Assembly (NCBI GenBank): GCA_964106645.2
Contig: OZ067038.1
From: Podarcis pityusensis
Taxonomy: Eukaryota
Direction: 5' to 3' (one strand)
DNA length: 64,000 nucleotides
Under the pieces are notes generated by a model. That model did no database searches and was not told the origin of the DNA. It was given only the letters and a program-made list of their open reading frames with translations. The first letter of the stretch is position 1; each line of letters starts with the position of its first letter. Below, piece after piece: positions 1-64,000 of the stretch. A program made the position numbers and the translations under genes.

Positions 1-240
1 CAAAAGGAATATCCACATGATAAAAAGATTCCTTCTGGTAACTACATGGCCTTCGCCTCAAATGCATTATGGGTTATCTTATGCTTTAAACTTGAATCCT
101 TTTTTGAAATTTGATTTAAAGCTTGATGGCAAACATGAGCATGTGTTGGAACACCTTTTAAAACTATGTTTCTAAAGAGTTATAAGCCCTTCCCAATGCT
201 ATGCATTTTTAGATTAATTTTTTTTATCCTTTCTGTACAG

Positions 241-328
241 GGATTTGGAACATCAGTTTATAACTCTTCATCTACTACAGTATCTTCCAGGCAAAGAAAA
301 TTTCACAACACAATTTGTGAATCATCCA
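241..328 (+). CDS. OTOG: OTOG exon (N-terminal, [29 protein letters not shown]), phase 0-1
   Basis: Strong acceptor ttttatcctttctgtacag, donor A|gtaagc; [15 protein letters not shown] aligns with recalled human SSWERRLHRAKCAPS and supplies the first EGF Cys. Confidence 0.8.
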
Positions 329-3300
329 GTAAGCTCCCTCTTTGTTCTGTTTTTAATCTGTTGGGAGCTGTCCAGAGTGGCTGGGGAAACCCAGATGGAT
401 GGGTGGGGTATAAAATAATGATAATGATAATGATAATGATAATGATAATGATTGATAATGATAATAATAATAATGTGATTATGGTTATTTTTAAAAATCA
501 CTGACCACAGTAACATGTGTCCCCACTTCACACTTCTCAGAATTGACTATGTACATGCAAACAAGATGCCTGCTTGTTAAGTTTCAAAATGTTTGCAGTT
601 TTAGAGTGTATATAGTCTGGATGAAGTATCTAAACAAAGTTTGATAAAGTAGCATGAAAGGGGAAGTAAGGGAGAGGTGATAGCTGTGTCTAGAATACAT
701 TAGGAAATATGACAAAATCTGTGAGTGCTATTCAAACCTGCTTCACTCAGAGTTGACCCACTGAAAGCAATAGATCTCACACAATCATGTTCATTAATTT
801 CATTGGCTTTACTCTGAGTAACTCCTAGTTGAATATCACCCCATATGTTGCAAAAGAAGAATTTATGGCAAACTTCCCATAGACATGAAATTGACTAGGT
901 TGGAATTTTTCACTATGCCAAGTGATTTGTATGGGACGTGTGGAAGCTCCCCCAAGGAGGAAAAGGAATGAAAATACATTTGCTTAATGGGGAGGCTCAC
1001 CTTCATTTATATCCACACACTTAATAACCTACTGATGTAGGATAATGGTTAGTTCTAAAATAGTGGAAGGGAAGAATTTTGTTCTTCTGTTCCAAAAAAA
1101 TAATAACTTTGTATAGCCAGGGACAAAGAGACAAAGTAAAAGACAAGAATCCTGAAGAGTAAATGGAGCCAGAGAGTGGAACATGTCATGTGTGAAAGCC
1201 CCAGATATAAGAGGGAAACTTATAAGGTCTTCTAGCAGGAGGAATTCTATGGTTCGCTAGCTCCATTAATAGCATTTCTATTAAAATTCTCCAGTGCTGG
1301 CATCACAAACTGGGCAAATGTAGAAGCAGGCATTAGGGCAAAATTGGTAATGAAAATATTAATAAAATGAACCTAGAACAGGACATGAGATGGAAAATTG
1401 CCTTTGAAATTTAATTGGCTTTTGAATTGCCATTTTCAAAGTCTGTCTGCAGCTCTCTTGCCAGCTGGTTAATGAAGGATTACAGGATGAATATAATGAA
1501 TATTATTATTTCTGGCTTATCTGACAATGTCAAAAGCTATTTACCTGGTATTTAAGCATTGGCTTACAGTATTTTTCAGGATCCTAAATTAATGGGAGCT
1601 GATCCTTCTCAACAACACAGAATATGAGCCTAGAGCTTATTAAATTTAACTCTTATTACACTGAGTCTAAATCTTCTTATTCCTTATGAAACTGGGTCAC
1701 TTGAAAGTATTACTGGTGATTTTGGGGATATGGTTTGTTACAAAATAGTTTGTAATTGATTGCTATTTGTCACACATTATTTATGTGGTATGTAGAAATA
1801 TGATTCAGAAGTTTTCCAGTGATATTAGATCACTTGTAAATGTCAATGTGTATGCTTAAATTGTTAATTTATTTTATAAACTAAATATTGGGGGGGGGGG
1901 GAGATGATTTGTGCAAACTATTACCGATACTGGGCTGGATCAACAGGTTCCTTCTGTGAATGAAAGGGGTGCTTCTGTGAACATAAGACTCCGTCCATGA
2001 GTGGAAGGGAATCTTTGGATCCTGTTACTTCTGCCATTTAATACTGCGCTGTGCATTTTATAGAAGATGGAATGTTTTCTTGCTTAGAGGATGGGAATCA
2101 TTACATGCTGCAGAAAGAGCAGGTATATGTATCTATGGTGTTCCTGTAACATGTGAGAATGGTACCCATCTATTTTTGAGGTGTCATTCCCCTTGGATTA
2201 GGAGCCTTTTCTCTGGAAGGGAAACTTTGGATGCAGCCCATCCCATGCAAAAAACTGCAACAAGTAGTAATAGCTCTGAGTCCAAACAAAGTCTATGGTT
2301 TGGCTCCCATATGTTAGGGGAAATTGCAGGTCTACATGGTACCCACTAATTGGAGGAGGGTACCCACTAACATCTGTAATGTATGATGTACCTATAAGTA
2401 GGACGATTTATAAATGCTTACCAGCAGCCAACACTCTATCACATGTTGGCAACAAAAACATTTTTCTCAGTTAAGAGATGTGTGATTTTCAGTCCACAAA
2501 TGAGATGCAAACAATTGTTTTCTGAGAAAACCCTTGTAGTCCATTATCTGAAACATGTGTTGCTATTATCTACTTTCATGTGTCCATCTAATTACCCCTT
2601 AACATGTATATGACTTGCAAATAAAGGATTATGTATTCTGTCTTAATTAGATTCATTCACATGCTTTAATGGAGGTGAGTGCGTGCACTGGCAACTGTGT
2701 GACTGTAGTCGATATAATGCAACTGGATCAAGATGTCAGAAAAGTGAGTAGAAAGTAGTTTGCATGTTACATATTGTGTCTAGCATGACATAAGACCCAC
2801 ACTTATAGCTTTACTGGCAAACTTCTTTTCAGAAGAAGGCTCAATTGTATTCTTGGATACAGTAATTGAACAACTACATGTGTTGTTTATTGATTTTAAT
2901 TGATAATTTGTGTCCCACCTTTCATCCAAATGATGCTCAAGGCAGTTAATCACAATGATACAAATGCAATAAGATACAGTGGATGCTTGGGTGGCGAATG
3001 TGATCTGTGCGGGAAGCATGTTCGCAACCTGCAGCGCCGTGTCTGCGCACGCGCGGGTCGCGATTTGGCGCTTCTGCGCATTCACAAAGCACAATTTAGT
3101 GCTTCTGCACATGCGTAAGCGCCAAAACCCGGAAGTAACCCATTCCGGTACTTCTGGGTTCGGTGCAGTGCGCAACCCAAAATCGCGCAACCCAAAGCGT
3201 CTGTAACCCGAGGTATGACTGTATTATAAAATAACCCTGCTTATGTATATTATTATGTGTGTTAACACACCTGTTTATTATCAATAATTGTTTTATGCAC

Positions 3301-6300
3301 ACTGCTTAGAGGGTTTTTAAAATTAAGTATATGTTTTGCTAAATAAATATTTAAACATTCCTCCTTTTTGGGAGCTCACCCCCAGAAGAGGAGTAGGCAT
3401 TAGTGAGAGATCCTGTTTCAAAAATTGCTTTCCCCGCATCTCTTTTCATTTTCTGCCATAGTATACAACACAGGTGCAGAACGAGACCACATTTGCCGAA
3501 CATGGGGACAATACCATTATGAAACCTTTGATGGGCTCTACTACTTTTTCTCTGGAAAAGATACATACACTCTCTTAAGGCAGAATGAATTGGACGAACA
3601 GAGCTTCTCTATACAAGTGAGAAATGACAGTGTAAAGTTCATTCCTAATCATTTAAAATAAATCTGATTTGCAATAAATATGAGCATTTCATGCATTATT
3701 ATCATTAGTAGTAGTATTAGTATTAAAAAACCCCCACTGTGAGAATTGTTTGATTCTGTTGCTTCCTGCTAGTTCTTGAACTGATAGTTCCAGTGGGTTG
3801 GGCTGCTTGTATGGTTTGACTTGCAAGCAATCCTTCAGCATGCATGGTGCTATGGAGCATATGGGTATCATTTCTCAGAGCTGATCAAGATTGTGAGTGA
3901 CAACTATACCTACTGCTGCTAGCCAAGCTCATTGGAAACTGAAAGGAGTTGAGTGAGGAGAGCCTGGAGGGCTTGGAAGAAGTTGTTATGGTCAGTGCCA
4001 AGACTCAGGCTATCCTGGAGGCCTTCCTCCAATAGAGAGCCAGTATGGTGTAGAGGTCAAAGTATCAGACTAGGATCTTGGAGGCCAGTGTTCAAATCTC
4101 CACTCAGCCATGAAATTGAATGGGTGATCTTGGGCCAGTCACTGCCTCTCAACCTAAGCTACCTCATAGGGTTGTTGAGGGGATTAAATGAGGAGGGGGA
4201 AAGCTATGTACGCTGCCTTGTGCCCCTTGAAGAAAAAGGTGGATATAAATGCAATAAAAATGAATGAATGTGGCTCAAGTAATATAGGAAGGAGGGAGGG
4301 AGGGAACTACAACTTACCATGGCTGTAATCATATACACAAATGGGAGCAAGGCCCATTGAATTCAACAGGACTTGCTGCTGGGTAGACATATATAGTGTA
4401 TGCTGCTTTCCCCTAAGATCACAAGTAAAGTGCTTCTGTGTACATGAGGGGTGAAGAATTCTGATCTTTCTTATCGGTAGCAGTCCATAATGTCTCATGA
4501 AATGCCATGGTGGGTTTCCCAAAGCTGTTGGAGTGGTTTGGGAGGGCCTGCAGTAGGGGAATAACTAAAAACCACATGTGCACTCTTTGGTTGTTGTAAG
4601 ATCCATGTGTTATCCCTAGTCTGAGGCTATAAAGAATGTGGATGAATAATCTCACTATGCCAAAATATTCCAAGTTTCCAGTTTTCCAAATGCTTTCTGC
4701 TTTTGTTTGTGCCATCAAATTATACTATTTGATGATGCACAAAAATCTGGGTCAGTTTCTGTTTTGTTTGATTGAAAAGAGCTCTGTTGGATGAGACCAC
4801 AGTCCTTTCTAGATTAGCATTTTGTTCTGGCAGTGGCCAAGCAGATGCCTTTAGGATGCTGACAGCCAGGATATGAGCACAATAGCACTATCCTGCTTGT
4901 GTTCCCCAGTATTGGTATTCAGAGGCATGAAAATACTGTTATTCAAAAGGAGTACTCCTTCACACATGCAGTCAAGTCCCACAAGATGTAGTGATGGTCA
5001 CCAACTAGGATAGCTTTAAAAGGGAGTTAATTAGCCAAATGAAAATGGGATAAAACTGTCAATGGCTACTAGGTATGACGGCTATGTACTACTTCCAGTG
5101 TCAGAGGCAGTATCTGAGAACCTGATGCTGGGGAGCACAAGTGAGAAGAGGATTGTTGCACTCCTATTCTGGTTGCTGGCTTCCCATCGGCATCTGGTTG
5201 CCCACTGTGACAAAAGGATACTGGACTGGGGCCCTTTATTTGATGCAACGTGGCTCCTCTTGTACTGACTCTGACACTGGAGGTAATATAGCCTTTGACT
5301 GAATGGATTTATATTCTACCTTTCCTCCAGTGGTGACCAGGAGGCTGAATATGGTTCCCCAGTTTATCCTGAAGTGAATAAATATGAGATATGGAATACT
5401 ACTTTATTTAAAGGAATATATAAGAGATACTCACAGAGGCTGCAATTTCAAAGTCATTTTGGGGCCACATTCCTAAAACAGTATGTGAAATGCCCAAAAT
5501 ATAGTTGTTTCTAAAATACTTATTTCGTCCATTTTTGGCAGATCCATAATGATCCAGATTGCAAGTCTTCTCCATATTCCTGTAAACGATCAATTAGCCT
5601 ATACTTTTCTGGAGACGAGGAAATCAGATTAAGTAGTGAGGTCACCTACAAAGGGATTGGGTAAATTCAATGTTTTGTTTTATTTTATTTTTATTTGCCA
5701 TGTTATTTTGATATGCAGAGATGTAGGGCCCTTAATTGATTCCTAACTATATGCTATCTTCATTCCTACAAATAATAATACAGTAATTCAATTGGCAAGT
5801 CATTTTAAGTTTATTACAGTGGTACCTCTGGTTACGTACTTAATTCGTTCCGGAGGTCCGTTCTTAACCTGAAACTGTTCTTAACCTGAAGCACCACTTT
5901 AGCTAATGGGGTCTCCTGCTGCCGCCGTGCTGCCGCCGCCCGAGTTTTGTTCTCATCCTGAAGCAAAGTTCTTAACCCAAGGTACTATTTCTGGGTTAGC
6001 GGAGTCTGTAACCGGAAGCGTCTGTAACCTGAAGTGTATGTAACCCGAGGTACCACTGTATTTGTAACCCTAAGTCATAAAAAAATAGTGTGTGTACATT
6101 TCTTCAGAAATGGGGGCCTAATCTAAGAGTGATATAAGTGATTGGAAACAAAAATAGCATCATTGATTGATAGCGGAATGCAGTAATTACTATAATTGAA
6201 AAGTGATTAATTATTTATTTCCCCATGAGGCATCCTAAAACAATTTGCAATATAATTAAAATATTAAACAGTTAAAAAACTGCATATATGAAAACAATTT

Positions 6301-9300
6301 TGCACACACACAAACACACAAACATTTTAAAACAGCACATACATAAAATCAATTCTGACCCAATATTGATGCCAACTGGGTATTCAAGAGGTCTGTTGAA
6401 AGAGGAACATCTTTAGCAGGCACTGAAAAGACCACAGATACGGTGCCTGTTTGATAGCAAAGGTAAAGATGAAGGTAAAGGTAAAAGACCCTGGACGGAT
6501 AAGGTGACTATGGGGTGACTGTGGGGTGCGGCACTCATCTTCATGTGGTCAGCGTGACTAAACCGCTTCCAGCGCTACCCTGATGGAAGCCAGAGTGCAT
6601 GGAAATGCTGTTTACCTTCCTGCCACAGCAGTGCCTATTTATCTACTTGCACTGGTGTGCTTTTGAACTGCTAGGTTGGCAGAAGCTGGGACAGAGCAAT
6701 GGGAGCTCACCCCATTGTGGGGATTTGAACCGCCAACCTTCTGATAGGCAAGCCCAAGAGGCTCAGTGGTTTAGACCACAGTGCCACCCGCGTTCCTGCC
6801 TGTTTGATATATAATGGGTATAAAGGATGACAATGAGTTTGTTTGTTTATCATGGTATTTGTTTGGCTTTCCAGGATACAATTACCATATACCATAGGGA
6901 ACTTGTATATCCAAGCATTAGCTGGATATGTCATTGTTAGACACCAGTATGCATTCTCTCTGGCTTGGGATGGTACCTCTGCTGTTTATATTAAGATGGC
7001 TCCTGACTACTTGGGCAGAACTCATGGACTGTGTGGTAACAACAATGCCATTCTGCAAGATGAACTTGCCACTAGTTATGGTGAGTATTTCATCTAATTT
7101 ATTAAGATGTTATTTGTGTTCCTCAGCAGTTACAGGCCTTACTTAGAAAGAGCAAGACTGCTATAGCCCTCTTTTTGTCTCGTTTGGCTTCCCTAAATGC
7201 CATAATTGCTATGACTTCATCCATTGGCTAAAAACACTGAAAGGAGAGAGCAGGTTAGTTCTCACAAGACAAATGGGCAAAATAGTGACTGCACATTTTG
7301 CTTCATATCTCAGATTCTGCATGGCTTGCTTTTTAAAATGAAAGCTGGGAATCTGGCACATTATGGCCAGTGGGATGGTGGTGGCACTGCCTATTAAATA
7401 GCTTCTGTCCATGAGCAGAAAAGGACCAGAATTTCTTCTTGTGTTGTTTTAAAATGGTTTATTTGTGATTTCTACATATACTTTGCTCTTCAATATTGAT
7501 GGGCTTCATGTGCATTTTGTGTGCCAATGTCTTTATACCATTTTTCCCCGAGGACAAAATGTAATATAAGAAGTGGCCTTGGATGAGCTGTTGATTAGAA
7601 TTTAGCATTAACAGGAGCAGTCACACTTCTATCTAACTATCTATCTGACAGAGATGCTTTGTATTTCTTTCATAGCTTCCATCTAAACCCAATCAATAAA
7701 AATGTTAATTTCCTGCATTTGTGCACTTTCCCCTAGGAAAACTTACTGAAGACATTGAAGAGTTTGTAGAAAGCTGGAGAGAAAATCCTCCACAGGAGAA
7801 CATCTTCTCCTGGGATACCTCATTTAACTATGAGCCACCCTGTATGACTCAAAGTCAAACATTTTTGCAGGTAGGCACGATAATTAATGTAAGGCAGGCA
7901 CACTGGCTTGTTCCCGCGATTGAGGGGGCTGGTGCTCCACAACATGCTCACACTCTGTGCACATGCTGTGCAATGTGCTGATGTGTCACATGCACATTAT
8001 GTGGCATACATGAGTGATGTGAGTGTGGCATGAGCACATGGCATGAGCACATCACTGCAAAATATTGATGAGGCCCAACCCCCTCCTTGAAAATTGTGGG
8101 GGCCCTCAGCCCCTTCTAGGTGACACCCCTGATGTAAGACATAAACTTGTATGAGACTGAATTCTGAAACTTCTTATTTTAAAAAATGACATAAATGACA
8201 TCCTAATTGCAAAAAGAAACCGCTGCCCATCGTTATGGGATTGAGACCCTTAGTTAAATAGCTGTGATGCATTGCTTACATAATAAACATAGTTTCTGGA
8301 TGGTTCACATGGCTCTATACTGACTGAAATTGACATGACAGCAATTGAGCTAGCTGGGGTATAAATGATTTTAGATTCTATCTGCCTCCTTCTTTCAAGT
8401 TCATTTCTGATTTTACTCTCTACCTTAAAATATGTGGAAAATGTTATTTCCTAGAGGAGTGCTTAAGGTTCATAGATTAAGTAGATTTCTTATCATGCTT
8501 GAGTTATTTTTAATTCCTCCTTTTATTTCATTCTTTGAAATTATTATTCAGAGCTTCCTATTTGAGCATTCAAAGGCTGTAGCCAGCCAGTGGATTCCTG
8601 TGTTATTTAGTGCCAGAATTTAATCAGATAATTCTTCCTCACTTGTATTAAAATCTGTGAAAGAGCTTTTGTCTCCATAGACAGCTGTCCATAATGACAA
8701 AGAAAAAGTTCATCATAATTTTGGCTACCATATTTCAGTTTCATCAGAAAACTTATCCCATACCAAGTCTGCTTTAGATTTCCTGCGTAGGGATGAGGAA
8801 AAAAAATACCAGCATTTTGCTACTGGCCCTGGAGGGGGAAAAACAATTTATTAGTGTTTATTCAAATATGTCAACGTACATACAGTATAGTGCATGTATT
8901 ATGTAAATGTAATATGAGTATGTTTAATTACAAATTATACATCTGTGTTGAATCTGATAGACCTCATTTGAAACCTAAAATATAAACAATTCACATGCTA
9001 GATAAAATATGAATTCACAATGCTGCCTCTTCAACTAAAACCTGTAGATGGAATGGTACTCCATTCATGGATCATGGCATTCCTGCCTTCCCTATATAAC
9101 ACCCTGTGCCTCCCTGGAAATCCACCACTTATGGACTCTTAAGAGCCTACCAGGCATCCCCAAACTCGGCCCTCCAGATGTTTTGGGACTACACCTCCCA
9201 TCATTTCTAGCTAACCAGACCAGTGGTCAATGATGATGGGAATTATAGTCCCAAAGCATCTGGAGGGCCGAGTTTGGGGTGCCTGGTAGGCTCTCTGGCA

Positions 9301-12300
9301 CAGAGTGAGCTGTGACATAGGAACCTGCAGCATGACATGGAAATAATAAAAAACCCAATCCCCCTTGTGCAAGCCTCCTACTCAGCAACATCTTTGCAGC
9401 CTTGCCAATCTTTCTAGGACCATTGCTCTCAGACTTTGGATTCAAAATCAAAGGCTGGATACTTATCAGATAATCTAGTTTCTAGACTATTTTTGTTTTT
9501 TTTAAAGCATTTTTTAAAAAAGCTTCTTCCTTCACACTAATTCTTTGTGTGTTTTCAGAGGACGTATGCATTCTGCAGCATTCTGCTCTGGAGCCCCTTC
9601 AAAGAGTGCCATGAATTTGTGAGCCCATTTCCTTTCATGGCCAGCTGCACAAATGATCTATGCATGTAAGTGTCTTGGTTTGAGAAGTCCTGAATTAGCA
9701 GTCAGTGGTTGGGATTCAGAGAGGTCCACTTAAAACACTTCTTGGTATGGATGGGACTGTGCTGATTTTCAGCTTCTAGTTACAGCACTTCATACTGATG
9801 AATGCCATTCCAAGCAGTATCTTTAGGAGTAGCTTTTTCATGTGCATAAGGTACCATGGTAGCTGTGGGAATGGGGTTCTTTGGATTCTGACTGTTAAGT
9901 TTCTGCAAATATTAAATACATCTCTTTTTGGGGGCCTGCTTCTCTTCTCACTGTTTTTGACTGTCCTTTGTGGTACCACTTCTAGTTATAATAGAATGAG
10001 TAGCAGTAGAGTTAAAGCGAAATATTTATTGATTTAAACATTATATGCGTTTTGAATGTTCATCATTGGTATAATTTAGAGTAAATTAGCAGTAATTTAG
10101 TAGTAAACCATGGCTTAGAGTTATGGAAACAATGCCTCAGCATGACTTGTACTCAAATGCAATCACTGCCTCTACTCTTTGTTTAGCTGCAAGGAAGGGA
10201 TTGGCAGCTTCCACTTCTGTTTTAGCTTAGCAGCAGTTTTATGTGTTGTCCCAGTCCTAAACTGTGGTTAATTAGAACAGTGAAAATAAGGCTGTGTCAA
10301 TTTTATTTTATTTTTGTGTTAAGGTCAGAAGCTGATAATGCAACTTTGTGTCGAGCATTAACTGAGTATGCAAGGACTTGTGCTCAAGCAGGAAAACCTC
10401 TCCACAACTGGCGGGCACAATTTAAGGAATGTGGTATGCAATGACAAGGTTTTAGAATGCTGTCTTCTGGCAAAATATTATGCATATCGTTTATTCCCCT
10501 TTCTGCCAATTTTCTCATTTTTAAATATAGGTTCATCTGGCCTTGCTATGGACTTCGTTGGTTGCCTGTTTTGTAATGGGAGCCTGTTAGCAATTTTTCC
10601 ATCTGGCAAATTGGCAGGGCCATTTGGTTTTCAGCTACTACCGTAGCAATCGTCACAACTTTGTAAAGTTTGGCCGTTAGGCGTTGGATCAGCAATCATG
10701 GGGAGGGGAGGTGGGGCCATCACCTGCCCCTCCAAGTTCAAGGGTATTCCGTTAAAGAAATCTAGGGATTGGCCTGGGTCTTGTCCGAAACCCCTGCGGA
10801 GGGGGCTAGGGCCATACCAGGACCCCACAGGGACACTGGGGGTGAGCGCCAGTCAGGACCCTCTGGCGGTGCTCCCTCTGGTGGTGTTCATCCTCTATGG
10901 GATTCCCCGTGATGATGCCAATGCCTAATTCAATACCACTCACATTCTGTATTCAATAAAATTGTGGCCTAAATTTTGCCCAATTACTTAAACTAAAATC
11001 CTGTGTCACTGTTTCATTTTTTGGGGGTGCTGGGGGGGGTATTGAATCGCAACTGAGTATGCAAGGACTTGTGCCCAAGCAGGAAAACCTCTCCACAACT
11101 GGCGGGCACAATTTAAGGAATGTGGTATGCAATGACAAGGTTTTAGAATGCTATCTTCTAGCAAAATATTCTGCATATCGTTTATTCCCCTTTCTGCAGG
11201 TTTTCTCGTTTTTAAATATTGTACCTTAATTGGTTATTGTATGCAAGTTCAGACTTTAAGACAAACCAGTATATGCTTTTGCATGGAGACCACTTCACTA
11301 GATGCTTAAATTCAAATTAAAGTAGCATCAATTTTCCAACCCAGGAAGGAGAAGCATAAATCATTTAACATTTCTTCATTTCTTCTGTTTTCCAGTCATT
11401 AAATGTGAGGAGCATCTTGTCTACAATGAATGCATTGACTGCTGCCCAGTTTCATGTCAGCAAAAAACTCACTGTGTTGACAGTGAACTGCCCTGTGTTG
11501 ATGGATGCTATTGTCCAGATGGTAATGCAGTTTTTGGTGTGGAATTTTGTTAGAAGTTGTGGCCTTTCAGAAGCTTATGGCCTTTCTGCAATCTACAAGA
11601 CACAGTAATTAAGTCACACTCCAGATATTTGTCAACAAAACCAGATGGGTTCATTCTAGAGGCAATGGGTGGTATTCAACTAACATCTCCTGTCAATACA
11701 AGGATTTCCTCTTGTGCAATAGAACTTTCCTTTCATCTCTTGTTCCCATGCACATTCTCTGCCTTTTCTAAGTCTGCTACAGAGAGTTGGAGGAGCCCCC
11801 AGAGCAGATTCTATGAACGAGCTGGACTATAAGGGTTCAGGCGATCCTTGAGGTATCCTGGACCCAAGTTGTTCAGGGCTTTGTAAATCAATGCAAGAAT
11901 TTTGAACCTGGCTCAGTAGCAGATGGTCAGACAGTGCAGCTGTTTTAACAATGGTGTCACATGTTCTTGACCAGAAGCTCCCCTCAGCAATCTGGCTGCA
12001 GCATTCTACACCAGCTGGAGTTTCCAAACCAGACCCAAGTGCAGCCCCACATAGAGCTCATTATAGTAATCCAGCCTTGCTCCAAAACTCCTAATGACAG
12101 CACCCAATGACTGCGTATAGATATCAGATAGCCCTGGGGACAGACTTATTGGGAGTAAGCCTTACAAAACTTGGTATGACATTTTAGAAAACAGGCTTAG
12201 GCTGAGAGGCTAAGTGATAGCATACCCTATATTGACTTGATAGTATGTTAAGAAATCAAATGGATTTCTGTGAAAATATTTTTGGTATTGGGCTGCAACT

Positions 12301-15300
12301 ATTTATAACTCAAGTTGTTGTTTTTTTTATGACAAAAGCAGCTTTTAACCGTTTCATAATACATCTTAACCTTCTGTTTTGCTTTTGTTTTTTATTATAC
12401 CATTAAACTTTGCAGTATAAGATGCAATGAGGAAACATACACAAGGATTTTAATTATAATTTATCACATCTTCATTTTCTAGCTAGAAGTACTAGGCAGT
12501 TTTTTAATGATCCTTTTCAAAGCATATGGCTCTAATTTTGTTCTTATTGTCAAATGTTCATTTTAGGACTTATTTATGAAAACAAATTATGTGTAAGGCC
12601 ATCAGAATGCCCTTGTGATTATCACGGATCTGTCTACAGAACTGGTGCTGTGGTTCATGAAGAATGCAACAACTGGTTAGTAACATTCCATATATTTGTT
12701 CCTTTTAATATAGCACGAATTCCCTAAACAATGTCCAATATATAAGCCTTAGCATATGTGCCAGTCCTTACTTTTGTAAAGCATACACCTTCATAGAAAG
12801 GTGCGTTCTCTTTCCTTTTGCCATTTGTAATTTTGTGGAATAATCTTAATTTTAATGGTTTTGCGTACTAAATATGGTGACCAGTTCTTTTGCATGCCTT
12901 TGGTGCATGAAGGTTTCAAGCTCCCAGACTCTTCTCCTTATCATACAATCTGTGCTTGAGTTTTTAAATAAGTGCTGACAGGATGGTGAGGAAGATGCTG
13001 TACTTGCAGTCAGCTGGTTGTGATGGGCTTGCTGAACCTCACAACGTAGGGAGGATGTTTGCATCATTTCTTTGAGAGATTTACTTAGCTTTTTAGTTTG
13101 TGGCTGAGCATTCTGTGACATAGCCTATTCAAAACTTTAACCTAAACACACTTTATGGGTCTGCAATTATGCAACCTTTAAGACCTGTGTCAAACCTTCA
13201 TTAACATCGAAATGCCCATTCATTTTCCTTAGTGTTCCCCAGGTGTATCTTGCATTCTGAGACTTGTGGCATAATTTCAATCAGAGTGCTGTGCTCTGCC
13301 CCTACTTCTGCCTTTTCATGGTTTCATGACTTGGTATCAATTAAAGCATTCACTATAAGGTTTCCTTTGCAGTCCTACAACTGTTACTTCCAGTTGCCAC
13401 ATAAGGGCTATGCCAACAGCCTTAAAACATCAAATAATTCTTTCTGTTTTCAGTACATGTGCTGGAGGAAAATGGATTTGCACAAATCTTACCTGTCCAG
13501 GTATGTCTGTTCTCAGATATTTTATTCAAATATTTTTCACTGGGTATATTGCATGTGATCCAAGTGTTAATATTGATGTCTGATTATTTTTCCAATCTTT
13601 CCTAGTTATTTACACCTGGAAAGCAGCATATAAATGCTTAAAAGGATTATCAGCTCCCAGAATGCAAACTGTAATCACTAATTCCTTCAGGCTTTTTTTC
13701 CACTATTGCGACTTTAATATCATATATTACTAGCAGCACAGAATATTTTGGTAACATATTGAAACACTTTTAACCCCCCCCCTTTTTTTAGCTGAATGTT
13801 CAGTCTCAGGAGATATTCACTTCATGACATTTGATGGGCGCAAGTATACTTTTCAAGCCACTTGCCAGTATATTCTGGCAAAAAGCCTCACCTCCGGAAA
13901 ATTTGCTGTGACTCTGCAAAATGCTCGTTGTGGACAGGTAAGACTGTAAGAGCAAATGTTTGGGCTGCATCAAGTGTGGGTACTTAACTGGCATTATCAA
14001 AAAGATTAAACTAAATTTATAAGTTTATAAGTTCCCCTTCGGTGAATGGAAGGAACTTTTCATTCACTGAAAGATTCCTCCCATTCATGGAAGGTTACCT
14101 TTGGATCCAGTTCTAATTTCCTTGGGGAAGGACCATAGCTCAGTGGATGTAGAAGGTCCTAGGTTAGGTCCCTTCAGTTTATGTGTATCTGTGTCGTGAG
14201 AAATTACTGTGCAGACATTTCTCTTAAAAAACTAACTGTCTCTGAATATGCAGTGGCAAAAGGTGGATAGCAAATAGCACATGTGCTTTCTTATGACTTT
14301 ATTTTAATAATAATAATGTAATTAATTTAATTAATTAATTAATTTATACCCGGCCCACCTGACTGGGTTTCCCCAGCCACTCTGGGCAGCTAATGGTGCC
14401 TGTGGTATTGTAACAGGAGGTTATGTAAAGAAATAGTCAACAGTACAGTGTTGAAACCTTTTGCCAAGGGAGGTGTAGAATTATTTCATCTGATATATAT
14501 TTGTAAAAAAGAAATATTTGCTCTTTTTATCTCATTTTATAGGTACTGAAAATATTGACTTTTTATCTAGTTCCTCTAAGGTTTATAGTTTTCTACTTAA
14601 GTCATGGATAGCTGCTGTAGTGCTCTCCACATGTTGGTGGACTACAATTCCCATCAGTCACAGCTAGCATGGTCAAGGATGATGAGAGTTGTATTCCACC
14701 TGGAGGGCACTGTATTAGCTACTCTTGACTTCAGTAAAATGTTTAAATAATATAGTAATATAATAATATGCTTTCTACGTTCAGCTCATCTTGCAGATGG
14801 CAAGTCCAACAAAGGATACACTGTTCATTGTTAAGATCTAGAGTGCCTTAGAAAGGCAGTTTTAGAATGGCATATAATCTCCCAAGCGCCTGCACAGAGT
14901 CCATAGCTGTACACATACCACTTTAATAATCTGTTAGTGTCTCTGTGAGGATATACAATAAAGCACCTTTTCTTCCAACAAAGCCACTTTGCAAGCATTT
15001 TCTTTTCTAAGTTGTTGATCAAATACAGTCTAACGAAAACTTGAAGCGACAAAATCTCAAGGCACAAGGCATTGACTCATAAGGATTGATTCAGTTAAAC
15101 TGTGTTTTTAACAACCACAATGCATTGATTTGTGAATAATCTAATAAACTGTAATATCGAATGCTTGGTTTCTAGTTGTCATCTTTGAAAACGGTTGCTT
15201 AAAATGTCTTATGTAGAAACACCAAATTATGAGATAAGGAAATGTTGCATTTTTTTATTAGACATTAGCATAAATTACTCTATTTCACTGTCTTGATTTT

Positions 15301-18300
15301 TTTTTCTGAGCCTTGGATTTCTGTAGAGTTACTGAGAAATTTTCATTAAAATGCTAGAGCTCTATCGCAATAAAGCAGATTACTATACTGAAAAAGAAAA
15401 AACCTCCAGCAACAGCCAGATAACACCTGAACAGGTTTTCAACTCATTGAATCACAAAGAGTACAGTTACTTAGAGCCTCAGGTTTGGTGACAAAAGCAA
15501 TCATCATGCAGCAAGTGAGTTTGGAATGATGTAAAATTTAGCTTTAAACACTTTTTGAAAGAGGATCAGTCAAGTGATCAGCATAGCTTAGCCTTATCTG
15601 AGTCTCAAATGACAGTATCACTAGGTTTTGTGGTTAGTTATGGTAAGAAGGATATTTTAATATAGGAATTTCTATTAAATGTCTGGTGATGAGTGAGGTA
15701 CAGTTCATGAGAAGGCAGCTGCTGATAGTTAGCGGAGTCAATGTTATGAAAGAAACAATTCATTGGATCAGAGAATTATTGCCAGGATTTTAGAGCCTAT
15801 TTTAGACAATATGCATATGCATACACAGATATATGTAGCCAATATATACTCCCACATTCATCTACTGCTCTTAACATTTAAGGGCTTGATTGGACATCTT
15901 GAAAATGTCTCTGTGAGGATATACAATATATAAGGATTTGATTACAATATATAAGGATTTGATTGGACATCTTGAAAATTATATACAATATATATATAAA
16001 ATTATATACAATATATAAGGATTTGATTGGACATCTTGAAAATGGCATAGGAAGCTGCCGTATGTGGCCAGACAATTGGTCCACCTAGTTCCAGTACTGT
16101 CTGACTTACCTGACTGACTGTACAGGGTCTCAGGCAGAAGTCTTTCTCTCACTTGCTACCTGGCCATTTTTTAACAGTAGCTGCCAAGAATTAACCATGG
16201 GATCTTCTGTGTACAGTCATACCTCGGGTTGCAATTGCTGCGGGTTGCGTGTTTTCGGGTTGTGGACGCGCCAAACCCGGAAGTACTGGAACGGGTTACT
16301 TCTGGGTTTCGGCGCTCATGCATGCACACTAAATTGCACTTTGTGGATGCGCAGAAGCGCCGAATCGCATCATGCGCGTGCGCAGACGCGGCGCTGCAGG
16401 CTGCAAACACTGCGGGTTCACGGATCACATTTGCAACCCAAGGTTCCACTGTACAAGATATGTGCTTTACCTTTCAGATATGGGCATTTCTACCTTATCT
16501 AGGGTATATATCTCAGCTCATGTCTATCCGAGTCTTGAAACTTGCTTTGCCACTATAGAAGTTGGAAGCAGTATGCTTCTGAATACTAGTTACTGGAAAC
16601 CACAGGAGGGGAGAGTGTTCTGGTGCTCATGAGCTGCCTGCTGGTCTCCCATGGGATCTGGTTGGCCACTGTGAGAACAGGATGCTCTGCTAGATGGCCA
16701 TTGGCCTGATCCAGCAGGCTCTTCTTATCTTCTTAAATTATAAATATCATCTTACTGGGTGTTCTCATTTTCATAGCACTGCATTTTGTGGTATGTAAAA
16801 TCTCCAAGCAAATTATTAACTGATTTTTGTGTACCAGTGACTTTCCCAGGAGATACTTTCCTGCTCTACACCTGTCAAATTCTACCAAAAGGCAAATAGG
16901 TCTTAATCCCAAGCTTATTTTGCAATGCTGCTCTTCAATTTATTTGTAGAATCAAGATGGAGCATGTATCCAGTCAGTCAGTCTTATTCTCAATCAAGAT
17001 TCCAAGAGGCAAGTGACTCTGACCCATTCAGGAGATGTTTTGGTATATGATCAGTACAAAGTAAATCTGCCTTATATTGATGGTAAGTAAAATAAATAAC
17101 ACTTAGCCACAGTTGAAATGCTATGATTTAAATTATGTCTACATATCATGCCCTAATTCCATCATGTCAATCATTCTGGTTTTCTTCTCCTATAGCTTCA
17201 CTTAGCCCTCTGTTTCCTTCCTCTAATATCTACATCATCTCATGGTACCCCTGGAACCAGATGTTAGTTGTATATTCACTCCAGATGCTGCTGAACTAAA
17301 ACTCCTATCATCCATGGCCACTGGCCATGCTTGCTGGGCCTGATGGGGTTACAGTCCATCCACATCTGGAAGGCCAAAGGTTTCCCACACTTGATATAGA
17401 TAGATGAACTAAGTGATACACATAAAGGAAGCCTTTTTACTGATGGACAAGCTATCTTCAGCCTCAATCAGCTTGAGCAACAAATTATTTTTAGGAGGCT
17501 TCAATGAACAACAAATCATCCAAAGCAATTATTTTAGCTTGATTCTTTCCAGATCTTATCTTGCTGTCAGTTCCATCATTGAGAGTTTAACAGTCAACCC
17601 TTCATCAGCACCCCCACTGCTGCTACCCACAAGGACACATTGTGGTGTTGAAAAGTGCTCATAGTATCTAGACTTCCTTGAGAACCTCGTGTCACCACTT
17701 GTCACCTGGGTAGGTTTGCAAAAGGTGGTGGTGATGAGGGCTCAGGGCATTCGTAAAATAGAGTACATTCTGATCTCCGCAAAACAATTTTATTTGAGTT
17801 AAATTCAAGTAGCGATTAGGAGGTTAATTTGCAACTAACATTAAACACATTGTGAAGAATAAAAGCAACTACTGATCTCTTGATAATATTGTAGATGACT
17901 ATTAATACATTTTTTCTGCAATGTTTATCTACTAGACGCATTTGAAATACGGAAACTGTCCTCTGTATTTTTGCAAATAAAGTCATATATTGGATTACAA
18001 ATACTGTATGACTGGAAGGGCTTGAGGCTCTATCTCAAAGCTGATGCTCAATGGAAAGATGATACCATAGGACTTTGTGGGACTTTCAACGGAAATATGC
18101 AAGATGATTTTTTGTATGTATCATTAATATTTTTAAAAAATACTTCTATCTTCATGAATATTGATTCCCCCCAAACAGTATAGAAAAACATAGTAGCTCT
18201 TTATTAGAATAAAATATAAAATTTGATTAGCAAACCTAGTATTAATTAAATAATAATAACATTGAAGAAATTCAACCCAGAAGAGAGATCTTGTAATAAT

Positions 18301-21300
18301 ATATCTTGTTACTTTCAAGGGTCTGATTCTTGGGAGCAAGAACGCTCTGCTTAAATGTCCTTTCAAATGATTTTAATACACAAATATTTAATTTAATAAG
18401 AATTTTCCTGTAGAGAAGTACAAAATATAGAATGCATAAGAGGAAGACTTACCCTAGTGTGTTTTAATTTGTTGGAAGCAGCCCAGAGTGGCTGGGGTAA
18501 CCCAGTCAGATGGGCAGGATATAAATAAAATAAATAAAATAAAATAAACCACAATGAATCCAGTACATAGTCTCTTGAAATTAATGAGACAACACCATGA
18601 CTTTGAATTACTGTTTGTACTTGCTATTTGAAATATATCCTTTTTGTGACATTGTTTTTTTTAAATGGGGGAAAGATCTCCAGTAGGAGTGCCAGAAAGT
18701 ACACCACAGCTTTTTGGAAATTCCTGGAAAACTTCATCTGCCTGTGGTCTTGAGCACGATTATTCACCAGTGGATCCATGTGATATTCATCTACAATCAG
18801 GTAAGTGTGATGATATTATAGACAGATATTGATGATGGGTTTGGAAGCATTATAAGAAGCTGTTGCAAAAGAGGAATTGTGAGCAACATCATGGGAGGAA
18901 TGTTTCTAGTACCAAAATGAAACTTTCAAGCTCCCTTGTAGTTTCTGCTATTGCCAGCAGCAAAATGTTGTTGCATTTATAGGGTCATATTCAATTAACT
19001 TTTACTCAGTGGTGATCCATTGAAATTTCTGACCCTGAATAACCCATTGTATTGATTTTTTTTTGGTGTGTATCTTAGTACATTTGCTACAATAATGTTT
19101 TTATTATTCTGGTTGTGAAATTGATTTTGATATTGTTGACTTTGAGATGTATTGCTGTTCTCTTTGTTGTAAGCCACTTTGAGCATGATGTTGTTTGTGT
19201 GTGTTGAAAGGAGTGTGGAAAGGCATTCTTATTAGTATTCCTAATTAAGCATATCTGTGTTTTAAGTCATTATAGACAGCTGGTTATATTTCATTTGAGT
19301 TTTCATCGCTCAGTTGTGCAGCTGACAAAAAATGCATTTCATGCTTCATTATTGTCAAGGATTGTGTAGAAGAAGTAATATAAAACAATGATAATATATG
19401 TAATCAATATCATGACCCTGACTGAGCTTTATTTACTGAAAATATAGTAATAAAATTTATATCTGATGAACTGAAGAGAAATATTAATAGCGATTGCTAT
19501 TTGGAAAATTCCCATAAAAATGACTCTAGTCAGTTGTAGAGTTCTGTAACTGGCTGTGGCTTATCTATGGCTGAATCAGATAAGCTGTAAAAAGTAATGT
19601 TTGTTCCACAGAAGAAAGCCTTTGCTATTAAATTTGGAGACTCTAACATGGTTATTTTATTATCATTTACTTTAACAGCCACTTATGCAACAGAAGCTTG
19701 CGGCATCATTACAAAAGAACTCTTTGCCCCATGCTTCTCCTACCTGAGTCCTCTCCCCTATTTTGAACAGTGCAGAAGAGATACCTGTAAATGTGGGCAG
19801 ATCTGCATGTGCTCCGCTCTGTCCCATTATGCCCACCTGTGCCACAGATATGGAGTGGTGATAGACTTTCGGAGTTACGTCCCAGAATGTGGTAAGTTAT
19901 TGTTCAGCATGTAATTAATTTAATGGCTGTCTGACATCTTGTGTACATTTCAAGACTAATCTAAATTTGAGAAATCATTTGCTGGATATCCAAATTGAAT
20001 GCACATGGTTAGATTGAAATAACCATGCGCTACAGTAGATCAAAGTGGTACATGACTAGATGAGAAACATGGTAATGAAGAAAGCCCAAACTGTGAAGCT
20101 TGCTTGGGAACCAAGCACTGCATTCTCCTGTGAACAATATTCTGGGGCACACATGCAGGTCCACAGGCAAAAATGGGCAGAGCAATGAATATGACTCTTA
20201 CTATTTTACAGTATGCTACATTCCAGCCATGCAAAAACCAGTTTTTTCTACACCCCCCTCAACAACTTGTTTCATCCAGGCAAGCAAGGGGCATGATCAC
20301 AGCTAAATGACACATTCAAGCTAGGTAAAAGCACATAGATATGGTGCAAAGCCGAACCAGGGATACGGTTGTACAGTCTAGTATATAAATTATAGTATGC
20401 TATAAAAAGATCTTTAAAAAGATCCTGTACAAGACTTGCACAAATGGAAGAACTTCTCTTTATTTGGGGTGATTTTGTCATGCTACGGTGGACACAGCCC
20501 TTCCATTTGTGGATGATTTGTTCCACTAATAGTGGAAGGGTACCTTTGATCCAAGCCATTCCTATTTAAATATATTAAGGAAAATTTCTGTTTGGTTCCC
20601 TCCTCCAAACTAAGCTCACTTTCTCCCATTTATTTTTTCATTTTTCTTGTTTAAATGACCCAGTTATAGTTAGCCATGTAAGTGGGATCCAATGTGATTT
20701 GCAAGTCTAGTTTACAGTACTTGGTGGCTGTGTAAAGTAACCTAAGGGGGTCTTAGTGTGGGGGGAAAAATTCAGGCCTACACTAAATGTTGAGAGCATA
20801 ATAAATAAATAATTTTCTTTGTGTAGTAAAAGTGTAAACACTTCATAGTCAGCAATACACGAGGATATGATTTAGGGCTAACTGAACTTGGACTTAGGTT
20901 GTAGTTCTGTGCACATTTTCCAGAGAGTGAGTCCCCTGAACACAATGTGACTTATTTCCAAATAAGCATGCAAGAAACCATCCCAGTGTGTGGGATGAAA
21001 TGTGTTACAGGCCTTTGAGAGTGGATTGCCTTTTATGCGTTTGGCTTGTAATATGAGAAGTCTGTTTCATTTGCCTAGCTCTTTCATGTGAAGATACAAA
21101 GGAGTACAGTACCTGTGTATCTACTTGTGGCAGATCCTGCCAAGCTTTCTCTGTGCCAGAGACGTGCAGTGATGATTGTGTTGAAGGCTGCACCTGTCCT
21201 CTTGGAATGTATCTGAACATCAAAACTGACAGATGTGTGCAACAGTAGGTATAATTTGTAGTGCTGACACCAACCACTTTGTAAAAGTATATTTTCAGAT

Positions 21301-24300
21301 TTAAGGGGCTAGCTGAGAAATTGGTTTAACTTTCAGACATGAAATGAACTGCAGAACTAAAGAGGCGGCGGGGGGGGGGGGGAGATGCTGCATTTAGCCA
21401 GCAGTGGGAATACAGGGTTCGTTGATGCTTATATGAGATGGTTGTAAACTGGGGATGGCCAAACTTTTCCGTCAGTTTTGGCTCAAAGTATGAGAGAGTG
21501 CACTGGAATGGCCCCTCCAAGACTGTCTGCTTTTGCTTCACGTTTACCAAGTGAAGAAACAGGCAACAGTGCTGAGCAAGATATGTATATATAGGAACCC
21601 ACACACAATTCTGTGATAGAGCTAAGCATTCCTGGACCCTCACCTGGGAATGGATGAGCAGATTAAGTCCATTTTTGTCTCGTGCTCCAAAGAGCCTGTT
21701 GTGCCATGTTTCCATGTGATTTTTTTAGTGTTCAGAGTTTACTGGAGATTACCAAATTTGCATCATCCTGCAGTTCCATATCTTGAGAATATGTGAGGTA
21801 ATTTATTGAGGTTTCTGATTGTCACAGCCCTATTCATTTTGTTTTCCTTAGAAAATATATTTTGTGACCAGCATGGATTACTGCTGAAGGGGAAACAGTA
21901 CATAAATGCTTGTCCATAGGCTCTGCCATTTGTTATTTATTATTGGCTGTGGATAGTACAGTGATAGGAATGCATTCCAATATACAGTGTTTGGCAAGAA
22001 TACTTGTTAATATGTTAATAACTATTTTTAAAGTAAATGCATCTTTATAACGGGGGGAGTCTGTGTTGTTTCCATGGAAACAAATTTTCTATTTCCCCCC
22101 CCCTTTATAGAAATGAATGTCCCTGCTATTTTCAGGGTATTGACTATTCACCTGGAGAAAACATAATCACATCTTTGGGAAAATGGTAAGGGCAGTTTAT
22201 AATGTTCTGTGGGTTTTGCCAAGTATACCATCTGGCAGAAGTTTATGCTGCTGTGTTTAGCAGACACTGGGTTTGCCCCATCCCTTCTGACTTTGGAACA
22301 GAGATCAGCCACAGGGAGAGAGCATTGGTGTTGCTTAAAAAGATGGCACTGTTCCTTTCCACTGCATTCTTCCCTTCTGCTTCTGCAGGTGGCCTGTCTC
22401 ACAGTCTGTATGGGCCTTCACTAGCTATGCTTTTGGAGGGCTAAGAATGAATTTTTAAGATGGCTTCCCTTGTGGCCCCATCTTTTTTCACCTGCTCAAT
22501 ACTGTATGTATTGAAGTCTGAAATATTAATTTGATTTGTGACTTGGGTCACATCCACACCATAGATTTAAAGCACCTTTAATAATCAATTCCATGTGCTG
22601 CTCTGGTTCGCCAGAAGCGGCTTAGTCATGCTGGCCACCTGGAAGCTGTACGCCGGCTCCCTCGGCCAGTAAAGCGAGATGAGCGCCGCAATCCCAGAGT
22701 CGGCCACAACTGGACCTAATGGTCAGGGGCCCCTTTACCTTTTAATACTCAATTTAAAGCACATATCCCCCAAAGAATCCTGGGAAATCTGGTGCAAGAG
22801 TTTCTTAAAAGGGAAATCAGAGGGAAAATAGCATGTATGTACAGTACTGGCACCATTCTTTTCTTTGAAGAACTCTGACCAGATTCCTTAAGTTTATACA
22901 AAAAGATTCTGATGGTCCTGACTTCTTGTACCTTTGTTTCAGCCAATGCAGAGATGGAATGATGAACTGTGAGGAAAACAACATTGGTATGTAACATAAA
23001 GATGTTATTTAACCCAGAATTCCTCATAGAGTCCTAGCCATGCCAAAGTTAGAGCTCCCTGTTATACACATCAAACATGGGCAGGACTTTTCTAAGGGAA
23101 GGGCTGAGCCAGACCGGGACCCAATGGATCTCAAGCTGATCTCAGTGCTATTCAGGCTGGCATAACACTTTGTCTACCTTTGCTTTCTTTCCTGTAAGTG
23201 ATGGGACTGTGGATGCTGGCTATTGGCTCAGCCTCTCTGTCATGACTTGCCACTTCTCGACTGTGGTTTGGATTATCTTGCTCATTTTTAGTGTGCCGTT
23301 TTGGTTTGTTCCCCAGTAACTGGTAGTCAGAGGTATACTGACTCTAAACCTTGAGGTTCTACACAGCAGTTAGGATTAGAAGTCCCTGATAGATTTCTCC
23401 TCCATGTATTTGTCTAAACCTCTTTTAAAATCACATGAACTACTGGCCTGCCCACTACCACAACCCATAACAGCAAATTCCATAAATTAATGGTGAAATG
23501 TGTGAGAAAGTAGTTTCAGTTGTCCACCGTGAGTCATGACTCTCCTCCAGTCAGTTTCGTCAGATGGCCTGGAGTTCTTAGTGTGATGAGAGAGGGACAA
23601 AAACTCTCTAAAGAAGTAGATGTGTAGGAGTGAAGACCAAATGTATAAATACAAAATGGAGGAATCTGGCTAGGCTTTAGCTTTAAAGAGGGTGCTTTGG
23701 GTTTTATGGTAAAGAGCAAACTAAATATGATGTATGTGTGTCTTCTATTGTTGTAGTTCATGACTGTCCAGATGACCAGATCTATGTAAACTGCAGTAAT
23801 CCACAAACTATGGAGCTTGGCCGGGAGAGAACATGTGAAAACCAACTGCTAAACCTCACTATATCGGCACATCTTCCTTGTTTTTCAGGATGCATGTGTC
23901 CTCAGGGGTAAGTAAAGACAAACACAGGTTCAATTTTATCCTACTAGTATAAAACCTATGGCCACTTCAGCACCTAGTGTACATTTGGTAGTATGGCCTT
24001 CTGCCTTTTAAGATGTCAAAGACATTTGATGACTATGGCTAGCTCAAGTTATTTTGGCAGCAGAGGCAAGAGGATGATTCACCCTCCTCCCATCTTGTCA
24101 TATGCTGGACATCAAAAAGCAAGCATCATGCAACGAAGCAGTGTTAAGAAGCCTCCATTGATTAAACAACCTCCAGTCCATTCTTATTCCTGTGGAGTTG
24201 TGCAGCTTTGTTATCTTTTCCATGGGGCGTTTGTACCCATTGTAGAACTCACTCAATATTTTCAGGAATGAATCTGGTGCCCTCTGGATGTTTGGGACTA

Positions 24301-24706
24301 TAACTCCCAACAGTTCCTCCCAAACAGGAACTGTTTTAACTATGGAATCAGTTGCACATCTTTATTAAGAAGGCATCATGGTTTAGGTTTGGAGGGCACC
24401 AGTTTGGTTAAGGCTGGTATAGAGACATCCAGACTGGGTATCTTTTCCACAGAGGGTCCGTTTTATTAAAAGCAGTATCTCTGTATGAAGAATTTGGGTG
24501 GGATTCACCTAACCAACCTTGTCAGCAGAAGCCCCACTCAAGGACTTCCACTTGTGCAGTGGGGTTTCCCATTCCCTCATGTGTGTCTGCCTCCCAAATT
24601 GGCTCAGACTAGTTTGGGAGAACCCCGAAAACAGCATGCAGGGGGAGAAAAACGGGGGTTGTTCCATTTGGCAAGCTGAAATGCTTGTGCAGATGGAGCA
24701 ACTGGA

Positions 24707-24742
<36 letters not shown>

Positions 24743-27700
24743 TTCCATCTGAGCTATGTATTACAGTGTCACTATACAGCTTTTGCCAGTAGGTCAAGAT
24801 GCGCCTTTTTATCCAGGTATTGGGAGGGATAGGGTGATATATTTACTGATGCCGCCACCTCTGCTGCTTTTACTATGAATGCATGCATTTCATCTTTTTA
24901 TATAACCTGTCAGGGTCTTTGGGTGAAGAGCAGGTAACAAATCTAACAGATCAATCAAAATTTCCAGGGTGCCTTACTAAGTTCTTAAAATTGTCTCTCA
25001 GATGTCCTGAGAAATTACATTTCCAGGATTCTTGGTACTTAGATGACTGCCGTTCCAGATGCCAGCCATAGTGTAATGAAGATATTGTCAGTTAAAAGAG
25101 GGAATGAAAAGAGGCATTTGCAGTGATGGGAAGTGATGGCACTGGGGAAATCTCCAGTAGAGCTTGTGTTCAGCTCAAAAGAAGCTGAATACACCTAGGT
25201 TCACAATTATGGACCTCCCTCCTCCAGTTCTGAACTTTGGCACTGTCCATGGTATTTTTACAAGAATAATGTTGCAAGAATAATGAAAATAAGGTTCTCG
25301 GAATATTTTGCTTGCTTTTTTCTCATCTCAAAAGAAAAAATATTTCTCATTGTAAAACAGGTGGCATACCAGATCAAATAACTTATAAGAAGCTTAAACG
25401 AATTCCTGAAAGGTTTGTTTTAAAAAAGAAAAGAAAAATCATCACTTTCTAATTTATACAAGAAAATAATGATTTTAATGGAGCCCAAGAATGTTTCTTA
25501 TCAATAGCCAGAGAGAATTATGCTAGCCTAACCCAACTTAATTGGGAATAAGTCCTATTGAATTCAGTAGACCTTATTTCTAAATAGACATGATTAGGAT
25601 TGTGCAGTTAATGAAGTTAACATAGACAGAATGTAATAACATAGACAGAATGTAATAACACAGACAGAATGTAATTTCTTTTAACCACCCTTTGTGACAG
25701 CAGTACTCTTCTGTTGTCCTTGGGGTAAAATGAACAGTCTGCATATCTGCAGTGTATTTTATAAATTCAAATGGGCTGTTGTCTTGTCTTTTAAAAATGA
25801 TGCAGGATTGAAGGAATGGTATTTTACGTATTTAGTTCAAAAGCTCGACAATAACCTTCATTTTAAGTGTGCATCCTCCAGTTGCTAGATCATTCGTTCT
25901 ATAATAGCCTTTCCATAGAATTTCTTTGATACTTGCAGTGCAAGCCTATGCCTATTTGCGTGGAAGTAAGCTCCACTGTGTAAGGCTTACTGATAGGGAG
26001 GTGTGTAGAGGTTTATAGCTTAGCTGATCATAGTAATAAACAGAATTTACTATAAATGTCTCATAACTTGCCTTTAACAACATCCAGGCTTGCCTTCTCC
26101 TGTTAAGTGATGAGCTGGCATAAGATTGATCTATGATCAACTAAAAATAATGTGAAAGTCTCATTTTACCAAGTTGGCAATATTAAGTTTTTACTTTAAA
26201 AGTGCTAAATTTTAATGAGGGGTAATGTGAGACTATCTCCTAAAGGGAAATGTGTGGAAGAATCATACTCTTCCTCTGCCATTGCTTCTTCAGAATATCT
26301 AAAGTGGCCCTTGGTGATGAGTGTAGGTGAGATGTTTTTCTTCAACGCTGTTCCTCTCAGTTTCTGTTTTGTGCGTGTTCATGTGTGTGGTTGGTAACTG
26401 CTGCTAATAGTAGGGGCTGATAAATGGCATATGATTGAGGTGCCAGTGAAATTAAATCATGCCTAAGCTCAGTAATAGAGTCTATGAAAAGGTCCATCAT
26501 TTCAGTTCGTCTGTAGGCATCATATTGAACCTTGACATATAATAGAAATAAAGTCATTTGTAGTAAGTGCCTAAAAGTCATGCTGTATTGGACCAAAGGC
26601 CCATCTTGTCCAGATGTCCATGGGAAGCCCTCAAGGATGATATGGGAGCAATAGCACATTCCATACTTGTGCTTTCAGGCAATAGGTATTCAGAGACATA
26701 CCACCTCTGATACTGGAGGTAGCACACAGAAGTCATTGATATCCTCCAAGGATTTCTCTAAAACCCTTTTAGTCATTGAAGCTGGTGACCATTACTACAT
26801 CTTATAGTAGTGAATTTAATAGTCTAATTATGCACTGTGTGAAGAGGCATCTCCTTGTCTAGCTACAATTTTCCAGCATGCAGCTTCAGTAGCTGGGCCA
26901 AGGTTCTAGCATTATGAAGAGAAAGAAAAAAGTTATGTCTGTGTGCTTTCTACACATTAAGCATATTCCTATATTATGTCCCGCCCCCACCCCGCTTGCT
27001 TACTTTTTGAACTAAAATGCCCCATATGTTGTAATTTTCCCTCATAAGGGAGTTGTTCCAGCTCCGTGATCATTTTGGTTGCCCTTTTCTGAACCTTTTC
27101 CAGCTATACAATATTCATTTTGAGGTGTGGAGACCACCTGCCAAAATGTCAAAATGGCATTTTGTTTTGTTTTTTTGAGTTCTTAGATCATTGTAATCAA
27201 TCTGGCTGCTTGGCTTTCCAAGAGAGAAAGCTGTTAACACTTGTTTTATGCAGGGTAATATTACAGACATGAAACTTGCACTTTGGTCTCACCTTGTCAA
27301 AGTGATGCTCTTTGTCTCTAAATGTGGCCTACTTAGTTGGTAGCTTAAACCAGTGGGAATTTTCAGCTTTGTAGTTCACTATCCATCCAAGAAATTGACG
27401 CAGAACTTGAAATGGTACAGCAACTCCCAATAGGCCTTAAATAAAATTATAGTTTTAAAGTTTAATATAAATGTTTTTTGGAAAAAGTTACTGCTTTCTC
27501 AGTAAACATTTTCTAGATAACTTGTAAAATTAGAGAAAGCAAACACACTCAGGAAAGCTTTGGCTATTATTGCTCCACGGTTTACAAAAGAGTGATTCAT
27601 CTTTTTATAAAAGTGCTCCTGTGAAATCTTAGGTTGCATTTATGTCTAGACATTGACCAAAACAGTCATCATGCCAAAGACTTTGTAAAAAGATGTATTT

Positions 27701-30700
27701 GTTATCCTGGCACTGATATCCAGTACCAATGCTTGAAATGTTTGCTGGCTAACTTTCTAGTCTAGAGGACTTTTCTAGATGACTGTAGAAGATGCTAGAC
27801 GAGGAGGGGGGAATTATTACTGCAAATTTGTTAAATTCTTTTTTTATCGCAGAAAAGATTAGGTGACTGTGATGGTTAAACCAGCAACAAAATGCAGTGT
27901 TTAATAAATGTTTTGAAAAAGAGTAATTGAAATGATATCTCTTGCTGAGGGAGAGCATATTTTAAAACACTTTTAGCTGTTAATAATAATAATAATTTTT
28001 ATTTATATCCCGCCCTCCCCAGCCGAAGCTGGGCTCAGGGTGGCTAACAAAAATCAAATAATCAAACAATCAAATAATCAAACATTCTAAAAACATTTCA
28101 TTATAAAAATTAATTAAAATCAAATTAATGGCAACCGTTAAGCAAAATTCTGTGCAGGTTGCCAGAGGAGGGGGTCAGGCTGCGCCCTGACCAAAGTCCT
28201 GGTGGAACAACTCTGTCTTGCAGGCCCTGCGGAAAGATGTCAGGTCCCGCAGGGCCCTAGTGTCTTGTGACAGAGCGTTCCACCAGATTGGAGCCGCAGC
28301 TGAGAAAGCCCTGGCTCTAGTTAATCATAATAGCTATTATTTTCCACCCTTCATCCTAAGGTTTCAGGGCAAGTAACAACATAAAAACACAATATTAAAA
28401 ATAGGTTAAAATGGCTTACAGTCAGAGAAATAAGACATGTTCTTAAACACCTCAAGTGTCAAAACTAGGGCAAAAGTAATAGCAATGCTTACATCATGCG
28501 TACCTGTCTGATCGTGACTATGGCATCAATGCTCTGTTTCACAAGTATATGCCCCCAACCATGCTCAGTTGAATTATTCAGCGGCAACCAGGAATATATG
28601 CATGCAAACTGTTTCTTCAAATTTACATAAATTTAAAAATATAATTGACAATGAGTTTCTATTTGATGTTTTTTATAGCCTTGTTAAACATGGTGATGCC
28701 TGTTTCAAGCCAGATGAATGTCCGTGTTCTTGGAAAGGCAAAGAGTACTTTCCTGGGGATAAAGTAATTTCTTCCTGCCATACATGGTGAGTAGAAACTT
28801 TAAAAAAGAAAATCTCATGTTATAAATGCAACTATACTATTCTGGTTCTAAATTGCTGTTTTGTTTTTTTCCTATTTCAGTATTTAAATGCATATACCAG
28901 CAGTTAAGTGATTTTTTAAAAATAAACATCTTAAAATTGTTTTTAATAACCAAATTATGCATTGGGAAAATGATGGATAGCTATGGGAAAAAATTATAAA
29001 TTAATCAGTGTAATAACTCCAGAGGACTGATTTGGAGTCGGGGAAAGGTGAAGCACCTGTGAAAGAAGATGCGGTGACAACTGACCTTCTGACAGCAGAG
29101 TCACTCCTACTTACCTGGAGGGGAGGGGACAAGGCAAGGTGGCGGGAAGGAGCACATTGCAAATGCACTGACAGAGCCAATCTAGCACTCCTTCTGGTTC
29201 ATTTGCACTGCACTGACATTCCTGTCTCCTTGCTCATTCACTTCTCTCTCCCTGTTAGCAGCAGAGACTCAACTGCTGGGAGGTCAGCTAATCACACTAT
29301 CGAACCACACTATTCCACCATTATTGTGAAGCACCTGCTTCTGCCAAACACCTTCCTTTCAAAGCTGCTTCACTTTTTTCTAAAAATGAAGTCATACGCG
29401 ACTATTGCATTAATTAGCCTGTAATGTATAGTTTTCCCTTAACATCCAACACAATATTAACTACCTTTCCTAAATTAGTTCCCACTTCCAAATATACATA
29501 CATATTTTAAAGATGAATCTTAGTCTCCTTTCATAAATCACCATATTTTATCCTTGTCTTTCATATTTGGACTAAAACCCAAATAAACAAATCCTGTTAC
29601 AGCATCATTTGCTTAACGGTGGTTTATATTCATACAGCAGTTCTTAAGCAAGGTCCTTCACTCTCCACCCATTTTTCTGAACCAGTGATATGCTGGTGTT
29701 TCCATACAACAAACAAATGTGTGACAGCTAAAATCTTGGAAATAATACCCCATCTTATGCCTCTTCTTCCCATCATCTAGACTGATAGCAGAAGTATTAC
29801 AGAGTGTTGCAACCACAACACTGTATCTTAACAGTATCTTAACCCCTGTTGACCAGTTTGGCTAATTTGTTCCATCTGGTTACCGCTGGGCCTGCACAAC
29901 TCTATAAAGCCTAGAGTAATCCAGGCTGGTCCAGTCAGCACTAGTCAATGCCTTGTCTGGATGTCTTTGCCCAATCCAGCCTTGTGCTGACTGCCTGCCT
30001 CTGCCTCTTGTCAGGTTCTCAGTATCTGCTCTAGAAGACATTTGTAGCCCTTTGGCCGACTGGTGAAGCGACTTACAAGCCATCTCTACTTGGCAGGAAG
30101 GTAAAGTGACCCCGTGTTACCTCCCTTGGTCCCCAAGGCCTGTACACTTTTAACTTTTAATAATTGTTTGCACACACAAAAATTCGTTCCCTGTAGAGGA
30201 TGTCATGAAGGGCTTGCTGTAATTCTGAAACGGCATAATGTATTAGTTGAGAAGTCGAAACCCAGTCATTAATAATATAACAGGCAAGAGGATAATTAGA
30301 TTGTTAGTATTTATTTTCTGATCTTTTCAAGAAGTGAATCTTCACCAGAGTATAAACTTCCAATTATCCACCAATATGCTAGCAATATCCACGTTGCTTA
30401 TAGAAGAAAGCTCAGTGGGCAGGATTCACCTAACAAGCTCTATCAGTGAAAGCCCAGCGCAAGGGTCAAAGGGCCCTCTCCTTCCAATTTGGCTTGAGGG
30501 GGTCAGGAGAACTCCCACAACAGCATGTAGGGGAATGGGGGATAATAATCATTCAAGCTTGCATGAATAGAATGCTTGTAATAGTGTGATATGTTTTTCT
30601 CAATATGTTTTACAAGATACTCAAGGTGAGTTTGGTAGAATGTAAATATTTATCAATTAATCAAATCTTTATTACGGTCATAGACCAGCATAAATAGGGT

Positions 30701-33700
30701 GGGGTACAATCATTTGCAAAATATGTAAAACGTTTTGGAGAGCTAAAATTATTAAAATAGAAGGTATATATAAAAGACTATAAGAAGCTAAAAGAAGCTA
30801 AAAGAAGGGTTAGGAGCATTAAATGGATGTGGAAGAGCATAAAAGGTTAGTATATAAGAGGCTATGACTATCACTTTACAAAGCACTCTGATGTGAGTGT
30901 TCATTAAATCTAGTTTGTGGTGCAGGTCATCAACCAATGAATTTTGAATGCTGCTATGCAGAACCAGGCAACATTGTATGTTGTAGCAAGGTTGGCATCT
31001 GAAAGCAGCAGGGAGGTATAGAATTGTCCTGTGCGCCCTGGGTACTTATGGAGTAGTGGGAAGATGAGGCTAATACGGATGTGTCTATAATATAGGTACT
31101 GGAGAAGCACATGCTCTTTTGTTTCTATTTGTCCAGAATCACGGGGGCATTGTCTCTCCGAGTAATGAATCTTCCTATAGTAAATATGTATTATTGATAT
31201 TGTTCATATCTCAGGTTGATGCTGAAATGGATATTAGACTAACATCACACTGAATAAGAATAGAATTTGTTTTTAATGGATATCCAGTGAATGTATAACT
31301 GTATGTGTTAATGAAACTGGACTAATTGTATTTCATTTTTATAAATACATGTGTAGATTTTTAAAAAAACAACACCTTCACAATACCACTGTATATCTAT
31401 TTTTCAATGTGGCATTTATTTTTGATATTTTGTATTATTTGTATCAGACTAAGTCATGCTCAGAGCAGATCCAGTGACATTAATGGAGCCAAGTTAGCCA
31501 TGACCATTATTTCCATGGATCTGTTATGTGATCCGTTATGTAATTGGATACAGTTCTATGATTTTTTGTAATATTTTCAGGTAGTTTCATTTATTTCCTA
31601 CTTTTCATTTTGAGTTATTACTTTACATGTGTTCAGTTTAGTGTTACAATATATTATAATTCAGATGATTATATAATTTCACATGGAATCAGCAAACATT
31701 TTTATTCTTCCCAAAGTGGGATGCTATGAGGTTTTTGTTGTCTGGCACTGCAGCATTCAGTTAGGTCCAGCAATCTGGGCCCAGAAGCAGAATTCACACA
31801 CATTGCTTTATGCATGTGCATCTTATCCATTCACTGAAATGTATGGATTGGTTGCATGTGCAACAACTTTGTGTCCGAACTGGATTTCTGGATCAGGAGG
31901 AGTGTCAATGCATTTTGCTTTCACAGAAGATTAACAGACTTATTTGTGCATATTACAATTACTTTTGAAATTACATTTCTTGATTTTCTTTCCACCATCA
32001 CCAGCATCTGCTATCATGGGTCATTTGAATGCACTTTCCATCCTTGCCCATCAATGTGTACTACGTATGGAGACCGCCATTACAGAACTTTCGATGGACT
32101 TTCCTTTGATTACATTGGGAATTGTAAGGTTTACCTGGTTAAGGTAAGACTTTGAGGGTTTTTTGTTTTTTTAAAAAAAGTTTTGCTTTTTTCTAAAAAA
32201 CCAACATACTAATTCTAAATTTTAAGTTGAATAAAGCTTGCATTAAAAGGTAAGACTAGTGGCATTTTTTTACCTGCTGCACTACCTCACCAGCCATCTC
32301 TGTGTGAGTTCTATCTTCAGAGCCAGAGAGAGATATCATTAAGGGGTGGGATCAGAGTGGCTGGAGAATTGGACACATTAGACAGGTTTTCATCAAATGT
32401 CAACAAGTTGCAAACAGCTGCTTTCTCCCCCATCTGCAGAGTTCCTCAATTACTAGTATATCGATCATCATAGAAAACGTGAATTGCTTTAACACTGGGA
32501 TCATTTGCAGAAAGTATATTTTCATTAACATTGGAAAATCATTCATAATATTTGACGATGACACTGGAGATCCGGTAAGCTCTAGCACTGCAGAAGGAAA
32601 GACACATAGGTATAACTGTACTAGGGACTGCTGCCCCTGCTTGCTCTGCTCACCAACCCTGCAAGCCTACAAATGTTTGCCAACCTCTTCTCCCACACCT
32701 GACTACTGCCTCAATTTGCCTTGTGCTTGAGCCAGCCCCGGTACACATATACATATTTTCCCCTTCAGTGCCTTTGTGTTTTCTACTGCACATACTTGCA
32801 CCTGACATCACATGATGGATGTGCTGATGTGTGTGTCAAGCAAGGTGATAAGCAGCATGCAGAGAAAATGCAAAGTGGACCCTGCACATTAAACATAGGT
32901 ACGAAGCAACCTCTAAGCATGCATAATTTAAACAATGGTTTCAAGCCAAGAAACGTCACGTCTTTTGAAAAAACAGACCCATATATTAAATAGTATTAAC
33001 CCAGAGAGATGTGCAGAAGACACTGAAGTGCTTGTTCTTCTAAATGTAGTTTACACAAGCTTTTACTGTGAGATGAACGCAGCACCCCATAGTCGCTTTG
33101 ACTGGACTTAATCACCCAGGAGTCCTTTATCTTACCTTTTACAGTGATCCATGTATTAATAACCATGAGACTGGATTGATTCAACACACTCTATGTGGGG
33201 TTGCCCTTAAAGCTGCAGCTGGTACAGAATGCAGCTGTGTGGCAGTTCGCTGAAGCAACCCACCATGAGCACATAAACCCCTAATAAATAACCTGTAACA
33301 AGCTGCTGGGGCATCCTACTTTGAGAAAGTGCCTTCTCCCATATAGATCTGCCCATGCACTGAGATGAGCAGATGAGGCCCTTTTGATGATGCCACAGCT
33401 ATCTGTGATCACTTTGTGACTTCTTGGATGATGGCCTTTACGGTGATAGCTTTACGGCATGCATGAACAACACTATGCTTTCATTCTATGTTTGTTAAAC
33501 CTGACCACTAGTACTCAGTACACTTATTGCTGTGGATATTGTATTGCTGTGATATATATTAATGAAATGGTATAAAAATGCTTTAAATGAATAAGTAAAT
33601 ATGTGTGGGCTGGCTTTTCCTAACAGAGTCCATTGAGTTACCTAGACAAACTGCAGCAAGTGCATATATGGAAAGCTGGTTTTTTCACACTTGTTCACTT

Positions 33701-34956
33701 TCCCAATGAACAAATCACAGTAATGTGGGATCAAAGAACAACTGTTCATGTAGAGATAGGACCTCAATGGCAGGTAAGAGCACATTGCCTCATCTAATTA
33801 TGAGTATGATGTAGTTACAGTTAAGCACTTTGAAACCCCATTCATTTTTCTTGGAGAGATTTAGCATTATACTTAACAGTCCAGTTGAAGTCAATGGGAT
33901 TCCCAAGGGTTTGGCTTTGTCTAGAATGAGTCGTATATTTAACATATGAAGAAGCTTAGATTTATTGTATAAATTAAATATTGTAGTAAATAATGAGCAT
34001 TGCCATATCTAGGGTGAAATACAGTCATATATTGTCCAATATACAACCAATAGTCATAAATATTGAGAGTTGTAGTCTAAGAATATTTGAAGGGCACTAC
34101 TGGGCACTTGATTATATGCCTTTGGGAACAGAGATTTTTCTACAGGACTTTTGATTAGAAAACAAAATGCCACCAGTTGGTCATAATAACTTTGCCTTCT
34201 TTTTAGGGTGTGCTGACAGGATTATGTGGAAATTTTGATTCAAAAACAATAAATGAAATGAGAACTCCAGAAAATTTTGAGTTAACAAATGCACAAGAAT
34301 TTGGAAGTAGCTGGGCAGCTGTAGAGGTAAATAATTGGAGTGGTCACTCATTCTATTTCACTACATAGTTCTTTATCATTTAAAATCAAGCACCAACTGC
34401 ACTGTATGTTACTGGCTTTCATGTTCTGAATAGTAGTGCTAAACAATGGTTTAAAAACTATAATTTTAAAAGTATTACATTGTTTGTACTATTGTGTAAC
34501 TTTGTTTTTATTCAAACCCCAATGTAGCTCTTTTTAAAAAATGACAATAGTGGGCACTTTCAGAAGCTTTAAGTTGGATTTTCTAACCATCAGCACACTC
34601 CCTTTGGCAAACATATAGCAGTAATATGCCACTCTCAGTACATGGGGCCAGGGAGGAATAAGGGGAACAACATGACCAAAAAAGTAGGCTTTTAAAGGAG
34701 AAGTATATCAATGCCTCCTAAAGAGTGAGTGAGTGAGTGAGTGAGTGAGTGTGTGTTTGCATGAGTCCATATCCCAACTCCTGGTGACTGTTTAAATCAG
34801 AATGAGCAGCACACTGATAGTCATTTTACTTTAGGTTCTGGTAAGAAAATCCTCTATACATATTATAGACAGTTAGACATGGTGAATTCTTCTGTAGTTA
34901 TAGGTGTTTATGCATGGGGGACTGTCAGTGTGCTGTTCAGAACAGCTGTGCTACAG

Positions 34957-35015
<59 letters not shown>

Positions 35016-38000
35016 ACCTAGTGTATGTTACACTTCTTGGTTATTTTAAAAGTTAGAAAACCATACTGCTTGTAAGAAAATGTTCTCCTGGTTGATTATT
35101 TTGCTTTTGGATTCAGTGTGTTGACAGCTCTGACATTCGGCATCCATGCATTTTAAACCCACTCAGAGAACCATTTGCCAAGAAAGAATGTGGAATACTC
35201 TTAAGTGAAATATTTGAGTCTTGCCATCCAGTGGTAAGTAGCTGCTAATGCATAATAATAATTCTTAAGTTTTTTTAATGTATAGCTCCTGAATTCCATA
35301 TTAGAAAAATGTTGAACTCTGATCCTGCATTTACAGTTTGATCATAAAGTCTGTTGCATTTAGGATGGACAGGAAGAACAACCACAGTAACTACGCTAAC
35401 TGGGTTCTATATGGCTACCTGTAAGACTGATGTTTCAGGAACACTAATGAGTTTGCAGTCCCCACCCGGAATTTGTGTTGACCTGTGGAGGTGACAGTTC
35501 ATACAACCAGTGTCTGAACACAAATTGTGGCACTGCATGCTCACCTACCAATATAAAGACATCAATTCGCATAAAAAGTGTTTCTACGTTATCTTGGTGA
35601 GGTTCCAAGCCTGCTGGCAGTGATCACATTGTGCTGACAGTGTGTGCAGTATTCACCTGAAGCAATTAGGTGAAGCAATTATTTTCCTCTCTTCCCATTC
35701 CATGATCCTGAGCAGTTACTACCAGTTACTGCTATTTTTAGAACTGCAAGGAAGATGTTCCCAACATAGAATAATCTTAACTGTGGAATGTGAAATGTTT
35801 GCAGCAATCAGATATAGCAGCATATAGCACCAATATATAGCACAGTACAATGGTGTAGCATCATTGACTGATGAACTGATAGTGCCAGGAACAAGGTATT
35901 ACCAAGTTGTGGCACAGGGAAGAAAAGAAAAAGGTTATTTAATTGTTAAATCTGTGCCAGTTTTAACTATCATAAATGTTGTATATAAATGCTAGGAGGC
36001 CAATAAATTCTACATATTAGTTCATATTTATTTTCTTGTTTACAATATAGAAACTTTGGGAAGGATGCATGAGGCTCTGGCAGAGTCCTGGAGTCCTCCT
36101 ATTTCTTTCCCAAAGCTGGAAAAGTGCTTACTAGGCTTTGGGAAGTAGGGAGAAGGACTCTAGGTCCCTGTTCTTATGAAAGCCCAGTGCCTTCCTTACC
36201 TGTGAAGGCTGGGAGTGTCAAATGTTGCAAAACAACAAGGCATATATGAAAGGACATAGTGATGAACTTGTTTAATACAAATCAGCAGTAAATGCTGCGT
36301 GCCAGAATCCTTTGGAACTTGCTTTTTAGATTTCTGTGGCTCTGTGCTGAAAACACATTGGGTTGCCAATGTTTGTGTAGGTAATGATATGTTACAGTAA
36401 TAATTATCTTCTTCAGGTTGATGTCACCTGGTTTTATTCAAACTGTTTGACAGACACATGTGGTTGTAACCAGGGAGGGGATTGTGAGTGTTTCTGCACA
36501 AGTGTTTCAGCCTATGCACATCAATGTTGTCAACAAGGAGTTACAGTAGACTGGAGATCTCCGAGATTGTGTCGTAAGTATGCTTAAATACTCTTTGCAT
36601 GCTGAAATAGAATGGAAAAATTTGTGTCTGTACCCAGCTTTAATTACTGCAATGTGTGCATTACTGATTTGCTAGTGAGAAAATGTAGGCATTTATGGAT
36701 TCCCTATTCCTTTTGCAGAAGAAAATTGAACCGATTCCCTGTTCTGTAGCCTTTTTACTCTGAGGCCAGGTTTTCAATCAATTCCAGTGCTAGGGATGGA
36801 TCTGTTTTTATAGTTTCCTATTGAGTCATGGCAGTCTAGAAGTTTATCTCTTGTGCTGTCTTTCTCTAGAATTTACAAATCACTTAATCTCTGCTGGTCA
36901 TCCTAGTTAAGTGAGCCATCCTCCCTGCAGTGAGATCCAGGCTTAGTGGGACATTGTTGTGTTGAAGGAGTATTGGTGCTTAAAGAATTCTCTCAACTGG
37001 TAGTGAGCGGAAGGCAAAAAGCTCTACCTTTTTTTCCATTTAAGCAGAAGTACATGAAGTGTGAATGATTCAGATTTCTTTCTGGTCTTTTAAAGTTAAG
37101 TTCAAAGCTGGGCATTATGCATTTTCTCTAGAAGATGCAAAAGCTGTTGTATTCACATCAATTTCTCATCTCTCTGCAGGAAAGATGTACAAAGATGTAT
37201 GACCAAGCTTATTCTTATCCACTAGAGGTCACACGAGGATAAGCATCTGCAAATTGCAGCTTATACTTCATTCTGTATCAGATTTATTAGTCAGTAGTAT
37301 GTGAGTTTTTAATTAATTTGCCAGTCTTAATTTCTCTTCCCAGTCTGAATAAAAATGGAATGTGATTGTGCAAATATGCCCATATGTATACAGAACATAC
37401 TACTAGTTGTGTTCCAGATTTATATTGCTCACTGTTTCCTTTCCTTTCCTTTTAGCTTATGATTGTGAATATATCAATAAAGGTAAGCAAATCATGGGGA
37501 ACTGATGATAAATCAGTTCTGTATTTTTCTGTCCACTTTTAATAAAATAACAACTTCATATCCAGTTTTATCAAAGCAGCATTCATTCCTGTTTAAACAT
37601 ACAGGTACGGTTCTGATTAACCTTGAAATGTATACCAGGATCAAATGTGGATCAAATTTATATCTGATCCACATAATTATTCCATACATTTGAGAGCGAG
37701 TTGCACCCCTGCACTCTCCATCTAATATCTCACATTCTGAACAGTATTTCTAAGGCAAAGGAGAGTATGAAGGTAATAAAAAAATGTAGTAGATTACCAT
37801 CCTTGTTCCTCCTGTGTGTGCCTCAGCACTTGAAAGCTTTCTGTGAGATAGAGACCTGCACTTGCCACTTGAATATGACTTCAAGAATTGGTACACGTGC
37901 ATCATTACTGGAGTGGTCATAAAACAGTCAAGAATGGCCAAATCCAGAATTTTGTCTCCTTCTGCCTCTCCTGCTATTTATCTAATATTTACTATCAAGT

Positions 38001-41000
38001 TTTATCAAGTATCATGTTTAATACTGTACCGTCTAATACTGCTGCATCATGATTCCATATCTTAGAATTACTAGTTACAACTATTTGTACCACTGTTTGT
38101 TACTACTACTACTACACCTTGGAATAAAAATGTAAGAAAATAAACAAAATAAAATAAAATAGTTGCATTTTCCACCTCACAGCAGAAAATGTTCAGATGT
38201 AATGTGCAATTGCCAGATATGCTCTGTGTTTTCCCCCCTGAAGGGCCTCAAGAGGGAGCTAATTTGCAAGTTTTGATAATTGTTAGTCTCTCCCTAGCTG
38301 TTGTTACTATATTCAGATTCATTATTGGTGTAAGAAATCAACAAGGCATCACTTGACACTTTCAGCTTGTACATTTTCTTATATAGCTAAAAGCGTATGA
38401 CTCTCTTGTGCAGAACGAAACTGTCCATGTTTGGCATATTTATGTATTTTAGATATATTTTTATAGAGTCCAAAACAATCTTTACAGCCTAAGGTAATGG
38501 GGGCAGGATCTAAAAAAGTCAGGTTGAAATTGTTTTAGTTTTCCATTCCTTTAATACTTCTTTTGAGTTTTCCTCAGATAATGATATTGTTCTAAACATA
38601 TGAATGTGTGCAGTAAAACTACAGTGAGGGTCTAAGGTCTTCTTTTGTTGTGTACCAGACAGGATGGGTGCTAAGTACCAGCTCCACTTCCCTCTGAAGG
38701 GGATAGGAAATGTTTAGCAAGTGGTAAACTATCATCCACTTGTCTTCATCTTTCCCTCCAGATTAGTGGCAAGGCATAATTAAGAAATCTTAGGTAGTAT
38801 TTTAGTTGCTGTGAATTTTGATTCAATATTGCTTGAATATACTAGGTTGGATCCAAAGACTTCCTTCCGTCAATGGAAAAAGTCCTTCCTTCAGGTTTCC
38901 CATTGGAGGAAGACACTTTCCATTAGAGAAAGGGACATTCAGATCCAATTCATTATTTTGCACATATTAGTGATTTTCAATTACATCCTGCCTTGTGATA
39001 GTCTGGCAGCACATGTTTATTGATAAGCTGCATGCTTTTTACAGAATTCACTATACATTTTGATTTATAGTACTTACTGAGCAATCCAAATGCCCTTAAC
39101 AGCAGCCTGCAGTAGCTTGGAATGAGTGGAGGTGTCCCTCTGCTCAGCTTTCCCTGCTAAGTCACTGTTGGCCCCCCTTCTCCTCACTGAACATGCAGGC
39201 AGGTGGGAAGGCCATTGGTTGCTGCTCCCACCATCAGGAGTCTGTGGAACACCCCCTCTGCCCGAATCTGGGCATGGGGCTGAATCTGGGGTGGGGCTGA
39301 GTTGATCTGGTCTCTGATGGATCCCAAACCAGTATCACTGCCATTATGTTGACAGCACTGGGCCTGATCACGGTGCTAGCCTGGGTCTGCAATAGTACAT
39401 CAGATTTGTTCCCTGTTTTTTCATGAAACATCTTTGGGGCACCTGTGCAAATCCTGTCTGCATAAAATATAGGTGCTCTGAAATAATGGACTAAAGTTAC
39501 TTAGGTCCATTGATTTCAATGGGTCCACTAAGAATATGACTTAATATTGGATATCACCCTCTGCATTTTAATTTGATAAAGGTCTGCATGCTGGACTTAA
39601 GTTAGCTATTGTGATATGTATCTGGGGTGCTGTGAATTTTTTTCAGTTAGCGGGATGGGTGGGACAAATTAGCCCCAGATGATTCATGCTGTCTGAAGCA
39701 AATTATCCATGCCCCATCCTTTCAACTCTTCATCATAAAGATCCTAGGGGCTCAAATAAAATGTCCTTTAGGGTACATAAATCTCCAGAGCAAGTCCCTT
39801 CTCCTTTAGGTCTCAGGCTCAGGAGAAACAACAGAATGTTACTTCCAAAATCCAAAGGTAGCTCTAAGATATGCACAAGCCCAACCCTTGGCCCCTACTA
39901 GCTTTGGGAGATAAATAACAATCTTTCCACAAGCCCAAGCTTTTCTTAAAACCTTTGGTGACCCTCCCTGCCTGCAGGGTCCGACTCTTGCTCTCAAATT
40001 GGTTCCATTTTTTGGTACCCAATGCATTTACACGCTAGCAGCCCACTTTAATGTTGTTTGTGTTTGGGATGGAAATGATTGTTTTCAGGGGTTCCCCCCC
40101 CCACCTATATGAGCACTGGGCTTTAACATAGGGAAGGACTCTAACGCGGATACTTTCCTCCTGACGGAGGGAGAAAAGGTTAAAACCATTTTTGAAGCTG
40201 AGCTTGCAAACATTGCACATCTCTAACAGCTTTTACGTGACTCGTAGTTCTGATGTCATTTGATGGTGCTGTTTTCTTTGCCACTGTACAAGCTGACCAA
40301 TAAACATGTGTGATACAAGCATTTGCGGCATTCAACAGGAAATGTAACCTTGCCTTCTCTTGACAGTTCTGGGAAAGGGCCCCTACAAGCTGGTCAGCTT
40401 CTTGGACAGAGAAATTGCAATTGGAGCCAAGCTGCTGGATGGTTCTGTTTTTCCAGCAAGAGGAGATGCTATTGCTCCTGGAGATGCAGTACACTTTATG
40501 CTGACATCGGGACTGTATAAGCCAAAAGCACATGGTAAACCCACTGTCGCTGTAAAATATCTAGAAAATTAGCAAAGCCAATGCTCATTTCAGATGCATC
40601 TCTCTTTCAAGTACCAGACACAAACAATGGGGAAATGGTATTATTTTCATATCCTTTTTCAATGTTTCCCCCCGCAGCAAGCCAGTCCTTCCTTAGTAGG
40701 CAGCATGGGTTCTGGCTGCATCAGAATGTAGGAAGTTTTGTAGAAGGAGCATTAAACCTCACTCTACATCTATCAGTAGGTTCTCAACAAGAAGGCTGTC
40801 TGCCAAAATCTCTATCTAATGAGTGGATCTTTACAAGGTGATTGCTGATTTATAAATAGTCTGACACTTCAGCTTTTCAGATCAACAAATTTGTAGACCC
40901 AGCAGTCCTTATGTTCCCTGTGGCAGGAACAGAGGTAGAAAAGCATGGGAGGAAGTCTGGAAACAGGCAGCCAGCTGTAGAATTAGTTACAGATAGGTAG

Positions 41001-43137
41001 CCGTGTTGGTCTGCCATAGTCAAAAGAAAAAAAATCCTTCCAGTAGCACCTTTAAGACCAACTAAGTTAGTTCTTGGTTAGTTCTTACCAAGAACTAACT
41101 TAGTTGGTCTTAAAGGTGCTACTGGAAGGATTTTTTTTTATATTAGCTGTAGAATTAGTGAGGTACAAATGGTTAGGTCAGCTGAGTTCACATTATGGTT
41201 GGTTGGCAGGTGGTGGGACTGTAGTTAAGTGGGAAACCACAAGTGTAAAGAGGTTTTTAGGATTACTTCCAACACCACCTTTCATTATTTGAGTTTTTAA
41301 AACATGCGTGAGTGAGCAATCAGATAACAGAAAAAAGTGAGTGATGTGTGAATGATGTGAGAGATGATTTTGGAGTGTCTTGATAGTTGCTTAGCCAGAT
41401 ATCTACTCCACTTTAGAGTTGAATGTGTGGTTATTTGTACTTTACAAAGATATTTTCTTCAACCATTTTTTTTAAAATAATAATTTTTGCTTCCTTATTT
41501 AGAAACGAGAAAGCAAACAAGCCAATGTGGTCTGTGGAGTAACTGGTACTTAAAAAAAAAATCAAAGTCTAAAACTGTTATTGAAATAAGTAATAGAAGA
41601 TAGTAGTGTAATAAAGGAAAGATTAAGGAAGCATATTGTTAAAAATTGTGTAAATGGCATCCAATTTGGATAAAACATAAGACAATGAAAGCCATTTGTT
41701 TATTTGCCCATTATTATTGATCTGACAAAGTATTGAATCTTCTGAAGCAAAACTCTTATTTGAGTTCCTGCTGGGGTGAAAGTTCAAAGTGCCAAACTGA
41801 AGTGACCCACTGTCCAAAGTTGTGAAGTAGATTGCAAAACATCCCCTTTCCTTCAGTGGACATCTGTATTGCTGGATTTTATCGGGAAATCATCTTCATG
41901 AAATTAGCATATGGATGTTCACATATGCAGACTTTATTTATATGTTATGGCTTTATGTGGCTGTCCCACAATATCTTCATGTGGGCCAGTTATGCTAGGT
42001 GGTCAGAGAAGGGCAGGTAACACTCTCACTCCCTTCCATGTGCATTGTCTGAGGTGACTCTTTGAGTTCACCAATGCTTATTGAAACTTAATGAAATTGT
42101 TACAAGAATTGGCTATTGGTAGTTTACACTGGTATTGCCAGTTTTCTCTCTACTGTGTGTATGGAAGAAAATGTCAGTTCCTTTGGTGCAGTTATGATTC
42201 ACACAGTAAATGTTGTCATCTTGGAAAATTAGACAGTATTCCCGAGTAATGAACTGTGCATCACACAACATCTGTTTAACAGAGATTATTTGTTCTCTCT
42301 GCAGGATTTTTAAAGAAACATTATCCAGCCCTGAGGGGGGACAGTTGATTTTACAGTAGTTTTATGGTTATTTTAAGCAAAATAACACAATGTACAGCGA
42401 AATAATATTTGGAACAACAGATGCTCATCTGAGTCTCAGTTCTATCACCCTTTTAGTGAGCGTTACTTTACCCTACAATTAAATCTGCTCTCAGCGTCTC
42501 TGTATTTAGAAGACCCTTTGAAAATTCCAGAGTAAAAATATGGCTAACACATAGAATTGCCTGTTACGGACATGTTTTCTGGGTTAAGGTGGCCAATTAA
42601 TGAGGGAAAAACTGAAAAACAAGAACCTACAGTACAAATGTTGCTTTATTGATATTTTTGTGAATAAGGGTTTGGTGGGAGGTATTTCCTGGCCATTGGG
42701 GAGAGCGAGTTTAATGAAAAATATAACTTGTTAAACACCATTTGTCTTATGGAATTAGAATGTTCTCTGAAAAATGTAGTGTTTCGAAATTCCTCAGTCT
42801 ATAGTTTCAGAAGCTCCTCTGTTTACAACAATAGCCCTATTCAGTCATGTACTTAACAGGAGTGTGCAGCGGCCACAAGATCTGCCTTGTATCCATAGCA
42901 TTTAGAAGCAGCCTGATCCATTTTGGATCTGATCTTTGTCATTCTGATTTGACTCATTATTCTGGTCCAAATCTGATCTCTTAAACCAGAGGTGTTTTTT
43001 TCTCTCCTTTGACTATAATGGGAGATCTAAAAATGGATATAGCTTTTTCCTTTTCACATAAATGGATGAATCTGAAGGCAAAGAAGCCACTCCAGTTTTC
43101 AGGCTGAGTCATCCTGGGGTTTTCATGCAGAAAACCT

Positions 43138-43173
<36 letters not shown>

Positions 43174-46100
43174 TGTCTGTTTTTTTTATTTTTTATGATA
43201 TTTTTTAGATGCAAACTGAATATATAGCAACCTCCTCCTGAGAGGATGAAGCCCACCAGTTTTCAGAAAGATAGTTGCACCAGTTCTCCCACAAAGGCAG
43301 ACTCTGTTATATTGGACTGGGAAAGTAGAAATCACATTCCTCCCCTAGCACTTAAAAAAAAAAATTTGGGGTGGGCATATGTAATCAGTTTAGAAATTGG
43401 TGACATGAGGAAGGTGTCCCTGGGTAAGAAACCTGCCAAAGTTCAGAAAGTTAAGTGCAAGAGCTATCATGATCCACCTATACCCCCCTTGTTAATGGTG
43501 CTATCCAGCTCAGCAGCATGAAAGACAGCCCTAAATCAAGCCAATCTGTTTTGTTATTCACAGTACAGACAGATCTGACACATCCCCATCCCAGTATTTA
43601 GCCTTATCCCCAAAGTCACATGATTCCTACCACTTTTGCTGTTATCACATGGGCAAATAACTCCCGAAGAATGTATCTGTTCTGTGTGTAAAGACTCCCT
43701 GCACAATTTATTATTCTGAGGTGCAAGGAAACTTGACGAGGTGAAAAGGCTGCCTGCTTCATAAGAAATGCCTCAACACAGTGATTGTAGCATTGGGAAG
43801 AACTCTGTGATTTTGAACATCAAACTAAACAGGCACCCCCACAGTCCCTTCTACTAGGCTTGCTCAATGCCTAAAGATAGTTTGAGATAGTATAGTCGCT
43901 TTGGGCTAAGCTGAGCCTAGCAGAACCTGCCTGTGCTTTAAAAAAGTGTAGAAACAGTCACAACAGAGTGTAGTGTGCTGGAGGCAATCTCAAAAAAACT
44001 CTGCTCAGCTCAGGTAATTATTTTTTGTTATTGCTGTTTGTTTTCCAGATCCAAACCTGGCTTCATTTGAATCAGCTGACAGACCAAATTATTTTCTTCA
44101 TTTAGCTTCCAACAATACCTTGGTTCTCGCCAAGTGGGAAAGAAGTGAACATTTTCAAAACAGATCAACGTTTACCATCCACAAAAACACATGGCTTTCA
44201 GGATATAGCTCCTTTGAGTCATTTGCAGTGCCAGGAGCCTTCATCCACATTTCTGCTGCTTCTGTGAATATTGTTAAATATCGCCACTCTGAGGCATTCA
44301 GACTTGCTACACTTTTCAAACTTGTTGGTAAGTACTTGAATATGAATTGTGGTGGCTACATTTTCAAACTTGATTTTGGCATCCTTTGTATGATATCATC
44401 TTTTACCATGCGATGCCTGACAGGAGTTCTCATAAATGACCAATCAATTTAAAACAGCATCCTGTGAGTGTGATATTTCTGTAGTTTAAACTTGTTCCTT
44501 TAGTTTTACCGGGTTCAGAATATAACTTCATCCAGCTAGCAATATAATGTTCAATTTTATTACAAATCAAGCGCCATTCCCTTCCTCTTTTCTTCTCTAG
44601 CTTGAAATGTAAAATGAGATCATGTGCACGCAGACCAGAAGTTCACAACCAGCTGTTTTGTAGGCACATGCACTGAAATTCTTTAGTGTTAACCCATTAC
44701 TCTCACTGAAACTCTTATTTGTTGGTCTGAACTACATAATCAGGTCAGATAAGCTGCTTTTTGTTTACTGACTATATATTCTCTATTTGGGTTAGTTCTC
44801 TTAATTACCTCTTGAGTATGTGGTTGTTTTGTCATCTGCCCCAACCTTAAACTCACTGTTTTTCCTGAGCGTGCTTCTTTTGGAAGAATTCTTTTGGCAG
44901 TTTAATTTCCAATTGTTAACTCTGCACCATGAAACCCTTGTAATGGTAAATGTCCAAAATATATACTTTTAATTGGAATAGATTGGTGTTATGGCAACAT
45001 GATGTCTTTGAGAATCAAAATAATTTTAATTTAGATATGAAAGCTACCCATTCAAACACTGAGCCTGTCCACAGATATGTTTAGATGATGGTTGACTTTG
45101 TAGGCTAATGTACACTCTGATCATCCCTTAGAGAATGCACCTTGCAGACCTTATCACTGTATTGCTTGTGACATTTAATGCTGCTGTTATTCATGGGCCT
45201 TGAATTCGCAAACATTCTGAGGAATTACTCTTTGGGGGAGTCTATGGTCATTGGGAGACGTAATACTTAGGAATCATTAAGAGTTTTTTTGTTAGGGAGT
45301 CTCCACTGGTCTATTTTGGAATCTCATTGTGGTCCCTCTGGCATTACTAGTTCAGTCACTTAACCCATTCCTAAAGCATCATCCCTAAAGATCAATATTT
45401 GGTAGAGTTTGTCACCATCATCAAGCGCTCCCCCTATGTAGATTAACTGGCAAAGTAATCTTACCCCCACTCCCTCAATGGCATATCTGTGTTTGTGCAC
45501 TGGATTAAGTGGAGGTATTCTGCCCAGTTCTGGTTCAGCCAGCTTCCTCCTTGCTGCCAATCTGGAGGTGGAATTGGGTGCCATCAATATATTGATGACC
45601 CCCTGCTGCCTACTCCAAAACATTTGGATGGCCTCTTCCAGAGACTTCATGTAGATGTTAAATAGCACTGAGGACAAGATGGAATCTTGTGGCACCCTAC
45701 AAGCAAGTGGCCAAAGAGCTGACCAATTGTCCCATCTGCATCTCATTCTAAAACTTACCTTCGGTGTGGCAACAGAACCAGGAAATGACAATGCTGCCTT
45801 GTCCCAACTGTGATAGGCAATCTGGAAGATTAATGTGGTTGATTGTATCAAGGGCCACTGAAAGATGTCACATTGCTAGACTAGGACTCTTATCCAGGCA
45901 TTATCAGTCCCAAATCTGGGTAGCAAATCTGCCTGAAAGTGGTTCAAAGAATCTATAACATCCAAGACCACTAGGAGTTGGGTTGCCAGCATCAATTTAG
46001 TTACATTGCCCCAAAAAGGTAGATTAGTCAGTAATTGTCCAAGCAAGAGGGATCCAACAAGGACTTTTAGAATAGGGAGTGGTCTTACAACTGATAATTT

Positions 46101-49100
46101 TAGAACTGCAAGGACCTTATTCCTACTTAGCTAATAACATCTGGAAGCTTTTAACCCAGAAAGGCAAGACTGAAGCATGCATAGAATCAGACCTAAACTT
46201 GTAAGGATTTTGTCCACATCCTCACACTGCACATGTTGAAAGGTATCCCTCACAATAGGACAGAAGATACTTTCAAGTACATCTACAGCTATTACAAATA
46301 ATCTAAAGTCCAATACTGAACTGTTCAGCATTTATTGAGCTTATTATACAGGGTATCTGTTCATACTAATATAATTAAAATATTCTTTTCCCTATAAGCA
46401 AAGGGTGGAACATGAAATGTTGCAAAAAAAGAGAGAGAGGCTTTGCTTAGGCTAGTTGTACAGTTACCAGCACATTGATTTTCATGACAGAAAGGGCCAA
46501 CTGCATGCCATGCAGAGTTTCCTGTTATCAAGCCATTGAATTAAAGTGTTAATAGTGGCATTGTGAATCTGCTTACATTTGAGGGCATGCTGAGATCCTA
46601 ATGCAGCTGTTGGCTGGCACACTCCAACTTCACAAAAAAATGACAGAATTTGTCATTGCCAAATGCTTGTTGCCTCTTGACAAATTCCTTTAATCATGAT
46701 GGTGCTGAAGAGTGGAGCAGCAGGATACATGAAGCTTTTGCTGTTACCAGGATATAAAGTGCTGCAAACATACACCTTAGTTTGAACGAAACAAAAATGT
46801 TGTGGCCTTTTTTCTTTAAGAGGGAAAGAAGAGGTTAAGATTTGTAGTAGACTTCCCTAGTGCTGCATTAGCTGAGAATTGTATATCTTTTTAAAAGTGT
46901 GAAGTCTTCGCCTTCCAGTCATGCCAAAGAATCCTATCTATGCCAGTGGAAAACTAAAACAATTTACCTCAGCAAGTGGGATCATATCAAATGATCATGA
47001 GGCATTTCATTAATCACCACATCCGAGGATTTGGGTTTCAGAGTTTTATAAGCAAAGAAACATGGGGCTTGAATCTTTCTCCAGTGTTCTTTCACAAGGC
47101 CCGACTTGCTGATGCAGGATAATTACATGGTCTAAAAATATAGCAGCATTTGTTTAAGTTAATGGAAAAGTTACACCAGTTCTAGAGTGCAGAGGCAAAG
47201 GTAGATTGGGTTTCCTGCTGACTGTCATAAATGCTTTACATATTAGAGCAGAACTTTTCTAACTGGGAACTGCTATTCCTGAATACAAATATTGGGAATA
47301 GTATAATTGCTCCTTTAAATCCCCTTGGCCAAAAGTGTCTTCATGAATAGGCTTGATGTTCTCTGAAGCATATCTAAAATATTTTTAAAGACCAAGAACC
47401 CCTAGAGAAAACCATTGTTTAATAAAGGTCATGTGAAGATTCTCAACTTGATAGCAATAAGTGTACCATAGATACCAATATGCATATCATAGTGATAGAA
47501 CACCTTCGATATAACAGATGCTGATAACAAAATAATGTTGTGGTTCTCTGGAGATATTTACTGCAATTATTTGGATTACTGTTTCATCTCCTTAAATCTG
47601 TGAATGACTGAAATTATCCTATCCATTTGTTTTGTGCATAATTGGCTTAATTGGCTAAAAAACAACACACAGGATATTCAAAGAGGAAAGCTCTTATAAT
47701 TAAGCATTAAGAGTCACTGTCACTGCATCCACCTTAGCTTCTAATTTCCTGGCTTTGTGGATCTTGAGCCAAAATGAGATATACTTAAGTCTGGCCATAA
47801 ACTAATGGGTTTTTTAAAAAAAGCATTCCATCATTTAAATTTGGTTGTTGTGTTCCACAAAGCATGTGGCTGGACTGTAACCGTTGACAACATGGCCCAT
47901 TTATTTTGCAATAAAGGGCACACAGCAGAAAGGTTCCAGGTACTGTGTATTTTAACCTCTATTGATTTCTCTTTTATATTGATGACCCTTGTATGGAAGC
48001 CTTCTATGCACAGAAATATGTTCTCTTGTACAACCCACCTTCATTGTATTGAAGTGAATTGTTTTAGATTTATTATCTAGCCAACAACATATTTTTTACC
48101 TCAAACTATAGTATATATACTTTTTTTTTTGCTATAGTTATTTTGCTATCCAGAATAAGCAAATTTATGCAGTGATACAGCTGCAGTTTCAGGGTTGTTT
48201 GTCATATCAAGCGCCATGATCATTGTACAGAGCATTGTTCCCTAATCAAGTAAGGATTGTGCTATTCACTATATAGAAAACAAATGACTGAACTTTAACA
48301 GATGGCATTAGGTTTCTTTTCAATTTCATGGCTAGTTTTTTTTACAGAGAAATGTGTCTGGTCTGGTGCAAAGCCATGACTTGAATGATCAGTAATAGCA
48401 CATCATTCTTTTGTTGTGAGTTAACTGCAGAGGCATCCAGAAACAGTACAGCAGTGTAACGTCCAGCTATGAATTAAGTGAATGCAGCCAAAACAGAATT
48501 AAGAAGAATGGAATGGAAATTGCTAATTAGGGTTGCATGGTGACACAAATAGCATTTCTCAGCAGAAATCAAATATAGCACTTCAGCTAGGTAGGTTTTG
48601 TAACACCTGACTTATAGCAGCTCTCCAATATCTTACAAATGTTTCCGAGCCCTGTTCCCTAAGATCTTTTTTCACATGAGAATCCAGGAATGGAACTCAG
48701 AACTGTATCAGTTGAAATTATGTACATATAAGAAATGAATTCAAATCGCTGTCATCAATAAGATTATGACAGAGAAAGATTTGTCTGATTTCAGCTGACT
48801 TTATAAAATTTTCGTTGTCATTTTCCAGCAAATGCCAGATACTCCCTTTCAAAATTCCCCAAATTCATCCCTGCAATTTGTAGTTCACATTGGATTCCAA
48901 TGCCTCCCAGTCTCAACACGTACCTTAAAATGGAAGCCTCCACTGCCACAAAGCCTTCCTAATTCCATCCTCCTCCCCTCATCTCAAGAGGAAGTTTGGA
49001 AAAGGGAATGGTGGACTTCAAGTATAATGGGCCTAAAGGATCACATCCTAAATTATTGTGTATGAATGAATGAGTCATGCTTAGTACAAATGGAGTATAG

Positions 49101-52100
49101 GTAACTTCACTCATTACTAGCTGGAATCCTTTATTTTTGACATTTCAGCTTTCCTTGTGTATATGTTTTTTACACAAAGGTACACTCGAAAAATGTTACA
49201 CTGGCACTCTGAAATGGTACAGTCTAAGAGCTGTGCTACATGATATTTCTTACTTGTAGGAAAGCTCCCATGAATAAAAATTGTAATGTGAGAAACTGTT
49301 CTAAATATGACCTGGAAAGAAATTTATCTCTCACTCTGTGTGTGCGCATGTGTGCGTGCAATGCCCTTTCACAACATTGCACTGGGAATTACTTTAAATT
49401 TTTTAGAGGTATCAATACCATACTTGGTCCATTTAATGTTGCATTGTGTACAGCCCACACTCTGTCACCCCAAAGCATGCAACCATTTGGAGAGAAAACT
49501 TCCTAGGAATTAAAATGCTCTACTGCTTGTGAAGAAAGAAAGCACTTTTGCGGGCACTTGAAACTCAGCCGGGATTGCTGTATACTATAAATAAATAGTA
49601 TCAGCAACCTAAGTTGCTGTGTTTGTAATATGAAAACATTCCTTCCAACTGAGACAAACATAAAGGAACTCAGCACTGGATCACCCAGAGATGTAAGCCT
49701 CTTCAGTTAAGTGCAATGTGAGGACATTTAGGGAAACTGCTTCTACCTTATGAGATACTGAAAAGTCCATCAATGTTTTCTGTAGTCATTAAAAATTAAG
49801 ATTGCTTCTTGCTGAAAACATTAGATTTCCAACATTTGTCCGTTGTATAACCTGTATGATCCAATACCTGTGGATCAAAGCACTGTCTACATTAGGCATC
49901 ACTCATTGTGGAATACATAAAATTAGTTCAATAAGGAGTGATCATTCAATGCATAGAGGTCCAAGTAAAACTAGAATATGTGTGTGTATACACATTACAT
50001 TAAAACTTTAAAATTCTATTTCTAGATACCAAGTTTAAATTTCTAGCTCACTCAACATGTGAGTGGCGCTATGACGTTTGTGCAAGCCCTTGTTTCAAAA
50101 CATGCAGAGATCCTTTGGCAGAACGCTGTCAAACTGTTCCAAAGTAAGTATTTTTAAATTTTTTTTAACAACATTCTTTCTAATAGTAACTTCAGGTGGC
50201 TGAGTGCCTCTCAATTTGGAAATGTAACAGATCCATCTATAGAGAACTGTGCAGTTTCTACATACACAGGAGAATGCAACTTTGTAAATGAAAAGAAAAA
50301 CAACACATATTCAGCAGCTTGGAACCATTGTATTGTATGGAATACTTATAGCAGTTGAGCGGGGGGGGGGGCGGGGAGAGAGAAAGGGCACAAAGCAGAA
50401 GTGGGGACAACTTTTTCAGCCCAAGTTGGGGGGGGCAGACAGCAGTGTGGACAATAGTAGGTGAAGCACAGAAGTATAAACTTATCAAATATAAAAACAT
50501 AATAGGGCTCTCAGTCTGAATTTCCTGTATGAAGGAAGGTAAGATGCTGATGGCATACTGGTAATTCAGACTAGGAGCCCTGTTGTAATATGGAGTGATA
50601 CCATTTTCTAATTTAATGTTTGTAATTTTGCAACTTATCTCCCGCCTGTGCCAAAAACATTTGTCCATCTGACTGAGCTGCCTCTTTCCATTCCAGCACA
50701 TCTGTCCTTCATTCAATACTTCATAATGCTTCTTGGCCAAGAGGCCTACCCCAGCTAATGTTTGTTATCCCCTCTCCCATACCCCTGGGTCACAAATTGT
50801 CATACCAACTCATGGCAACTAAAAATACCTTGGTGCATTCTCCCTATCTTTCCTCCTAAATAGAACTTCCCCCCACTTATACGGAATAAAATTATGCTGT
50901 AATGGAGGAAGCAGCCAGATTCATAACTATAGCATTAGAAAAGTAGGAGTGCCGTCCTGAGCAGTAATTACACTGGCCAAGCATTCACTGCAAGAGTAAG
51001 AGAGATACTTTTCATATGAAAGAGGTAAAGGATACTGGTCATGACACTGACTGTATGCATAGTCAATGTTATTAATGTTATTATTACTGTTATGTTATTA
51101 ATAACTGGCATTGACTTCTGAGGTTTAGAATCACACCTTTAATATCCAGTGGCCTGGACAAAACTACCTCTCCAATCGCTTCTGTTCTTGCCTCAGCTTT
51201 TCCATGCAAGGCAAATTTTTGGAAGGGCTCTGATGGGCCATCGGTGTTGGTATAAACAAACAAGGAACACAATTTTGTTCAAGCATGTAGAGGCTTTCTG
51301 CCAGTTCTAAATGGAAGTATTCATCATTGGAGAAGCATATGTTTTTGTTCCAAAGGTTACATCACATTGTTCATGAATCAGCAGGATGGCACATTCGGTC
51401 AGCCACAATGTAAGCCTGTCACAGAAACTGTGACAACAACCTGACATTTCTGCATCTTAAATGATCAAGAAATTAATAATGTAATTCACAAGCATTTAAA
51501 ATAGCTTGACTGAAGTGCAGGCTAAGACAGGTTTAAGTGCAAGTATGCCTGTTCAGGTGTTTCGTCAATTGGGCTCCTAAGGAGAGCCAGTGTGGTGTAG
51601 TGGTTAAGAGCGGTAGACTCCTAATCTGGGGAACCGGGTTCGCATCTCCGCTCCTCCACATGCAGCTGCTGGGTGACCTTGGGCCAGTCACACTTCTTTG
51701 AAGTCTCTCAGCCCCACTCACCCCACAGAGTGTTTGTTGTGGGGGAGGAAGGGAAAGGAGAATGTTAGCCGCTTTGAGACTCCTTAAAGGGAGTGAAAGG
51801 CGGGATATCAAATCCAAACTCTTCTTCTTCTTCTTCTTCTTCTTCTTCTTCTTCTTCTTCTTCTATTATTCAATCCCTCTCATTCATCTCCACATGCTGT
51901 TATGTGAATAGTTACATCATCATCATTATTATTTTCTCTTTTAGGGTGGAAGGATGTGTTCCTATGTGCCCTTCACATATGGTTCTGGATGAAGTCACTC
52001 AAAGATGTGTCTATTTTGAAGACTGTACGTAGAACACATTTCATATTATGTTTAGATAAAATTCAAAATACAGTGCTATGATTCCTTTCAGTATCTTGTA

Positions 52101-55100
52101 CAGGGTTCAGGATCTCGATCATGGGCCTAATAACACCCCCTTCCTACTTCTTCCTAACCATTGCAAGTCCCCTGCTAGTTTAGTTCCATTCTGCTTTTGT
52201 AGTCCATCAGCCGCAGCTAGCTTTCTAAGGGATCTAGGGGGGAAATGCATGTCAATCCCCATAATATACCATACTTAAAATCTTCTATTCCTTGAAGAAG
52301 CTCAGGATAGCATACAAAGAGTTATCCCATTTCCCCAATAAACAATCCTGTCAAGTAGGATAGGCCTAGTAACTTCATGGCTGAGCAGGGATGGAACTGG
52401 GTCCAAGTCCAACATGCTATCCACTATATGACTTCCATTAGTTTTCTTCTGACTGGAGTAGACATATATGGAAATATGTGTTACTCCGGAAAAGGAACTA
52501 CCTGGGAATAAGAACATATATTCTGAAGGTTACCTTACTTGGTATACGCGAAAAGTTGTTGTTTTCATCCAAAGCCTTCACAAAATAAATAGGCAGTCAT
52601 AGAAATCATTACATTTACATTTTTGTGGTGTCAAATTAGGTTTTGAAACATTAAAATTGAACCAAGTTTTTCCCATTTTAAAACATAATTTCCTGACCAA
52701 GAAGACATGTTAAAGTTGGAAATTGTTTCTTTAATACTGTTCTTCACATTTATTCCTTTTGGTGCATATTTATGAGCCTATATTATTACAGGTCTGGAAA
52801 GTAGCACCCATGTTTGTTTTATTTCAGGCATTGAACCTACAGCTGATCTTCGAATTCTATCATCCACTGTAAAGACACATACAACGTCTGGGGCTCATCA
52901 AACTTCTGCAATAATGCTGAGTAAAGAACTAACTTTATCTCCTAGGCCAATATCAAAGGACAGAGAAACAACACAGGCATTCAAGTGGCAATTTACTCCA
53001 ACTAAATTTTCTTCTCTTTTGTTGCCAAATATTACAGTTTTAGCCATATCTGCAACATCAAATGCTTCAACATATTCAGCTTTTGGTACCAGCTCAATGC
53101 CAGTAGTTTCACACCCAGTATCTGATATTAGCCTCCCTTTTGCTGTTCCTCCACCTACAACTGTGGCAGTTACGGAGTCTTTGCCTGGTAAACAGACAAT
53201 TAGTACAACAGTCCCTTCTATATCTATAGCAACTGAATCAAAAATTAAATTAATTTCTACTTCACCTATTATTGTGCTGCCATCAATGCTTACAGTTGCT
53301 AAATCACCAGCCATAACTAAAATAGCACTAGATAAAAAAGTAACAGGTGCTCAACTCCCCCCAACAGAGGAAACAGAAAGAGAACTTGAAGGTATTACAG
53401 AAGGCAAGATTTCTTCAACACCAAAGACGGAAAGAACAAGTCAATTTTTTACCAAAGCCCCATTGCCATCTTTGGAAATGTCTTCCTATGCCCCCACAGT
53501 GAATCAAACAACAGACAGAACAATGCTGGGTGTAAGTCAACTGACTGTAACAGATGCAAATATCACTGTAGCTCCGTTTTCTACTTTATCTACTGTTTTA
53601 TCAACAGTAAGGCCTGTTGGAAAGCCAATTCCTTCAGAAACAACAAAAACAACAGTTGCTTTAATCAAAGAAGGAGTTAAAACCACATTTATTACAGTAC
53701 CTCCAGCACTAACGCAACCCACCACCACAGTCCCGACACATACAAGTGGTTTTCCAGTTTCTACTGTTAAAAAGGAAATAGCACAAACAACATCAAGCAT
53801 TATGCACCCCCCAAGTACTTTTTCTCATTTATATTCAGCTACGACTCTAAGACGTAGTACTTCTGGCAAACTAACTGGAGTGCCTGGTACAACTTCGCCA
53901 ACTTTAATAGACTCAAAAGAATTTTTAGAGACAGGATTGACAAGTGCATATTCACCATTTATTCAACCAAATGTGACAGAAGCAATGACTGTTCTGTATA
54001 CCCAGTATCCCACTTCATCACACGCTATGACAGTTACACCCCTCTCTACCAAAATAAGTTCTAAAATGACGGTTCTGCCAGAATCAGTCGCCGATAAAAC
54101 ATCAACAGAATACAGAACACCTTCGTCCCTGGAAACTACAAAAGTGAGTGTTGTACCTTATTCTGTTGGTGTGACAAAAGTGGAAACAGCAAAATCTGAT
54201 TTGACAAAGGAAGCCGCAGCTATGGGTGTCCTAGTTCCATTGGTAACTAAAAAAATTGAACCAGTTCAAACAACTGAATTTCTGTATCCTATGACTGATA
54301 CAGAAAGAGTGAAATTGTACCCTGGAACAGCAGAGTCAGAAAAGGCCACTGCAGAGTCAGAAAAAACCACTACAAAAAAACCTTCCATTATTTTGCTTCC
54401 AGTGTCCATTTCTACAGCAAAGAGTCCGATGGCATCATCACCTGAAGTGCGAGTTACCAGTGCTGATACTCACCTTCCAATAACAGCAAAGACTACATCA
54501 TTTTTTTCAGAGTTTCCTCTTACTACAAAGCTGCTAAGCACAGTTGCTCCAGAATTGACAATAACAGAAGCTTTAGGTGCCACTGATGCTACTATACTGC
54601 CATACTCTGAACTGAGCAGCCAACCATCAACCTTTAAAGAAGTAGCATCAACCAAAGTAGTATCAACCCTCTCTTCCTCTATTGCTCTTCCTCTAACAAC
54701 ACTTCCAACCACACTTTACCTGGCAGAAAAAACAGTTCTCCCATTAACACATAAAATACCTGAAACAGCAGCCACTGCAGGGCAGCTAATTGAGATAACA
54801 CAACCATCCATAACTTCCAAGGCTACTTCATCTGTTCCTACTTCTCCAGTGGAAAGGTTTTCTTCCCGTATGAAAGAAGAATCCACTGTTCCACATTTTA
54901 TCCCCCAAACGACAGGAAAACTTGATTATTCACCACCTTCTAAAGATTACTTAACAACCAAGGGAAGTACTGCAGCCTATCATTTTCCAGTTGAACTGCT
55001 GAGAACAAGTATCCACCCCCAAATTGTTTTTAGTACAACAGAGTCAGCAACCAAATTTGCAGTGCCCTCCACATTCCAAAGTACTCCACTACCAGGGATT

Positions 55101-58100
55101 CCTCTTTCTACTGTATCACTCACTTCAGTGCTTTCACCAGAAGTTCCTTTAACAAGTGAAAAAAAAGTAACCCAAACAGGTTTTTTGCCATTGTCTACAA
55201 TAAAAGAAGTAGTGGAGTTATTTCCTACTGAAAAGTCAAAACTTGAGCTCCCGACCACAAAGAAAGCACTGTCTCCTTCTCAAACACTTACAGCATCTAG
55301 TACTTTATTTCATGAATCAGAACCAGCATCTCCTTCATTGTTTATACTGGAAGTACCAGAAACCTCAGCTGTGAGTCCAACAGACTCACAAGAGGTGGCA
55401 TTTTTAACACCAATACAATCAACAGCGTTTACATCTATGAGCAAAAGTGCCACAGAGAAGATTTCTGTTTTGTCTAAGCAAGTGCCACTTTCTACCATTT
55501 CTTTCAGTTCCACACTCCCTGCGTCTAGAGTGACACCAGCTACCCCACATTTAACAACTACGACTGAGTCAGCACCGCTTGGGATCAGTGGTCTCACAAC
55601 ACGGAGTGTCACTAAATCATTAGCAGAAAAGACAGCAGGGATAAAAGAATTCATGACAACATCCTTATTTTCAGTGCCCTCCATTGCTTTAGAAACAAAG
55701 AGCATCACATTGTCAGAGACTGATGGGCAATTAGTGGTTACAAAGCTTCCTGTATCACGTCCGCTCGCTGAACATTCATCTACCTCTCCAGCTTCACTTG
55801 GTTCTACTGTCCTAACTACAATAGCCAAAGAACCATCTGTCATGGAGATGTCCACACCTTCATCAAGTTCTTTGTTGATACCACCACTACCTCCAAATGC
55901 TACAGGAGTCAGACCAGTTCCCGCATATTTATCAGGATTAACCACTGTTGAAATGGTCTCAGGAGTTACAGCAGCAGCTTTCATGCCATCTAAAGAAACA
56001 GCAACACCGCCAACATGTGTAGTGAGTACCATAGATAATTCCCCCCCCCCCAACCATATGAGTGATTTCTGTATCATATATATAACTCGTGGATCTCATT
56101 TACTGATGGATATGAAATGAAGGTGGCTTGGTTCCTAACTGCTCATGGAGTGACATATTTTTGCCTCTTTATCTCACTTTGTGACATGAAATTCATCTCA
56201 TCACAGTGGCCTGCATTGTGGTATAGAGATGGAGAACTTTCAACAATATTCCGGGACATACATATGCTTGTAGAATGTACGTTACATTTAAGAAGTCAAA
56301 GATTTAGCTCAGATTATAAAATTCACTACCCCCCCACTAATCCAGAAGTTGCTTTGTATGTTTCAAAAATAATTTGCAAGATATAATTACAGATTCTAGT
56401 TATCATTAAGAATTGATACATTGATAAGCTAATCTATTAGGGCCATACTTGCCACTAATCTGTATTTAGCAGAACATCTTTCTTTTCTTTTCTTTTAAAA
56501 AGCCCTCACTATGCTATATGATATTCTAGCCATTATTGTCACATTATTCTCCAGGTTCAATTAATTTTGAAAGGTAGTTGTGTATAGTGTGAGAAAATCT
56601 GACTGTTGTTTTCTCTGATTCAGCAGTTAACATGTATGGCCAACACTCATAAGTGTCAATTAGCACAACCAAAGTTTATTACATCACATTGAGCTTATAA
56701 AGTTGTCAAATGCTTTAATTCTAGATATTTTACAGACCATCTCCTCTACTGCATGATCTGCATCTCTTTGACCAGCCTCTTATTATTGCTCTCCACGTGT
56801 AAAATATTATTGATGAAAGAATGCAAATTATGTATTCTGAGTAGCTGAACCCCTGAGTAACTTTGGTCTTTAGACGCTTGTCCCAAATAGCAAGGCAACA
56901 TAATCCTTGAAATATGTCCATACTCTCAAATTTATAATGTTTCATGACTATCCTCAGTTTCCAGTTTTTCCTTTTTATTATATTGATTCATTGCATTTAT
57001 CTGTGTGCCATTTGAAAGATTTCATGTTTCTGCTTTTTAATGGTACTACAAGAATTGACTTTAAAAGGGCATTCAGTAGTTTGGTATACTGAACTTCTTG
57101 TTTTCAGTGAATATTTATTTATTGAATATCACCTTATTTTGATAAGAATAGTAACCTATGTTTTCTAAATATGTCTTAGCCAATCACAGAGAATGAGTGC
57201 ATAAAGCACATTTGCTTAGATGGACAACTAATCCAAGTTAACAAATCACAGAACTGTCCATACAATGCGACACAACCCAGCTGTGGATTTCTTGGATTTG
57301 GTGTTCAGATTAATGGAGATAAATGCTGCCCCAAGTGGGAATGTGCATGTAAGTTTTATCCATAATGTATTTATTTTAAAATTGCATTACTTTGATAGTT
57401 TGATTACGCTAAAACATTTGTGTAAATGGAACAAATAGTGAGATTTATATATGGGCCTATTAATTGCTGACATGATGCAGACAGAAAATATTTTTAAGTA
57501 TCAATTTCATAAAAAGAAATAAGCATGATCATCTACCGCAGTACACTAAAGAAGCAGACTAAAAAGCAGAATGACTTATGTGGGATGCTGTAAATCCAAA
57601 GAACGAGAGAATAGTCACGATCCCATTACAGCAAAATATTTGTTTCCAAGGACAAGCAATAGATTTATTTATTTTTTAGGACAGAACACCAGCAGCAAAA
57701 CATGCGACCCTTAATGCCTGTAAATACAAAAATTGTTGAAAGATCCTTTTTCAGAAGAACTAGTTCAGATTCATCTGTTATGGAGAGGCTTCACACAATT
57801 TATGTAATGGGTTGGATCCAGAGTGTCCAGGAGCGAGTCTCACTCCTGTTTGAGCGATGTGTTTCGCTAAGTTTACTACAATATATTCTATGTGGGGTTT
57901 CCCTTGTACTTGAGCCAGAAGCTGCAGTTAGTGCAGAATATTGCAGCATGAGAGGTCTTGTCAGCATATAACACCTGGGATCAGAGATTTGCACGGGTTG
58001 CTAATTTGCTACCTGAGTCCAAAGTGTTACTATTAGCACACAAAGCCCTTAACAACTTACCTACAAGATTGCCTTACCCCACATGTGCCTCCTTGAGCAA

Positions 58101-61100
58101 TTGGCAGAACTGGCACTACAACAGGTGCCAAATAATACCCATTCCGCATCTGTAAGTATTCGGTTGTTTAGTGTGGCATCACCTGCACTTTGGAACTCAC
58201 TGCCTATTGAGATCCAGCAGGCACCTTCACTGTACTCTTTTTGGCACCTGCAAAGAAAGGGTTGTTCTTTAGACAAGCCTATCTAGATGCTTAGCAAGTT
58301 GAGGTGATTTTAATATGTTTTAGGATTTTAACTTCTGTATGCTTTAAAGCAGGCAAGCCAAACTTGGCCCTCCATCTGTTTTGGGACTACAACTTCCATC
58401 ATCCTTAGCTAACAGGACCAGTGGTCAGGAATGATGGGAATTTGGCCATGCCTGCTTTAAAGTATGGTTGTGATTTTTTTCTATATTTTATTGTTTCATC
58501 TTTTTTCAAATCACTTTGAGGTTTTTACAATCAAGCAGTGTATAAATGTTATGAAATAAATACATAATGAATAAGTTAAATCATTGATTTCAAGGGTCTG
58601 CTTTGACTTCATTGCAGTTAATCCTTTATATGTTAACGACCTATATCTAACATAAAGGAACTAAGCAAGCTATTTTAATGACTTAGATTCAGTTTATAGT
58701 GCTTGATAGTTAGCTTTTTATTTCATAAAATAAGTTAAATAAGTCCTTATTTTGTTTGATCAGGTCGATGTACACTCTTCTCTGATCTGAGCTTTATCAC
58801 CTTTGATGGGCACCATTTGGCTTTATTTAAGGAAGCATCCTATGTCATCAGCCAAACTCAAGATGAAACTATAAGCATCCACATCAGTGACTGCAGCAAG
58901 ATTCATATGGTAATGGGCCTTGTGGAATTTTGTTGTTTATTGAGTATGTCAAGGATCATAAACAAGTGCAGTTATGCTGCTGCATATAAAAGTATGCAAT
59001 TTTTTGCTGTTTCGCATTAATGCAGGCATAGGCAGACTCAGCCCTCCAGATGTTTTGCGACTACAACTCCCATCATTCCTAGCTAACAGGACCAGTGGTC
59101 AGGGATGATGGGAATTGTAGTCACAAAACATCTGGAGGGCCGAGTTTGCCTATGTCTGCATTAATGCAATGTGACTGATGACATTGTTTTCTGTATTCTT
59201 ATAGAAACCTTAAATGTCACACTCAATTGATGGTTTATGTAACTAGCTATATGGACCTCTCATCATCCTCAAGGCTGTAGAATATAGGAGCTTTGAGGGT
59301 GGGAACTGCTTAGTTTGGCATTTTCCAGCTCTTTAAATGTTTAAACCTATTCTAAAAAAGCAGAGGGTAGAATTATCTGGGGGAAGATTTTCTACTGAGT
59401 ATATGTATAGTATATGTATGTTGCATTTAACCATGGAATAAGCTGACGTGTTATTTTGATTTGGTTCTTATCTTCATTCAGGGCATTTTAACCTCTACTA
59501 AGCTGTGCCTGGCAATGTTAAATTTAACATATATGTCTAACCAGATTACCATTGACCGCTTAAACAGAAAGGTAAAGTTTATTTCTTCTGTTATAATTCT
59601 CATTCAAGTATCCTATTTTAGATTCCTAGAATTTACATGCATGTAGCTTTGTTGAGAATTGCGACTCTAGTAATAGAACTGATACTTTTCAAGAGGAGGA
59701 CACATGTAACAGCCTTTTATTATTTGCATTCTGCATATGCAGTAAAACTGGAACAGGTCTAGTATTTTTTGTGCTGTTCATATTGATTTTCTGCTTCCTG
59801 TACTACATTTTTAGAGATGATATTCCTTATGATCTTGTGAAGCAGCTTCTGAGAAGTTCATCTCATGTTGGCTCCAAAGAAATCACACATTTATTCACCC
59901 AGTGTCCTGAAGGCATTAGACCATGGGTAGGAAACCTCAGGCCTAGGAGCCAGATATGGTCCTCAGTGCCTTTTGATATGGCCCTTGAGTCTTTACCAAG
60001 TCACACTTGGTAAGTTTCTGCCAGGTCACACCAGGTCATCGTCTGGCCTGTCCTCTAGTGATTTTCATACTCCGCAAGTGTCTCAGAAAAACTGAGACAT
60101 CCTGTTTCTTATTGTGAGAGGATGGCAGCCATTTTGGTTGCCATGATATTGTGTTATTTCTCTCCCCAATAGGTGCTTTGGGGGGACCATGATCTAATGC
60201 GGCACCCCAAAACACATGCCCCATGGCATGAAATTGGGCGAGATCATGGCAACCAAAATGACCACCATGCTCTCATGATAGAAAACAGGAAGATGGCATC
60301 CGGGAAGATGGTGTCCTGGATTTTGGCTTCAAAGTGTTGGAGGGCATGGATTTTATCTGCCTGTAATGTGTCCTTAAATATGATAATTCTTCTTGTTTGC
60401 CTGGATGGAAGATGGAGAGTGGTGTGTGTCTGGCTATAACCCCTTTTGGCACACCTACCACTGTAGTAATAATAATAATAATAATAATAACAATAATCAT
60501 AATTATTTATTTATTTATTACTTACTTATACCCCGCCCATCTGGCTAGGTTTCCTCAGCCACTCTGGGCGGCTTCCAACAGTAGATTAAAAATACATTAT
60601 GTGATCCCTGGAAAGTTGCTCCTCAGGGAATGTGGCACTTTCACTGCAAAAGTTTTCATCCCTGCACAGATTGGAGGCCTGACCCACCACTCAAATGCAA
60701 CACATGTGTTGATTTGATTTTGCCATCTAGTTTGGACTGCAGAAGGGACGCGGGTGGCGCTGTGGGTAAAACCTCAGTGCCTAGGACTTGCCGATCGCAT
60801 GGTCGGCGGTTTGAATCCCCGCGGCGGGGTGAGCTCCCGTCGTTCGGTCCCAGCTCCTGCCCACCTAGCAGTTCAAAAGCACCCCTAAGTGCAAGTAGAT
60901 ACTGTAAATAGGTACCGCTTTATAGCGGGAAGGTAAACGGCGTTTCTGTGTGGGGCGCTGGTGCTGGCTCGCCAGAGCAGCTTCGTCACGCTGTCCACGT
61001 GACCCGGAAGTGTCTGCGGACAGTGCTGGCCCCCAGCCTCTTAAGTGAGATGGGTGCACAACCCTAGAGTCGGACACGACTGGCCCGTACAGGCAGGGGT

Positions 61101-61520
61101 ACCTTTACCTTTTACCTTGGACTGCAGAAATAGGGAAGTTGTTAAGCACCTGATAAGCAAAATACACAAGCTGTATAGGTCTGCATTAGACAATGTTTGA
61201 CTAGCACAGTGCATGTAAATTTCATTTCAATTATTTTTATGTTTTGTGGAGGGCTGGGCGAAATATTGCGAAAACATAGTTTTATGGCAAAGCTTAAATC
61301 TTACTGTTTGCTAAAATAAGTATGTATATTCTCCAGATAGCTGTCAACTCAAGATATGCATGGCCCACTGTTACAAAATATGGATTTAAGATTGAGGACA
61401 ATGGCTTCATGTATATTATTGAAACTCCGACAAATACTAAAATTCAGTGGTTTCATACCACTGGGGTGATGGTAATAGAACTTAATGCAACCAGTGATCC
61501 AAAAGCAATGGGACTGTGTG
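241..61520 (+). CDS. OTOG: Otogelin, partial multi-exon CDS (37 exons in window; 5' and 3' ends outside)
   Basis: Spliced 37 GT-AG exons with matching phases, 7903 nt, no stop. Peptides match recalled otogelin ([69 protein letters not shown]). The large TSP exon distinguishes it from OTOGL. Confidence 0.96.
363..480 (+). mobile_element. Short LINE-type 3' tail followed by (ATAATG)n
   Basis: ccagagtggctggggaaacccag...ggggtataaa motif recurs at ~14340-14390 (-), ~18478-18545 (+) and ~60510-60575 (-). Confidence 0.6.
2651..2743 (+). CDS. OTOG: OTOG exon, EGF-like ([30 protein letters not shown])
   Basis: ttag| ... A|gtgagt; 93 nt, phase 1-1. Confidence 0.93.
2977..3221 (+). mobile_element. Tc1/mariner (Tigger-like) MITE
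   Basis: TA|CAGT...ACTG|TA, imperfect TIRs, CpG-rich; same family as 16214-16451. Confidence 0.85.
3462..3616 (+). CDS. OTOG: OTOG exon, vWD1 start ([16 protein letters not shown]...SFSIQ)
   Basis: atag| ... CAA|gtgaga; 155 nt. Confidence 0.94.
4034..4270 (+). mobile_element. Older tRNA-derived SINE (Squam3-like)
   Basis: Box A/B-like head, gggtgatcttgggccagtcac core shared with 51581 SINE, (aatg)n tail. Confidence 0.7.
4790..5310. mobile_element. Nested CR1-like LINE 3' fragments (+ copy ~4930-5262 inside a - copy)
   Basis: CR1-type 3' motifs in both orientations; similar to 16560-16735 and 26570-27140; ends approximate. Confidence 0.6.
5542..5660 (+). CDS. OTOG: OTOG exon, vWD1 ([30 protein letters not shown]...)
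   Basis: gcag| ... GG|gtaaat; 119 nt. Confidence 0.93.
5817..6058. mobile_element. Tc1/mariner-type MITE
   Basis: TIR CAGTGGTACCTC(T/G)GGTTAC at both ends, TA TSD. Confidence 0.9.
6457..6796 (-). mobile_element. Sauria SINE
   Basis: (ACCTTT)n tail on -, tRNA-like head, 13-bp TSD TGCCTGTTTGATA at 6444-6456 and 6797-6809. Confidence 0.88.
6875..7080 (+). CDS. OTOG: OTOG exon, vWD1 (IQLPYTIG...THGLCGNNN...TSY)
   Basis: ccag| ... G|gtgagt; 206 nt. Confidence 0.95.
7737..7870 (+). CDS. OTOG: OTOG exon ([13 protein letters not shown]...QTFLQ)
   Basis: ctag| ... CAG|gtaggc; 134 nt. Confidence 0.93.
9151..9285. mobile_element. hAT-type palindromic MITE
   Basis: CAGGCA...TGCCTG termini, long internal inverted repeat; same family as 58350 and 59023. 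Confidence 0.85.
9559..9665 (+). CDS. OTOG: OTOG exon, C8-1 ([23 protein letters not shown]...NDLC)
   Basis: tcag| ... AT|gtaagt; 107 nt. Confidence 0.93.
10324..10433 (+). CDS. OTOG: OTOG exon, C8-1 ([23 protein letters not shown]...FKEC)
   Basis: taag| ... G|gtatgc; 110 nt. Confidence 0.93.
10360..10528 (+). repeat. 169-bp direct duplication, copy 1 (3' 74 nt of exon + 95 nt intron)
   Basis: Ungapped match to 11051-11219, 8 mismatches. Confidence 0.97.
10529..11050 (+). mobile_element. GC-richer insertion, probable 3' end of a retroelement (family uncertain)
   Basis: Lies exactly between the two 169-bp copies; CpG-containing unlike host intron; AATAAA at 10955 followed by GT/T-rich tract. 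Confidence 0.65.
11051..11219 (+). repeat. 169-bp direct duplication, copy 2 (orphan half-exon with intact donor at 11125)
   Basis: Ungapped match to 10360-10528. Confidence 0.97.
11396..11521 (+). CDS. OTOG: OTOG exon, TIL1 ([17 protein letters not shown]...GCYCPD)
   Basis: ccag| ... G|gtaatg; 126 nt. Confidence 0.94.
11834..12079 (-). mobile_element. L2-like LINE ORF2 C-terminal fragment
   Basis: Minus strand reads [12 protein letters not shown]...KLQLV*NAAARLL...[10 protein letters not shown]...[23 protein letters not shown]. Confidence 0.85.
12567..12675 (+). CDS. OTOG: OTOG exon ([20 protein letters not shown]...ECNN)
   Basis: ttag| ... TG|gttagt; 109 nt. Confidence 0.93.
13454..13500 (+). 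CDS. OTOG: OTOG exon ([15 protein letters not shown])
   Basis: tcag| ... CAG|gtatgt; 47 nt. Confidence 0.92.
13792..13937 (+). CDS. OTOG: OTOG exon, vWD2 start ([20 protein letters not shown]...CGQ)
   Basis: ttag| ... CAG|gtaaga; 146 nt. Confidence 0.95.
15886..16044. repeat. Complex local tandem/templated duplication
   Basis: ttgattggacatcttgaaaat x3, tacaatatataaggatttgatt x3, plus 23 nt copied from 14938-14960. Confidence 0.9.
16046..16475 (-). mobile_element. tRNA-derived SINE interrupted by a mariner MITE
   Basis: ggcagcttcctatg tail and tRNA-like head on -; related copy on + at ~63545-63790. Confidence 0.65.
16214..16451 (-). mobile_element. Tc1/mariner-type MITE (inverted relative of 2977-3221)
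   Basis: TA|CAGT...ACTG|TA; roughly 80% identical by eye to the reverse complement of 2977-3221. Confidence 0.87.
16560..16735 (+). mobile_element. CR1-like LINE 3' end
   Basis: ggccactgtgagaacaggatgct...gcctgatccagcaggctcttcttat terminal motif. Confidence 0.7.
16950..17082 (+). CDS. OTOG: OTOG exon, vWD2 ([14 protein letters not shown]...PYID)
   Basis: gtag| ... G|gtaagt; 133 nt. Confidence 0.94.
17936..18113 (+). CDS. OTOG: OTOG exon, vWD2 ([11 protein letters not shown]...[14 protein letters not shown])
   Basis: ctag| ... TT|gtatgt; 178 nt. Confidence 0.94.
18676..18800 (+). CDS. OTOG: OTOG exon ([18 protein letters not shown]...DIHLQS)
   Basis: aaag| ... CAG|gtaagt; 125 nt; atypical purine-rich acceptor. 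Confidence 0.92.
19679..19891 (+). CDS. OTOG: OTOG exon, C8-2 ([10 protein letters not shown]...VPEC)
   Basis: acag| ... G|gtaagt; 213 nt. Confidence 0.94.
21079..21244 (+). CDS. OTOG: OTOG exon, TIL2 ([20 protein letters not shown]...RCVQ)
   Basis: ctag| ... CA|gtaggt; 166 nt. Confidence 0.92.
22111..22185 (+). CDS. OTOG: OTOG exon ([24 protein letters not shown])
   Basis: atag| ... TG|gtaagg; 75 nt. Confidence 0.93.
22591..22740 (+). mobile_element. 5'-truncated Sauria SINE
   Basis: Sauria body and ACCTTT tail; 14-bp TSD tttaata(a/c)tcaatt at 22577-22590 and 22741-22754. Confidence 0.85.
22943..22986 (+). CDS. OTOG: OTOG exon ([14 protein letters not shown])
   Basis: tcag| ... G|gtatgt; 44 nt. 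Confidence 0.9.
23757..23907 (+). CDS. OTOG: OTOG exon, D'/TIL ([13 protein letters not shown]...GCMCPQ)
   Basis: gtag| ... GG|gtaagt; 151 nt. Confidence 0.94.
24711..24741. repeat. (TG)n microsatellite
   Basis: Direct reading. Confidence 0.95.
25618..25674. repeat. 19-bp tandem repeat x3 (taacatagacagaatgtaa)
   Basis: Three units, one mismatch. Confidence 0.93.
26570..27140 (-). mobile_element. CR1 LINE 3' fragment
   Basis: Minus strand [22 protein letters not shown], typical CR1 ORF2 C-terminus, then 3' UTR. Confidence 0.8.
27981..28319 (-). mobile_element. Relatively young L2-like LINE 3' end
   Basis: (TTA)n tail on -, GC-rich ORF2 end; approximate TSD gttaat(a/c)ataat. Confidence 0.7.
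28679..28786 (+). CDS. OTOG: OTOG exon ([26 protein letters not shown]...CHT)
   Basis: atag| ... TG|gtgagt; 108 nt. Confidence 0.94.
30654..31179 (-). mobile_element. Non-LTR retrotransposon 3' end with degenerate C-terminal zinc knuckle
   Basis: Minus strand [31 protein letters not shown]...; AATAAA tail; TSD gtaaatat(t/g)tat at 30642-30653 and 31180-31191. Confidence 0.75.
32005..32143 (+). CDS. OTOG: OTOG exon, vWD3 start (ICYHGSFEC...[10 protein letters not shown]...YLVK)
   Basis: ccag| ... AAG|gtaaga; 139 nt. Confidence 0.94.
32440..32574 (+). CDS. OTOG: OTOG exon, vWD3 ([16 protein letters not shown]...DDDTGDP)
   Basis: gcag| ... CCG|gtaagc; 135 nt. Confidence 0.93.
33070..33460 (+). 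mobile_element. Degraded L2-like LINE fragment
   Basis: [10 protein letters not shown] / LQLVQNAA-type coding remnants; ends approximate. Confidence 0.6.
33627..33773 (+). CDS. OTOG: OTOG exon, vWD3 (SPLSYLDK...[16 protein letters not shown])
   Basis: acag| ... CAG|gtaaga; 147 nt. Confidence 0.94.
34207..34326 (+). CDS. OTOG: OTOG exon, vWD3 ([11 protein letters not shown]...FGSSWAAVE)
   Basis: ttag| ... GAG|gtaaat; 120 nt. Confidence 0.95.
34957..35011. repeat. (CA)n(GA)n microsatellite
   Basis: Direct reading; (GAGT)n also at ~34723-34750. Confidence 0.95.
35117..35233 (+). CDS. OTOG: OTOG exon, C8-3 ([11 protein letters not shown]...SCHPV)
   Basis: tcag| ... GTG|gtaagt; 117 nt. Confidence 0.94.
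36417..36573 (+). CDS. OTOG: OTOG exon, C8-3 ([27 protein letters not shown]...RLC)
   Basis: tcag| ... C|gtaagt; 157 nt. Confidence 0.95.
37456..37482 (+). CDS. OTOG: OTOG 27-nt micro-exon (PYDCEYINK)
   Basis: Long pyrimidine tract ...ccttttag|, AAG|gtaagc; phase 1-1; matches recalled PYDCDFFNK. Confidence 0.9.
40367..40534 (+). CDS. OTOG: OTOG exon, AbfB region ([10 protein letters not shown]...YKPKAH)
   Basis: acag| ... G|gtaaac; 168 nt, phase 1-1. Confidence 0.93.
40988..41144. mobile_element. Penelope-like element remnant forming a perfect palindrome
   Basis: 15-bp TSD agctgtagaattagt (40973-40987, 41145-41159); 52-bp inverted arms; ggtagccgtgttggtctg / taaaggtgctac motifs recalled from squamate PLE ends. 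Confidence 0.75.
43137..43171. repeat. (TTTA)n microsatellite
   Basis: Direct reading. Confidence 0.93.
44049..44327 (+). CDS. OTOG: OTOG exon, AbfB region ([16 protein letters not shown]...LFKLV)
   Basis: ccag| ... G|gtaagt; 279 nt, phase 1-1; SFES..P.YF motif typical of AbfB repeats. Confidence 0.94.
45530..46330 (-). mobile_element. Degraded L2/CR1-clade reverse transcriptase fragment
   Basis: ORF 45360..45851(-) contains [20 protein letters not shown] (GVPQGSILSP.LFNIY motif); ends approximate. Confidence 0.8.
50026..50143 (+). CDS. OTOG: OTOG exon, TIL3 ([26 protein letters not shown]...VP)
   Basis: ctag| ... AA|gtaagt; 118 nt. Confidence 0.93.
51581..51864 (+). mobile_element. Young tRNA-derived SINE (Squam3/lacertid type) with (TTC)n tail
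   Basis: Box A tggtgtagtggtt, box B gggttcgcatctcc, CpGs retained, pure (TTC)n tail. Confidence 0.85.
51945..52024 (+). CDS. OTOG: OTOG exon ([26 protein letters not shown])
   Basis: ttag| ... T|gtacgt; 80 nt. Confidence 0.94.
52828..56021 (+). CDS. OTOG: OTOG giant exon, Thr/Ser/Pro-rich mucin-like (TSP) domain, ~1064 aa
   Basis: tcag|GC ATT GAA CCT ... TGT GTA|gtgagt; 3194 nt open; overlaps ORF 52914..56120. Confidence 0.94.
57180..57348 (+). CDS. OTOG: OTOG exon ([16 protein letters not shown]...CCPKWECA)
   Basis: ttag| ... T|gtaagt; 169 nt. Confidence 0.94.
57830..58570 (+). mobile_element. Degraded L2-like LINE 3' portion
   Basis: [21 protein letters not shown] and [13 protein letters not shown] remnants; AATAAA tail; ends approximate. 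Confidence 0.75.
58350..58454. mobile_element. hAT-type MITE (internally deleted)
   Basis: CAGGCA...TGCCTG, 8-bp TSD CTTTAAAG. Confidence 0.85.
58764..58909 (+). CDS. OTOG: OTOG exon, vWD4 start ([15 protein letters not shown]...KIHM)
   Basis: tcag| ... ATG|gtaatg; 146 nt. Confidence 0.93.
59023..59158. mobile_element. hAT-type palindromic MITE
   Basis: Near-complete hairpin, 8-bp TSD CATTAATG. Confidence 0.88.
59482..59571 (+). CDS. OTOG: OTOG exon, vWD4 ([30 protein letters not shown])
   Basis: tcag| ... AAG|gtaaag; 90 nt. Confidence 0.92.
60745..61116 (+). mobile_element. Full-length Sauria SINE
   Basis: gggacgcgggtggcgctgtgg head, ACCTTT tail, 13-bp TSD TTGGACTGCAGAA at 60732-60744 and 61117-61129. 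Confidence 0.92.
61337..61520 (+). CDS. OTOG: OTOG exon, vWD4 ([10 protein letters not shown]...AMGLC)
   Basis: ccag| ... G|gtaagc; 184 nt; next exon not found in window. Confidence 0.94.
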
Positions 61521-62056
61521 GTAAGCAACTTTAGTAAGATTGTGATGTTACATCTGGTAAATGTGGGAAGTGCTCCACACTTGGTTTTTCACAACTTTTG
61601 TTAGAGCATGTATAGTAAGGTTAAAGATATTCAGAAGACAGAAAATGAAAATATGATTATTTTGGAAGCTGCTACTCTGTTGATTACTGAAGTGATTAAA
61701 ATGATTCAGGAAGAGAGAGAAAATGCCAGGTTTGCCAATCGATAAACTGCAGGCTGGTTTTAATCCCTTGGGGATCAGATTTCAGGTAGCCGTGGATAAG
61801 GCAAGTTTGCTTCCTAATTTAGAGCATTTGAAACCGAGGCATGAATGCTGAAGCAACATGGAAGTAAATAGGACTGCAATAAAGAGAAAATGTATCTTAC
61901 TGAACTTTCCATAAAGCAAAGAAAAAAAATAATGCTTAGAGATTTGTTGCCTACTCTGTGCTAACATAGAGGTTACTAAGTAGAATGTAATACAAGGGTC
62001 CAATTTTTAATAATTGGTGGAATTTCAAATAAATGTCAAATAAATGTGTTTTCCCC

Positions 62057-62059
<3 letters not shown>

Positions 62060-62093
<34 letters not shown>
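62060..62093. repeat. (CA)n microsatellite
   Basis: Direct reading. Confidence 0.95.
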
Positions 62094-62095
<2 letters not shown>

Positions 62096-63662
62096 CTGGG
62101 AAAGGGAATAATGGAGATCAGAATTCTTCTTTGCTACTGAGAATAGAAGAAAGGTGTGAACATAGTCAATAATTAATTAATTAATTAATTATTAATTGCA
62201 TTTTTATACCAGCCTTCCTCAATGTTGAGCTCATAGTACAGTAAGACTAAAACAGCAATTACATAAATCAAGTCTGCTGGATTAGACCAATAGCCCAGCT
62301 AGTTCAGCATCCTGCGCTAACAACGGCCAACCAGATGCCTATGGGAAGCCCCAAAATAAATACACACCCATCCTATAAAACATGCATTAGTTACTTAAAA
62401 ACAAAATTAAAACAATGCTGCGAAATCCTTTTGAATAGAGATGCATATGATCAAACCTAGAGTTTTGTAGAAGCCAAGCTGGTGGGACTAAGGTACAGTC
62501 ATCTGACCTACCTTGCAACCACTCATGGAGCAGAATGTCTGGAGGGTCACCCCTTCCATTGTACAGCTCAAAACACTGTACATATCCTCAGGGCGCATTA
62601 TATTTAGTCATACATTTTATTGGAACACCAGTTATTCACTTAGAATCAGTCCAAGTTACAGAATTAGTTCAGATATATGGGTACCAAAAAGCTCGCAGCT
62701 CATAAAGGTTATGCTGGAATTGCTCTTAAGCCTGTTTGGTATGTGCACATGGCTTCATTCTTTCTGGAAGTTCTAACCTTGGATGATATGTTTGGTATAG
62801 GCTCTTGGAAGCATGATATCTATTGATATAAATCTTAGCTTTGACACTTGAATTATCGTTGCTGGAAGGCTTGGATGCAAAGTCCATCATTACAGTGGCT
62901 AGCTTGCCAAGTTTCATAAAGGGCAAATATGTGTAGCAACAGTATGAAATATCAGTGATACTTAGTCAGATTTCAATGCATGCAAACAGTAATGTTCCTA
63001 CAGAGAAGAGGCGCTTGAAATAAATGTTAGCACTATTTGTTCTTATTCTGAGTTGTTAGTTTGACTAGTTTCTAATTTATTTTTTCTTAATGTCAGTTTT
63101 AAATTTTAAAGTATAAATTGAGAAAAGGCAATGCTTTAATGGACTTCGCATATGCCAAAGTCTTAACCATGGTTTCTTACTTAAAGCTGCCTTGCTTTAG
63201 AAAATCCAGATAAATACTTACTTGGTAATACATTCCATTGAAGTTGATGTGACTGACTTGAAATTAAGCTTGATTAGGAATGAAATGCTAGACAGAACTT
63301 GATTGAACAAGACATTTTATGATAGATTCTAGAATCTAGAAGGCCACAATAGGATGCTTATTAAAATGCTATCCACTTCACTGTGCTTCATCTCTTTCCT
63401 GTACCCACCTTGCATTTCTGCAAAGCAGTCTCCCCCACCCCAGAAGTTTAGTCCTATTTCATAAAAGAGGGAATATTTTAAATAAAGGAAAGTTGGCCTA
63501 AAGCAGCTATGTAAAAACAGCTGCTGCTAGACTGCACATATGATAGAGAAGGGTGGTAGTTCAGTGACAGAATATGTGTTTGGCATGCAAAAGGTCCCTG
63601 GTTCAGTGCCTGCCATTCTCAAGAAGAGCTTAGGAAAAAATACTGTCTGAAATCCTGGAGAT

Positions 63663-63766
63663 TGCCAGTCAATCTAGACTCTAACCAGTACTGAACCCAG
63701 TACCCCCAGTACCCAGCACTGCCAGTCAATCTAGACTCTAACCAGTACTGAACCCAGTACCCCCAG
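63663..63766. repeat. 47-bp exact direct duplication within an old SINE
   Basis: 63663-63709 = 63720-63766, 10-nt spacer. Confidence 0.92.
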
Positions 63767-64000
63767 GGGTTACTCAATAGGACGTAGTACCCATCTCTAT
63801 TTTGGTTAAAAAGTGTGACACTTACTGTAACAACTTCATGGTGAGTACTGGCACCTACTTTTCTAGGAGAAAAACTCAGAGTGGATCCAATATAATCTTG
63901 CTTCCTACATCCTTAAATAGTACTAGGGGTTGACACAGAATGTACTTTTCAAATTGACAATTATTCTCCCCCAATCATGAGATATTTCATAAAGAATTAT

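Follow-up and report, generated by a model that had tools for sequence, protein, structure and literature searches.

In HeLa cells, up to 10% of L1 inserts are accompanied by target-site duplications (TSDs) of more than 100 bp, as are most of those in NER-deficient cells, and some of these inserts are tailless (PMC5223499). The flanking duplications of Dualen-4b_cRei have a median length of 900 bp (PMC9977147), and the same source cites a 126-bp TSD for the rotifer element R9 (Gladyshev and Arkhipova 2009). Aberrant HIV proviruses are reported with one normal end and another that is often truncated, with flanking host DNA duplicated over hundreds to thousands of base pairs (PMC5041404). Ngaro AB repeats have been found in isolation (PMC8547959), DIRS elements are present in snake genomes (PMC3157835), and insertion by tyrosine-recombinase (YR) elements is expected to leave only a short shared motif at both ends, a trinucleotide in the case of DIRS (PMC7192593). 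Here we describe a 522-bp insertion bracketed by 169-bp direct repeats in the otogelin gene (OTOG) of Podarcis pityusensis, located in a window of 64,000 nucleotides (contig OZ067038.1 of assembly GCA_964106645.2) to which all positions refer. A sequence-only reading of this DNA had suggested an unusual mechanism; this was overstated, since long flanking duplications have been published for several elements (PMC9977147, PMC5223499, PMC5041404). The otogelin insertion adds a natural case to a kind of event, the long insertion-associated duplication, that is already documented.

The earlier identification of the host gene as OTOG is confirmed by a C8 match, by near-identity to the Lacerta agilis protein and by the exon series. 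The coding exon at 10324..10433 (+ strand, 110 nt) encodes the C-terminal half of a C8 domain (Pfam, E 2e-8), is the functional copy and ends at the donor GT 10434; spliced to 9559-9665 and to the next exon (11396..11521, +), which is in frame and itself matches L. agilis otogelin, it gives an open frame in which 113 of 114 residues are those of the L. agilis protein. Residues 56-2694 of L. agilis otogelin are all accounted for by exons of the window, and the orthologous exon series (VWD/C8/TIL, AbfB and the mucin-like region) is present; the sole stop within an exon alignment falls beyond a donor. Another exon of the gene returned 18 matches, of which the 16 with names were all otogelin or otogelin-like, and the 3.2-kb exon gave 13 matches, all of them otogelin, the best being that of L. 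agilis at 92%, which places the window in a lacertid and bears out the earlier view of the host. This long exon of about 3.2 kb (52776-56120, +) is Thr/Ser/Pro-rich and mucin-like, has a strong strand skew, and shows 91-92% identity to L. agilis versus 44-65% to other squamates. Judged from its exons, the otogelin gene is intact. The segment of the 110-nt exon is present once in all 12 of the named squamate otogelins compared, and its skipping shifts the frame, so that either exon skipping or a plain insertion into the exon would probably produce a null allele; the view that this exon is needed was thus well founded.

The direct repeats lie at 10360..10528 and 11051..11219 (both +) and are ungapped, with mismatches at 8 of 169 positions (BLASTN within the window, E 5e-75); the segment that they enclose occupies 10529..11050. 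Copy 1 consists of the last 74 nt of the exon and the first 95 nt of the intron, and it was found to start 36 nt into the exon, at catT^AActg, and to run through the donor into the intron, exactly as had been read. Copy 2 contains an orphan 74-nt exon half and a second donor at 11125. On both sides the breakpoints of the duplication coincide exactly with the ends of the insert, and the right boundary of the latter is ambiguous by 1-3 nt, because the initial bases of copy 2 could equally be the last bases of the element. As the duplication begins in the exon and finishes in the following intron, the upstream copy is whole, and the geometry bears out the proposal that it retained a complete exon and donor and that the insert became intronic. 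The intron measures 962 nt with the insert and the second copy, against 271 nt predicted for the empty state. This "rescue" is what any duplication starting in an exon and ending in the next intron provides, plus survivorship.

The 522-bp segment is non-coding and foreign in composition to the intron, in agreement with the initial description: its GC content is 50.6% versus 36.6% in the flanking intron, and its CpG observed/expected value is 12/33 (0.36) versus 0.20 window-wide. It carries neither a tail nor terminal repeats, and BLASTN detected no second copy of it within the 64-kb window. Runs of A or T reach at most 7 nt, and both strands lack a poly(A) and a tandem tail; terminal periodicity is 0.48 (a G run) and 0.33, versus 0.75 and 0.54 (period 6) for the SINEs of the window. 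Of the Pol III boxes, the insert lacks the B box and has a single loose match resembling an A box; ARAGORN found no tRNA in it, and none of the 12 frames scanned held a Pfam coding remnant. Its 93-aa frame has no relative among 1.84 billion proteins (phmmer), and its 73-aa minus-strand frame gave 0 matches in a word search of protein collections. It was matched to no credible Rfam family, and no Rfam hammerhead was detected at E<=5 in 10200-11400, a scan that can miss divergent ribozymes. BLASTN against plasmid sequences gave no match, and motif scans for contaminating copies in bacterial genomes gave 0 and 3 loci, all 3 of them motif-only. The insert motif was found in no paper among published full texts and had 0 matches in 4 supplementary files of PMC3266345. 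The RNA folding score of the insert (z = -2.7) is not diagnostic.

The ends of the insert were compared with those of known element classes. No terminal inverted repeats (TIR) are present at its ends, the only inverted pair being an internal one of 10 bp, and it was rejected as a TIR DNA transposon or MITE for want of TIR. TG is absent from its left end, and it has neither TG...CA termini nor a terminal inverted match; the right end reads CA only when one shared base is assigned to the element, and TATAA and TATATA occur on neither strand. It fails as a clean solo LTR, having no TG start and no TSD of 4-6 bp (the duplication is 169 bp), and as a clean YR insertion, the junction contexts having no common trinucleotide and a long duplication being present. 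The insert does contain a single AATAAA (10955..10960, +, sense to OTOG), followed by a G/T-rich tract and situated 95 nt from the right end. An AATAAA near the right end with no tail suggests that the segment is organised like the terminal repeat of a retroelement and not like a copy of polyadenylated RNA, and from the continuation of the sequence past a poly(A) signal with no A-tail we infer a donor at the DNA level and not a polyadenylated RNA. The insert may be akin to the 3' terminal repeat (B repeat) found in Ngaro/DIRS-order elements of squamates, with the R/U5 end of an LTR as the alternative.

Other repeats are found in the window. Two SINEs at 6457-6796 (-) and 60745-61116 (+), presumably Sauria SINE/Squam1, have period-6 tails and exact 13-bp TSDs. 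A 157-bp insertion at 40988-41144, with a 15-bp TSD and no Rfam match at gathering score, may be a Penelope-type terminal fragment, and a decayed ORF at 45360-45875 (-), with no Pfam match at E<=0.1, may represent a LINE reverse-transcriptase segment. A palindromic MITE-like element at 9142-9294 has 47-nt arms with 91% complementarity and diverged relatives at 17279-17375, 58341-58442 and 59014-59168, and an interspersed repeat of about 250 bp is present in inverted copies, 80% identical, at 2975-3223 and 16212-16453. The statement that TSDs elsewhere in the window measure 13-15 bp holds for three insertions (13, 13 and 15 bp), which were picked out on the basis of their inner ends among 34 pairs of exact repeats, most of these pairs being at chance level. 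At 169 bp, the duplication flanking the otogelin insert is far above these values.

It had been proposed that the insert is a non-LTR element placed by target-primed reverse transcription (TPRT), the first nick being exonic and the second lying 169 bp downstream. Neither part of this proposal is sustained. Both strands of the insert are free of A-tails and tandem tails, no B box, tRNA or Pfam remnant is present, and the order of the nicks is unreadable in a product that an intronic insertion with copying of the upstream 169 bp would yield identically; "aimed at the exon" is an assumption, as the product is symmetric with respect to the order of the junctions. A specific form of TPRT with a distant second nick, in which a tailless 3' fragment of a non-LTR or Penelope-type element was primed at the exonic TT^AA and left a 169-bp TSD, strikes us as unlikely. 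The target site at 10360 does supply a TT^AA core and 1-3 nt of possible primer overlap, non-LTR activity is evident in the window, and long TSDs are known for L1 (PMC5223499) and for Dualen-4b and R9 (PMC9977147). However, this core is the only part of the L1 endonuclease consensus (TTTT/AA) that is matched, the insert extends 95 nt beyond its AATAAA, and the absence of a tail and a B box is joined by that of any Rfam ribozyme match or coding remnant.

We favour instead a single event: a fragment of a retroelement terminal repeat would have been joined at the exon by one end, and its other end attached by repair 169 bp downstream. Our confidence in this reading falls somewhat short of even. 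In one germline event, a non-coding fragment of a retroelement terminal repeat would have been inserted and 169 bp of its target duplicated. The right end of the element would have joined the target at 10360 within the exon, with a possible overlap of 1-3 nt, and host repair would have attached the other end, probably truncated, 169 bp downstream of this first join, the stretch between the two joins being copied by fill-in. With the full exon and donor kept in the upstream copy, the allele would have been functional and would have persisted, while copy 2 would have drifted afterwards. One event is favoured because the breakpoints of the duplication coincide with the insert ends on both sides; the single event, the asymmetric joining and the order of the junctions are inferred. 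The terminal-repeat-like anatomy of the insert (the AATAAA and G/T-rich tract; no tail, TIR or coding remnant) also argues for this model, as do the like product documented for retroviral DNA (PMC5041404), the isolated Ngaro AB repeats (PMC8547959), the DIRS elements of snakes (PMC3157835) and the intact state of the gene. Several observations run against it: no tool matched the insert to an element, so that its natural right end and truncated left end are putative; the CA of the right end is weak, needing the shared base, the left end has no TG and there is no TATA-like word; the TT^AA core resembles an L1 endonuclease site; and L1 is known to yield tailless inserts flanked by long TSDs (PMC5223499).

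A further point against the one-ended insertion is that an element-free duplication with filler occurs in the same genome. At 63663-63709 and 63720-63766 lie two identical 47-bp copies in tandem, separated by a 10-nt filler resembling adjacent sequence; the structure looks like an element-free product of repair. A 23-bp segment at 14938-14960 has an exact copy about 970 bp downstream, in a rearranged patch of short repeats (15879-16044, period about 64 bp) that is possibly a scar of template switching. Such element-free duplications with filler, and the fact that the insert lacks every insertion hallmark tested, would suit a tandem duplication made by repair, without the help of a transposition enzyme, whose junction took up 522 bp of filler copied from another repeat by microhomology-mediated template switching. 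We judge this rather improbable: the other fillers are short and local, whereas this one is 522 bp long and has no source in 64 kb, and random capture would be unlikely if the right end is, as we presume, the natural end of its family.

The same final structure could also have been reached in two steps, the element having landed first at the intronic position 10528 or the exonic position 10360 and the 169 bp having been duplicated later by unequal exchange or template switching, with the sister chromatid or the homologue as exchange partner at one end of the element. The product is identical, and the element need not have been aimed at the exon. Duplications and rearrangements by alternative transposition are known for Ac (PMC3744419), as are rearrangements at the target sites of Cryptons (PMC9977147), and two source haplotypes would be compatible with the uneven distribution of mismatches between the copies, one in the exon part and seven in the intron part. 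This scheme nevertheless demands two rare events within 169 bp, and neither junction retains a TIR or a short TSD; we consider it unlikely. In copy 1 the mismatches are at 10384, 10462, 10469, 10480, 10507-10509 (a single 3-nt block) and 10517, and the split between 1/74 exon bases and 7/95 intron bases is not significant (Fisher p=0.08; p=0.23 with the 3-nt block counted once). Mismatch clustering is at the level of chance (p=0.17), and gene conversion was rejected on the same figure. The exonic difference (10384/11075, T/C) is synonymous in an Ala codon. Positions 10516-10517 read CA in copy 1 and the corresponding 11207-11208 read CG in copy 2. This suggests that a CpG has decayed in copy 1 and that neither copy has stayed as it was at the time of the event.

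Between the two copies, the intron parts have diverged by 0.055-0.078 substitutions per site. If neutral change proceeds at 1-3e-9 per site per year, the event would be roughly 10-40 million years old, and related lacertids should therefore share the insertion; the crown of the Lacertini has been dated to 37.6 Ma (PMC6733905). A divergence of 5-8% in the intron also makes the event an old one and an artefact of assembly unlikely. Such an artefact, in which haplotypes or contig ends were joined and the same 169 bp shown twice, appears to us very improbable. The divergence would be unremarkable if the genome were very heterozygous or hybrid (2-3%; p=0.13-0.40), but at a heterozygosity of <=1% at least 6 events in 169 bp has p<0.008. 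Moreover, the window contains no N, and both distinct junctions would need to derive from real reads, implying two separate insertion alleles.

The side effects of the insertion on splicing were estimated with a PWM whose training set, 28 donors and 27 acceptors, was chosen automatically within the window and includes some wrong ones, so that the scores are rough. The duplicated donor at 11125 scores the same as the real donor (7.7). The left junction creates an acceptor-like site (10512..10533, +; AG 10529-10530) with a score of 7.4 versus a training median of 8.6, and an internal donor-like site in the insert at 10842 scores 6.9. Copy 2 alone has a further acceptor-like site (11180..11202, +; AG 11198-11199), whose score of 9.2 compares with 9.7 for the real acceptor at 11396; in copy 1 it is absent because of the 3-nt block difference at 10507-10509, which may reflect a loss there or a gain in copy 2. 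All seven of the pseudo-exons tried, including those starting from the left-junction acceptor, run into an early stop, as does splicing to the acceptor-like site at about 11200. On these model scores, the rescue of OTOG splicing may be incomplete. Copy 2 was rejected as a conserved alternative exon: upstream of it no acceptor scores >0 between 10766 and 11147 (PWM), and although its exon half encodes the same 24-residue peptide, zero non-synonymous changes have a probability of p=0.12-0.22 under neutrality, with which the unchanged peptide is compatible.

A bolder extension of the one-ended insertion would make the element a member of a lacertid YR family (Ngaro/DIRS-order) in which one end is routinely joined by repair, leaving duplications of >100 bp, and would make the 3-nt change a compensatory splice mutation. 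This is a long shot. It draws on one copy and on a resemblance that we presume, and such elements are expected to make no long duplications, so that the idea seems to us highly doubtful. Were it true, exon halves and splice donors would be copied genome-wide, and the acceptor-removing change in copy 1 would have been selected after the event.

The otogelin case offers a clear example from nature of an insertion accompanied by a long duplication that was fixed across the boundary of a coding exon, and it illustrates how geometry and selection leave a gene intact. The insertion is usable as a presence/absence marker in lacertid phylogeny. Events of this kind will escape TSD finders whose range ends at about 20-30 bp, and annotation may wrongly take up the orphan half-exon of copy 2. 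The importance of the case rises only if long duplications prove to be a regular product of the family, and most of all if that family is one of tyrosine-recombinase elements. Our search, which extended to little of the subscription literature, found no published description of the event at the otogelin locus or of lacertid Ngaro elements.

Each of the described systems shares part of this picture. The large-TSD inserts of L1 have in common with it a TSD of >100 bp, which arises there from a distant second nick (PMC5223499), but the otogelin insert has no L1 sequence evidence and no poly(A), and its site matches only the TT^AA core. Dualen-4b_cRei and R9 display long TSDs at the level of the family, as had been hypothesised for the family of the insert; those are non-LTR elements with many cases, whereas otogelin is one case with no non-LTR hallmark. 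Solo repeats of Ngaro and DIRS are non-coding terminal-repeat fragments, a few hundred bp long and scattered in genomes (PMC9210276, PMC8547959, PMC7192593). The insert may be akin to them, yet the otogelin junctions have no common trinucleotide and a 169-bp duplication is foreign to the normal reaction of these elements. Reversed-ends (alternative) transposition of Ac resembles our locus in producing a tandem direct duplication bordered by the element (PMC3744419); as described there, Ac requires TIR elements and leaves an 8-bp TSD, both absent at the otogelin insert. With respect to one-ended integration of HIV-1 and ASLV, the otogelin event differs in being germline and old, in involving only a 522-bp non-coding piece and in that a role of integrase is putative at most, while the likeness would lie in the combination of a normal end, an often truncated end and a long host duplication around the insert (PMC5041404).
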